Source of the DNA: Mobula hypostoma
Taxonomy: Eukaryota
Length of the DNA stretch: 64,000 nt
Reading direction: 5' to 3'
Assembly (NCBI RefSeq): GCF_963921235.1
Contig: NC_086097.1
Span: 104,286,001 to 104,350,000 of the forward strand
Below are positions 1-64,000 of this stretch, in pieces. The translations under genes were made by a program, and so were the position numbers. Under the pieces are notes generated by a model that was given only the letters and a program-made list of their open reading frames with translations, was not told the origin of the DNA and searched no databases. Each line of letters begins with the position of its first letter. Within the stretch, counting starts at the first letter, position 1.

Positions 1-960
1 TACTTAAAAAATGTGGTGAACTTCTGCCTTTGATACAATTTAAACCTGAAAGAGTAGTTCGCTTTGCTGATACAGTTTATAAATGTCACTAATGGAACCA
101 AGTCCAGAAATGATTAGTTTCATTTCTCTTACAATAACTGTATTAAGTAACTTGACTTTCCTTTCTGTCTCCTGGTAGTGAGGCTTACACTGTTGAGTCT
201 TGGCAGAAAAATTGTGCATGATCTCTTTCATTCATAGACTTCTCACCGTGGCGTTCTTTCAGCATGCTTTTGAAATAGCTATGGCACCTATCTTCTACAA
301 TTCTATATTTGTCCCGACTTGTTCATACAGTTACTTCATCATAACTGTATCACCAAAGAAAAAGCTGGTGAAAGTGGGATTCTTGAACACTGGGAAGATG
401 ACAATGCAAATTCATATGTGAAAATCAGAATAACTACAGATATCAGTAAGCTTACATTTTAAAAAAAAAACACAATGTTGGAACTATTGAGCTTTTCAGG
501 CTGTGGGACCTGATGGAGGATCTTCGACTTCAAACTTTAACACTGCCACTCTCATAGTCCTCTGCCACCTTGTTCAGTGGTAAAACGTCAGTTGTTGTGC
601 AGGTGATAATATTCAGCTGGCTGAAAAGGTGACCCTTCCAAGCCCTTGTTCGTATGCTGTGTTTTAATTCTCCTCTTGATCCTCTCTACCAGCACAACCT
701 CTTTCGTATTAAATGTTATTTTCTCTTATTAGTATTCCAGCAAAAATATGTGGTTTTCTATGCCTTATGTGGTATCCTAAGAGTTAGTGAAGCAGTCACT
801 TTTCAGAACAGTAATATCAATTGCCCCTTGTCTCTTGAATCTTTGCTGTTTCTAATGAGAACTGGACTTGTCAGTGGTCTCCTGTCTAACTCAGCATTCC
901 AACTGCTATACTGCCATAGTTACTCTAATTGCAGTTGAATACTTGTAACAGCAGTTCCGT

Positions 961-1445
961 CCCTTTCTCAATGTCTGTATCCCTATCGACAACATCTTTG
1001 TGTGTGATGTTATGGAGGGCTCATCTACTGAGACTATATGGGTGGAATTCAAAAATAAGAAAAGTACAATGGATTTGAGGGGAATATGCTACAGATGCCC
1101 CCCCCACCACTTACCACCACACACACACACACACACCCTCCTCCTCCCCAGTTGGGACATGGAGAAACAGGTACCTAGGCAGGTGAGGGAATGGTGTGAG
1201 AACAACAGGGTTGTTGTAGATACTTTAACTGAATAAAAACAGATTCCTAATACTTATGAGATGAATAAGTGGAGGCAGAAACGATACGGTCTTTTAAGAG
1301 GTTCCTTGACAGGTACATGGAGCTTAGAAAAATAGAGGACTATGGGTAAGCCTAGGTAGTTCTCAGGTAAGGACATGTTCGGCACAGCTTTGTGGGCCAA
1401 AGGGCCTGTATTGTGCCGTAAGTTTTCTATATTCTATGTTCTATT
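961..1445 (+). mobile_element. Degraded CR1 LINE fragments (endonuclease piece plus 3' end)
   Basis: ORF 1000-1236 reads TETIWVEFKNKK..GICYRCPP (APE endonuclease-like); CR1-type 3' UTR ends in ATTCTATGTTCTATTCT at about 1430-1447. Confidence 0.65.
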
Positions 1446-1574
1446 CTCATAAGGCATGCTCCCCAATCCAGGCAACATCCTAATAAATCTCAAATACTTG
1501 ACAATTTCCACAGCCTTACATTAATAATATATTCTGCCATCATATTTGACCTACCAAAATGAATCACCTCACAG

Positions 1575-4506
1575 ATAGTGGAGAGCACACCTGTGGCTGT
1601 CCCCCTCAGCAACAAATATCTTGTTCTAGATGCTGTTGAGGGGGATGACCTGACGGGACGCCCACGGTGACCGGGTCTCTGGCACTGAGCCTGGCGCTGT
1701 ACTGCAGGAGGGAAGGAGGGAGAAGAGGAATGTGGTAGTCATAGGGGATTCCATAGTCAGGGGAATGGACAGGAGATTCTGTGAGCCTGATAGACATACC
1801 TGCATGGTGTATTGCCTCCCAGGTGCCAGGGTACGGGATGTCTCGGATCAGGTCCAGAATATTCTGAAGGGGGAGGGCGAGCAGCCAGTTGTCTTGGTTG
1901 TTGGTACCAATGACATAGATAGGACAATGGAGGAGGTCCTGAAGAGAGATTTCCGGGAGTAGGAAGGAAGCTGAGAAACAGGACCACCAGGGTAGTAATC
2001 TCGGGATTGCTACCTGTGCCACGTGCTAGCGAGGGCAAGAATTGTAGGATCAGGCAGATGAATGCGTGGCTGAGAGATTGGTGCAGGGGGCAGGGTTTCA
2101 GATTCTTGGATAATTGGGCTCTCTTCTGGGGAAAGTATGACCTGTTCAAAATGGACAGCTTACACCTGAACCCGAAGGGGACCAATATCCTGGTGGGAAG
2201 GTTTAATAGAGCTGTTAGGAAGGGTTTAAACTAATTTGGCAGGGGGATGGGAACTGGAATGACAGAGCGGAGGAAGGGGAAAACAGAAATAAATCTAAGA
2301 TAGTGAGCAGTAAAGATGTCAGGAAAGACAGGCAGGTGATGGGGCAAATTTGTAACCACTGGGATGAGTTGCAGTGAAATCAAAGCGAAAAGAACCAAAT
2401 ACTATTCTTAAGGTGTTATACTTAAATACACGCAGCATAAAGAATAAGGTGGATGATCTTGTCGTACAGCTACAGATTGGCAGGTATGATATTGTGACCA
2501 TCACTGAGACGTGGCTAAAGGATGCATGTCTCCGGGAGCTGAACATCCAAGGATACACGGTGTATCGGAAGGATAGGAAGGTAGGCAGAGGGGGAGGCGT
2601 GGCTTTATTGGTAAGAAATGATATTAAATCATTAGAAAGAGGTGATATAGAATCGGAAGGTGCAGAATCTTTATGGGTTGAGCTAGGAAATCGCAGGGGT
2701 AAAAGGACCCTGATGGCAGTTATTTATAGACCTCCAAACAGCTGCAGTGATGTGGACTACAAATTACAACAGGAAATAGAAAAGGCTTGTCAGAAGGGCA
2801 GTGTTATGATAATTGTGGGGGATTTTAACATGCGAGTGGATTGGGAAAATCAGGTCGGCACTGAATCTCAAGAGAGAGAATTTGTAGAATGTCTGCGAGA
2901 TGGCTTTTTAGAACAACTTGTTGTTGAGCCCACTAGGGGATCGGCTGTACTGGATTGGGTATTGTGTAATGAACCGGAGGTGATTAGAGAGATTGAGGTG
3001 AAGGAACCCTTAGGAGGCAGTGATCATAACATGATTGAGTTTACTGTGAAATTTGAAAAAGAGAAGCCGAAATCTGATGTGTCAGTATTTCAGTGGAGTA
3101 AAGGAAATTATAGTGGCATGAGAGAGGAACTGGCCAAAGTTGACTGGAAAGGGACACTGATAGGACGGACGGCAGAGCAGCAGTGGCTGGAGTTTATGTG
3201 AGAAGTGAGGAAGGCGCAAGACAGGTATATTCCAAGAAAGAAGAAATTTTCGAATGGAAAAGGAATGCAACCGTAGCTGACGAGAAGTCAAAGCCAAAGT
3301 TAAAGTAAAGGAGAGGGCATACAAGGAAGCAAAAATTAGTGGGAAGACAGAGGATTGGGAAGTTTTTGAAAGCTTACAAAAGGAAACTAAGAAGGTCATT
3401 AAGAGGGAAAAGATGAACTATGAAAGGAAGCTAGCAAATAATATCAAAGAGGATGCTAAAAGCTTTTTCAAGTATATAAAGAGTAAAAGACAGGTGAGAG
3501 TAGATATAGGACCGATAGAAAATGATGCTGGAGAAATTGTAATGGGAGATAAGGAGATGGCAGAGGAACTGAATGAGTATTTTGCATCAGTCTTCACTGA
3601 GGAAGACATCAGCAGTATACCGGACACTCAAGGGTGGCAGGGAAGAGAAGTGTGCGCAGTCACAATTACGACGGAGAAAGTACTCAGGAAGCTGAATAGT
3701 CTAAAGGTAGATAAATCTCCCGGACCAGATAGAATGCACCCTCGTGTCCTGAAGGAAGTAACTGTGGAGATTGTGGAGGCATCAGCGGGAGTTGGGAATC
3801 CTTGTACAAGATACCCTTAAGGTTAAACTCCAGGTTGAGTCGGTGGTGAAGAAGGCGAATGCAATGTTGGCATTCATTTCTAGAGGAATGGAGTATAGGA
3901 GCAGGGATGTGATGTTGAGGTTCTATAAGGCGCTGGTGAGACCTCACTTGGAGTACTGTGGGCAGTTTTGGTCTCCTTATTTAAGAAAGGATGTGCTGAC
4001 GTTGGAGAGGGTACAGAGAAGATTCACTAAAATGATTCCGGGAATGAGAGGGTTAACATATGAGGAATGTTTGTCCGCTCTTGGACTGTATTCCTTGGAG
4101 TTTAGAAGAATGAGAGGAGACCTCATAGAAACATTTCAAATGTTGAAAGGCATGGACAAAGTGGATGTGGCAAAGTTGTTTCCCATGATGGGGGAGTCTA
4201 GTACGAGAGGACATGACTTAAGGATTGAAGGGCGCCCATTCAGAATAGAAATGCGAAGAAATTTTTTTAGCCAGAGGGTGGTGAATTTATGGAATTTGTT
4301 GCCACGGGCGGCAGTGGAGGCCAAGTTATTGGGTGTATTTAAGGCAGAGATTGATAGGTATCTGTGTAGCCAGGGCATCAAAGGTTATGGTGAGAAGGCG
4401 GGGGAGTGGGACTAAATGGGAGAATGGATCAGCTCATGATAAGATGGCGGAGCAGACTCGATGGGCCGAATGGACGACTTCTGGTCCTTTGTCTTATGGT
4501 CTTATC
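1575..4506 (+). mobile_element. CR1 LINE with ORF1 SGNH-esterase, ORF2 endonuclease and 3' end; RT core deleted
   Basis: VVIGDSIVRG/VGTND/DSLHLN (ORF1 esterase); KVLYLNTRSI, IYRPP, GDFN, GSDHN (endonuclease); at about 3783 the reading jumps from DKSPGPD..VEIVEA straight to QRELGILV (post-RT); 3' tail TCTTATGGTCTTAT. Confidence 0.9.
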
Positions 4507-4959
4507 TGGGTTGAACTCCATCTGCCACTTCTCAGCCCAGCTTTGCATTCTATTGATGTCCCGCTGTAACCTCTGACAACCTTCCACACTATCCACAACA
4601 CCCCCAACCTTTGTGTCATCTGCAAATTTGCTAACCCATCCCTCCACTTCCTCATCCAGGGTCATTTATGAAAATCTGAAAGAGAAGGCGTCCCAGAACA
4701 GATCCTTGAAGCACACCACTGGTCACCAATCTCCATGCAGAATATGACCCATCTACAATCACACCTTGCTTTCTGTGGGCAAGCCAATTCAGAATCCCCT
4801 TGGATCTCATGCCTCCTTACTTTCTCGATAAGCCTTGCATGGGGTACCTTATCAAATACCTTGCTGAAATCCATATACACTACATCTACTGCTCTACCTT
4901 CATCAATGTGTTCAGTCATATCCTCAAAAAATTCAATCAGGCTTGTAAGGCATGACCTG

Positions 4960-5040
4960 CTGGTGAACGCAACAGGCCAGGCAGCATCTGTAGGAAGAGG
5001 TGCAGTCGACGTTTCAGGCCGAGACCCTTCATCAGGACTA
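4960..5040 (-). mobile_element. Short Penelope-like terminal fragment inserted in CR1
   Basis: Matches the terminal sequence of the Penelope-like copies at 31975-32060 and 54950-55035. Confidence 0.7.
5004..5039 (-). ncRNA. Minimal type-I hammerhead ribozyme motif
   Basis: Reverse complement AGUC-CUGAUGA-AGGGUCUCGGCCU-GAAAC-GUC-GACU has the conserved core, helix II, palindromic ACGU helix III and AGUC/GACU helix I. Confidence 0.7.
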
Positions 5041-6145
5041 TTCCTAATCATATTATACCTCTCCAAATGTTCTTAAATCCTGCCTCTCAACTTACCAACC
5101 ATTGAAGTAAGACTTGCTGGTCTGTAATTTCCTGGGCTATCTCTACTCCCTTTCTTGAATAAGGAAATAACATCCGCAACTCTCCAATCCTCCGGAACCT
5201 CTCCCGTCCCCATTGATGATGAAAGGATCATTGCCAGAGGCTCAGCAATCTCCTCCTTCGCCTCCCACAGTATCCTGGGGTCCCGGTGACTTCTCCAACT
5301 TGATGCTTTCCAAAAGCACCTGCATATCCTCTTTCGTAATATCACAAGCACAAGCTTTTCAGTCCACTGTAAATCATCCCTTCAATGGCCAAGGTCCATT
5401 TCCGTAGTGAGTACTGAAGCCAAGTATTCATTACGTACCTCTGCTATCTCCTCTGGTTCCATACACACTTTTCCACTGTCCCACTTGATAGGTCCTATTC
5501 TTTCACGTCTTATCCTCTTGTTCTTCACATACTTGTAGAATGCCTTAGGGTTTTCCTTAATCCTGCCCGCTAAGGCCTTCTCATGGTCCCTCTGGCTCTC
5601 CTCATGTCATTCTTAAGCTTCTTCCTGCTAGCCTTATAATCTTCAAGATCTCTATCATTACCTAGTTTTTTGAACCTTTCGTAAGCTTTTCTTTTCTTCT
5701 TGACTAGGTTTACAACAACCTACAAACACCACGGTTCCTGTACCATCCTTACCCTGTCTCATTGCAATGTACCAATGCAGAACCTCACGCAAATATCCCC
5801 TGAACATTTGCCACATTTCTGCTGTACATTTCCCTGAGAACATCTGTTCCCAATTTATGCCTCCAAGTTGATAGCCTCATATTTCCCCTTATTCCAATTA
5901 AACACTTTCCTAACTTGTCTGTTCCTATCCCTTTCCAATGCTATGGTAAAGGAGATAGAATTGTGATCACAATATCTCCAAAATGCTCTCCCACTGAGAG
6001 ATTTGACACCTGACCAGGTTCATTTCCCAGTAGCAGATCAAGTACAGCCTCTTCTCTTACAGACTTATCTACATATTGTGTCAAGAAACCTTCCTGAACG
6101 CACGTAACAAACTCCACTCCATCTAAACCCCTCAATCTAGGGAGA

Positions 6146-9115
6146 TAGAAACATAGAAAATAGGTGCAGGAGTAGGCCATTCGGCCCTTCGAGCCTGCAC
6201 CGCCATTTATTATGATCATGGCTGATCATCCAACTCAGAACCCCGCCCCAGCCTTCCCTCCATACCCCCTGACCCCCGTAGCCACAAGGGCCATATCTAA
6301 CTCCCTCTTAAATATAGCCAATGAACTGGCCTCAACAGTTTCCTGTGGCAGAGAATTCCACAGATTCACCACTCTCTGTGTGAAGAAGTTTTTCCTAATC
6401 TTGGTCCTAAAAGGCTTCCCCTCTATCCTCAAACTGTGACCCCTCGTTCTGGACTTCCCCAACATCGGGAACAATCTTCCTGCATCTAGCCTGTCCAATC
6501 CCTTTAGGATCTTATACGTTTCAATCAGATACCCCTCAGTCTTCTAAATTCCAACGAGTACAAGCTCAGTTCATCCAGTCTTTCTTCATATGAAAGTCCT
6601 GCCATCCCAGGAATCAATCTGGTGAACCTTCTTTGTACTCCCTCTATGGCAAAGATGTCTTTCCTCAGATTAGGGCACCAAAACTGCACACAATACTCCA
6701 GGTGTGGTCTCACCAAGGCCTTGTACAACTGCAGTAGTACCTCCCTGCTCCTGTACTCGAATCCTCTCGCTATAAATGCCAGCATACCATTTGCCTTTTT
6801 CACCGCCTGCTGTACCTGCATGCCCACTTTCAATGACTGGTGTATAATGACACCCAGGTCTCGTTGCACCTCCCCTTTTCCTAATCGGCCACCATTCAGA
6901 TAATAATCTGTTTTCCTATTTTTGCCACCAAAGTGGATAACTTCACATTTATCCACATTAAATTGCATCTGCCATGAATTTGCCCACTCACCCAACCTAT
7001 CCAAGTCACCCTGCATCCTCTTAGCATCCTCCTCACTGCTAACACTGCCACCCAGCTTCGTGTCATCTGCAAACTTGGAGATGCTGCATTTAATTCCCTC
7101 ATCCAAGTCATTAATATATATTGTAAACAACTGGGGTCCCAGCACTGAGCCTTGCGGTACCCCACTAGTCACTGCCTGCCATTCTGAAAAGGTCCCGTTT
7201 ATTCCCACTCTTTGCTTCCTGTCTGCTAACCAATTCTCCACCCACACCAATACCTTACCCCCAATACCGTGTGCTTTAAGTTTGCACACTAATCTCCTAT
7301 GTGGGACCTTGTCAAAAGCCTTTTGAAAATCCAAATATACCACATCCACTGGTTCTCCCCTATCCACTCTACCAGTTACATCCTCAAAAAATTCTTTGAG
7401 ATTCGTCAGACATGATTTTCCTTTCACAAATCCATGCTGACTTTGTCCGATCATTTCACTGCTTTCCAAATGTGCTGTTATCACATCCTTGATAACTGAC
7501 TCCAGCAGTTTCCCCACCACCGACGTTAGGCTAACCGGTCTATAATTCCCTGGTTTCTCTCTCCCTCCTTTTTTAAAAAGTGGGGTTACATTAGCCACCC
7601 TCCAATCCTCAGGAACTAGTCCAGAATCTAACGAGTTTTGAAAAATTATCACTAATGCATCCACTATTTTTTGGGCTACTTCCTTAAGCACTCTAGGATG
7701 CAGACCATCTGGCCCTGGGGATTTATCTGCCTTTAATCCCTTCAATTTACCTAACACCACTTCCCTACTAACATGTATTTCGCTCAGTTCCTCCATCTCA
7801 CTGGACCCTCTGTCCCTTACTATTTCTGGAAGATTATTTATGTCCTCCTTAGTGAAGACAGAACCAAAGTAATTATTCAATTGGTCTGCCATGTCCTTGC
7901 TCCCCATAATCAATTCACCTGTTTCTGTCTGCAGGGGACCTACATTTGTCTTTACCAGTCTTTTCTTTTTTACATATCTATAAAAGCTTTTACAGTCCGT
8001 TTTTATGTTCCCTGCCAGTTTTCTCTCATAATCTTTTTTCCCCTTCCTAATTAAGCCCTTTGTCCTCCTCTGCTGAACTCTGAATTTCTCCCAGTCCTCA
8101 GGTGAGCCACTTTCTCTGGCTAATTTGTATGCTTCTTCTTTGGAATTGATACTATCCCTAATTTCTCTTGTCAGCCACGGGTGCACTACCTTCCTTGATT
8201 TATTCTTTTGCCAAACTGGGATGAACAATTGTTGTAGTTCATCCATGCAACCTTTAAATGCTTGCCATTGCATATCCACCGTCACTCCTTTAAGTGTCAT
8301 TTGCCAGTCTATCTTAGCTAATTCACGTCTCATACCTTCAAAGTTACCCCTCTTTAAGTTCAGAATCTTTGTTTCTGAATTAACTATGTCACTCTCCATC
8401 TTAATGAAGAATTCCACCATATTATGGTCACTCTTACCCAAGGGGCCTCTCACGACAAGATTGCTAATTAACTCTTCCTCATTGCTCAAAACCCAGTCCA
8501 GAATAGCCTGCTCTCTAGTTGGTTCCTCGACATGTTGGTTCAAAAAACCATCCCGCATACATTCCAAGAAATCCTCTTCCTCAGCACCTTTACCAATTTG
8601 GTTCACCCAGTCTACATGTAGATTGAAGTCACCCATTATAACTGCTGTTCCTTTATTGCACACATTTCTAATTTCCTGTTTAATACCATCTCCGACCTCA
8701 CTACTACTGTTAGGTGGCCTGTACACAACTCCCACCAGCGTCTTCTGCCCCTTAGTGTTACGCAGCTCTACCCATATCGATTCCACATCTTCACGGCTTA
8801 TGTCTTTCCTTTCTATTGCGTTAATCTCTTCTTTAACCAGCAACGCCACCCCACCTCCCCTTCCTTCATGTCTATCCCTCCTGAATATTGAATATCCCTG
8901 AACGTTGAGCTCCCATCCCTGGTCACCCTGGAGCCATGTCTCTGTGATCCCAACTATATCATAATCATTAATAACAATCTGCACTTTCAATTCATCCACC
9001 TTATTACGAATGCTCCTTGCATTGACACATAAAGCCTTCAGGTGCTCTTTTACAACTCTCTTAGCCCTTATACAATTATGTTGAAAAGTGGCCCTTTTTA
9101 ATGCTTGCCCTGGAT
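6146..9115 (-). mobile_element. Young 5'-truncated CR1 LINE with nearly intact ORF2
   Basis: Continuous endonuclease-to-RT reading frame; 3' UTR and TTTCTATGTTTCTAT-type tail at the 6146 end; nested in the endonuclease region of the older CR1. Confidence 0.95.
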
Positions 9116-9218
9116 TTCCCACCACGACAGCCCTGTTATTATTACACCTTTCCAGAAACTGTCTCCCTATCTGCTCCTGGATGTTGTTGTTACTATTGGG
9201 TGGTCTATAAAAAAACAC
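6525..9218 (-). CDS. CR1 ORF2 (APE endonuclease plus reverse transcriptase), chimeric N-terminus, frameshifted near the C-terminus
   Basis: 897-aa ORF with NARSI, VYRPP, GDFN, SDHN, QHGF, LDFQKAFDKVPH, GVPQGSVLGP, FADD. The first ~35 aa come from the host CR1. An apparent 1-nt deletion at about 6531 (RLRG|I*) separates the C-terminal part (ORF 6235-6498). Confidence 0.9.
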   Translation of the reverse strand: MFFYRPPNSNNNIQEQIGRQFLERCNNNRAVVVGNPGQALKRATFQHNCIRAKRVVKEHLKALCVNARSIRNKVDELKVQIVINDYDIVGITETWLQGDQGWELNVQGYSIFRRDRHEGRGGGVALLVKEEINAIERKDISREDVESIWVELRNTKGQKTLVGVVYRPPNSSSEVGDGIKQEIRNVCNKGTAVIMGDFNLHVDWVNQIGKGAEEEDFLECMRDGFLNQHVEEPTREQAILDWVLSNEEELISNLVVRGPLGKSDHNMVEFFIKMESDIVNSETKILNLKRGNFEGMRRELAKIDWQMTLKGVTVDMQWQAFKGCMDELQQLFIPVWQKNKSRKVVHPWLTREIRDSINSKEEAYKLARESGSPEDWEKFRVQQRRTKGLIRKGKKDYERKLAGNIKTDCKSFYRYVKKKRLVKTNVGPLQTETGELIMGSKDMADQLNNYFGSVFTKEDINNLPEIVRDRGSSEMEELSEIHVSREVVLGKLKGLKADKSPGPDGLHPRVLKEVAQKIVDALVIIFQNSLDSGLVPEDWRVANVTPLFKKGGREKPGNYRPVSLTSVVGKLLESVIKDVITAHLESSEMIGQSQHGFVKGKSCLTNLKEFFEDVTGRVDRGEPVDVVYLDFQKAFDKVPHRRLVCKLKAHGIGGKVLVWVENWLADRKQRVGINGTFSEWQAVTSGVPQGSVLGPQLFTIYINDLDEGIKCSISKFADDTKLGGSVSSEEDAKRMQGDLDRLGEWANSWQMQFNVDKCEVIHFGGKNRKTDYYLNGGRLGKGEVQRDLGVIIHQSLKVGMQVQQAVKKANGMLAFIARGFEYRSREVLLQLYKALVRPHLEYCVQFWCPNLRKDIFAIEGVQRRFTRLIPGMAGLSYEERLDELSLYSLEFRRLRGI

Positions 9219-9556
9219 CCAGTAGAGTTACTGATCCCTTCCTGTTCCTAACTTCCCCCACAGAGACTCAGTAGACAATCCCTTCAAGACTTCCTCCTTT
9301 TCTGCAGCCGTGACACTCTCTCTGATCAACAGTGCCACGCCCCCACCTCTTTTTGCCTCCCTCCCTGTCCTTTCTGAAACATCTAAAGCCTGGCACTCTT
9401 AGGTAACCATTCCTGCCCCTGAGCAATCCAAGTCTCTGTAATGGCCACAACATCACAGCTCCAAGTGCTGATCCACGCTGTAATCTCATCCGCTTTGTTC
9501 ATAATACTCCTTACGTTAAAATAGACACACCTCAAGCCATCGGTCTGAGCGCATCT

Positions 9557-9810
9557 CATTCCTCCGAGATGCAGCACAGAGCGTCATAGGAAGTCATTCC
9601 TGCCTGTGGCCATCAAACTTTACAACTCCTCCCTTGGAAGGTCAGACACCCTGAGCCGATAGGCTGGTCCTGGACTTATTTCATAATTTACTGGCATAAT
9701 TTACATATTACTATTTAACTATTTATGGTTCTATTACTATTTATTATTTATGGAGCAACTGTAACGAAAACCAATTTCCCCCGGGATCAATAAAGTATGA
9801 CTATAACTAT
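9557..9810 (+). mobile_element. Rex1/Babar-like LINE 3' end inserted in CR1
   Basis: Encodes PRCSTERHRKSFLPVAIKLYNSS, followed by an AT-rich UTR, GGGATCAATAAAGT and a GACTAT/AACTAT tail. Confidence 0.7.
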
Positions 9811-12204
9811 CACCTGCCTATCTTCCCTCTCGCGCTATCTGCAAGCTTTCTCTATTTGTGAGCCAAGCGCCCCTTCCTCCGTCTCTTCACTTGGCTTCCC
9901 ACCCCCCCAGCAATTCTAGTTTAAACTCTCCCCAATTACCTGAGCAAACCTCCCAGCCAGGATGTTGGTCTCCCTCGGATTCAAGTGCAACTTGTCCTTT
10001 TTGTACAGGTCATGCCTGCCCCAAAAGAGGTCCCAATGATCCAGAAATCTGAATCCTTGCCCCCTGCTCCAATCCCTCAGCCACGCATTTATTCTCCACT
10101 TCACTCTATTCCTATACTCACTGTCACGTGGCACAGGCAGTAATCCCGAGATTACTACCTTTGAGGTCCTGCTTGTTGAATTCCTTTCTGACTCCCTATA
10201 GTCTGTTTTCAGGACTCCTCCCTTTTCCTACCTATGTTGTTGGTACCAATATGTACCATAACCTCTGGCTGTTTTCCTTCCCATTTCAGGCTATAGTGGA
10301 TGTGATCAGAAACATCCCGGACCCTGGCACCTGGGAGGCAAACTACCATCCGTGCTGCTTTCCTGCGTCCATAGAATCACCTGTCTGACCCCCTAATTAT
10401 AGAGCCCCCTATCACTGCTGCCATCCTCTTCCTTTCCCTACCCTTCTGAGCCACAGGGCCAGACTCTGTGCCAGAGGTGCGACCACTGTGGCTTCCCCCA
10501 GGTAGGCCATTCCCCCCCCCCCAACAGTACTCAAACAGGAGTATTTATTGTTAAGGGGGACAACCACAGGGGTACCCTCTAGTATCTGACTCTTGCCCTT
10601 CCCTCTCCTGACTGTTACCCACTTATCTGAATCCCGAGGCCCCGGTGTGACTGCTTGCCGATAGCTCCTCTCTATCACCTCCTCACTTCCCTTGAGCAGA
10701 TGAAGGTCATCAAGCTACATCTCCAGTTCTCTAACTCAGTCCCTGAGGAGCTGCAGCTCGACGCACATGGCGCAGATGTGGCTGTCCGGGAGGCTGGGAG
10801 TCTCCTGGACTTCTCACATCTGACACCCATCCAGTACAGAACACAGCCTCACACACATACTTCCAGTCTCTATTCTACATAGGCAACCTACCTTGCCTCA
10901 ACCCGCTGAGCCAAAGCCTTCCTGCTCTGTCTCCCTCTACTCGATGCCCGCTCTATAAAGTTGTTTTCTTTTTAAACTCTTCTCACTGTTCAAACTGGCT
11001 GACGTCCATGCACTTGTGCAGTCGTGCCTCAATCTTAGTTCGTGAGGAAAAGGAAACATAGATTTAGGAGGCTAAAATTAACTCGAGACCATGAGGATTA
11101 TACAAAAAAAGCCAGAAAAGAACTCAGGAAGAAGGCGAGCCAGGAGTGACGAAGAAAAGTCCTTGGCAAGTAGGGTTAAAGGGAACCCCAAGGCAGTCCA
11201 TACGTATATCAAGAGCAAGAGGATAATTAGGGGCAGTTAGGACCATCTGTGGATAAAGGAGGGAACGTGCTTGGATGCAGAGGATGCGGGTGAAATCGTA
11301 AATAAATACTTTGCGTCAGTATTTACCCAAGAGGCGGATATGAAGGATAAGCAGGTCAGTGTGGTGCTTGCTGATATACTATAGGGCAATTTGAGATGGA
11401 GAAGATAGTGGCGTTTTTCTTGAAGGGCATTAGTGGTCTTCTGGTATATATGAGAGGCAAGAGTTGAAATTGTTAGAGTCTTGACCAAGTTCTGTGTCCG
11501 CTGTAGTCACAGACAAGGTTCTAGATGACTGGTGGGTAGCTAATCTGTTCCATTATTTAAGAAGGGAAATGGGTATAATCCAGGAAACTATAGACCGGTG
11601 AGTCTTACATCAGTGGTAAGGAAGTTGCTGCAGAGAATTCTTCGTGATAGGGTTTATGAGCATTTGGAAAACCATGACTGAATTAGGGACTGTCTTTTTC
11701 AGAATTAATTAGGAACATAGATTTTTGAGGGGCAAGTCGTGCCATACAAGTCATGCAGGGCAAGTCATATTTTAATAACTTCATTGTGTTTTTCAAGGGG
11801 TTGATGAAGATGCAATACACAATGTTGTAGGAACTCAGCAGCTCAGGTAGCGTCTATGGAGGGAAATAAACAGTCAACATTTCACGCTGAGATCCTTTCA
11901 TCAGAACTAGAAAGAGGGAAAAGAAGCCAGAATAAGATTTGGGGGGGAGAAGATGGAGTACAAACTGATGGTGAGATAGTTGAAGCCAGGTGGAGGGGAA
12001 GGTGGTTGGGGAAGGGGTGATAGCGAGAAGCTGGGAGATGATAGGTGGAAGAGGAAAAGGGCTGAAGAAAGAATCTAATGTGAAAGGAGAAACTATAGAT
12101 TCCATCGGAGAAAGGGAAGGAGGAGGGGCACCAGAGGGAGATGATGGGCAGGTGAGAAGAAAAGGATAAGACCAGAACCAGTAAAGTTAGAGAAATCGGT
12201 GTCC

Positions 12205-15200
12205 GTGGAAAGCGGCCAGTGAGTGAGTGGGCCAGTGAAGGAGTGGAGCTTTGAGGCTTTGACTCGAGAGATTCTGGCAGTTTTGGCAGCTGGTCTGTGC
12301 AATCAAGTCAATCAAGATTTGAATAGATCAGCAGAAAGCCATTGATTAGACAATCAAGATTTGAATAGCTCAGACTCAGCAGAAAGCAGCTGATTGGGCA
12401 GTCGAGGTCAGGTGACCAAACATTTTGAAAAGCTCAAACAGATAAATAGAGGGATAACTCAAGCGAAGCGGCCAGTGAGTGAGTGGGCCAATGAAGGAGG
12501 GGAGCTTTGAGGCTTTGACTCGAGAGGCTTCGACGAGAAGAGGCGGAGGACAAGCTAGCTCACAGTTAGTCTTTACAATGCCTCCTGAGATGGTGATGTG
12601 CCTCTCATGTGAAATGTGGCAGTCTTGGGGGAACTCCCCTCTCCTGCAGAGTCACATCTGCCAGAAGTGCATCCAGCTGGGCGATCTGGAAGACCGTGTA
12701 AGGAATCTGGAGCAGCAGCTGGATGACCTTCGACTCATAAGGGAGAATGAGGCAGTCATAGATGAGAGCTATAGGGAGGTAGTCACACCTAGGCTGTCGG
12801 AAGTAGGTCGTTGGGTGACAGAAGGGGGAAAAGCGAAGGTAAGCAGACAGGTAGTGCAGAGCACCCCTGTAGCCATTCCCCTGAATAATAAGTTTACCGT
12901 CCTAGATACTGTTGGCGGGGACGACCGAGCAGGTGTGAGCCACGGTGGCAGGGCCTCCAGCACTGAGTCTGACCCTGTGGTGCAGAAGAGTGGGACGGAG
13001 AAGAGGAGAGCTGTTGTCATTGGAGACTCTATAGTCAGGGGAGCAGACAGGAGATTTTGTGGACGTGAGAAGGACACCTGCATGGTTTGTTGCCTCCCGG
13101 GTGCCAGGGTCCGGGATGTCTCTGACCGGGTGCACGACATCCTGATATGAGAGGGAAAGCAACCAGAAGTCGTGATACATGTTGGGACCAACAACATAGG
13201 CAGGAAGAGGGATGAGGTCCTGAAGTGTGAATTTCTGGAACTGGGCAGAAGGCTGAAGAACAGGACCTCAAGGGTGGCGTTCTCAGGATTGCTGCCGGTG
13301 CTACGTGACAGTGATGGTAAGGATTGGAGGAGATGGCAGTTGAATGCATGGCTGAAGAGTTGGTGCAGGGAGCAGGGTTTTAGGTTTTTAGATCATTGGG
13401 ATCTCTTCTGGGGAAGGTGGGACCTGTACAGATTGGATGGGTTGCACTTGAACTCGAGGGGGAGCAATATCCTTGCAGGTAGGTTTGCTAGCATGGTTCG
13501 GGAGGGTTTAAACTAATTTGCAAGGGGGATGGGACCCAGAGCGATAGAGCAGTGAAAGAAGTGCATGGAGTAAAGCCAGATCTAACATACAGAGAGGCTT
13601 TGAGGAAAGAGAAGCAGAATAAACGGTGTAAAGACAGTAAGGTAGAAGGGCTGAAATGTGTGTACCTCAATGCAAGAAGCATCAGGGACAAAGGTGATGA
13701 ACGGAGAACTTGGATACATACATGGAATTATGATTTAATGGCCATTACAGAGACTTGGCTGGCACCAGGGCAGGAATGAATTCTCAATATTCCTGGATTT
13801 CAGTGCTTTAAAAGGGATAGAGAGCGCGGAAAAAGGGGAAGAGGGGTGGCATTACTGGTCAAGGATACTATTACAGCTACAGAAAGGGTGGGTAATATAG
13901 CATGATCCTCTTTTGAGTCAATATGGATGGAAATCAGGAACAGGAAGGGAGCAGTTACTCTAGGGGGGGTATTCTATAGGCCCCCTGGTAGCAGCAGAGA
14001 TACAGAGGGGCAGATTGGGAGGCAGAGTTTCGAAAGGTGCAAAAATAACAAGGTTGTTATCATGGGTGACTTTAACTTCCCTAATATTGATTGGCACCTG
14101 ATTAGTTCCAAGGGTTTAGATGGGGCAGAGTTTGTTAAGTGTGTCCAGGACAGATTCCTGTCACAGCATGTGGACAGGCCGACCGGGGGAATGCCATACT
14201 AGATCTAGTACTAGGTAATGAACCGGGTCAGGTCACAGATCTCTCAGTGGGTGAGCATCTGGGGGGCAGTGACCACCGCTCCCTGGCCTTTAGCATTATC
14301 ATGGAAAAGGATAGAATCAGAGAGAACAGGAAAATTTTTAATTGGGGAAAGGCAAATTATGAGGCTATAAGGCTAGAACTTGTGGGTGTGAATTGGGATG
14401 ATGTTTTTGCAGGGAAATGTACTATGGACATGTGGTCGATGTTTAGAGATCTCTTGCGGGATGTAAGGGATAAATTTGTCCCGGTGAGGAAGATAAAGAA
14501 TGGTAGGGTGAAGAAACCATGGATGACAAGTGAGGTGGAAAATCTAGTCAGGTGGAAGAAGGCAGCATACATGAGGTTTAGGAAGCAAGGATCAGATGGG
14601 TCTATTGAGGAATATAGGGAAGCAATAAAGGAGCTTAAGGGGCTGAGAAGAGCAAGAAGGGGGCACGAGAAGGCCTTGGTGAGTAGGGTAAAGGAAAACC
14701 CCAAGGCATTCTTCAATTATGTGAAGAAAAGAAGTATGACAGGAGTGAAGGTAGGACCGATGACAGATAAAGGTGGGAACATGTGCCTGGAGGCTGTGGA
14801 AGTGAGCGAGGTCCTCAATGAATACTTCTCTTCGGTATTCACCAATGAGACGGAACTTGATGATGGTGAGGACAATATGAGTGAGGTTGATGTTCTGGAG
14901 CATGTTGATATTAAGGGAGAGGAGGTGTTGGAGTTGTTAAAATACATTAGGACAGCTAAGTCCCCGGGGCCTGACGGAATATTCCCCAGGCTGCTCCACG
15001 AGGCGAGAGAAGAGATTGCTGAGCCTCTGGCTAGGATCTTTATGTCCTCGTTGTCCACGGGAATGGTACCAGAGGATTGGAAGGAGGCGGATGTTGACCT
15101 CTTGTTCAAAAAAGGTAGTAGGGATACTCCGGGTAATTAAAGACCAGTGAGCCTTACGTCTGTGGTGGAAAAGCTGTTGGAAAAGATTCTTAGAGATAGG

Positions 15201-16520
15201 ATCTATAGGCATTTAGAGAATCATGGTCTGATCAGGGACAGTCAGCATGGCTTTGTGAAGGGCAGATTGTGTCTAACAAGCCTGATAGAGTTCTTTGAGG
15301 AGGTGACCAGGCATATAGATGAGGGTAGTGCAGTGGATGTGATCTATATGGATTTTAGTAAGGCATTTGACAAGGTTCCACACGGTTCCACACGGTTCCA
15401 CACGGTAGGCTTATTCAGAAAGCTAGAAGGTATGGGATCCAGGGAAGTTTGGCCAGGTGGTTTCAGAATTGGCTTGCTTGCAGAAGGCAGAGGGTGGTGG
15501 TGGAGGGAGTACATTCAGATTGGAGGATTGCGACTAGTGGTGTCCCACAAGGATCTGTTCTGGGATCTCTACTTTTCGTGATTTTTATTAATGACCTGGA
15601 TGTGGGGGTAGAAGGGTGGGTTGGCAAGTTTGCAGACGACACAAAGGTTGGTGGTGTTGTGGATAGTGTAGAGGATTGTCAAAGATTGTAGAGAGACATT
15701 GATAGGATGCAGAAGTGGACTGAGAAGTGGCAGATGGAGTTCAACCTGGAGAAGTGTGAGGTGGTACACTTTGGAAGGACAAACTCCAAGGCAGAGTACA
15801 AAGTAAATGGCAGGATACTTGGTAGTGTGGAGGAGCAGAGGGAACTCAGGTACATGTCCACAGATCTCTGAAAGTTGCCTCACAGGTGGATAGGGTAGTT
15901 AAGAAAGCTTATGGGGTGTTAGCTTTCATAGGTCGAGGGATAGAGTTTAAGAGTCGCGATGTAATGATGCAGCTTTATAAAACTCTGGTTAGGCCACACT
16001 TGGAGTACTGTGTCCAGTTCTGGTTACCTCACTATAGGAAGGATGCGGAAGCATTGGAAAGGGAACAGAGGAGATTTACCAGCATGCTGCCTGGTTTAGA
16101 AAGTATGCATTATGATCAGAGATTAAGGGAGCTAGGGCTTTACTCTTTGGAGAGAAGGAGGATGAGAGGAGACATGATAGAGGTATACAAGATAATAAGA
16201 GGAATAGATAGAGTGGATAGCCAGCGCCTCTTCCCCAGGGCACCACTGCTCAATACAAGAGGACATGGCTTTAAGGTAAGGGGTGGGAAGTTCAAGGGGG
16301 ATATTAGAGGAAGTTGTTTTACTCAGAGAGTGGTTGGTGCGTGGAATGCACTGCCTGAGTCAGTCGTGGAGGCAGATACACTAGTGAAGTTTAAGAGACT
16401 ACTAGACAGCTATATGGAGGAACTTAAGGTGGGGGCTTATATGGGAGGCAGGGTTTGAGGGTCGGCACAACATTGTGGGCCGAAGGGCCTATACTGTGCT
16501 TTACTATTCTGTGTTCTATG
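12205..16520 (+). mobile_element. Full-length CR1 LINE (5' UTR, ORF1, ORF2, 3' tail) with several stops and frameshifts
   Basis: ORF1 at 12578-13516; ORF2 endonuclease from about 13650 (YLNARSI) through FADD (about 15630) to the stop at 16458; tail TATTCTGTGTTCTATGT. Confidence 0.92.
12578..13516 (+). pseudogene. CR1 ORF1: Cys motif, coiled coil and SGNH/GDSL esterase
   Basis: CLSCEMW..CQKC, heptad LEDRVRNLEQQLDDL, VVIGDSIVRG, HVGTNN, DGLHLN; one frameshift at about 13145. Confidence 0.85.
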
Positions 16521-19500
16521 TAACATCTGGTTGGAGGCTTCCCAGAAAGAATATGAAGTATCACTCCTCCAGTATGAGGATGGCTTCATCGTGGCAGTAG
16601 ATGAAGCTATGGACCGGCATGTGAGAATGGGAAGTAGAGTTAAAATGAGTGGCCACCAGGAAACCCTGCCTATTATAGTGATGGTCATTGATGAAGGTAG
16701 TGCTGTGGATGTTGTCTATGTGGATTTTAGTAAGGTGTTTGACAAAGTTCCATGTGGTAGGTTCATCCAGAAGATTAAGATGCAGGGAATCCATGGTGAA
16801 TTGGCCTTTTGGATTCAGAATTAGAATTAGAGGGAAGAGGTAGATGGGTGAAAGTCTGTGACTGATGGTGTACTGCAAGGATCAAACATCAGAGGTGTAG
16901 AGGGACTTGGCAGTCCTTGTGCAAGACTCCTTGAAGGTTAATTTACAGGTTGAGTCTGTGGTGAGGCAATGTTGGCATTTATTTTAAGGGAATTAGAATA
17001 TGAAAGCAAGGAGATAATGCCAGGCCTTTATAAGACACTAGTCAGGCCGCACTTGGGGTATTGTCAACAGTTTTGGGCACCATGTCTCAGAAAGGATGTG
17101 TTGTCATTGGAGAGAGTCCAGAGGAGGTTCACGAGGCAATGAAAGGGTTAACATATGAGAAGCGTTTGGCAGCTTTGGGTCTATACTCACTGGAATTTAG
17201 AAGAATGTGTGGGGATCTCATTGAAACCTACTGAATATTGAAAGGACAAGATAAGGTGGATGTGGAGAGGATGTTTCCTATGGTGGGGGGTACCCAGAAC
17301 TAGAGGGCAACCTTTTAGTATAGAGGTAAGGAGAAATTTTTTTTAGTTTGAGTAGTGAATCTGTGGAATGCTTTGCCACAGACTGGATGAGGCAAGGTCC
17401 ATGGGTATATTTAAGGTGGAAGTTGATAGTTTTCTGAGTCATCACGACATCAAAGGATAAGGTAAGACTCAATTCCGGCAGCTGATTTGACTTCAGAGCA
17501 GTCAGGTTACAGTAAACTTGTGGAATGGCGCTATCAGAAGCTCCCAATTGATCTACCGCTCAATCCTGCCCTTGCCTTCCGTCTGTCTTCATCATTATGG
17601 CAAACTGGCACATGGCTTTCACCCCCCGAGACAGTAACACTCTCCCACTCTTCGTCTCTGTCCAGCCCTTCATGCGCTCATTGGGACAAAGCATCAGCAT
17701 CAATGTTCCTACTTCCTGGCTGGTACTTTAGGCTGAAATCATAGGCAGACAACGCCGCCAACCACAGATGGCCTGTGGCAATCATTTTCACCAAGGTCAG
17801 GTTATAAGTTAAGGGATTGTTGTCCGTCCTCACCGTAAACTTGGCACCATAGAGGTAGTCACTCAGCTTATCCACCACAGCCCATTTCAACGTCAAAAAT
17901 TCCAACTTGTGCGTGGGGTAGTTTTTCTCAGAGGGCAACAGACTCCGGCTGGCATCTGGTCTCAACCCGGTGCCCTAATCCTGATACAGGAAACCCCCTA
18001 AGCCCTCTCTGCTGGCATCCGTATGCAGTACATACGGCAGTCGAGGGTCTGCAAAAGTCAACACTGGTGCCTGGGTCAGCATATCCTCTCGCGACCGAAA
18101 GGCCTCTTCATATTTCACATCCCACAACAGAGCGTCCCTTGTAGGGCTAAGGTACTCTACCCTCCTCTCCTTTTGTCCTCCTCCCTTTCTTCCCCAAGGG
18201 AGGGTAACCACACAGAAGCTGATTCAACAGGTGACTCATTTTCGCATAGCCCTTCACGAACCTCCGATAGTAACCACAAAACCCAAGGAACAAGCCAAAA
18301 GCGCTCACAGTCTGGGGCCTTGGCCAGGTGGTCATCACTTCTATCTTAGACGGATCTGTAGTTACTCCATTCTGTGAAACTATGTGCCCAACATAGCTAA
18401 CAGACGTCTTGCAGGACTAGCAGTTGACCAGGGAAAGCCCTTCTTCATGTTCTTCCAAAGTGGACCGAAATCTGGATGAAGCCATCCAGATGCACCAATA
18501 CCTCAAGCAAGTTCATATCCCCCACCGTTTTCTCCATGACATGCTGGAAGGTCGCAGGGCCTATCAATATGCCCTGGGGCATCCTTTCGAACTGGAAGAA
18601 TCCAGTGGACATGTAAATGCTGTCTTCTCTTTGTCAGCCTCACTCATGGGGATCTGGTTATTTCCACTCCTCAAGTCCAGCACACTTGAAATGCTTCACA
18701 CCACTCAGACAGGCCAGCGCGTCTTCGATCCTTGGGACCATATATTGGTCGGGGTTGGGATACCTGTTCAAAGTCCTATAGTCCACACACATCCGTATCT
18801 TCCCATTTTTCTTCCTGGCCTACTGAGACGCATAGGGGCTTTGAGACTTGGTGATGATCCCAGCCTCCTTCAAATTACACAAATGCTGCCAAACGTCTTC
18901 CGCCTATGCAGCCTGGTGTCCTCAGTTACCTGGATAGTGTGATGAGCGCTCTTGGGACAACCCACTTCAAAATCATCAGTGGAAAAGACACCTTCCAGCT
19001 TCAACATCTTCTCTACCAGCTTCTTCCAACCTGCAGGTACTGGGGAGTTCCCGAAGTTGAATGACTCAGCGGTCAACTTTCCTCCCTTTTCCACTGGTTT
19101 CTCCCTGGCTTGTCTCACAGGGACACAAGATATTACTGTCACCAGAAAAAGGTGCGCCAGGGGCCATCCCCCGCTTGAAGGTGACCTCCTTCCTCGTAGT
19201 GATCCTGACAGTCACTGCCATCCTGTTCGTCTGTACAACCGAGGGTTTCTGCAGTTCGGACCTCACCAGTACCCCAGCAGGCATTTCCGACTCCTCTTCG
19301 TGGTGTTCTGGAGCATCCATCAAGAAGGCCTTGCCTTCGAGTATTCCAGAAAATTTGGGGTTTCCCATTATTTTCGTTAATTCCCTGGGCCGTAACACAA
19401 TTGGCTTGGAATGGGTGAACCACACGGTCCCTCGTCTAAACTCGTTGTCCGGCCCACTGCAGCCACGCATTTCCTCAAAAACAGCTCGAAACACCAGGTG

Positions 19501-19959
19501 AATGGACAATGTTCTTAGGAAGCTCTCTCCAGCTTTCTCCTTGCAGGCTCCCATGAGCCTCCTCGCAATAGGAGTGTTGGTCTCCACAAGAATTGGAACA
19601 CCGACTCTCTCAATGGGGTCCGGACAAACTAGAGCTAATGTATCAAGGACCTCAGCCACTCTCACATCATCCTCTGAAAACTCCAGCTTCACTGACAAAT
19701 AACCATCATACAGATTATCACCCACACTAAGACCCCAGATCTCTAGTGCACTGACTGGCATCAATGGTAAATGCGTCAAATACTGGTTGTAAAATGAATG
19801 GTACAGCAACATGACCTGCGACCCTGTGTCAAGTATGGCTCTAGCATAAATACCCTCTATCTGTAGCGATACACTGGAGCTTGGCCCCACTAAGCCTTCA
19901 GGAAAATCGTTTTTTGCGTTAGGGTGTTCCTTGATATATTGCTGGGAATGTATTCCCCT

Positions 19960-21389
19960 CGATATGCCAGGCCATCCCCTCACTGGGTCTCTTTTAAACT
20001 TTTCCAACAACTTTCTCTGCCTAGGTACTTGGGGGCTCACTCTCTGAAAGATTTCCTGTCCTTCACACTCCCACCTGAAGTGTCCCTCTTCACCAGAGTT
20101 ATAACAAATACTGGCTGCTCCCCTTCTTGTGTGACACCAGCTGCTAGCAGCCTTCCATATAATCAGTCCGCTTAGAGGATCCACCTCCCTATCAGCTCCA
20201 TCATATGGGGGGGGGGTTCACACCTGCTGATAACAACTGGGACATCTCAGTTCTCAACTCTACCACAGTCTCCTCTACTCCCCGGGGCAGGCTATCCGTG
20301 GTCACTTCATCGCAGGGGACCACCACCGAGGACTGTACCCTGCTGACGGAGGCCTCCTGTACCTCTGACACATTCTCCTCCTCTTGTACCTCTGATCAGC
20401 CCAACAAACAAGGGGGGTGCGCGTCTTACGAGATAGTTGGACATCCCAAGCGATCAGGTCCTGGGACTGGGTGCCCATTGCTATCTGGTCCATTCTTAAC
20501 TGATCCACCTCAGCTGTCTGAAGGCCCCACTACGCTGCAAGCAATGTAGCTGCCTCTCTAGCCGAAAAATGTAGGCAGAAAGCTTCTCCCCCTTCTCCTG
20601 ATGCATGTTCTGAAACCCTGCTTTTAGCTCCATTGGGTTTCCTGTCATGCCAAACACATTTTCCAATGCTCCCATGTAGTCGGACTTCAAGGCTCTCACC
20701 ACGTCAGCAGCCTGCCCCCTCAACCGCTCAACCAATCTCTGTCACTTTACGTCAACAGAGCACTGCCACTCATCTAACAAATGAGAGGTCTGCTCCACCC
20801 AAGTCTCATACTCCTCTTCCCTTTTTAGGGGTGGGCTTCGTTCCTGAGAATAGGCAGAGCCTGCCATAGCTGGGACTTTGGACCTGGGCATTTTTCCATT
20901 TATTTGCCAGAGAGATAAGGGCAGATACTAACTCAGAATTCTCACTCTTCCTTGGGGGGTGGGGACTAATTAGACATTCCAAATCTGACCACTCCTTCCC
21001 CTCACTCCTCAGAAACGATAGAACCCCGTCTTTCAAGTCTCCACCCCCAGCTAGGGAAACTCGACTTGTGATTCGGCCCGCTCCACTACACACTCTTCCT
21101 CCCTGACAGTATGGACAGTCCATGGCCCCACCTCATCTGGGGCACCGATATTACTGGGCAGCTCCACTGCTGTTACGTCAGCGCTAGTCTGCAGTAAAAT
21201 GAGGTTGGTGCCCGCCATTTGATCAAACCTCCGCCCAGCAATCGTAATTTTGCCGACAGCTGTAACAGTACTTAACAGGCGAATTAACAATTCATCCAGA
21301 GTACGAACACCTACTCCATTCAACACATACACATTAGTTACCGGTAACCCCGTGGATGAACACCACTGCTCCACCCCAGCTGCATCCAT
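19960..21389 (-). pseudogene. PNMA/Ma-like Gag (N-terminal domain, capsid, zinc knuckle), frameshifted
   Basis: YGRLCLFSGTKPTP, VERLRGQAADVV, ALENVFG, HQEKGEKLSAYIFRLE resemble the recalled PNMA capsid motifs (YRKLRVFSG, ESLRGPA, QEEGEKVSAYVLRLE); split over at least four ORFs. Confidence 0.8.
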
Positions 21390-21462
21390 ACTGGCACAAA
21401 CTTAAAACACACAACCCACTGGTTCATTTCTCAGGGCAATCACACAGCATCCAACGAAATCA

Positions 21463-21482
21463 ATCCCAGAACGAAACCCCCA
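21463..21482 (-). promoter_or_regulatory. Degenerate primer-binding site, tRNA-Pro type
   Basis: TGGGGGTTTCGTTCTGGGAT begins 4 nt after the LTR; the canonical tRNA-Pro PBS is TGGGGGCTCGTCCGGGAT. Confidence 0.65.
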
Positions 21483-21486
21483 CAAA

Positions 21487-22044
21487 TGTAACCCTCAGAT
21501 TCGGCCAGCTGTGTTAATCGAAGGGAAGACAGTCTCCGGCCCCGCTAAACTTATGAATTGTCGTTTGTGTGGATGCTGCATGATGTTTTCCCCTGTTACA
21601 AATCATATCAGAAAATAACAGACAGTTCACCATATGCAATTAAACGATTTATCTTTGTAATTCTTAATTTGACTAGAGGGTTAGTAAAGAAAAACAAAGA
21701 AAAGTATCTATTTTAATGAAACAGTCTAATATGCACGTTGGAGCTCACAGTTTCCCTGTCCATTAGTTCTCCATCGATTTCTCCCGGGCATCATCAACTC
21801 CCGGCCCCATTCCATGTCCACTCCATCCTGCAGTCTCCGACCTCTCCATTCCGGCATCTTCTCTCTCCGTCTTCCGCCGAACAAAGCCCGTGAATCCCTC
21901 GCTCTTGGGCACACAAGAAAGAAAAACACTCCCCTCATTGGACAGCATACATTCCAAAGCCCCCGTTATCTCTATTCATAACCCTAACACTGCTGCTACA
22001 GAGAAACCATTACGTTAGCAGTGAACCTTTCTCAGGGTATTACA
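21487..22044 (-). repeat. 5' LTR of the Gypsy element (558 bp)
   Basis: Inverted termini TGTAACCCT (21487) and AGGGTATTACA (22044); adjacent to the PBS and upstream of the gag start at 21389. Confidence 0.85.
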
Positions 22045-22810
22045 TACACAATTTACATCCTGAAATTTCTTTTCTTTGCGAACATCCAGGAAAACAGAGG
22101 AGTGCCCCAAAGAATGAATGACAGTTAAATGTTAGAACCCCAAAGCCCTCCCAAACTCCCCCCACCCACGCACAAGCAAGGCAACGACCCCCCCAGCCAG
22201 CAAAAAAGCATCAGCGCCCCCACCAAGCACTCAAGCGTGCAGAAAAGCATCAGTAAAGACACAGACTTGCAGTACCCCAAAGACTAGTTGTTCACCCGGC
22301 ATTAAACATACCACAGGCTCTCTCTCTCCATAATAAGGGGAAAAGGGGTGTCCCCATTTCACAGCAAGAGGGGAGACATGACAAAACAACTTGCTGATTT
22401 ATGGTGTTAAAAGTCTGTTGCATCACTTTTTCCAAGCTCTGTGCCTGTGAGCACATAGCCAACAGCAAGCAAGCCCACTACTTCTGATCTTCCTTGTTCT
22501 TCCGTGACGCATCAGTAGGCGGCAGCGGCAGCAGCGTCAAATCAGCCTGCCTCCAAAAGCACGAAAATCCGGCACTTGCATTTCAGGCCGTGTCCTTGGT
22601 ATATCAAAAAGCAGCTGGTCACGAAGCCCTGCGAGCGGGTCCCATTCCCGCAGAGAACTGAAGTCAGAGTGTAACTCCAGGTCAAGGTCTTCAAAAGAAC
22701 CTTGAAAGGGAGAAAGAGAGATATCAAAGATAGAAATAGAGCTGTTTCCTAAGATGCAAGCGAAGGAGTTGCAGTTTAGTGCCATCATCACTCAGCTCTG
22801 CCTCTTCAGA
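22045..22810 (-). mobile_element. Non-coding non-autonomous element with a GATGGC head
   Basis: Minus-strand head TGATGATGGCACT, GC-rich body, AT-rich distal part; similar layout to the other non-autonomous elements in the window; no ORF homology. Confidence 0.4.
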
Positions 22811-22814
22811 AATC

Positions 22815-23530
22815 AAAGATGAAAAAGAAGTTAGGAGTCCTTGTGCAGAGTTCGATAGAAGGCTACTTTGCAGAATGGGTCAGTGGTAAGGAAGGTGAAT
22901 GCAGTGTTAGTATTCTTTGCAAGAAGGTTAGAAGGCAAGAGCGAGGATGTAATGCCAAGGCTTTAAAAGATATTGGTTAGACAGCACTTGGAGTATTGTG
23001 AGCAGTTTTGAACTCTTTATCTGAGAAAAGATGTGTTGGCATTGGCAATTGATCAGAGAAGATTCACGAAAATTATCCCAGATAATGAAAGAGTGAACAA
23101 ACGAGGAATGTTTGATGGCCCTGGGCCTGTGATCACTAGAATTTTGAAGAATGGGGAGGAGGGGATCTCATTTGAGCCTATCGAATATTGAAAGGCGTAG
23201 ACTGAGTTGACATAGAAAGGATGTTTCCTATGATGGGAGAGTCGAGGGCCAGAGGACACAGCCTCAGAATACAAGAACGTCCTTTCAAAAAATATGAGAA
23301 GAAATTTCTTTAGCTGGAGGGCTGTGAATCTGTGGAACTCATTGCTACAGATAGTTGTGGGGGCCAATTCATTGGATATGTTTAAAGTGGAGTTTGACTG
23401 ACTCGTAATTAATCAGGGTGTCAAAGATTATAGGAAGAAGGCAGGAGAATGGGTTTGAGAGGAACAATAAATTAGCCGTGATGGAATGGTGCAGCAGACT
23501 TGATGGACCGAATGGCCTAATTCTGGTCTT
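22815..23530 (+). mobile_element. Degraded CR1 3' portion
   Basis: CACTTGGAGTATTGTGAGCAGTTTT (HLEYC-like), GTGAATCTGTGGAAC and a CR1-type 3' UTR. Confidence 0.75.
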
Positions 23531-23584
23531 AAGTATACAGTTGAATGGTGTACTTTTATTAGTCAAGGAGTTGAGTTAAAGAGT

Positions 23585-24408
23585 CAGGAGCTGGAGGTAG
23601 TTCACGAGTTTACATACCTTGGCTCCACCATCATGGACAGCCTCTCCCAAGACCCCGAGATCAATAGATGGATCGGACGAGCAACCTCAACATTCACCAG
23701 GCTGACAAAGAGAGTCTGGGAGAACAGAAAGCTGACGACGCACACCAAAGTTGAAGTCTACAGGGCCTACGTCCTCAGCACGCTGCTTTACGGCAGCAAG
23801 ACCTGCAGCCTCTACTGCAGACAAAGAGCGGCATCTCAACGCTTTCCACCTTCGCAGCCTGAGACGCATCCTGGGCATCACGTGGACTGACCGAGTCACC
23901 AACAATGAGGTCCTGGCCCGTGCCCAGATACCCAGCCTCGTCACCCTGCTCCAACATCTCCGCTGGCTGGGCCACGTACACTGCATGTCAGACGGGAGGA
24001 TCCCGAAAGACCTGCTGTACGGGGAACTGGCCTCCGGCAGGAGAGCACAAGGACTGCTTCATCTTCGTTTCAAAGACGTTTGCAAGAGAGACGTGAAGTC
24101 ACTGAAAACGAAAGTCAAGAGGTGGGAGGACATCGCAAGTAATCGCTCTCACTGAAGGCTGGAACTACGCAGAGGTCTAAAAAGAGAAGAGAAGCTGAGG
24201 CTTGCTGCTGAAGAAAAGCGCACTCGTCAGAAAAACAGCACCAAGACAACACCGGAGGACAGCGCCTTCAAGTGCAGTCGCTGCAGGCAAGACTGTCACT
24301 CCCGTGTGGGACTCTACAGCCACAACAGATGCTGCTCTAACACAGACTGAAGCAAGACTTTCCAGACGCAGATCCATGGTCTCGTGAGACTAACGGATGC
24401 CACCACAA
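23585..24408 (+). mobile_element. RTE-clade LINE 3' end with C-terminal Cys/His finger
   Basis: EVVHEFTYLGS, KVEVYRAYVLSTLLYGS, LRRILGITWTDRVTNNEVL, LRWLGHV..DGRIPKDLLYGEL, FKCSRCRQDCHSRVGLYSH; short 3' UTR with a GTCTCGTGAGAC palindrome. Confidence 0.88.
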
Positions 24409-24409
24409 A

Positions 24410-25985
24410 TATCGAGAACATGAGGTGAAGAGTCCTTGGAAGTGAGTCCATAGGTTGTGGAAACTATTCAGTAAAGGGGCAGGTGAAGTTATCCCCTCTG
24501 ATTTAACAGCCTGATGGTTGAGATATAGTAACTGTTCCTGAACCCGGCGGTGTGAGTCCTGAGGCTTTTGCACCTGCTTCCTGATGGCAGCAGCGAGAAG
24601 AGAGCATGTCCTGGGTGGTGAGGAATCCTGATAATGGATAGTGATTTCCTATGACAGCGTTTCATGTAGATATGCTCAATGATGATGAGGGCTTTCCCTG
24701 TGATGAACTAGGCAACATCCACTACTTTTTGTAGGATTTTCCATTCAAAGGCATTGGTGTTTCCATAGCAGGCTGTGATGTAGCCAGTCAATATACTCTT
24801 CACTACACATCTATAGAAGTTATATGTCATGCCAAATCTTTGCATACTTTTAAGAAATAGAGGTCCTGGCTTTTATGCTGCGGTACGGTTTCCTGGATGG
24901 TAGCAGCTGGAGTAGATTGTGGTTGGGGTTACTCAGGCCCCCAATGATCCTAGGGGGCCCTTTTTTTCACACCTGTCTTTGTAAATATCCTGCATCATGG
25001 GAAGTTCACTACTACAGATGTGCTGGGCTGTCTGCACCACTCTCTGCAGATTAAGGGAGGTACAGTTCCCATACCAGGTAGTGATGCAGCCAGTCAGGAT
25101 GCACTCAGTTGTGCTCCTGTAGAAAGTCCTTAGGATTTGGGGGGCCTATACCAAACTTCCTCAACCGTCTGAGGTGAAAGAGGTGCTGTTGTGCCTTTTT
25201 CACCACACAGCTGGTGTGTACAGACCATGTGAGGTCTTCAGTGATATGGATGCTGAGGAACTTAAGCTGTTTACCCTCTCAACCCCAAATCCATTCTTGT
25301 TAATAGGGGTTAGCCCGTCTCCATTCCTCCTGCAATCCACAACTAGCTCCTTTGTTTTTGCGACATTGAAGGAGAGGTTGTTTTCTTGACACCACTGCGT
25401 CAGAGAGATGACTTCTTCCCTGTAGGCCACCTCATTATTGTTTGAAATTAGACCAATCAATGTAGTGTCATCAGCAAATTTAATTAGCAGATTAGAGCTG
25501 TGGGTGGTGACACAGTCATGGGTGTACAGGGAGTAAAGGAGGGGACTCAGTACACAGCCCTGAGGGGTTCCTGTGTTAATAGACAATAGGTGCAGGAGTA
25601 AGCCATTCAGCCCTTCGAGCCAGCACCACCATTCACTGTTATCATGGCTGATCATCCACAATCAGTACACTTTTCCTGCCTTCTCCCCATATCCCTTTAC
25701 TCCACTATCTTTAAGAGCTCTATCTAACTCTTTCTTGAAAGAATCCACAGAATTGGCCTCCACTGCCTTCCGAGGCAGAGCATTCCACAGAACCACAACC
25801 CTCTGTGTGAAAAAGTTTTTCCTCAACTCCGTTCTAAATTGTATACCCCTTATTCTTAAACTGTGGCCTCTGGTTCTGAGAGTTGAGAGTGTTGAGACTC
25901 AGAGGTGTGGAGGTGAGGGAGCCCACTCTTACCACCTGCTGGCAATCTGACAGGAAGTCCAGGATCCAGCTGCATAAGGCAGGAT
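24410..25985 (-). mobile_element. Rex1/Babar- or L2-like LINE RT fragments with a CR1 3' end inserted at about 25580-25880
   Basis: GTPQGCVLSPLLYSLYTHDC..KFADDTTLIGLI..NVAKTKELVVD; the sequence resumes at about 25880 after the CR1 tail fragment. Confidence 0.8.
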
Positions 25986-26580
25986 TACTGTCTTTGGTGC
26001 TCCTGATGTGGCCTCCTGTATATTAGTCAGACTCGACGCAGATTGGGAGATCACTTCGTTGAGTATCTACGCTCCATCCGCCAGAACAAGCAGGATCTCC
26101 CAGTGGCCGCCCATTTTAATTCCACTTCCTATTCCCATTCCAAATGTCCATCCATGGCCTCTTTCACTGTTGTGATGAGGCCACACTTAGGTTGGAGAAA
26201 CAACACCTTATATTCTGTTTGGATAGCCTCCAACCTGATGGCGCAAACATCAATTTCTCAAACTTCCAGTAATGCCCCCACACCCCCCTTCTCCATTTCC
26301 CATCCCCTTTTCCTTCTCTCACCTTGTCTCTTTGCCCGCCTATTGCCTTCTTCTGGTGCCTCTCCCCCCTTTTTCTTTCGTCCATGGCCTTCTCTCTCTT
26401 TCACCAATCAACTTCCCAGCTCTTCATTCCTCCATCCCCCTCCCCCCACCTTTTAAATCTACTCCTCAGCTTTTTTTCTCCAGTCTTGCCAAAGGGTTTC
26501 AGCCCAAAACATCAACTGCTCTTTTTTCCATATATGCTGCCTGGCCTGCTGAGTTCCTCCAGCATTTTGTATGTGTAGCT
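25985..26580 (+). mobile_element. Penelope-like 3' fragment (GIY-YIG C-terminus plus terminal repeat)
   Basis: GDHFVEYLRSIRQNKQDLPVAAHFNSTS; decayed hammerhead-like segment at about 26481-26520. Confidence 0.8.
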
Positions 26581-26949
26581 TTTAACTCTTCAGTTTGGAA
26601 CTGTAGCGTTGGATTGTTTGGGGATAAGTTTGGGGAAATATGGAAGTTTGATTCCAAGACTGGCTGCATTTATAAGGCATCAGGATGTATGGATACTTGA
26701 AATGAGAAAAGTAGGATGCAATATTTTTTTCCTTGTAGCACAAGCTTTATTTCTGAATTGTTGAAATGTTTGTGTCCACAGGCCTTGACTATTAGATGTA
26801 TATCATAGGGGTCTTGTGGTTTTGTTTCTGCAGTTGAAAATGTTGTATAAAAATAAAACATGATTAAGTACAATTTCATTTTGTCACATTGTATTTGGGA
26901 TAAAGTAACCTCCGGCCTGATGGCATGAATATCAATTTCTCCTTCCAGT

Positions 26950-27295
26950 AAAATGTTTTCCCTCTCCACCCCTCTTCTTCTATTCTCTTATCTCTTCTTA
27001 CCTATCTATCACCTCCTCCTTCCATTTCTTCTGTGATCCACTCTCCTCTCCTATCATGCTCCTCCTCTCCAACACTTCATCTTTCCTATCCACCTGCCTT
27101 CACCATTCACCTTCCAGCTATTCTCCTTCCCATTTCTCTCTTCCCCCCACTGCCCCTCAACTTATTCATTCTGGTGTCTTCCAGCTTCCTTCCCAGTCCT
27201 GAAGAAGGGTCTCTGCCCAAAACTTTGCTATTTATTCATTTCTCTAGATGCTGCCTGATCTGCTGAGTTCCTCCAACGTTTTGTGTGTGTTGCTT
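26950..27295 (+). mobile_element. Penelope-like terminal-repeat fragment
   Basis: CT-rich body followed by CAGTCCTGAAGAAGGGTCTCTGCCCAAAAC..AGATGCTGCCTGATCTGCTGAGTTCCTCCA. Confidence 0.7.
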
Positions 27296-27733
27296 GGGAT
27301 AAACTGATGTTGCATAGTGTAAGACTAACTTTGTAGTAATGTATCATGTGATCGAGTAGGGTTCAGCAATTATGAGAGACACTGAGGCTGTAAAAGAGGG
27401 ATTGGACTAGCTTAGTAATCATGCAACAGTATACACGTATTTTACTAATAATGGATAGGCCCAGTTAGTTGAGTTTAAAAAAAAGCGTGAGAAAATTTTC
27501 CCGATAACAAGGTTCATATGTATCAGTTGCTTTAAAAGAAACATTTTACATTCCACAATAACAGGAGAGTGGGGTTGAGAGGGATAATAAATAATCTGTT
27601 GGAAAGGCAGAGCAGACTCAGTGGGCTGAATGGCCTCATTCTGCTCCTCTGTCTTACGCTCTTGTATTATACAATCTCTCAACAAAATAACTGGAAATGA
27701 CAGCTTCAGTGTACAATTAGTACAGAATGCAAG

Positions 27734-27748
27734 GCTGCCATCTAGTGC
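27734..27748 (-). promoter_or_regulatory. Candidate CTCF-binding motif
   Basis: Reverse complement GCACTAGATGGCAGC is close to the CCASYAGRKGGCRS consensus; it lies in non-repetitive DNA about 130 nt before the exon. Motif match only. Confidence 0.3.
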
Positions 27749-27878
27749 CTGACTAAAATAAAAGATTGAATGTATTCAAGTAATTCAACGGGCGGCTAGA
27801 CTGGGTACATAAGATGACAGGTGATTGGTAAAACATTATAGTTCTTTTGGAAAAACTTGTTTTCCTTTTTTCCCTCAG

Positions 27879-28019
27879 GACCTAATTGTTGATCAAACTA
27901 TAGAGAAGGTATCCTTCTGTGCTCCTGATCGAAACTTTGACAAGGCATTCTCATACATTTGTCGAGATGGTACAACCAGGCGTTGGATCTGTCATTGCTT
28001 CTTGGCGATACGAGATTCG
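27879..28019 (+). CDS. NUMB: NUMB-family coding exon, PTB domain (141 nt, phase 0/0)
   Basis: Polypyrimidine tract and CAG acceptor at 27876-27878; encodes [53 protein letters not shown] donor at 28020. NUMBL is not fully excluded. Confidence 0.93.
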
Positions 28020-31000
28020 GTAATTAAACTCTTTTCTCTTCTTTTATAACAAGGCGGCATCTATTGTTATGGTGGGAGTAAGGTGGGAAGTGCTCTGAGA
28101 TTGTTAGAGGAAGCATAAAGTTCTTTAGATTAGATTAGATTCAACTTTATTGTCATTGTGCCAAGTACAGATAAAAAGCCAATGAAATGCAGTTAGCATC
28201 TGACCAGAAGTGCAAAGAATAGTGAGAGTTTGAAAGTAAGATTTAGCTGTATTTCAGATTCTATTGTTATTGCAGGGGATATAAGCAAGGGTGGGGGCAC
28301 TTCACTTGAGGTAATGAAGGAAGATTAGGATTGCAGTTGATTTTTCTTGAATTATATTTGTGGTAGAATACTGATTTGCCTTGCTCCATGTAAGTTATCT
28401 GTTCTCCACCAACATCGTGGAAGTTGAATGGTTCTGTTGAACTTGTGTCTTTTTGAATTGAAAAATCATCCCATTCCATTTACATTTAAGTAATTGTTAT
28501 TTCTCTTGGTCTTTTCCTCATCAAGCTTCTGACTCATTCCACAGTACAAGGTCATTTGATCACAGGTTTTATTCCTAGTCTGTGCTGGGTCACAGCAACA
28601 ATGACAATTAGCCAAATCTCTCAGCCCTGCTTAGAGTAGAAAGTGTGCCTGTGTAACAGGACTGCCATCCTAACAAAATGGAAAAACTTTCAAACACTTG
28701 CAGCTACTCATTTGCTGTGTCCATTTGCAGTCGCCCGACCTTGTGCAGTGTTGTGTCGCATTTAACTCCAAAACAATGTGTTACTTGGAAAAGCAGATTC
28801 TTGGTATTGACCTGTAGCTGTGTAGTTTTTTTAATTTAAAAAACCAAATTTCAGAAATTAACTATTAAAATACGAAGTGAAATGCTTTGTATTTGTTCAA
28901 GACCTCTGGTTGTTTCCCTTGAACAACAATGTATCGATCTGAGCTGCAATCTTCAATTAAGAAACAATAAACTGTGCGGTCCAGGAGACCTTAGTTTGAA
29001 AAATGATGCATCATTTTTTTTTGTTACTCTGATGCAATTTTGCAATATTTGCTACCTCACACCACCTATATTCTCATTCGTTATATATAAACAGTACCGG
29101 TACCAATTCCTACAATACCATAAGGCCAAGAAGAGTTAGGATATTCACCCCATCAAATTTGCTATGCCATTTAATCATGGCTGATTTATTATCTCTCTCA
29201 ATGCTACCTCCATCCTACTCCCTATAACTTTTGACACTCTTACTAATCAGAACCTATCAACCTCCATTTTAAGTATACTCAATGACTTGCTCTCCACAGC
29301 CGTCTGTGGTAATGAATTCCACAGATTCACGACCCTCTGGTTAAAGAAATTCCTCCTCATGTCTGATCTAAAACGACATCCTTCTATTCTGAATCTGTGC
29401 CCTGTGGTCCTTGACTCTCCCACATCCTCACCATGTCTATTCTGTTTTGGCCTTCAAAATTTAATAGATTGCAATGAGATTTCACTCCCCCACCCCACCC
29501 CGATTCTTCTAAACTCCAGCAAGTGCAGGCCCAGAGCCGTCAAACTCCATGCAATACCTGCCTCTCCACCTATCTTTGTATGGTCTGAAAACTTGGCCAC
29601 AAAGCTTTCAATTTTGTCATCCAAATCATTAACATATAATGTGAAAAGGAGCAATCCCAACATTGACCCCTGCAGAACACCACTAGTCACCGTTAGCCAA
29701 CCAGAAAGAGTGGGTCTCCTTTATACCCACTCTTTTCCTCCTGTCAGTCAACCACTCTTCTATCCTTGCTGTTACCTTTCTTGTAGTACCATGGGCTCTT
29801 ATCTTAGCAGACTCATGTGCGGCATCTTGTCAAAAGGCTTCTGAAAATCCAAGCAAACAAAATCCACTGACTCTCCTTTGTCTATCCTGCCTGTTATTTC
29901 CTCAAAAAGTTCCATCAGGTTTGTCAGGCAAGATTTCTACTAAAGGAAACCATGCTGACTTTGGCCTATTTTATCATGTACCCTGAAGGATCATCCTTAA
30001 TAATGGACACCAAAATCTTCCCAGCCACTGAAGCAAGGCTAATTAGCCTGCAATTTCCTGTCTTTTGCCATTCTCCCTTCATAAAGAGTGGGCATTTGCA
30101 ATTTTTCAGTCCTCAAGAACCATTCCAGAATATCTAGTGATTCTTGAAAGATCACTACTAATGCTGCCTCCACGATCTCTTCAGTCACCTCCTTCAGAAC
30201 GCTGGCCAAGGGTGGGGTGGGGTGGGGAGGGTTGTGTAGTCCATTTGGTGCAGGTGACTTACCTCCCTTCGACCTTTCAGCTTCCTAAGCACCTTCTCCT
30301 TAGTGATAGCAACTGTATTCACACCTGCCCCCTGATGTTCTCAAATTTCTGGCATTCTGCTAGTGTCTTCCTCAGTAAAGACTGACGCAAAATAATTATT
30401 GAGCTCATCTGCCATTTCTTTGACCCCCATTACAACCTCTCCAGCATCAGTTTCCCACAATCCGAAATCCACTATTGCTTCTTTTACTCTTCATATATCT
30501 GAAAAACCTTCCGGTATCCTTTATATATGATTGGTTAGCTCATCTTCATATTTCATCCTTATCCTAATGCTTTTTTAGTTGCCTCCTTTTGGTTTTTAAA
30601 TACCTCCTAATCCCTAGCTTCCCACTAATTTTGGCAATATTGTATGCTCTCTATTTTGCTTTTATGCTGCACTTGACTTCCCTTGTCATCCATGGGTGTT
30701 TCATCCTCCAGTTAGTATACTTCTTCTTTCGGATATGTCTACCCTGCACCTTCCGAACTGCTCCCTGAAACTCCAGCCATTGCTGTTCTGTCATCTCTGC
30801 CAATGTCTCCTTTCAGTCAACTTTGGCCAGTTCCTTTCCCATGCCTCTGTAATTCCCTTTATTTCACTGTAATACGGATACATCCAGTATTAACTTTACT
30901 TCCGCAAACTGCAGGGTGAATTGTATCATATTATGATCACTGGTTCTCAACAATTCCTTTACCTTAAGCTCTGTAATCAAATATGGTTCATTATAAAATA

Positions 31001-31241
31001 CTCAATTCAGAATTGTCTTTTCCCTAGTGGGCTCAAGAACAAGCTACTTGAAAAACCACTTTGTAGCAATCTACAAATTCCTCCTCTTGCAATCCAGCAT
31101 CAACATAATTTTTCCAATCTAGCTGCATATTGAAATCCTCCACGACCATCATAACATTGCTGTGTTTGTGTACTTTTTCTACCTCGCACTGTAATTTGTT
31201 GCCCACATCCTGGCTGTATTTGGAAGCCTATATATAACTCC

Positions 31242-31722
31242 GTGGTCGAGTGGTCGGCGACTCGGGCCGGCTCCCCCACAGGACTTAGTCTGGTGAGGAG
31301 GGTGTGAGGACACCCAGCAGGACTAAAAAAAAAACAAGACCTGACAAAGGGCGGATGAGTTCCTTGTGAGCCAATGGCCATCTTTCGTGGAAGAGATTAA
31401 AGCCTCACCACGTATCTACGAATTGTATGCTATGCACCTAGTTAGAAGAGACATGATGAACTTGGGCGCTGCACCGTGTGCCTGGACCTGCCCGAGGCCT
31501 CCGCCTAAAGAAGGGCCGAGCTCGAAGAAGCGGCCGTGGCTGGAGGCTGACACAGTCTGGGACTCGAGTTCAAGTTCGTCGGGGGCAGCAGCGGGCGGTG
31601 CCAAGGCGGCCAGCGAGAACAAACTGGAGGAGAGGCTGTACTTGGTGCAGTCGCAAGATCGAAGAAGATGGAGGTGCATAGCTGCCAACCCCAGATTCGG
31701 GAGGGCACCCACTGACTGACTG
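31242..31722 (+). mobile_element. Non-autonomous RTE-derived retroelement carrying a captured gene fragment
   Basis: 10-bp TSD ATATAACTCC (31232-31241 and 31723-31732); (ACTG)3 tail; RTE-like C-terminus QDRRRWRCIAANPRFGRAP; GC-rich head; internal CYHR1-like segment. Confidence 0.85.
31468..31651 (+). pseudogene. ZFTRAF1: Circularly permuted fragment of CYHR1/ZFTRAF1 coding sequence
   Basis: 31470-31502 encodes [11 protein letters not shown]; 31504-31650 encodes [25 protein letters not shown]. Joining 31651 to 31468 gives [22 protein letters not shown], against recalled CYHR1 [22 protein letters not shown]. Confidence 0.8.
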
Positions 31723-31919
31723 ATATAACTCCCATCAGGGTCTTTTCACCCTTGCAGTTTCTTAACATACCATTGACTCTGGATTCATTCTCACTGCAGT
31801 AGCTGTATACTAATAGACAAAAAAAGATAAAATCGTACCAGAAACTTACCTAGAGCCTTTGCCTCTTCTCACCTGAGCTTCTTGGGTCGAAATCTCCAAC
31901 ACTGCCCACTCCATTTACA

Positions 31920-34900
31920 TGCAAACATGAGTAAATCTGCAGATGCTGGAATTTAAAGCAACACACATAAAAAATGCTGATGAACGCAGCAGGCCAGGCA
32001 GCATCTATAGGAAGAGGTACAGTCGACGTTTTGGGCCGAGACCTCTCGTCAGGACTAACTGAAAGAAGAGATAGTAAGAGATTTGAGAGGGGGAGGGGAG
32101 ATCTGAAATGATAGGAGAAGACAGGAGGGGGAGGGATGGAGCCAAGAGCTGGAAAGTTGATGGGCAAAAGGGATACGAGGCTGGAGAAGGGAGAGGATCA
32201 TGGGACAGGAGGCCTAGGGAGAAAGAAAGGGGGAGGGGGGAAGCCCAGAGGATGGGCAAGGGGTATAGTGAGAGGGACAGAGGGAGAAAAAGGAGAGAGA
32301 GAGAGGGAGGGAGAGGGAGAGGGATATATATATATAAAAATAAATAACGGTTGGGGTACGAAGGGGAGGTGGTGCATTAACAGAAGTTAGAGAAGTCAGT
32401 GTTCATGCCATCAGGTTGGAGGCTACCCAGACAGAATATAAAGTGGTGTTCCTCCAACCTGAGTGTGACTTCATCTTGAGAGTAGAGGAGGCCGTGGATA
32501 GACATATCGGAATGGGAATGGGACATGGAATTAAAATGTGTGGCCACTGGGAGATCCTGCTTATTCTGGCGGACAGAGCGTAGGGGTTCAGCGAAATGGT
32601 CTCCCAGCCTGCATCAGGTCTCACCAATATATAGAAGGCCACATCGGGAGCACCGGACGCAGTATATCACCCCAGCTGACTCACAGGTGAAGTGTCGGCT
32701 CAACTGGAAGGACTGTCTGGGGCCCTGAATGGTGGTGAGGGAGGAAGTGTAAGGGCTTGTGTAGCACTTGTTCTGCTTACAAGGATAAGTGCTGGGACGG
32801 AGATCGGTAGGAAGGTATGGGGAGGACGAACGGACAAGGGAGTCACATAGGGAGCAATCTCTGCAAAAAGCAGAAGGGGGGAGGGAAAGATGTGCTTAGT
32901 GGTGGGATCCTGTTGGAGGTGGCAGAGGTTACGGAGAATTATATGTTGGACCCAGAGGCTGGTGGGGTGGTAGGTGAGGACATGGGGAACCCTATTCCTA
33001 ATGGGGTGGCGGGAGTATAGGGTGAGAACAGATGTGCGTGAAAAGGGAGAAATGTATTTGAGAGCAGAGTTGATGGTGGAGGAAGGGAAGCCCCTTTCTT
33101 TAAAAAAAAAGGGGGACATCTCCTTCGTCCTGGAATGAAAAGCCTCATCCTGAGAGCAGATGCGGCAGAGACAGAGGAATTGCGAGAAGGGGATGGCATT
33201 TTTGCAAGTGACGGGGTGGGAAGAGGAATAGTCCAGGTAGCTGTGAGAGTCCGTAGTCTTATAGTAGACATCAGTTGATAAGCTGTCTCCAGAGATAGAG
33301 ACAGAAAGATCTAGAAAGGGGAGGGAGGTGTTGGAAATGGACCAGATAAACTTGAGGGCAGGGTGAAAGTTGGAGACAAAGTTAATGAAGTCAACGAGCT
33401 CAGCGTGCGTGCAGGAAGCAGCACCAATGCAGTCGTTGATGTAGCGAAGGAGAACTGGGGGGACAGATGTCGATATAGGCTTGGAACATGGATTGTTCCA
33501 CAAAGCCAACAAAAAGGCAGGCATAGCTGGGACCCATACGGGTGCCCATGGCTACACCTTTAGTTTGGAGGAAGTGGGAGGAGCCAAAGGAGAAATTATT
33601 AAGAGTAAGGACTAATTCCGCTAGATAGAGGAGAGCGGTGGTAGAGGGGAACTGATTAGGTCTGGAATCCAAAAAGAAGCGGAGAGCTTTGAAACCTTCC
33701 TGATGGGGGGGCGGGGGGGGGTGGAAGTATATAGGGACTGGACATCCATGGTGAAAATAAAGCGGTGGGGGCCAGGGAACATAAAATCATGGAAAAAATT
33801 TAGAGCATGAGAAGTGTCACGATCGTAGTTAGCAAGGGATTGAACAAGGGGGGGATAAAACAGTGTCGAGGTATGCAGAAATGAGTTCGGTGGGGCAGAA
33901 GCAAGCTGAGACAATGGGTCTACCTGGACAGGCAGTTTTGTGGATCTTGGGTAGGAGGTAGAAATGTGAAGTGTGGGGTGTGGGAACTGTAAGGCTGGTA
34001 GCAGTGGATGGGAGATCCCCTGAGCTGATAAAGTTAGTGATGGTGTGGGAGACAATGGCCTGGTGCTCCTTAGTGGGGTCATGATCAAGGGGTAAATAAG
34101 AGGAGGTATCCGCGAGTTGTCGCTGTGGTTTGGCAAGGTAGAGGCCAGTACGCCAGACTACAACAGCACCTCCCGCCCCCCCCGCCCTTAACGGCGGGTT
34201 TTATAGTAAAGTCAGGATTAGTGCAGAGGGAGTGGAGAGCAGAGCGTTCGGAAGGAGTGAGGTTGGAATGGGAAAAAAGGGTGCGGTGAAGTTGAGATGG
34301 TTGATGTCCCATCGGCAGTTAGCAATAAAGAGATCCAGAGCAGGCAGAAGACCAGAACAGGGTGTCCATGAAGAGGAGGAGGGTAGAAGAGAGGAGAAGG
34401 GGTCACTGGTGGGGGTGAGAGAGTCCTTGCTGAAGAAGTAGGCTCGAAGACGGAGCCGGCGGAAGAACATAGAATAGTACAGCACAGTACAGGCCCTTCG
34501 GCCCACAATGATGTGCTGACCCTCAAACCCTGCCTCCCATATAACCCCCCACCTTAAATTCCTCCATAATATACCTGTCTAGTAGTCTCTTAAACTCCAC
34601 TTTCTGCCTCCACCACTGACTCAGGCAGTGCATTCCATGCACCAACCACTCTCTGAGTAAAAATCTTCCTCTAATATCCCCCTTGAACTTCCCACCCCTT
34701 ACCTTAAAGCCATGTCCTCTTGTATTGAGCAGTGGTGCCCTGGGGAAGAGGCGCTGGCTATCCACTCTATCTATTCCTCTTATTATCTTGTACACCTCTA
34801 TCATGTCTCCTCTCATCCTGCTCCTCTCCAAAGAGTAAAGCCCTAGCTCCCTTAATCTCTGATCATAGAGTTCAGCATCATGGCGAATGTGGAACTCGCT

Positions 34901-34940
34901 GAGGTGTGGGCGAAGGGGGACAAAGGTGAGGCCTCTCACT
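31920..34940 (-). mobile_element. Penelope-like element (RT plus GIY-YIG), 5'-truncated and decayed
   Basis: GLTFVPLRP, FTMDVQSLYTS, QTKGVAMGTRMGPSYA, LRYINDC, LPFLDL, YYKTTDSHSYLDYSSSHP; terminal repeat with a hammerhead-like motif at 32021-32056 (GAAA mutated to AAAA). Confidence 0.92.
34464..34867 (-). mobile_element. 5'-truncated CR1 3' end nested in the Penelope-like element
   Basis: YDQRLRELGLYSLE..RAPLLNTRGHGFKVRGGKFKGDIRG, almost identical to 16111-16520. Confidence 0.9.
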
Positions 34941-34944
34941 TTCT

Positions 34945-35759
34945 TTCTCTTGCCTGGGTTGATGATTCCACCATAGAGAAACGGTCCCCTTTGTTGAAGT
35001 CACAGTCGGGGACTTTTAAAGGATTTCGAAGGACAACGGGAAGATCGACGGCGTCAGCTCACCTGAAGACTCAAATCTGTGTGTGTGTGTCTCTCCCCTC
35101 TCTCCTCCCCTCCCTCTCCCCCCTCTCCCCTCCCTCTCCCCCCTCTCCCCTCCCTCTCCCCCCTCTCCCCTCCCTCTCCCCCCTCTCCCCTCCCTCTCTC
35201 CCCCCCGCTCCCCCCCTCCCCTCCCTCTCTCCCCCCGCTCCCCCCCTCTTCCCCCTCCCCTCTCCCCCTCCCCTCTCCCCCCCTCTCTCCCCCCTCTCCC
35301 CCTCTCTCCCCCTCCCCCTCTCTCCCCCTCTCTCCCCCTCTCTCCCCCTCTCTCCCCCTCTCTCCCCCCACTCCCCCTCTCCCCCTCTCCCCCTCTCTCC
35401 CCCTCCCCCCCTCTCTCCCCCTCCCCCCCTCTCTCCCCCTCCCCCCCTCTCTCCCCCTCCCCCCCTCTCTCCCCCTCCCCCTCTCTCTCCCCCTCCCCCT
35501 CTCTCCTCAATATCACGAACTGAACTGAACTTTACTCATCATCGTAAGACTATCTGTTTACTCCTAGACTTGAAGAAGCTTGGTTTTCATATGTATTCCA
35601 CACTTACTTATATATAATCATTGCTAGCCTGTTTGATTTATTTGCATTTTAAATTACTGTATTGCATAGTTACTAATAAATAATAGCTAATAGCAATACC
35701 GGACTCCAAAGTGTTTTCCATTTCTGCTGGTTCGTTAACCTGTCACGGGGTACTTGACA
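34945..35759 (+). mobile_element. Probable partial LTR containing a large pyrimidine tract
   Basis: AATAAA at about 35675 and a ..CACGGGGTACTTGACA terminus; no 5' TG terminus seen. Confidence 0.4.
35090..35508. repeat. C/T low-complexity tract of about 420 bp
   Basis: Almost purely C and T (CCCCCTCTCCCCTC.. units; regular ~18-bp period near the right end), preceded by (TG)n. Confidence 0.95.
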
Positions 35760-36544
35760 CTATGCTTTGTCTTTAAATAAATACTTGAGGCATGATCTCC
35801 ACTGCACAAAAGTATTTTCCGTGACTTATGAGATCCGGTCTTTCCAGGTGAACATAAATCCCGTCCATCTAAATCTTGTCCAATGACTTCCAAATTTTAA
35901 AAAAATCTCAAAAACTATGAACCAATGACAATGAACCAAAAGTATTTCGCAATCGGTCAACTAGATGTTCAGTTTTCAGTGGCGAATGGACTTGAACTTT
36001 GCTGTTGCTGTCATCTACATGTTGCATACAGTTTTGTCCGTGATAATGTATCTGATTCTGATTCAGTCTGCTGTGAAATTTTCAGTTGCAAAGCTAATAT
36101 AATTAAATAATTTTCCATCTTAATGAAATAGACACTTCAGGAATTAATTTGAAAGAGAATGCATGCTGAAATTTTGATTTGCTTCAGATGAAAGATGTGC
36201 TTCATCTGAAGGCTGCACTGTGGATAAATCTGCTGTGTGGTGCAGTACAACATACAGTTGAGAACTGCCCTACTTTAATCTCTTGTCCTTTCCTAGCTGA
36301 TTTCTACCTATTCCCTGAAAAAAAAATCTACAAACAAAAGATCTTCGGCCAGAGGCTTTTGTTGGCCACTTTTCTTGATTGATAGTGATGTCCATGCAGC
36401 TGAGCAAGGAGTTAATTTTACTTATCTGTACCTAGATAGTAGGAGAACTAGTATGTTGGGAAATGATGCTGACTGTCTTTGATAACAGTTCTATATGAAA
36501 TCAAGTCCCTGGTGTTATGCTAATGATTTTATAATGTTTCGCAG

Positions 36545-36749
36545 GGTGAGCGATTAAGTCATGCTGTGGGCTGTGCTTTTGCAGCGTGTTTGGAAAGGAA
36601 GCAGAAACGTGAGAAGGAATGTAATGTTACTGCCACTTTCGATGCCAATCGAACCACCTTCACCAGGGAAGGTTCCTTCCGAGTAATCTCAGCCACTGAG
36701 CAAGCAGAGTGTGAAGAAATTATGAGACAGATACAGGACACCAAGAAAG
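36545..36749 (+). CDS. NUMB: NUMB-family coding exon, PTB C-terminal helix and following region (205 nt, phase 0/1)
   Basis: TTTCGCAG acceptor; encodes [74 protein letters not shown] donor at 36750; in frame with the 27879-28019 exon. Confidence 0.94.
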
Positions 36750-37419
36750 GTAAAGAAGCAACATAACGAGATGAAGGGAGGAGGAACGATAGGTTCTTGA
36801 AAAAGGAGTAATTCTTCCACCAGCTAGAACAATGTTATGCTTAATGATAACTTGTAGACAAGAGGAACGTACTACAACAAACACAAAAGTATATGATAAC
36901 ACAGCTATATCTATGCCAGCTCATAGAAAGAACTTCCGAGTTTCTAACATGACCCAAATATGGTCTGAAGTATTTCTCCCATTCCCTTATGAAGATGATT
37001 CCAGAATGGAAAATGTGTAACAAGCTACTTCAACCCTCTAATTGTGCTACTCTTTTCCTTTTGACTTGGAAGGTTTGTCTGATTGTTTCTCATTAGCCTA
37101 CTTTTATTTTTTGAATTTTCCATCTCTTTCAATGCATTGATTCTCTTTACTGAATTCTGAAAGTATTTTAACTATAATTGGATCACAACTCGTGGGGATT
37201 TTGTGTGTTAAAGCTGCTGTACACAGTGTGTATATATTCTATTCATTAGCCATTGTTCCTGTAATTTCTCAGTCTAACATAGCCAATTCGTTCTCTGACT
37301 GTCAGAGTTGGCATTTTAGGATCCTGGCTTCAGTTTGAAATGAATCACATTCAGTTCTATCATTTTGAAATTGCTCTTCACTGAAGAGTCCTTAACTACA
37401 GCATTATTAATTAGTAAAG

Positions 37420-38480
37420 TCATAGAGCACTAAGGCACAGAAAAAGGGCCCTTCTGCCCATCTTGTCTGTGCTGAACTGTTATTCTACCTTGTCCCATCG
37501 ACCGACACTGACCACACCCTTCTAGAGCCCTCCCGTCTATGTATTATTCCAAACTTCTCACTTCCTGTTGTTCCACGCTCACACCGCCCTGAGCGAAGAA
37601 GTTCTCCCTCAGGTTTCTCTTAAATATTTTGCCTTCCATTCTTAACCTTTGACCTCCAGATCTAGTTTCACCTAAACTCATTGGAAATAGCCTGCTTGCA
37701 TTAACCCTACCTATACTTATAATTTTGAATACCTCCAAATCTCCCACATTCTCCCACGCTCCATGGAATATGCCCAACTTTTCCCTATTACTTGGATGCT
37801 CAACTTTTCTTTTCCGCACTCTTTCAGTCTTACTGATAGCATTCCCGAATGTAATTGTCCAGAACTGCACAGAACACTCCAAATTTGGTCTCACCAATGT
37901 CTTGTACAACTTCAACATAACATCCCAACTCCTGTAACAATATTTTGATTTATGAAGGCCAATGTGACAAGAACACTCTTTATGACCCTATATTTCTGTG
38001 ATGTCACTTTCAAGGAATTGTGGATCAGTACACCAATTCCCTCTTCTACCATATTCCTCAGTACCCGGCTGTTCTACCATATTCCTCAGTACCCTACTGT
38101 TCACTGTGAAATTCCTCTTCTGGTTTGTCCTCCCAAAGTTAACACCTCTCACTTGTCTGCATTAAATTCCATATGGCATTTTCAAGCTGGTGCAGATCCC
38201 GCTGCAAGCTTTGATATTTTTCCCAATCTTGTCATCATCTGCAAATCTGCAGATCCAGTTTACCACATTATCATCCAGATCGTTGTTGATATAGATGACA
38301 AACGACAATGAAGCCAGCACCGATCCCTGTGGCACACCACTAGTCACAGGCCTCCTGGTGGAGAGGCAACTATCTGCTACCACTCTGTGGCTTCTCCCGT
38401 GAAGCCAAAGTTGAATCCAATTTACTCTCTCATCCTGAATGCTAAGTGACTGAAACTTCTTGACCAGCTTCGGATGCAGG
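37420..38480 (-). mobile_element. Degraded CR1 3' half
   Basis: VTSGVPQGSVL..RFADDDK and LKLYKTLVRPNLECSVQFW. Confidence 0.8.
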
Positions 38481-38572
38481 ACTTTCAGTAAAGTCCCTTC
38501 AGTTACTAATCTTTTCTCAACACACAAAACTTCATCTACTATAGCTTATTCCATAGTTCATTACTCAATTAA

Positions 38573-39237
38573 GGGAGGAGAAGATGGCACGACGGCAGCG
38601 CGCGCGGCCTCTCCGGTGATGAATATCTGTTATCTGTCAAGTAGGGGACTGTGCACAATTCTGATTTGATGGAGACGGATGTGAGAGTACGGAGGAACAT
38701 CTGGAAAACTTTGAAATGCCCGTTTCGCTGCTGCTCCTACCGTGTGGTAATCGGAATCTCTGGAGCTGAAGGCCCTGAAATCCTCGGCTTTGCTTGTTTC
38801 AGCGGCCGGGGCGAGGTCGAAGGCACTTGGCAGAGGATGGCGCTTGGGAGACTGTATCGGAGGGGCTGGTTGGAGGCTCGAAGTTTTCGGACAGATGGAC
38901 TCAGTGTCGGCTATAGTCGGCTGCTTCCAAGGCATCGGCAAGTTGACGGTGCCTGGAGGTTTATGGCAGGGAGTTTCTCCCTTTTTGCTGCCTGCTATTG
39001 GGGCCTCGGGGACTTTGAGACTATTTTTACCGTGCCATGGTTTGTTCTTCATCAAATTATGGTATTGCTTTGCACTGCTGTAAATATATGTTATAATTAT
39101 GTGGTTCTGTCAGTGTTAGTCTTTGTTTTGTCCTGTTTTCTGTGATAGCACTCCAGAGAAACATTGTATCATTTCTTAATGCATGTGTGCATTTCTAAAT
39201 GACAATAAAAGAGGACTGAGTGTTCTCATAATCTAAT
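38573..39237 (+). mobile_element. Non-autonomous ~660-bp retroelement with an AAGATGGC head
   Basis: Starts GGGAGGAGAAGATGGCAC; ends ..AATGACAATAAAAGAGGACTGAGTGTTCTCATAATCTAA; homologous to 52867-53524 and 55853-56464. Confidence 0.8.
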
Positions 39238-40119
39238 TACTGACTGAGAAAGTTATTTGTATACACAATAGCAATGTGGCAGGAAAATTTATAAATTGTT
39301 TTACCCAATCTATATGCAGAGTACTTTCCCAAACCACCTAACTCGCACCCCCCCCCCCCAAATGCACATGCACACAGTTAAAGTCTAGTATATTGTCCTA
39401 TGGACAATATACATATATATTGGTGGAATGATTAATTTACTTGCAGGAGCATCACAGGCACATAGCATCAGATAAGCAGCATTCACAAGAAAAACAAATT
39501 AGCATAAATTATACACAGCTTTCATGAGAAAACACAATTAGATTTTAAAAAGTCTATTTTAGTGCAAAGTGATCAAGGTGTTGCTAAACTGTTGTGATTA
39601 GAGTTTTGATGGTTGGTTTACACCTGATTTAGTGTTACCCTTGGTTAACTAATCCCACATTACCACAACAATTTGCATCTCACAATACTGTTTTTTGGCT
39701 TTACTCAAGCCTATTATATTTTACTGATTTCCCAACTGCGTTACACTAAAGGCCTTCACGAAATAATAGGTACCTGTCAATATCCCAGAAAAAGAGGTCG
39801 AAAGAAAAGGATAAAAATAAAGGCATTTTAAAAAGGAGGTCTGTTTTTCGAAAAGTAATTTCTGGATGGGTTGCACGTTTTCAAATCTCTTTGTGATTTA
39901 GCATTTACCTGAAACTTCACATTTTGACTGAGTGAAATGGGGGTTTGGATGACAGCTTGTAGCCCATAGAAATACACTTGTATAATAACTCGAAAAGGGA
40001 AACATTGGTGGTGGAAAACAAAAATAACACTTTGGAAAATTACTCAGCAGATTTTTAAAAAAAGAGTCCATATTCTTCTTTAAGGACATATATGCTGGAT
40101 TAACTGAAGTTCCCTAATA

Positions 40120-42505
40120 AATTATCTTGAAGATTCTAGATTGTTTAATGTCATTTTCAGTACACAAGTATATAGGAGAATGAAATAATTGTTACTCCAG
40201 ATCTGATGCAGCATGAAAAAAATCAAAATAAGATAAAAACACAATAATAATAATAATAATAATAATAAAACACATAGGATAGCTTTTATACATTGGTAAG
40301 TGACATCAGGCACTGGAATATCTGTACATAAGGAAACTCTGACAGGAAATTATAAAGTAATGGTGGGTGGAGGTGTGGTGAGGTAAGTTTGTGGGTAGAG
40401 GTGTTGATCACCTTGACTGCTTGGGGAAAATGACTGTTTTTGAATCTGGTTGTGCTGGCATGGATGCTACGTCACTTATGTTCTGGTGGGAATGGGACAA
40501 ACAGTCCATGAGCAGGGTAGGTGGTGTCCTTCATGATGTGACTGGCCCTTTTCTGGCAGCTTTCTGTATATATGTCCTTGATGGCATGTAGGCTGATGCC
40601 AGTGATGTATTGGGCAGTTTTCATGACCCATCCTGCCCGCTGTAGTGCAGTTTCTGTACCATGCTTGTTAGGATGCTCTCTACTACACATCTATAGGATG
40701 ACATGAGTGTTGATGTGCATCGGCTAGCTCTCTTCAGCCTCCTCAGGAGGAAGTGGTGTTGGTGAGTTTTCTTGATTGTGTGACTATATTATGGGGCCAT
40801 GAGACATTGTGGATTGTGCACTCCCAGGAGTTTGATTCTGCTTACAGTTTCCACTGCTGTGCTGGTGAAGTAAAGAAGGGTGTGAGTAGTACGAGTTCTC
40901 TTGAAGTCGATAAACATCTTCTTTGTTTTGTTGATATTGAGGAAGAGGTTATTTGCTTGGCACTAGGCTTTGAGCTTTTCCACCTCTTCTGAGGCCACCT
41001 AATCGTTGGTGATGATCCCCACCACTGTCGTGTCAGTAGTGAACTTGACAATGTGATTACTTGGGTGTTTGGTTGTGCAGTTATATGTGAGCAGTGTATA
41101 ACAACGGGTTCAGCACACAGCCCTGGAGTGCATCCTGACTATCTGAAGTCTGTTGATTGGGAAGTCCAACACCCAGTTGCACAGTGATATATTTAGAGTA
41201 TGGAGTGGGAGTTTGTTCACCAAGGACTGTGGGATAATAGTGCTGAATGCCAAACTGAAATCCAGAACCAGCATTCTGGCACAAGTGCCCTCATTTACCA
41301 GGTGTGTCAGGGCCAGACATCTGTCGTAGAGTAGTTCTGTTGGTATGTTTGTTCATATTGGTGAGTGCCCAGTACGGCAGGAATGGAGTTTTTGATATAT
41401 GCCATTACCAGCAATTCAAAACACTTCATGATGATTGGTGTCAGTGCCACTGGGCAGTAGTCGTTTAGTTCTGAAAGTGTAGAGTTCTTTGGTATAGGGA
41501 TGATGGTGGCTGCTTTGAAGCATGTGGGGACAGCAGCCTAGATGAGTGAAATGTTGATAATGTCTGTGAAGACATCAGTGAGCTGGTGTGCACACACACT
41601 GCATATTTAGCCTGGGATGTTGTCAGACCTGCTGCCTTATGGTGATTGACTTTACAGAGTCCTTCCCATGTCTGCTGCTGTTACAGATGGTGGCCCCTCA
41701 CCTGGGAGTTGGGTAGCTTTCATGGTTGGTGTTGTGTTGCATGCCCCCCGAGCGTGCGTAAAAGTTGTTTAGAGCGTCAGGGACAGAGACAGCACTGTTT
41801 TTCCATTTATAGTCGGTAATGCCCTCGATGCACTGGTCACATATGCCAAGGATCATTATCAGACGGATGTTGCTGAATTTTTTAAGCATAGGTGGTCTTA
41901 GCCCTCTTGATGCATAAGGTGAAGTTTCTCCTGGCTGCTCGGAGAGCTGTTTTGCCATCAGGCTTGAAGCAGCATCCTGGACATTTGGTAGGGAGTGCAT
42001 TGAGCCCAGGCTTATGGTTGGCTTGCAAGATGACTGTCCTTGAGATACCATCATCGTCTACATACTTACTGATGTAGTTGATAACAGATGAAGCATATTC
42101 CTTGATGTCTGTGTCTTCTCCTTTTGTAGCAGCCTCTTTAAGCATCTGTCAGATAGTCTGTTCAAAACAATCCTGAAGCATGGAGGTTCTGAGCACTTCT
42201 TTGTCAATTAATGCATAACATCTAACTCCTGAAGAGTCCTTTGAAATACCACATAATACCTTGAGAGCAGTAATGAACCCTGCAGAATTGTAGAGATGAT
42301 GACTGGATGGATATGAAATTGCAAAATGGAATCAGAGAATGGTGGTCAAAACAAGTATGCAATGATGCATCCATATCCAGCACGGTTTTTCCTTTCAAAG
42401 TCGGTAATACCTTCGATGCCCAGTCACATATGCCAAGGATCATTATCGGACAGGTGTTGCTGAATTTTTTGAGCATAGGCGGTCCTAGCCTTCTTGATGC
42501 ACGTG
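40120..42505 (-). mobile_element. Degraded Rex1/L2-like LINE with (TAA)n at about 40242-40268 and an internally duplicated segment
   Basis: [43 protein letters not shown]; 41810-41915 is repeated at 42398-42502. Confidence 0.7.
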
Positions 42506-42567
42506 AGGGAATAGAACCAATCAAGTGTGACAGTGGAAATGTTTGTATGGAACCGGAGGAGATAGCA

Positions 42568-44585
42568 TAAGAACATAAGAAATAGGAGCAGGAGTAGGCC
42601 ATCCAGCCCACCGAGCCTGCCCTGCCATTCAATAAGATCATGGCTGGTCTGTCCATAAACTCAGCATCATCTATCTGCCTTTTCCCCATAACCCTTAATG
42701 AAAGCCAACATTCCATTTGCCTTCTTAATAACCTGTTGTACCTGCAAGCCAACTTTTCGTGATTCATGAACAAGTACTCCTGAGTCCCTCTGCACAACAG
42801 CATGCTGCAATCTTTTACCATTTAAATAATAATCTGCTCTTCTATTATTCCTTCCAAAGTGGATGATCTCGCATTTACCAGCGTTGTATTCCATCTGCCA
42901 GACCTTGGCCCACTCACTTAACCTATCTATATCCCTCTGCAGACTCTCCACATCCTCTGTACAATTTGCTTTTCCACTCAGTTTAATGTCATCAAATTTT
43001 GCTACACTACACTCAGTCCCCTCTTCCAAATAATCAATGTAAATGATAAACAGCTGCGGGCCCGGTACTGACCCCTGTGGCACCCCACTCACCACCGACT
43101 GTCAACCGGAGAAACACCATTATACCAACTCTCTGCCTTCTATTGGTTAACCAATCCATTATCCATGCCAATACACTTCCTCCGACTCCATGCATCTGTA
43201 TCTTATTTATAAGTCTCTTGTGTGGCACCTTATCGAATTCTTTCTGGAAATCCAAGTATACAACATCCACCTGTTCCCCTCTATCCACTGCACTCATTAT
43301 GTCCTCAAAGAACTCCAGTAAGTTTGTCAAACAGGACCTGCCCTTTCTGAATCCATGCTGCGTCTGTCTAATGGAACCACTCCTTTCTAAATGTTTTGCT
43401 ATTTCTTCCTTAATGACAGCTTCAAGCATTTTCCTGACTACAGATGTTAAGCTAACTGGCCAATAGTTGCTTGTCTTTTGCCTACTTCCTTCCTCCGCCA
43501 ATTCCCTCAGCACCCTGGGATGCATCCCATCAGGACCAGGGGACCTGGACATTCAGGCCCTCTAGTTTGCTCATCACTATCTCTTTAGTGACAGTGATTT
43601 TTATCTAGGTCCTCACCTCCCATTTCATCCATAACATCCTTCTTTGGCATATTAGACGTGTCTTCCACCATAAAGACTGACACAATGCCTCAGCCATTTC
43701 CTTCTCACCCAATATCAATTTCCCCTTCTCGTCTTCTAGGGGACCTACGTTGACTTCAGCCACCCTCTTCCGCTTTATATAATTATAAAAGCTTTTGCTG
43801 TCTGTTTTTATATTTTGTGCTAATTTACTTTCATACTCTATCTTCCCTTTCCTTATTTCTTGTTTAGTTGTTCTCTGTTGCTTTTTAAAGTTTGTCCAGT
43901 CCTCCAGTCTCTCACTACTCTTTGCAACTTTGTACACATGGTCTTTTATTTTGATGCTTCTTTTATTTCCTTAGTTTTCCAAGGCTGGCTCTCCCCATAC
44001 TTACTCTCCTTACTTTTGATTGGAATATACTTTTGTTGAGCATTGTGAAAAATCTCTTTGAAAGTGTTCCATTGTTCCTCAGCTGTCCTTCCAAATAGCC
44101 TGTGCTCCCAATCCAAATTAGCCAACTCCTCTCTCATCCTGTTGTAGTCTCCCTTGTTCAAGCATAATACACTAGTTTTAGATCTATTTCATCCTCAATC
44201 TGTATGCGAAATTCAATCATACTATGATCACTCTTTCCAAGAGAATCCCTGACTACAAAATCGTTAATCTTACCTGTCTCATTACACAGGACTAGATCTA
44301 AGATAGCATTTTAACTTGTAGGTTCAGTAACATGCTGCTCAAGAAACCTATCACGGATGCATTCCTCAAGACTTCCTTGACCAACCTGATTCACCCAATC
44401 TATGTGGAAGTTAAAATCCCCCATAACAACTGCCGTTCCATTCTTACAAGCCTCTGCCACTGCAATATATTTATTAGGTGGCCTACAGACAACTCCACCA
44501 GCGATTTTTTTTTCCCCCTTTACTATTCTTAATCTCTATCCAGATGGACTCAACATTCTGTTCTGGAGATCTTATATTGTTTCTC
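42568..44585 (-). mobile_element. Internally deleted CR1 copy
   Basis: Tail ATAAGAACATAAGAA at 42567; RT motifs QHGFRKGRSCLTNL and GVPQGSV; same subfamily as 62065-64000. Confidence 0.9.
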
Positions 44586-45897
44586 ACAGATGTACTTAAT
44601 GAATACTTTGCTTCAGTATTCACTATGGAAAAGGATCTTGGAGATTGTAGGGATGACTTACAGTGGACTGAAAAGCTTGAGCATGTAGATATTAAGAAAG
44701 AGGATGTGCTGGAGCTTTTGGAAAGCATCAAGTTGGATAAGCCACTGGGACCAGACGAGATGTACCCCAGGCTACTGTGGGAGGCGAGAGAGGAGATTGC
44801 TGAGCCTCTGGTGATGATCTTTGCATCATCAATGGGGATGGGCGAGGTTCCGGAGGATTGGAAGGTTGCAGATGTTCCCTTATTCAAGAAAGGGAGTAGA
44901 GATAGCCGAGGAAATTATAGACCAGTGAGTCTTACTTCAGTGGTTGGTAAGTTGATGGAGAAGATCCTGAGAGGCAGGATTTATGAGCATTTGGAGAGGC
45001 ATAATGTGATTAGGAATAGTCAGCATGGCTTTGTCAAAGGCAGGTCATGCCTTACGAGCCTGTTTGAATTTTTTGAGGATGTGACTAAACACATTGATGA
45101 AGATAGAGCTGTAGATGTATGGATTTCAGGAAGGCATTAGACAAGGTACTTGATGCAAGGCTTATTGAGAAAGTAAGGAGGCATGGGATCCAAGGGGACA
45201 TTGCTTTGTGGATCCAGAATTGGCTTGCTCACGAAAGGCAAAGAGTGGTTGTAGATGGGTCATATTCTGCATGGAGGTCGGTGACCAGTGGTGTGATTTT
45301 TATAAATGACCTGGATGAGGAAGTGGGGGGATGGGTTAGTAAATTTGCTGATGACACAAAGGTTGGGGGTGTTGTGGATAGTGTGGAGGGCTGTCAGAGG
45401 TTACAGCGGGACATTGATGGGATGCAAAACTGGACTGAGAAGTGGCAGATGGAGTTCAACCCAGATAAGTGTGAGGTGGTTCATTTTGGTAGGTCAAATA
45501 TGATGGCAGGATATAGTGCTAATAGTAAGACTCTTGGCAGCGTGGAGGATCAGAGGGATCTTGGGGTCCAAATCCATAGGACACGCAAAGCTGCTGCGCA
45601 GGTTGACTCTGAGGTTAAGAAAGCATATGGTGCATTGGGCCTTCATCAGTCGTGGGATTGAGTTTAGGAGCCGAGAGGTAGTGTTGCAGCTATATAATAC
45701 CCTGGTCAGACCCCACTTGGAGTACTGTGTTCATTTCTGGTCACCTCACTACAGGAAGTTGTAACCCATATGTAAGGGGTTTCTTCTTTTATGTTACTGC
45801 GTATGTTAATCAAAATAGCTTCTTTGTTATGTTAATCTTTTATGTTACTGCATATGTTAATTAAAATGGCCTCTTTGTTATGTTAAATGCTGATTGA

Positions 45898-46881
45898 GGC
45901 TATGTCCACAGTACTCCGGATAATTTTGAAAACGCAGGTTTCGAGTGAAAATGACAGGCGTCCACACTAAGCGTTTTTCAAAATATCTCTGTCCACATTA
46001 GACAGATATTTGGGCGAATCTCCTCCTGCTGGGCATGCACAGGACACACAGAAAACAAGTGAAGAGGAAATGGTATACTTAGTGCGCGTTTGTCCAGTTA
46101 TAGAGTAGAAAAACTTGAAATGAATTGCTCTTGGATCTCGCGCAGGAGGACTTAAAACTAAAAAAAACAAATACTGGAGCGTATGGAGGCGACCGACAGG
46201 GAATTCATGGACATTATGACCCGGCTGATGACGAACATTGAAAAACTGACTAACTCTGTTGCATTAATAAAGCACCTTGTTAAATGTATAAAACATGACT
46301 GCATCAGTGTTATCTTGTATTTCCATACAATGTTACATTAGGCTGTTACACATCTGTTGTCAGAGAAGTACTTCCGTAAATAGGCAAACCACCTTCATAC
46401 AAGCAAGGACAGAAAACAGGGCAAAGTGAGTATACTTATTTATTCAGTATTCAGTAAGTTATGGGTCAAAGTATTTGGTGAGTACATTTCTAACTCTTCT
46501 GGCTTCAGTCTCGTTGCCGTCTGTTCTGAAATTGTTAGGTCATGTGGGGAGTCGCGTTCAAGAAAACAATGAAATGCCGCGCTGCCGCTGTCTGTTCCAG
46601 CACGTCATGACAGCGTTTTTAAATAGTCAAAAAAGCTCACTTTACAATTTTAACTCTCATGCCATTCACACCGACTGCGCGTTATAACAGTCGTACACAG
46701 TACCGAGCAGAAGCAGAAAAAGCATTGTTGTTGTGGTGTTGTCATGACAGCGTTTTTAAATCTCTCCGGTTACCCCGTACAGACTACAACGGATATTAGG
46801 CGTTTTCAGATTTATTCACTCTGGAGACCGTTTCTGAAAATCTTTGTTTTCAAAATTATCTGGCGTAGTGTGGACGTAGCC
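45898..46881. mobile_element. Non-autonomous PIF/Harbinger-like DNA transposon
   Basis: 36-bp TIRs: GGCTATGTCCACAGTACTCCGGATAATTTTGAAAAC and, reverse-complemented, GGCTACGTCCACACTACGCCAGATAATTTTGAAAAC (4 mismatches); subterminal repeats. Confidence 0.8.
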
Positions 46882-47013
46882 AAAGTCTCTAGCTTGCACT
46901 TTGCTCGAGTTATAATACAGATAGCAGATGTACTATGAGCCAATGGGTGTCCATGTTATTCTTTCTTGGGGTGATATGCTGTCACATATGGCTGGGAACC
47001 GGGGGTTTTGGCG

Positions 47014-47281
47014 GGGAGTCGGAGGGGAGACCGTGAGGACGATGGACTTGCGGGAAAGCTCAGGTTGATCGCTCCGGGCGGGGAGTCGGAGGGGAGACCG
47101 TGAGGACGACGGACCTGCGGGAAAGCTCAGGTTGATCACTCCGGGTGGAGAGTCGGAGGAGAGACCGTGAGGGCGACGGATGTACGGGAAAGCTCAGGTT
47201 GATCACTCCGGGCAGGGAATCGGAGGAGAGACCGTGAGGGCGACGGACTTGCAGGAAAGCTCAGGTTGATCACTTTGGGTG
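47014..47281. repeat. Tandem array, 4 x 67 bp
   Basis: Units start at 47014, 47081, 47148 and 47215: GGGAGTCGGAGGGGAGACCGTGAGGACGACGGACTTGCGGGAAAGCTCAGGTTGATCACTCCGGG.. Confidence 0.95.
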
Positions 47282-48196
47282 GTCCTGAGCTGCGAGTCGA
47301 CGGGGTCCGAGTGGTCCCAAAGAGGTCCCTGAGCTCCAACGTGCGCATGAAGAAATTGAACTTTGATAAGTCTGGCACCTTTTCCATTCCTTTTTTGTAT
47401 TGAACTTCTATTAATCTCACAGACTTAGTAATATCTATAAGGTGTAATTGGTAAAACGTACATTGTGTGCTGGCTAATGATTAATGTTTGAAGCTGAATC
47501 AAGTGGCAGTGGTACAGCAACTGACATAACCAGGAGACAAGATGGGCAACGGACGGGGTTTCCCCAAGATAAATATGAACCAATATAGCTGAGCGTTACA
47601 CATAGAAAGGATGCAGAGGAGATTTACAAGGATGTTGCTTGGATTGGGGAGCATGCCTTATGAGAACAGGTTGAGTGAACTTGGCCTTTTCTCCTTGGAG
47701 TAATGGAGGATGAGAGGTGTATAAAATGATGAGAGGCATTGATCGTGCGGATAGTCAGAGGCTTTTTCTCAGTGCTGAAGTGGCTAGCACAAGAGGGTAC
47801 AGTTTTAAGGTGCTTGGATGTAGCTACAGAGAAGATGTCAGGGGTAAGTTATTTACGCAGAGAGTGGTGAGTGCGTGGAATGGGCTGCCGGCGACAGTGG
47901 TGGAGGCGGATACGATAGGGTCTTTTAAGAGACTCTTGGATAGGTACATTTAACTTTATATAATAAAAAAAAAATAGAGGGCTCCGGGTAACCCTAGGTA
48001 ATTTCTGAGCTGAGGACATGTTCGGCACAGCTTTGTGGGCCGAAGTGCCTGTATTGTGCTGTAGGTTTTCTATGTTTCTATCTATGTGAAGCCCACAGGC
48101 TGCTTTTTGCTATATAATATTGACATAGATTTGGTTTTACAGGACACAATTTCAAAATCCAATTCATATTTATCATCACTAACTTGTATAATAGGA

Positions 48197-48285
48197 GCAA
48201 CACACATCAAAGTTGGCCTGCTGCGTTCACCAGCAACTTTGATGTGTGTTGCTTGAATTTCCAGCATCTGCAGAATTCCTGTTGT
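48197..48285 (+). mobile_element. Miniature Penelope-derived insertion with an inverted 5' part
   Basis: 13-bp TSD TTGTATAATAGGA (48184-48196 and 48286-48298); perfect 20-bp inverted repeat at 48196-48215 and 48234-48253. Confidence 0.85.
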
Positions 48286-49219
48286 TTGTATAATAGGAAG
48301 TGTTTTTTTGCATAAATTAGCAGTGCCGTGTAAAGACAAAATTACCATAAACTGTACATAAATAGTGCAAACTAAAAAACTGGTTTTGTTTGTGGACTGT
48401 TCAGAAATCAGATGGTGGAGGGGAAGAAGTTGTATATGAATTGAATGTGGGTCAGATAATTGAGCATCAAATTCTTGACACAACACTGTACTGAACAGCA
48501 AAGAGTGTTATAACATATATTTTGGACATGTTGGCCTGGATTTTAACCTGTATAGCTTGTGAAAGCCATTGGATAAGAGCAGGGCATAGGCTAACACCTG
48601 CACATTGTAATAGAGAAGATGAAGATGAGCTGGAGATCAGATGCCAACCCATCTCATCCTTATTTCATGGACCCAGCACACACTGTAGGGGAAGTGCTCA
48701 GATATCCTTTGTGAAGGAGCTGAATCAAATCATTGAGATAGGGCTGGTAACTTTGACGTAAAAGGTGAGTGAGAGGTCTTAGCTAATTTACTTAATTTTG
48801 GAATTAATTAGTTGTGGGTTAAGTGATATAGTCAGAGACCTTTAAACACAGTTAAAAAGATTGCTTACAGTTAGAATTTTCAAAAAGCCGTCAGAGTTGG
48901 TAAGGGCAGAGTGTTGTAATTCACTGAAGCCTTGTTGCATTTAGTGGTTAATCAACCGGAGCTGCAAAGTAGAGATCACACGGGAGCCATGATCTTGCCT
49001 AGGCTAGTGATGTGCACAGATACATCATGACAGGCAACATTTAATTCAGAAAAGTGGAAAATGATGAAAGCAAGGACAGGTTACACCTGAACTTATCCTT
49101 GCAGGCAGGTTTGCTAGAGCAGTTGGGGAGTTTAAATTGGTTAGTTTAAACTAATTTGTCAGATGATACAGCAGTTGGTATCCAGTTCGATGCAGTGTAT
49201 ATTGAGACTGTGAGAAAGG

Positions 49220-50180
49220 ATAGTTCAAAGTAAATTTATTATCAAAGTACATGTATATCACTATATACAACTCTGAAATTCATTTTTTGCAGGCATACTG
49301 AGTAAATCAATGAAAGACCACCAATGTGCAAAAGAGAACAAGCTGCAAATACAAAGAAGAAAGAAATAATACTCATGAATAAATAAGCAATGGATATGGA
49401 GAATGACCTGAGTGTTAGTGATCCTTGCAGGCATTCACAGTAGATACAAAGAAACATAATAGAACCACTGAAAAACTACACACAAGCAAAGACAAAGAAC
49501 CAATGTGCAAAAGAAGGCAAACTCTGCAACTACAAAAAATAACAAGTAATAATAACAATAATTTTTTTTAATATTGAGAACAAGAGTTGTAGAGTCCTTG
49601 AAAGTGAGTCCACAGGTTGACGATTTAGTTCAGTGTTGAGTGAAGTTACCCACGCTGGTTCAGGAGTTTGATAGTTGAAGGGCAATAACTGTTACTGAAC
49701 CTGCTGGAGTGGGTCATGAAGCTTCTGTACCACCTTCCACATGGCTGCAGTGAGAAGAGAGCGTGACCTGGATGGTGGGGTCTTTGGTGATGGACACTGC
49801 TTTCTTGTGGGAGCACCTCTTGTGTATGTGCTCAGTTTTTGGGAGGGCTTTTCCCACGATGGTCTGGGCTGTATCCACTATCTTTTAAAGGCTTTTCCAT
49901 TTTTGGGCATTATTGTTTCCATACCAAAACCTAATGCAAGCAGTCAGGATACTCAACATTACACATCAAAACAAGTTTGTCAAAGTTTTAGGTCACATCC
50001 TGAATCTGAGCAAACTTCTGGAGAAGTAGAGGCACTGCTACGCCTTCTGTGTAATTGCTGGTCCCAGGACAGATTCTCCAAAATCATAACTCCAACGAAT
50101 TTAAAGCTACTGTCCCCCTCCAACTTTGATCCCCTGATGAGGACTGGCTCATTGACTGGTTCCTCCTCCTGTCATCAATA
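49220..50180 (-). mobile_element. Rex1/L2-like LINE 3' fragments
   Basis: Resembles, in reverse, the + strand 3' ends at 57560-58000 and 61450-61850; partly duplicated UTR. Confidence 0.6.
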
Positions 50181-52866
50181 ATCAGCTGTTTGGTTTTGCT
50201 TTTGGATTTAGAGGTTGATGTGTTTATTACGCTTTTGGGGTTTTTTTGTACAGGGGGGAGGAATGCGGGGGTTGATGATGTGCCATGATCCCAGTGCAGG
50301 TTGATAGGAGTAGGCAGTTTAGATGGTTTGGTATGGGCCAAGTTGCCTGTTACTGTGCTGTACTTTTCTGTGTCGTGTATCACCAAGGCTCCCAACATAT
50401 TTGACTGCTGGTAAGCTACTATCAGAAATACCTGCAAAGACCCATAGTAAGGCAATTGTTTGGTAAAGTTGCTGTTAGTGGGATGGATTGAAGTTTGTCT
50501 TTAGATTCTCGGGGTGTTGGTTTAACAGTATGGAAAAATGAGGATAGAGTAAAAGTAAAAAAGAGTGCAGGCGAGATTGCAAAAGTTTCCAGAATAAATG
50601 AAAAAAACAAAGCTTATAAAGGAATAAGAATGTAACTTCCAGGATCATGGAGTCAAAAATGAAATGGGTGATGAATACACGAGTGAAGGTGTTATATTTG
50701 AATCCACATATTGTACAGAATAAGTAGATGATCTTGTTGCACAGTTAGAATTTGGCAGGTATGATGCTGTGGCTGAAAGAAGATTACAGTCAGGTAGGAA
50801 GAAGGGGTGGGTGGCTCTGTTGGTTTAAAACAAATCAAATGCTTACACAGAAGTGACAGAGGATCAGAATATGTAGAATCCTTGTGAGTAGAGTTAAGAC
50901 ACTTCAAAGGTAAAATGATTCTGATAAGAGTTACACAGTAGCCAGGATGTGGGGTAGGATGCGAGATAGAAAAGACCTGTAAAAAAGGCAATGTTGCATT
51001 AGTCTTGAGGGATTTAAATTTGCCGTTTGATTGGGGAAAATCAGGTTGGTGCTTAATCACGAAAGAAAGAATTTGTCAAATACCTACAAGATGGGTTTTT
51101 AAAGCAGCTTATGGTTGGGCCCACCAAGGAAGAGGCAATTCTGGATTGGGTGCTGTGTAATGAACCAGATTTGATTGGGGACCTTAAGGTAACAAAACCC
51201 ATAGTAAGGCAGTGTTCATAATTTGCTAGAAGGAGAAGAAAATTCAGATGTACGGTACTGTAGTAATTTTATGTATTGCACTGTACTGCCTCAAAAAAAT
51301 GTTCTTCATGTGGGTGATGATAAACCTGATTCTGATATGGGCCTCAGCTGAGAGTGGGAAGAAGGCAGGGAGAAAGGATGGTTGGGTGAAGGGCATGGAG
51401 TGGGAATCACCAGAGAGACATTCTGTAATTATCAATAAAGCAATTGTTTGAATCAGTTACCTTGCCTGGTGTCTCAGTGCTGGGTGTATCTGCACATGGC
51501 ACCCCACACCTCCCTGCCCCGGCACTCCTTCTCTACCACTTGTCCCACACTCCTCCTGCAGCACTACAACCTTGCCAGTACCAATATCCTTTGCTCTACT
51601 AGATTTACAGACTCACTCTCCGCTCCATGTTGACAAATACAGTTCTGTGCAAAAGTCCCAGGCACACTTACAGTATATGGTTAGGATGCCTTTTGCACAG
51701 CACTGTATCAGTACAGTAGAATAAAGGGAATGACAGAGGCATGAGAGAAGAGCTGACCAAAGTTAGTTGCAAGGGGATACTAGGGATGATGTCAAGGGAA
51801 GTCACAGATGGAATAAAAGCAAAATAAAGGGATATAATATAGCAAAAATTAGTGGGAAGCTAGAGGATTCAAATTCAAGTTGAACGGTCATTCAAATATA
51901 CATGAACACCCATGAATATAGCTTAACGAAACGGTGTTACTCCTGGGCCAAGGTACTAAGCACTTTATCAACAGCGTAAGGCATCTAGTGCTCATATAAG
52001 ATAGCAAACACATGCAATCACACAAAAAAATATAGTCCATGATCCTGAGTCCATGAATGTTACAGTAGTTTGCAGTTCCCATTCCAACCTCACTCCTTCC
52101 GAACGCTCTGCTGTCCACTCCCTTCGCACTAATCTTAACCTTACTATAAAACCAATCAATAAGGGGGGCGCTGTTGTACTCTGGCATACTGACCTCTACC
52201 TTGCTGAGGCACAGCGACAACTCGCGGATACCTCTTCTTATTTACCCCTCGATCTTGACCCCACTAAGGAGCACCAGGCCATTGTCTCCCACACCATCAC
52301 CAACTTTATCCGCTCGGGGATCTCCCATCCACTGCTACCAACCTTATAGTTCCCACATCCCGCACTTCCCGTTTCTACCTCCTACCAAGATCCACAAACC
52401 TGCCTGTCCGGGTAGACCCATTGTCTCAGCTTGCTCCTGCCCCACCAAACTCATTTCTGCATACCTCGACACTGTTTTATCCCCCCATGTTCAATCCCTT
52501 CCCACCTATGTTCATGACACTTCTCACGCTCTGGATTTTTTCAATGATTTTAAGTTCCCTGGCCCCCACCGCTTTATTGGATGTCCAGTCCCCACCAGGA
52601 AGGTCTCAAAGCTCTCCGCTTCATTTTGGATTCCAGACCTAACCAGTTTCCCTCTACCACCACTCTCCTCCGTCTAGCAGAATTAGTCCTTACTCTTAAT
52701 AATTTCTCCTTTGGCTCCTCCCACTTCCTCCAAACTGAAGGTGTAGCCATGGGCACCCATATGGGTCCCAGCTATGTCTGCCTTTATATTGGCTTTGTGG
52801 AACAATCCATGTTCCAAGGCGATACTGGTATCTGTCCCCCCCCCCCCACTTCTCCTTCGCTACATC

Positions 52867-53524
52867 AGTTCAGTTCAGTTTTCGTTTATTGTCATTTAGA
52901 AATGCATGCATTAAAAAATGATACAACGTTCCTCCAGAATGATATCACAAGAAAACACAGGACAAACCAAAACTAAAACTGACAAAACCACATAATTATA
53001 ACATATAGTTACAACAGTGCAAAGCAATACCATACTTTGATAAAGAGCAGACCATGGGCACAGTAAAAAAAAAGTCTCAAAGTCCCGATAGACTCATCAT
53101 CCCATGCAGGCGGCAGAAGGGAGGAACTCTCCCTGCCATGAACCTCCAAGTGCCGCCAACTGGCTGATGCAGCACCATTAGAAGCACCTGACCACAGCGG
53201 ACTCTGAGTCCGTCCGAAAACTTTGAGCCTCCAACCAGCCCCTCCGACACAGCCTCTCTGAGCACCATCCTCTGCCGAGCGCTTCGACTCCGTCCGGGCC
53301 GCCGAGCAACAAGCAAAACCGAGGACTCGGGGCCTTCCCCTCCGGAGATTCTGGACCACACAGTAGCAGCAGCAGCGAAGCAGGCATTTCAGAAGTTTCA
53401 CCAGATGTTCCTCTGTGCTATCACGTCCGTCTCCATCAAATCAGGATTGTGTACAGCATCCTACTTGACAAATAACAGACATCACCACTGGAGTGGCCAC
53501 TGCGAGCTGCGTCGCGCCGCCATC
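52867..53524 (-). mobile_element. Non-autonomous ~660-bp retroelement inserted in the Penelope RT active-site codons
   Basis: Minus-strand head GATGGCGGCGCGACGCAGC; tail AATGACAATAAACGAAAACTGAACTGAACT; CATC at both junctions. Confidence 0.85.
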
Positions 53525-54617
53525 GATGACTGTATTGACGCTGCTTCCTGCACGCATGCTGAGCTCGTTGACTTCATTAACTTTGCCTCCAACTTTCACC
53601 CTGCTCTCAAGTTTACCTGGTCCATTTCTGACACCTCCCTCCCCTTTCTTGATCTTTCTGTCTCTATCTCTGGAGACAGCTTATCTACTGATGTCTACTA
53701 TAAGCCTACGGACTCTCACAGCTACCTGGACTATTCTTCTTCCCACCCTGCCTCTTGCAAAAATGCCATCCCCTTCCTGCAATTCCTCCGTCTCTGCCGC
53801 ATCTGTTCTAGGACAAAGGAGATGTCCTCCTTTTTTAAAGAAAGGGGCTTCCCTTCCTCCACCATCAACTCTGCTCTCAAACGCATCTCTCCCATTTCAC
53901 GCACATCTGCTCTCACCCCATCCTCCCGCCACCCCACTAGGAATAGGGTTCCCCTTGTCCTCATCTACCACCCCACCAGCCTCCAGGTCCAACATATAAT
54001 TCTCCGTAACTTCCGCCACCTCCAACAGGATCCCACCACTAAGCACATCTTTCCCTCCTCCCCACTTTCTGCTTTCCGCAGTGATCGCTCTCTATGTGAC
54101 TCCCTTGTCCATTTGTCCCCTTGATCCCTTCCCACTGATCTCCCTCCTGGCACTTATCCTTGCAAGCAGAACAAGTGCCACACATGCCCTTACACTTCCT
54201 CCCTCACCACCATTCAGGGCCCCAGACAGTTCTCCCAGGTGAGGCGACACTTCACCTGTGAGTCGGCTGGGGTGATATACTGCGTCCGGTGCTCTCGATG
54301 TGGCCTTCTATATATTGGCGGGACCCAACGCAGTCTGGGAGACCGTTTTGCTGAACACCTACAGTCTGTTCGCCAGAATAAGCAGGATCTTCCAGTGGCC
54401 ACACATTTTAATTCCACGTTCCATTTCCATTCTGATATGTCTATCCACAGCCTCCTCTACTGTCGAGATGAAGCCACACTCAGGTTGGAGGAACAACACC
54501 TTATATTCCATCTGGGTAGCCTCCAACCTTATGGCATGAACATTGACTTCTCTAACTTCCTTTAATGCCCCACCTCCCCTTTGTACCCCATCCCTTATTT
54601 ATTTATTTATTATTATT

Positions 54618-54622
<5 letters not shown>

Positions 54623-54670
<48 letters not shown>

Positions 54671-54740
54671 TCTCACTCTCTCTCACTCTCTCTCACTCTC
54701 TCTCACTCTCTCTCACTCTCTCTCTCTCTCTCACTCTCAC
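54623..54740. repeat. (CT)n grading into a (CTCTCTCTCA)n-type microsatellite
   Basis: Seen directly inside the Penelope 3' UTR. Confidence 0.95.
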
Positions 54741-54950
54741 TATAACTCCTTGCCCATCCTCTGGGCTCCCCTCCCCCTTTCTTTCTCCCTAGGCCTCCCG
54801 TCCCATGACCCTCTCCCTTCTCCAGCCTTGTATCCCTTTTGCCAAACAACTTTCCAGCTCTTAGCTCCATCCCTCCCCTTCCTGTCTTCTCTTATCATTT
54901 TGGATCTCCCCCTCCCACTTTCAAATCTCTTACTATCTCTACTTTCAGTT

Positions 54951-54986
54951 AGTCCTGACGAAGGGTCTCGGCCCGAAACGTTGACT
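54951..54986 (+). ncRNA. Minimal type-I hammerhead ribozyme motif
   Basis: AGUC-CUGACGA-A-GGGucucggCCC-GAAAC-GUU-GACU; the cleavage triplet is GUU rather than GUC. Confidence 0.7.
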
Positions 54987-55852
54987 GTATCTCTTCCTAT
55001 AGATGCTGCCTGGCCTGCTGCGTTCACCAGCACTTTTTGTGTGTGTTGCTTGAATTTCCAGCATCTGCAGATTTTCCTCGTGTTTGCACATAATACTTGT
55101 CTTCTGCTAAATGAACACTGGGGAGCAGCACTGACTCCCGCTTGGATGCAGCTTCACACTTCACCCAGCATTCCAATGGAGTGCAACGACTCCAAAGCCT
55201 CTCTCCTGGGCAGCTGCAAACAGGTGACACCATCGCCCGAGGCCCATTCCTCACCACAACTAAGGTAATGCAGCTCCCCTGTACCAATACGTCAGTGAAT
55301 TAGACTTGCAGCATACCACATCAAAAATGTCCAACAGGGTTTTGCGATCACAAGAAAAGCAACTGAGACAATCACATGCTGTTAGACTGCACACTGCCTT
55401 AACGCACCAACCTCTTTGACGCAGGCAGCAGCACGATCTGCACGAAGCCCAACTCTCCCACCAACAAGCAATCCTCTGATGGGTAGTGTTGCAGCTCTCT
55501 CTGTGATTATAAAAAGTACATTTGCAAAAGACAGTAACACCTCTGTTTGGCCCCAAAGAAGCTGCTGTGTACTGCCATCTTATAGGATTGGAAAGCTTCT
55601 AAAAACCAAAAAAAGGCAACTAAAAAACGCAAAAAGGAGAGAAAAGATGAAAGCTACCCAATAATAGAGGATGCCAGAAGTTTTTATCAGATATATGGAG
55701 TAAAAGAGAGGCCAGAGTGGATGTAGAATCACTAGAAAATGACACTGAAGAGGTAATGAGGGACAGAGAGATGGTGAACAAAGTTAATAAGTGTTTATGT
55801 CATTCTTCACTGAAAGACACCAGGAGTATGCCAAAAATTTGAGTGTTGGGGC

Positions 55853-56464
55853 GGGAGGAGAGAGAGCAGCGCGCTGTGCGTGCGCAGCCCTCCAGTGAAA
55901 AATGATATCATATCCGTTAAATAGGGGCCATGGACAATTCTGATTTGATGGAGACGGACGTGAAAGCACAGAGGAACATCTGGAAAAATTTCTGAAACGC
56001 TCGTTCGCTGCTGTCGTTACTGCACGGTCGGGAATCTTTTGGAGGGAAGGCCTCAAAATCCCCAGCTTTGCCTGCTGTTAGCGACCGAGACAGAGGTCGA
56101 ATCGTTGGGATAGAGATGGCGCTCAGTACTCGGTGTCAGAGAGCTAATCAAAGCTTGAACTTTTCGGATGACTCAGAGTCGGACCGTGGTCGGGTATGGC
56201 AGGGAGAGTTTTTCTTCCTTCTCCCGTCTGCGTGAGATGTGGGACATCTGAGAGACTTTGAACTGTGCTCATGGACTTCTTCATCAAGTTATGGTATTGT
56301 TGCACTGTTGTAACTATATGTTATAATTATGTGGTTTTGTTAGTTTTTTCCAGTCTTGGTCTGTCCTGTGTTTTGTGATAGCACACCGGAGGAAATATTG
56401 TATCATTTCTTAATGCATGTATTACTAAATGACAATAAAAGAGGACTGCGTGTCTTCATAATCT
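55853..56464 (+). mobile_element. Non-autonomous ~610-bp retroelement, same family as 38573-39237
   Basis: Starts GGGAGGAGAG; shares ACAATTCTGATTTGATGGAGACGGA and the 3' AATGACAATAAAAGAGGACTG..ATAATCTAA; interrupts CR1. Confidence 0.8.
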
Positions 56465-56619
56465 AAAAGTGAGTGTAGTTCTTATTACTGAGGAGAAGGT
56501 ACTTAGGAAGCTGCAAGGTAGATAAGTCACCTGGACCAGATTCGAAGAGTGTGTGGAGGCATTAGTGGTGAGATTTCAAAAAGATTTTGGAATTGTTCTG
56601 AATTTACTGAATGGACTGA

Positions 56620-59600
56620 ACTCTGATTTGGAAAAGACAAAAAGTAGAGGTGTGTGTTTCATGATAAACACTCGGTGGTATTCCGATGTGGCAGATTTGT
56701 TGAGCTTGTGTACCCCTAACTTTGAGCACCTAATGGTCAAATGCCATCCATTCTAATTTACCTGGGGAGTTCTCCATAATCCTGGTCACAGTTTACATAA
56801 TATGAGCAGCTGACTATAATCAAGTGCTTGAGATACTGCATAGTGCTGCCTCCAAACAAGAAACAGTCCATTCTGATTCATTTCAAATCATAGTCTTCCA
56901 CCAGGATCTTCCACCAAGCTTGTTTGAAGAAAGCACTGACCAATTACGCATCAGCGGTCCCAACACACTAGACCACTGTTATACTGAGATAAGAAATGCA
57001 TTTCATTACATTGGATCACTTGTCTGTTCTCCTCCTACCTGTGTATAGGCAGAGGCTAAAGGGCAAGGCTCCAGAGGTTCGGACAACCAAGGGGTTGTCT
57101 GCAAGACTGGGGAGCTGATTATTGACTAAGAGAAGGAAATCAGAAGTCTGTGAGTCAGTTCTTATTGGAGGATTAGAGGTAGAGAGGGTCAGAAACTTTT
57201 AATTACTTAGTGTTATTGTTTCAGGGAATCTGTCCTGTCCTCAGCATGTAAATGGAATTATGGAGAAAGTACAGCAATGCCTCTACTTCCTTAGGAGTTT
57301 GCGGAGATTTGGCATGACATCTAAAACTTTGATAAACTTCTATTAATGTGTGGTGGAGAGTATATTGACTGGTTGCATCACAGCCTGATATGGAAACACC
57401 AATCCCCTTGAATGGAAAATCCTACAAAATGTAGTGGATATGGCCCAGTCCATCACAGGAAAAGCCCTCACAACATTGTGCGCCAAAGGGCCTGTAATGT
57501 GCTGAAGATTTCTATGTATGTTGCTATGATTTAACCATTGAGCACATCTACATGAAATGCTGTTGCAGGAAAGCAGCATCAGGGACCCCCACCACCCAGG
57601 ATATGCTCCCCTCTCACTTTTGCCATCAGGAGGAAGGTATGGGAGCCTCAGGATTCACATCATGAGGTTCAGGAACAGTTATTACCCCTCAACCATCAGG
57701 CTCCTGAACCAAAGCGATATAACTTCACTTGCCCCATCATTGAAATGTTCCCACAGCCAACAGACTCACTTTCAAGGACTCTTGTTCTCTATATTTTTTG
57801 CTTATTTATTATTATCATTTGTGTCTTTTTGTATTTGCAGTTTGTTGTCTCCTGAACTTGGTTTGAACGCCCTAGTTGGGTGGTCTTTCATTGATTCTGA
57901 TGCAGGTTATCATTCTATAGATTTATTGAGTATGCCCACAAGAAAATGAATCTCAGGGTTGTATGTGGTGACATATGTGTACTTTCATAATTTTACTTTG
58001 AAGTTTGAGTCCATTATGACTATTAATTGACTAGTGGAGTTCTGAGGGGCTGATTTTGGGTCTCTTATTTTCACGTTATATGTCAATAATTTGAATTATG
58101 GAATTGACGGCTTTGTGGTCAAGTTTGTGGATAATATAAAGATAGGTGGAGAAGCGAGTAGAGTTGGAAGCAAGAAGTCTGCAAGAAGCACTTGTACAGA
58201 TTAGGAGAATGGGCAAAGAAGTGGCAGATGGAATATAGTGCAGGGAAGTGCACCTTGGTAGAAGGAATAAACGTGGACTATTTTCTAAACGAGTATAAAA
58301 TTGATCATTTGCAGGTTGAGTCAGTGACAATCATACCAATGCCCAAGAAAAGCAGGATGAGATGCCACTGGGCACTCACATCTACTGTAATGAAGTGCTT
58401 TAAAAGGTTGGTCATGGCTAGAATCAACCCCTGCCAAAGCAAGGACCTGGGCCCGCTACAATTTGACTATCACACAGTAGGTCTACAGCAGATGCAATCT
58501 CACCAGCCTTGGATCACCTGGACAACAGCAATACCTATGTCAGGCTACTGTTTGTTGATTACAGCTCAGCATTTAATACAATCAACATTTCTCAGTTCTC
58601 ATCAACAAGCTCCAAACCTGGGCCTCTATACCTCCCTATGCAACTGTATCCTTGCCTTCCTCACTGGGAAGCCACAGTCAGTGCAGATCAGAAATAACAT
58701 CATCTCCTTGTTGGCAATCAACAACTGTTGCACCTCAAAAGATGTGTGCTTAGCCAACTGCTCTACTCTTTCAACACCCACAGTTGTGTGGCTAGGCATA
58801 GCTCAAATGCCATCTATAGGTTTGCCAACGACCAGCTATTGTTGGCAGAATTTCAAATGGTGACAAAGGGGCATACAGAGGCTAGATAGATCAGCTGGTT
58901 AAGTGGTTTCACACAACAACCTTGCACTTGGTGTCAGTAAGGCCAAGGAATTGATTGTGGGCTTCAGGAAGGGGAAGTCAAGGGAGCAAACACCAGTCCT
59001 CATCAAGGGATCAGCAGTGGAAAGGGCGAGTAGTTGCAAGTTCCTGGGTGTCAATATCTTTGTGATCCAGGACCCAATAGATTGATGCAGTTACAAAAAA
59101 GGCACAACAATGGCTATATTTCATTATGAGTTTGACGACATTTGGTATGTCACCAAAGACCCTCGCAGGTGTACCATGCAGTGCATTCTAACTCTCACTG
59201 TCTGGTATGGAGGGACCTGTGCACAGGATTGGAAAAAGCTGCAGAAAGTTGTAAGCTCAGCCAGCTCCATCATGGGTACTAGCCCCTCCAGCATTCAGGA
59301 CACCATTAAAAGATGATGCCTCAAAGAGGCGGCATACTTCATTAAGGACCCCTATCACTGAGGACATGCCCTTGCTATCATCAAGGAGGAGGTACAAGAG
59401 CCTGAAGAGATACAATCAATATTTCAGGGACAGCTTCTTGCCCTCTGCCATCAGATTTCTGAATGGACAATGAACCTATGAACACTATCTCACTATTTTC
59501 TGCTCTTTTTTGGCATTCCTCATTTAATTATTTTTATATTATACTTATTGTAATTTATAGCTTTTTTGTTATTAAGTATTACAACGTACTGCTGCCACAG

Positions 59601-61855
59601 AACAACAAATTTCACTACTTATGCTAGTGACCTGATTCTGATAAGGAACAAAAATGCTATGTTGGCATTAATTTATAGCGTACTGGAATATAAAAGCAAG
59701 GCTATAAAGTTAAGGCTTTATAAGGAATTGGTCGGACGACCCTTGGAGAATTGTGTGCAGTTTTGGGCTAGGTACAGAGGGTACAGCCTCAGAACACAAC
59801 ACTGTTCCTTTGGAACAAAATGAGGAATTTCTTTAGCCAGAGAATGGTCAGACTATGGAATTCACTGCCAAGATGGATGTGAAAGCCACGTCATTATGTA
59901 TATTTAAAGCAGAAATTGATAGGTTCTTAATTCGTAAAGGCTTCAAAAGTTTATGGGTAGAAGGAGAATGGGGTTGTGAAGGATATTAAATCAGTATGAC
60001 GTAATGGTGGAACAGACTCGATGGGATGATAGCCTAATTCTGCTCCTATGTCTGAAAATGATTTGTGGGCTGCCTTCAAGAGTGAGTCCAAGGAAAGAAT
60101 CCGGCCTGGATGGAGTTTCTGGCCGAGTACTGAAGACCTGTGCTGACCAACTGGGTGGTGTGTTCACAGATATCTTCAACCTCTTGCTATGTAGTGTGTG
60201 ATACCCATATGCTTCAAGCAGGCTTCAATCATACTGGTGCCCAAGAAGAGCGTGGTAATCTGCCTCAACGAGGAGGGAGGGGAACATCGACTCAGACCAT
60301 GAGAGGCCTGCGTCGGGCATTTTCATGCCTTACAAGGCGCAGATTGGAAGTCTGTGTGGGGCACCACTCCTCGCACAGACTAGAGCAATGTGTGATTAAG
60401 TGCCTTGCTCAAGGGCACAAACACGCTGCCACAGCTGAGGGTCGACCCAGCAACCTTGAGATCACTAGACGAACGCCTTAACCACTTGGCTACGTGCCTC
60501 AATGACTATTGCCTAATGGCACTCAAATCCACAATGAAGTGTTTTGAGAGGCTGGTGTTGAAGCCTATCAGCTCCTGAGTGGCGACTTGGATCGCTCCAC
60601 CTTGCCTACCGAAGCAACAGGTCTACAGCAGATGCTGTCTCATTGGCTCTTCGCTCAACCCTGGAATATCTGGAGAGCAAAGATGGATCTTTTGGATTAC
60701 AGCTCAGCATTTAATACCATCGTCCCCTCAAAACTAATTAGTAAACTCCAGGACTCGGGCCTCAATAACCCCTTGTGCAGTTGGATCCTGGATTTCCTCA
60801 CTTGTAGACCCCAATCAGTTCAGATTGGCAAAAACATCTCCACAATCTCTCATCAGCACAGGAGTGCCACAGGGATGTTTGCTTAGCCCCCTGCTCTGCT
60901 CACTTTATACTTATGACTGTGTGGCTAAGTACAGCTCCAATACCATATACAAGTTTGCTGATGTTGTGAGCTGTATCAAAGGGGGGTGATAAATCAGCAT
61001 ACAGGAGGGAGGTTGAAAATTTGGCTGAGTGGTGTAATAACAACAGCCTCTCACTCATTGTCAGTAGGACCAAGGCACTGATTTCAAACTTCAGGGAAAC
61101 CAGAGGTCCATGGGCCAGTACCCATCAGAGGATCAGAGGTGGAGAGGGTCAGTAACTTTAAATTCCTGAGTGTCACTATCTCAGAGGACCTGTCCTGGAC
61201 CCGTCAAATAAATATAATTGCACAAAAGCACCTTTACTTCCTCAGGAGTCTGTGGCGATTTGGCATGTCATCAAAAAGTTTGGCAGACTTGTACAGGTGT
61301 GTTGTGGAAATGTACTGACTAGTTGCATTACAGCCTGGCGTTGGAACACCAATGCCATTGAGTGGAAAATCCAGCAAAAGGTTGGATTCAGCCTTAAGTA
61401 CATCACAAGTAAAGCCCTCCCAACCATTGAGCTTCTAAATGAAACGTTGCTGTAGAAAAGCAGCATCCATCAAAAGATCCTCACCAGCCAGGCTATGCTC
61501 TTTTCCCTTTGCTGCCATCAGGTGGAAGGTACAAGAGCCTCAGGACCCGCACAACCAGGTTCAAGAACAGTTACTACCCCTCAATCATCAGGCTGTTGAA
61601 CAAAAGGGGTAACTACAGTCATTCTATTTCTAATGTTCCCACAACTGATGGTCTCACATTAAGGACTCTTTACCTTGTTATTTCATGCTCCTAATTTATT
61701 GCTATTTATTTATATTTGCATTTGCACAGTTTGTTGTTCATTGATCCTGTTTACAGTTACTGTTCTATAGATTTGCTAAGTTTCCCTGCAGGAAAAATAA
61801 TGTCAGGGTTGTACGTGGTGACTCTGATAATAAATTTTACTTTGAACTTTGAACC
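56620..61855 (+). mobile_element. Mosaic of decayed Rex1/Babar-like LINEs (about 56620-58000, 58325-59640, 60050-61855) and CR1 pieces (about 58000-58325, 59640-60050)
   Basis: [69 protein letters not shown]1 piece LGEWAKKWQMEYS. Confidence 0.75.
60272..60498 (-). mobile_element. tRNA-derived SINE with a CORE-like central domain
   Basis: Reverse complement starts GGCACGTAGCCAAGTGGTTAAGGCG (A box), then GGGTCGACCC (B-box-like), then TGTGCCCTTGAGCAAGGCACTTAA; TGCCTCAA(C/T)GA is repeated at 60261 and 60495. Confidence 0.8.
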
Positions 61856-62064
61856 ATGTCTTATAGTCTTATGATCACATAAGCAAAACAGAGAAAAGGA
61901 GACCTGCAGCTGTACCAGCGTTAGTCTTTGTAGGTGGTTGAGGGAAGTTCAGTGTCTTAAGGCATGTGGAATCCATGACTTTATTTCAGAGGGATGGAGT
62001 ACAGAACCAAAGAAGTTGCATTTAATCTTTATGAAGTTATGGACAGCACAGTTTTAGGACCTGG

Positions 62065-64000
62065 TTGCAAGGTGGAGATGACTGGGAATTAAATATCCAA
62101 GGGTATCAGGTAATATGGAAAGATAGGCAGGAAGGCAAAGGAGGTGGTGGGGTGGTGCTCTTGATTAGGAATGAGATCAGGGCGATTGTGAGAGACGATA
62201 TAAGATCTATGGAGCAGAATGTTGAGTCCATCTGGGTAGAGATTAAGAAAAGCAAAGGGAAAAAAATCACTGGTGGGTGTTGTCTGTGGGCCACCTAATA
62301 AAAATATTGCAGTGGCAGATGCGATTAACCAAGAAATAACTGAGGCTTGTAAGAACAGAATGGCAGTTGTCATGGGGGATTTTAACTTCCACGTAGATTG
62401 AGTGAATCAGGTTGGTCAAGGAAGTCTTGAGGAGGACTTCATAGAATGCATCCGTGATGGCTTTCTTGAGCAGCGTGTTAGTGAACCTACAAGGAAAAAT
62501 ACTATCTTGGAATCTAGTCCTGTGCAATGAGACAGGTAAGATTAACGATCTTGTAGTCAGGGATCCTCTTGAAAAGATTTTGCATTCAGATGGAGGATGA
62601 AATAGTTAGATCTAAAGCTAGTGTATTATACTCGAACAAGGGAGACTACAACGGGATGAGGAAGGAGTTGGCTAATGTGCATTGGGAGCACTGGCTACTT
62701 GGTAGGACCGTTAAGGAACAGTGGAATACTTTCAAAGAGATTTTTCACAGTGCTCAACAAAAATATTCCAATCAAAAGTAAGGACAGTAAGTGTGGGGAG
62801 AGCCACCCTTGGGTAACTAACGAAATAAAAGAAAGTATCAAATTAAAAGCTCATGTGTACAAAGTAGCAAAGAGTAATGGGAGACTGGAGGACTGGGAAA
62901 ACTTTAAAAAGCAACAGAGAACACTAAACAAGAAATAAGGATAGGGAAGCTAGAGTATGAAAGTAAATTAGCACAAAATATAAAAACAGATAGCAAAAGC
63001 TTTTATACGTTTGCAAGTATATACAGCGGAAGAGGGTGGGTAAAGGCAACGTAGGTCCCCTGGAAAATGACAAGGGGAAATTGGTATTGGGTGATAAGGA
63101 AATGGCTGAGGCACTGAATGACTATTTTGTGTCAATCTTTACGGTGGAGGACAAGTCTTATATGCCAGAGAAGAATGTTATGGACGAAATGGGAGGTAAG
63201 GACCTGGATAAAATCACTGTCACTAAAGAGATAGTGATGAGCAAACTAGAGGGCCTGAATGTCCAGGTCCCCTGGTCCTAATGGGATGCATCCCAGGGTG
63301 CTGAGGGAATTGGCGGAGGTTATAATAGACGCATTGGTAATCATTTACCTAAACTCTCTGAACTCTGGGTAGGTCCTGGCGGATTGGAAGACAGCAAATG
63401 TCACGCCACTTTTTAAAAAAGGATGTAGGCAACTATTGGCCAGTTAGCTTAACATCTGTAGTCAGGAAAATGCTTGAAGCTGTCATTAAGGAAGAAATAG
63501 CGAAACATTTAGAAAAGAGTGGTGTCATTAGACAGACACAGCATGGATTCAGAAAGGGCAGGTCCTGTTTGACAAACCTATTGGAGTTCTTTGAGGACAT
63601 AATGAGTGCAGTGGTTAGAGGGGAACAGGTGGATGTTGTATACTTGGATTTCCAGAAAGCATTCGATAAGGTGCCGCACAAGAGACTTATAAATAAGATA
63701 CGGATGCATGGAGTCGGAGGAAGTGTATTGGCATGGATAATGGATTGGTTAACCAATAGAAGGCAGAGAGTTGGTATAATGGTGTTTCTCTGGTTGACAG
63801 TCGGTGGTGAGTGGGTGCAGCAGGGGTCGGTACTGGGCCTGTAGCTGTTTATCATTTGCATTGATGATTTGGAAGAGGGGACTGAGTGTAGCGTAGCAAA
63901 ATTTGTTGATGACACTAAACTGAGTGGAAAAGCAAGTTGTACCGAGGATGTGGAGAGTCTGCAGAGGGATATAGATATGTTAAGTGAATGGGCCAAGGTC
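62065..64000 (+). mobile_element. CR1 ORF2, frameshifted, running off the window end
   Basis: WELNIQGYQVIWKDRQEGKGGG, QHGFRKGRSCLTNLLEFFED, KFVDDTKL. Confidence 0.9.

Follow-up and report, generated by a model that had tools for sequence, protein, structure and literature searches.

A host exon carried by an amplifying retroelement is known from the SVA elements with a MAST2 exon. Gene capture has also been described for maize Bs1 and for LTR-mediated retrocopies (reviewed in PMC5408686), which, like the element analysed here, hold a host exon as the fixed cargo of an amplifying retroelement; as presented in the part of that review that concerns them, these gene-capturing elements are LTR- or L1-driven and have colinear cargo, unlike the permuted cargo here. 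The bipartite non-autonomous RTE elements Bov-A, RTE-N2_Lch, RTESINE2 and WALLSI3 (Kojima, 2018; PMC5786205) share much of the anatomy of the present element, namely the 5′ end of an RTE LINE joined to a short 3′ end of that same LINE with the middle lost, a microsatellite tail and no head derived from a small RNA. Unlike it, none of those in the part of that account considered here carries a host coding exon between its ends or an insert that is permuted, and none has a head formed by an edited inverted repeat.

Two further groups of sequences are comparable in how they may have arisen. Pseudogenes derived from circular RNAs (circRNAs) include 33 mouse copies of circRFWD2 (Dong, 2016; PMC4897178), which resemble the element here in being non-colinear host exonic sequence, present in many copies and tied to retroelements. 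In the excerpted account they have exact exon 6–exon 2 back-splice joints and LTR-rich flanks and number in the tens, whereas here the joint lies inside one exon, 4 nt off the splice donor, and is fixed in a non-LTR family of probably about 900 copies. Chimeras made by LINE reverse transcriptases (RTs) include tripartite forms that arise by double template jumps (Gogvadze, 2007; PMC2104539) and LINE-1/mRNA chimeras, which preferentially involve first exons that precede long introns (PMC13174262). These too consist of different RNAs joined by a LINE RT and are flanked by target-site duplications (TSDs), but in the sections of the two papers that treat them they are mostly one-off and colinear, whereas the chimera here became a master and is permuted.

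The window, the whole stretch of DNA that was analysed, is 64 kb of contig NC_086097.1 of Mobula hypostoma, a genome of 3.48 Gb. It contains at positions 31242–31722 an insert of 481 bp (58% GC), and the features needed to follow the analysis are as follows.

27876–27995, plus strand: NUMB-family PTB exon upstream of the insertion (PF00640, E = 5e-10).
29250–31770, minus strand: older degenerate endonuclease–RT LINE split by the insertion; ends approximate.
31232–31241, plus strand: left TSD, 10 bp; present once in relatives of the flank that lack the insert.
31242–31467, plus strand: 5′ part of the parent LINE (5′ UTR and ORF start; ATG at 31432, MHLVRRDM), lacking 7 and 10 nt that the LINE has.
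31242–31269, plus strand: remnant of the 3′ arm of the apparently edited hairpin, from the LINE 5′ UTR; last 28 nt kept in the truncated window copy.
31432–31719, plus strand: predicted chimeric open frame that opens at the LINE start codon, reads block A in the host frame and closes at the LINE stop; 95 residues here, 93 in the family majority.
31468–31507, plus strand: block B, placed first, a 40-nt segment of the 3′ end of ZFTRAF1 exon 1; ends 4 nt before the splice donor.
31508–31651, plus strand: block A, the 138 nt preceding block B in the host exon, placed second; 144 nt here.
31652–31722, plus strand: 3′ end of the parent LINE, matching the LINE tail; ~60 terminal nt (QDRRRWRCIAANPRFGTAPTD, stop) followed by the (ACTG)n tail (31711–31722).
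31723–31732, plus strand: right TSD, a perfect match to the left copy.

The flanking 10-bp repeat has no other occurrence in the window, and the 3′ terminus of the insert is an (ACTG)3 tail. Deleting the insert restores the reading KTLMGV|IYR on the minus strand of the flanking LINE, and among 14 relatives of the flanking repeat there are 11 in which only 0–9 nt separate the left flank from the right and the 10-bp repeat is present once. These observations bear out the proposal of the preliminary description that the insert moved as one unit. It had also called the split element a CR1; the RT homology of the flank stands (tblastn E = 3e-4), but the CR1 label comes from short sequence motifs and Pfam gave 0 matches in four flanking LINE fragments, and we take the element to be CR1-like on those motifs. 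The insert sits in the sense orientation within an intron of a NUMB-family gene, as judged from the PTB exon and from a NumbF domain 7 kb beyond the end of the window; the next exon presumably starts at 36545, where it was placed by sequence motifs. The NUMB intron named earlier therefore holds at the level of the family, with NUMB itself and its paralogue taken together. Adjoining the insertion, at 31920–34400, is a strongly purine-skewed repeat that is probably another LINE copy.

When genomic loci were picked by the tail of the insert, 26 of the 30 held the element and four held a plain LINE, and walking upstream led to three copies of ~3.39 kb with endonuclease-like and RT frames. The RT frame matches RVT_1 (E = 3e-28), and the 5′ coding region of this LINE is present at 37 loci. 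Its anatomy (3.4 kb, short UTRs, a repeat tail and, in intact homologues, a single ORF of ~1000 residues with endonuclease and RT) fits an RTE-type element, a label taken from anatomy and from DUF6451 neighbours rather than from an RT tree. The 3′ end and tail of the element match the LINE at 89–100% in 30 of 30 LINE loci. The head of the element is the LINE 5′ end, from which stretches of 98, 7 and 10 nt have been deleted; outside the hairpin described below the two differ by three substitutions in about 190 aligned nt. LINE copies L108–L110 contain both ends, in agreement with the earlier suggestion that both come from one autonomous RTE-type LINE. The details of that suggestion fared less well. 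The piece YAMHLVRRD had been read as an H-x-x-RR part of an ORF C-terminus, but it is the N-terminus of the LINE ORF, since the intact homologues begin with MH at the position of MHLVRRDM. Because the head is thus the LINE 5′ end and ORF start, the replacement extends over about 2.9 kb of LINE and is not confined to the C-terminal region. The cargo was considered as normal LINE coding sequence and rejected, as beyond each joint the LINE continues differently; the internal segment is accordingly no ordinary part of an RTE ORF. A head derived from a tRNA or ribozyme was likewise rejected (no tRNA in seven loci; no Rfam match, ribozymes included, in four), and what had been termed SINE-like is in the strict sense a bipartite non-autonomous LINE whose head comes from the LINE 5′ UTR.

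The 5′ ends of the parent LINE (L141–L165) share sequence from about GACC(A/G)GAGAGATTC onward, and the leaders before it fall into at least two groups (L150/L157/L162 and L141/L147/L161), suggesting 5′ switching. At three of 25 LINE loci (L150, L159 and L149) an inverted LINE tail lies 1.0–1.5 kb upstream of the 5′ coding region, and these are possibly 5′-inverted insertions.

The middle of the insert was assigned in the preliminary description to CYHR1/ZFTRAF1, and this is confirmed: with a 47-residue piece of the cargo, the only matches among 380 protein candidates were four shark and ray ZFTRAF1/CYHR1 proteins (best E = 8e-8), and the genome's own gene matches at the DNA level. That gene lies on contig C5, has a first intron of about 91 kb and is the only ZFTRAF1 gene among 102 scored matches. 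The family majority cargo consists of host positions 1784–1823 followed by 1646–1783, identical at 175 of 178 positions; the two host blocks stand in different frames and in reversed order, which had gone unstated before. The earlier figure of ~184 nt captured applies to the window copy only, which has a private 6-nt insertion in block A; the family cargo is 178 nt. No base is lost or doubled at the opening point between host positions 1783 and 1784, and the swapped cargo corresponds to a 178-nt circle cut at a single bond and read once round, an exact circular permutation. In having host exon sequence in non-colinear order the element agrees with circRNA-derived retrocopies. When 30 copies were selected by a motif of the head, which lies outside the cargo, block B came before block A in 29, and the thirtieth broke off inside block B. 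The cargo lies on the sense strand exactly between the two breakpoints of the LINE, its joints with the LINE are blunt (0–1 shared bases), and no cargo-free form was found in a sample of 60 loci, 30 picked by the head and 30 by the tail.

In full-length copies of the element, the first ~55 nt repeat the LINE 5′ UTR, in its already deleted form, in inverted orientation, which gives a hairpin of ~55 bp (folding z = −7.2; none of 200 shuffles as good). Compared with the LINE majority, 15 of the 23 A's of the hairpin are changed to G on the sense strand of both arms (12 of 18 in the loop and 3′ arm, three of five in the 5′ arm), and three of the A's that stayed unchanged are in the loop. Among the 84 A's of the remaining head and the cargo, none is changed (Fisher p = 6.5e-13). 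The T's opposite the changed sites are kept in the 5′ arm, which indicates that A is the ancestral state within the element. At the non-CpG changed sites G is nearly fixed in those of 76 sampled copies that reach them, in a tally that leaves out one site. Because the change is of the same strand on both arms, it points to editing of an RNA duplex followed by reverse transcription, and clustered sense-strand A>G changes confined to a long duplex are the pattern expected of hyper-editing. ADAR would have hyper-edited the master transcript and the RT would have fixed the edits, an interpretation that this pattern makes likely. Since the head holds what appear to be fixed RNA-editing changes, the element was likely built at the RNA level; strictly, editing places the master in RNA and does not show that the capture took place there. 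In the first ~130 nt of copies L002, L011, L012, L022 and L027 the A>G changes create runs of G and GGGCGG boxes, which are candidate promoter sites.

The element forms a family. Nearly the whole insert is covered at 90–92% by each of the 40 matches scored among 2466 genome candidates (one of the 40 is the window copy), a cargo 21-mer that differs from the host gene occurs exactly 491 times in the genome and a head 19-mer 375 times, with no occurrence of the controls for either. The 21-mer is present exactly in 17 of the 30 head-picked copies, which scales to ~870 copies, and the cargo alone as query gave 922 candidates; the family has at least 491 copies and likely about 870–920 (~900). The multi-copy non-autonomous family proposed in the preliminary description is thus real, and a one-off chimera was rejected on these hundreds of copies. 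The full-length element is ~580 bp, 5′ truncation varies between copies, and the window copy has lost about 100 nt of the head. TSDs of at least 7 nt were found at 14 of 30 and 12 of 30 loci, compared with four of 150 mismatched controls; the two sets of 30 have three loci in common, and the head-picked loci are the first of the 375 listed, all on contig C1. Dispersed copies with TSDs and 5′ truncation are what target-primed reverse transcription produces. Divergence of 29 copies from the family majority is 5.7%, or 2.9% at non-CpG sites, from which the burst of amplification was not very recent, and the earlier wording that the element now spreads is not borne out.

Some variation within the family was noted. 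Loci L119 and L139 have an identical 13-nt shortening at the circle joint, which may mark a small subfamily or a recurrent deletion, and two further variants are common to 23 of 73 and 31 of 76 copies. At G000:C2:81088216-81088745 two cargo motifs lie 500 bp apart in opposite orientation, as head-to-head copies or an inverted copy. Among 24 listed sequencing runs, 11 (five organisms) contain 0.21–0.52 of the words of the element, a measure of words only and not of the permuted cargo itself; no RNA run with element words was among those listed. Neither the element nor an ADAR-edited master retroposon was found described in the top-ranked literature outside subscription journals, a search that for the element also stood apart from Dfam, Repbase and journal supplements (Kojima's could list a similar element).

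The preliminary description had attributed the capture to template switching from host mRNA. Capture of host sequence by an RT is indeed likely, but a simple switch onto linear mRNA would give a colinear piece, and the exact permutation indicates instead that the template was circular or looped. We therefore favour, with a probability of roughly 0.65, the reading that the RT of the parent LINE jumped onto circular or looped exon-1 RNA for one turn, the product having likely been copied since by the protein of that LINE. The RT would have begun on the LINE 3′ end, switched after ~70 nt to the exon RNA, made a single circuit of it, halted at its own entry point (at a nick or on collision with its own cDNA) and then jumped from the exon RNA to the LINE 5′ end. 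With jumps from LINE tail to exon RNA to LINE head, the loss of 2.9 kb and the capture would be one event, and the family would since have been mobilized in trans by the parent LINE. A weaker step is the source of the RNA end or joint at the exon-1 splice donor, which could be a back-splice circle trimmed by one deletion of 2–26 nt or a free end of exon 1. Four nucleotides of exon separate the circle joint from the donor downstream, so an exact donor-to-acceptor back-splice joint is absent; block A begins next to an AG, and a donor-to-acceptor circle using this adjacent AG yields the observed joint after one deletion of 2 nt. That AG is, however, a weak, purine-rich acceptor, and the most pyrimidine-rich AG of the 28 listed needs a deletion of 26 nt. 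A pyrimidine-rich CAG preceded by branch-point-like sequence lies 22 nt upstream of the start of block A. Against a clean back-splice, all 15 of the upstream AGs tested fit equally, a blunt join fits without deletion, and first exons rarely circularize. Of the sampled circle joints, 43 of 44 have one length, and a genome-wide pattern search for copies with a longer joint gave one match, in unrelated DNA. Of the weight given to the circular-or-looped reading, perhaps the larger share goes to a true back-splice circle, the rest falling to loop-back on linear exon-1 RNA. Positions 1600–1623 of host exon 1 (locus L064), in the first coding exon of ZFTRAF1, hold a branch-point-like CTAAC and a pyrimidine tract before a CAG, a possible cryptic acceptor.

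In the main rival reading, the exact permutation would also follow, with no deletion at the joint, if an extrachromosomal DNA circle of 178 bp, derived from the CpG island of ZFTRAF1, had been opened once and used to fill a double-strand break in a LINE copy or a pre-existing bipartite one, which then became the master. Small DNA circles are typically of about this size, the source of the cargo does lie in a CpG island (GC 0.65–0.71), which counts against an RNA circle, and the blunt joints fit end-joining. Such an origin leaves unexplained why one end falls 4 nt from the donor (a chance of about 1% by a rough count of possible ends) and why the capture coincides with both LINE breakpoints, and no cargo-free parent is among the 60 sampled loci; we consider it unlikely, if still of appreciable weight. 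The end close to the donor is the main, though modest, discriminator between RNA and DNA circles. No circle at all is needed if some allele, or a paralogue since lost, had this part of the exon in tandem duplicate (A-B-A-B) and B-A was copied from it by ordinary colinear switching, the common route in the relevant part of PMC13174262. This requires entry and exit on adjacent bases by chance, and with no duplication at the host locus and a single ZFTRAF1 gene among the scored matches it is very improbable. Returning to the favoured jump of a LINE RT onto exon-1 RNA, its fullest form, a non-LTR family founded on a first-exon circRNA and an ADAR-rewritten hairpin head and amplified about 900-fold, is put forward tentatively and is rather more likely to fail than to hold.

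The cargo is most likely a neutral passenger. It might have been kept as useful, either through the 93-residue chimeric frame or through RNA from the ~900 exon copies acting on ZFTRAF1 mRNA. No stop interrupts the frame between the LINE's own start and stop codons, and block A is read in it as in the host gene (by our estimate a coincidence of about one in ten), and the synonymous share of changes is 0.30 against 0.26 expected (p = 0.03, crude model), so that any selection on the predicted frame appears marginal. The excess is small, decay of the copies is close to neutral, with 317 replacements among 454 non-CpG changes, and no annotated chimeric protein was among the 380 candidates; a useful cargo is on balance quite unlikely. 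Pfam gave no match in the chimeric frame.

The element is a vertebrate non-LTR retroelement with a host coding exon as fixed cargo, spread hundreds of times. Because the topology of the cargo records a circular intermediate, it offers a natural case for testing LINE RTs on RNA circles. Its head is apparently a genomic fossil of ADAR hyper-editing inherited family-wide, a route for RNA editing into heritable sequence, and, if the circRNA origin is true, the family would preserve a circRNA as well as a hyper-editing event as fossils in the germline. Such events may also account for GC-rich heads and bodies of SINEs whose origin is unknown. In the genome of M. hypostoma itself, annotation and read mapping will be confounded by the presence of some 900 nearly identical ZFTRAF1 exon-1 copies.

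What the first reader, a model, noticed from the sequence alone, without database searches (positions are those of the whole stretch)
31468..31651. The captured CYHR1 segment is circularly permuted
Seen: the downstream peptide ([11 protein letters not shown], 31470-31502) comes before the upstream peptide (PKEGP..[9 protein letters not shown], 31504-31650). The last base of the segment (T31651) joined to its first bases (GC, 31468-31469) restores the TGC codon and gives ..[11 protein letters not shown] with no gap or overlap. Inference: the template was a circular RNA or DNA copied once around, or a tandem duplication trimmed to exactly one unit.
Basis: partly seen in the sequence, partly recalled or inferred. 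Interest (0 to 1): 0.75.

Follow-up and report, generated by a model that had tools for sequence, protein, structure and literature searches.

The report
Swapped gene piece inside jumping repeat
A short piece of the host gene ZFTRAF1 (CYHR1), with its two parts in swapped order, forms the middle of a small jumping-gene copy that inserted here, so the swap most likely happened once in the repeat's founder and not at this spot.

Summary
The swap is real. Ray ZFTRAF1/CYHR1 residues 114-124 map to 31470-31502 and residues 60-109 to 31495-31641, the reverse of the native order. That is likely but unproven, because no native DNA, genome or reads were available. The inner junction is an overlap zone (31495-31503), not a splice junction: GT-AG fits 0 of 16 crossover points. 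The piece lies inside a 481-bp insertion (31242-31722) with a 10-bp target-site duplication and a tetramer tail, in an older LINE; its ends look RTE-like, untested. Best mechanism (0.45): microhomology-guided template switching by reverse transcriptase, once round a loop. A DNA microcircle is close behind (0.33); back-spliced circRNA is unlikely. The scan already noted this on other DNA of this genome (10 notes, 176-178 bp, about 700 to thousands of copies; unchecked here). New variant of a known kind; interest 0.4.

The parts
31232..31241 (+). left copy of the 10-bp target-site duplication
   Evidence: exact match to 31723-31732; this 10-mer occurs only twice in the window, both on +
31242..31467 (+). 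5' part of the retroposon (226 bp, GC 52%). It begins with an A-box-like motif (31243-31253) and ends in a peptide resembling the start of a LINE endonuclease domain
   Evidence: The RTE likeness and the box consensus are recalled. No database match
31468..31503 (+). block A: downstream part of the ZFTRAF1 piece (native residues 113/114-124, start of the RING finger), placed first
   Evidence: tblastn; codon walk; Sina_RING starts at P0001 residue 114
31495..31503 (+). inner junction: overlap (microhomology) zone readable as the end of block A and as native R60-P61-(Q/E62) of block B
   Evidence: chance 0.4-0.8%; inferred from relatives' proteins, not from native DNA
31504..31651 (+). block B: upstream part of the ZFTRAF1 piece (native residues about 63-112 plus one base of C113), placed second; near-tandem hexamers at 31564-31578
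   Evidence: homologue search, tblastn, codon walk, alignment
31652..31722 (+). 3' part of the retroposon (71 bp): end of a LINE-like reading frame (stop at 31717-31719) and a short tetramer-repeat tail (ACTG x3)
   Evidence: The RTE C-terminus likeness is recalled; searches found no parent
31723..31732 (+). right copy of the target-site duplication
30234..31755 (-). older LINE fragment interrupted by the insertion
   Evidence: aligns with the paralogous LINE at 2693-3739, whose frame at 2368-3198 has an Exo_endo_phos domain. With the element removed, one 55-nt gapless block spans the site against 2738-2684

Best explanation
Shown: a 481-bp insertion with a target-site duplication and a repeat tail, whose middle is about 184 bp of ZFTRAF1 coding sequence in rotated order, in sense with the element's tail. 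Inferred: it is one copy of a non-autonomous retroposon built from the two ends of an RTE-type LINE, and the rotation arose once in its founder during a single reverse-transcription event. The enzyme copied about 70 nt of the LINE tail and switched onto ZFTRAF1 mRNA inside codon C113. It copied block B toward the 5' end. At the R60-P61 microhomology it hopped forward to the look-alike stretch at K122-S124, which was still single-stranded, and copied block A. It then ran into its own entry point, already covered by cDNA, and switched to the LINE's 5' end. This gives exactly one unit, an overlap at the inner junction and loss of the LINE's interior, with no need for a covalent circle. Later copies, this one included, moved by ordinary target-primed retrotransposition using an intact LINE's proteins.
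For: Order swap. Best gap-free join at the named point. Overlap at the inner junction, with no GT-AG fit at 0 of 16 points. The piece is all coding and in sense with the tail. 184 mod 3 = 1, as the register between R60 and K122 demands (187 nt in Pristis, 199 in skate; arithmetic). 10-bp TSD starting with A, tetramer tail and an empty-site equivalent. RTE elements have TSDs mostly of 10-12 bp and short repeat tails (PMC6007223 section 15; PMC1291365 passages). RTE is one of four clades known to give two-ended non-autonomous derivatives (PMC5786205). Dong et al. allow that non-colinear junctions can come from reverse transcription across linear RNA (PMC4897178).
Against: No parent LINE was found, so RTE identity and the outer breakpoints are untested (three 8-base motifs absent from the Kojima supplement). 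The model needs three template switches. Non-LTR reverse transcriptases can displace strands (recalled), so stopping at the entry point is not assured. GC 65%, CpG o/e 0.74 and a near-nucleosomal size suit a DNA microcircle as well. Sense orientation is only a 2:1 argument. Only one copy lies in this window, and the copy number comes from unchecked notes. Those notes give 176-178 bp, not 184.
Confidence: 0.45

Rival explanations
1. A small DNA circle (microDNA) was excised from the GC-rich first coding exon by microhomology, opened once, and patched into a broken or already internally deleted LINE copy, which then spread.
For: The overlap at the inner junction fits. Small eccDNAs are enriched in exons, 5' UTRs and CpG islands, carry end repeats and have nucleosome-related sizes (PMC9578701 passages). 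The piece has GC 65% and CpG o/e 0.74 against 38-42% and 0.27-0.39 in the flanks. AB->BA germline insertions are described in humans: 82 cases (bioRxiv 10.64898/2026.09.03.749254 passages).
Against: It needs circle formation, a clean opening and a LINE deletion as separate steps. It does not predict sense orientation. 80 of those 82 human cases are intra-chromosomal plain insertions. The review gives microDNA as 200-3000 bp, with placental peaks at 146 and 340 bp, so 184 is not a specific match.
Confidence: 0.33
2. DNA-level template switching during repair (fork stalling, synthesis-dependent patching), or a tandem duplication of the exon trimmed to one unit.
For: Microhomology at the inner junction is what such switching uses (PMC9578701 passage).
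Against: Nothing in this model stops copying at exactly one unit, yet the best split is gap-free. No second unit lies in this copy.
Confidence: 0.12
3. Retrocopy of a back-spliced circular RNA.
For: Non-colinear order is the mark of circRNA pseudogenes (PMC4897178). A minor GC-AG pair is formally possible at 1 of 16 points, 31496.
Against: GT-AG fits 0 of 16 points. Both junction ends lie inside contiguous coding sequence. The published cases join annotated exon ends.
Confidence: 0.05
4. On the join only, compatible with any mechanism above: the rotation is near-exact, not exact. The 4-bp direct repeat at 31470-31473 and 31646-31649 is a site duplication or an integration microhomology, the outer bases come from the LINE, and about 5-6 native bases (codons L112-C113) are missing.
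For: The repeat is visible in the sequence. It would explain the L112 mismatch without a mutation. 31470-31647 spans 178 bp, the length most earlier notes give.
Against: The outer 6 nt fit the native codons with one mismatch at one split only (chance 7.9%). About 7 other non-synonymous changes in the well-aligned codons make one more mismatch ordinary. The 178/184 gap could instead be a 6-nt local duplication at 31564-31578.
Confidence: 0.25

Closest known systems
Bipartite, ORF-absent non-autonomous RTE LINEs such as Bov-A, RTESINE1/2 and RTE-N2_Lch (PMC5786205; parts 1-3 of 5 read, supplement searched for 3 motifs)
   Same: Short element with about 200 bp of 5' end and about 70 bp of 3' end (RTE-N2_Lch keeps 214 and 70 bp; here 226 and 71), a repeat tail and a TSD near 10 bp.
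   Different: Here a host coding fragment in rotated order sits between the two ends. The parts read describe no such body. The LINE parent is not identified here.
eccDNA-mediated AB->BA germline insertions (bioRxiv 10.64898/2026.09.03.749254; part 1 of 8 and 4 passages read, supplements closed)
   Same: Cyclic shift of block order with near-complete coverage of the source and little overlap.
   Different: Those are single insertions, nearly all on the source chromosome. Here the piece is the body of a retroposon with its own TSD.
circRNA-derived pseudogenes (PMC4897178; whole main text read, supplements not seen)
   Same: Non-colinear exon sequence copied into the genome, sometimes in many copies (33 for circRFWD2).
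   Different: They carry back-splice junctions between annotated exon ends. Here the junction is inside coding sequence, on an overlap, with no GT-AG fit.
SVA_F1 (MAST2) and the chimpanzee STK40-exon SVA subfamily (PMC6139936; abstract only)
   Same: A host first exon becomes a fixed module of a non-autonomous retrotransposon subfamily.
   Different: Those exons were gained by splicing at the 5' side of the element; the abstract mentions no rotation. Here the piece is internal and rotated.

Membership tests
non-LTR retroposon insertion | target-site duplication, 3' simple-repeat tail, intact empty site | tested here: met
   10-bp TSD, ACTG x3 tail, gapless alignment across the site to a paralogous LINE
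bipartite non-autonomous RTE LINE | 5' and 3' parts homologous to the ends of an autonomous RTE | tested here: inconclusive
   no parent found; likeness rests on recalled peptide motifs; no repeat library or genome was available
bipartite non-autonomous RTE LINE | TSD of 7-15 bp and short tandem-repeat tail | tested here: met
   against PMC6007223 section 15; not exclusive to RTE
bipartite non-autonomous RTE LINE | many interspersed copies with the same ends | not testable with these tools
   one copy in the window; earlier notes claim about 700 to thousands, unchecked
tRNA-headed SINE (SINE2) | tRNA-like head with A and B boxes | tested here: inconclusive
   A-box consensus (recalled) exact at 31243-31253; no B box with fewer than 2 mismatches; no tRNA by ARAGORN or Rfam
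circRNA-derived pseudogene | non-colinear junction at back-splice sites | tested here: not met
   GT-AG 0 of 16, GC-AG 1 of 16 crossover points, deduced from relatives' proteins assuming no indel at the junction
circRNA-derived pseudogene | matching circular RNA expressed from the source gene | not testable with these tools
   no reads laid
AB->BA eccDNA-type insertion | cyclic shift of source blocks, at least 95% coverage, at most 5% overlap | tested here: met
   at protein level only: order swapped; a gap of 0-6 nt and an overlap of up to 9 nt in 184 both fall within the limits quoted
AB->BA eccDNA-type insertion | source molecule was a DNA circle | not testable with these tools
   block order alone does not separate a DNA circle from a loop-back copy

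The most novel reading that the evidence does not exclude
A LINE reverse transcriptase made an exact circular permutation of a linear host mRNA segment, by looping back at a microhomology and colliding with its own entry point. The same event deleted the LINE's interior and founded a SINE-like family of hundreds to thousands of copies whose body is a rotated host exon. If so, an exact AB->BA order is not proof of a circular DNA or RNA template, and this is a SINE body whose birth can be traced to the base.
Probability: 0.3. Interest if true: 0.65.

Novelty: new variant of a known kind. Interest (0 to 1): 0.4.

Why it matters
The origin of SINE middle bodies is called enigmatic (PMC5786205), and rotated block order is used as the mark of circular templates. 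A family with a rotated host exon between two LINE ends, with many copies and a known source gene, allows every junction to be rebuilt to the base, so circle and loop-back models can be told apart. Transcribed copies would also carry about 180 nt matching ZFTRAF1 mRNA, which could confuse read mapping or act on the gene (speculation). This particular site is probably just one copy of the family.

Tried and rejected
No genome is held for this window and no reads or contigs were laid, so the native DNA, the family consensus, the copy number and expression stay open. Sequencing-run search: 20 of 24 listed runs hold part of the stretch, in 9 studies. Shares of 0.21-0.50 come from 5 coded organisms. 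None was laid, so which part they hold is unknown. No RNA holder was listed, and small shares are not used as evidence. Parent LINE searches found nothing: 5' frame (0 of 2 candidates), 3' frame (0 of 6), block B plus tail against 1.84 billion representatives (0 at E 0.001; this also missed ZFTRAF1 itself, so it is weak), PDB, Pfam. Metagenome and viral contigs gave 0 of 597 pattern matches confirmed in each. Look-ups of earlier findings by a long word list, by sequence and by relatives were blank. Rfam gave only 2 sub-threshold hits. The 5' part does not fold better than shuffles (z -0.43), so there is no support for a 5' ribozyme, though pseudoknots are not modelled. Rejected: chance similarity; this order being native (7 of 7 informative proteins have the opposite order, from related species only); insertion of the piece at this site (the TSD lies outside it); canonical back-splicing. 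Literature: no paper on this element among the listings (20 of 3184 shown; 15 of 25; 20 of 133; 15 of 17; 2 of 2; 25 of 123; 11 of 11). I saw titles and abstract starts only; Repbase and subscription journals were not searched.

Full report
Setting. The window is repeat-rich animal DNA with many LINE fragments. The only protein matches to the captured piece were ZFTRAF1/CYHR1 of three rays and skates (3 of 143 candidates), so the source is probably a ray or relative (inference). No genome is held and no reads were laid. The native gene is therefore known here only through relatives' proteins.

Order of the blocks. tblastn of P0001 places residues 114-124 at 31470-31502 (frame 3, 10 of 11 identical) and residues 60-109 at 31495-31641 (frame 1, E 1e-19). 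Four of 7 queries gave both hits; the other three lack this region. All 7 of the 11 held proteins that contain the region have the opposite order. The piece has GC 65% and CpG o/e 0.74, against 38-42% and 0.27-0.39 in the flanks, as expected for a CpG-island exon. That it is the first coding exon, ending a few codons after block A, is recalled and stated in earlier notes; I did not test it. The Narcine isoforms start at residue 134, which is compatible.

Outer join. Between Y109 and C114 the native protein has four residues, or 12 nt. Random flanks reach this in 1.4% of trials; for the last 6 nt alone the figure is 7.9%. The two mismatches are in S110 and L112. About 7 further non-synonymous changes in the well-aligned codons make such mismatches ordinary. 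Against exactness: a 4-bp direct repeat bounds the piece (31470-31473, 31646-31649) and would explain the L112 mismatch, leaving a 5-6 nt gap. Earlier notes give 176-178 bp. The 6-nt difference could be this gap, or a local duplication at 31564-31578. I put the exact join at about 75%.

Inner junction. Read in block B's frame, 31495-31500 encodes native R60-P61 unchanged, and the next three codons are each one change from Q62, L63 and E64. Random GC-rich sequence does this 0.4-0.8% of the time. So the blocks overlap by several bases, the mark of microhomology; its true length needs native DNA. The register requires a unit length of 1 mod 3, which 184 (and 178) satisfy; the same distance is 187 nt in Pristis and 199 in skate (arithmetic). 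A back-splice would need a donor after block A's end and an acceptor before block B's start. GT-AG is possible at 0 of 16 crossover points and GC-AG at 1 of 16.

The carrier. The piece lies in a 481-bp insertion, 31242-31722, with a perfect 10-bp target-site duplication and an ACTG x3 tail. With the insertion removed, the flanks align across the site in one gapless block to a paralogous LINE at 2738-2684. This copy is thus an ordinary retroposon insertion, and the capture is older than it. The 226-bp 5' part ends in a peptide like the start of a LINE endonuclease, and the 71-bp 3' part reads like the end of an RTE protein; both likenesses are recalled, and no search found the parent. The sizes resemble RTE-N2_Lch, which keeps 214 and 70 bp of its parent (PMC5786205). 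TSD length and tail type fit RTE but not only RTE. An exact A-box-like motif at the start, without a good B box, leaves a clipped tRNA-type head possible. One copy lies in the window. Ten earlier scan notes on this genome, of which I saw nine, describe the same module in a family of about 700 to thousands of copies. I could not check them, and they are not independent support.

Mechanism. My first reading favoured a DNA microcircle. Two earlier notes pointing to template switching (e1-7813272, e1-7813714), and the overlap found, moved me. If reverse transcriptase enters the mRNA in codon C113, copies block B, hops at the microhomology to the still-free stretch downstream and copies block A, it meets its own cDNA exactly at the entry point. 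One event then explains the single unit, the overlap, the sense orientation and the loss of the LINE interior (inference; 0.45). The DNA circle explains the overlap and composition equally well but needs more separate steps (0.33). Repair switching or a trimmed duplication gives no reason for exactly one unit (0.12). Back-splicing fails its defining test (0.05).

Comparison. It works like a two-ended non-autonomous LINE derivative; membership of the RTE clade is inconclusive. It meets the block-order test for AB->BA insertions at protein level, but that test does not prove a circle. It is not a circRNA pseudogene by the splice test. Host exons as fixed retroposon modules are known from SVA subfamilies (PMC6139936 abstract), gained by splicing. 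I found no paper on this element in the listings; repeat databases were not searchable. The closed supplements of the bioRxiv preprint and the unseen supplements of Dong et al. may hold small cases closer to this one.

Verdict. The rotation is real and the exact join is probable. It is one copy of a retroposon whose founder captured the piece. New variant of a known kind; interest 0.4.

Noticed in passing
window 31345-31719 +: One reading frame stays open for 124 codons through the element (in-frame ATGs at 31432, 31453, 31456). Block B is in its native frame and in frame with both LINE-like ends. It may be chance (about 1 in 9) or may have helped the RNA survive.
   Followed up: partly
window 31243-31253 +: Exact match to a recalled Pol III A-box consensus at the very start of the element (14 such matches on the + strand of the window); no good B box.
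   Followed up: partly
window 31564-31578: Near-tandem hexamers inside block B; a candidate 6-nt duplication that could explain 184 against the 178 bp of earlier notes.
   Followed up: partly
window 6525-9227 -: 900-codon open LINE frame with endonuclease and RVT_1 domains, apparently a young, little-decayed copy.
   Followed up: partly
window 47010-47274: Four tandem copies of a 67-bp GC-rich unit, 90% matched.
   Followed up: no
window 32267-34274 and 52076-54677: Two inverted, 85-88% identical copies of a repeat with RT-like frames; no Pfam hit at E 0.001. Penelope-like by recalled motifs only.
   Followed up: partly
window 19066-20217 -: 383-codon frame that looks like LTR-retrotransposon gag-protease by eye; no Pfam hit.
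   Followed up: partly
window 42901-44588 and 62187-64000: Inverted pair of LINE fragments, 84-95% identical.
   Followed up: no
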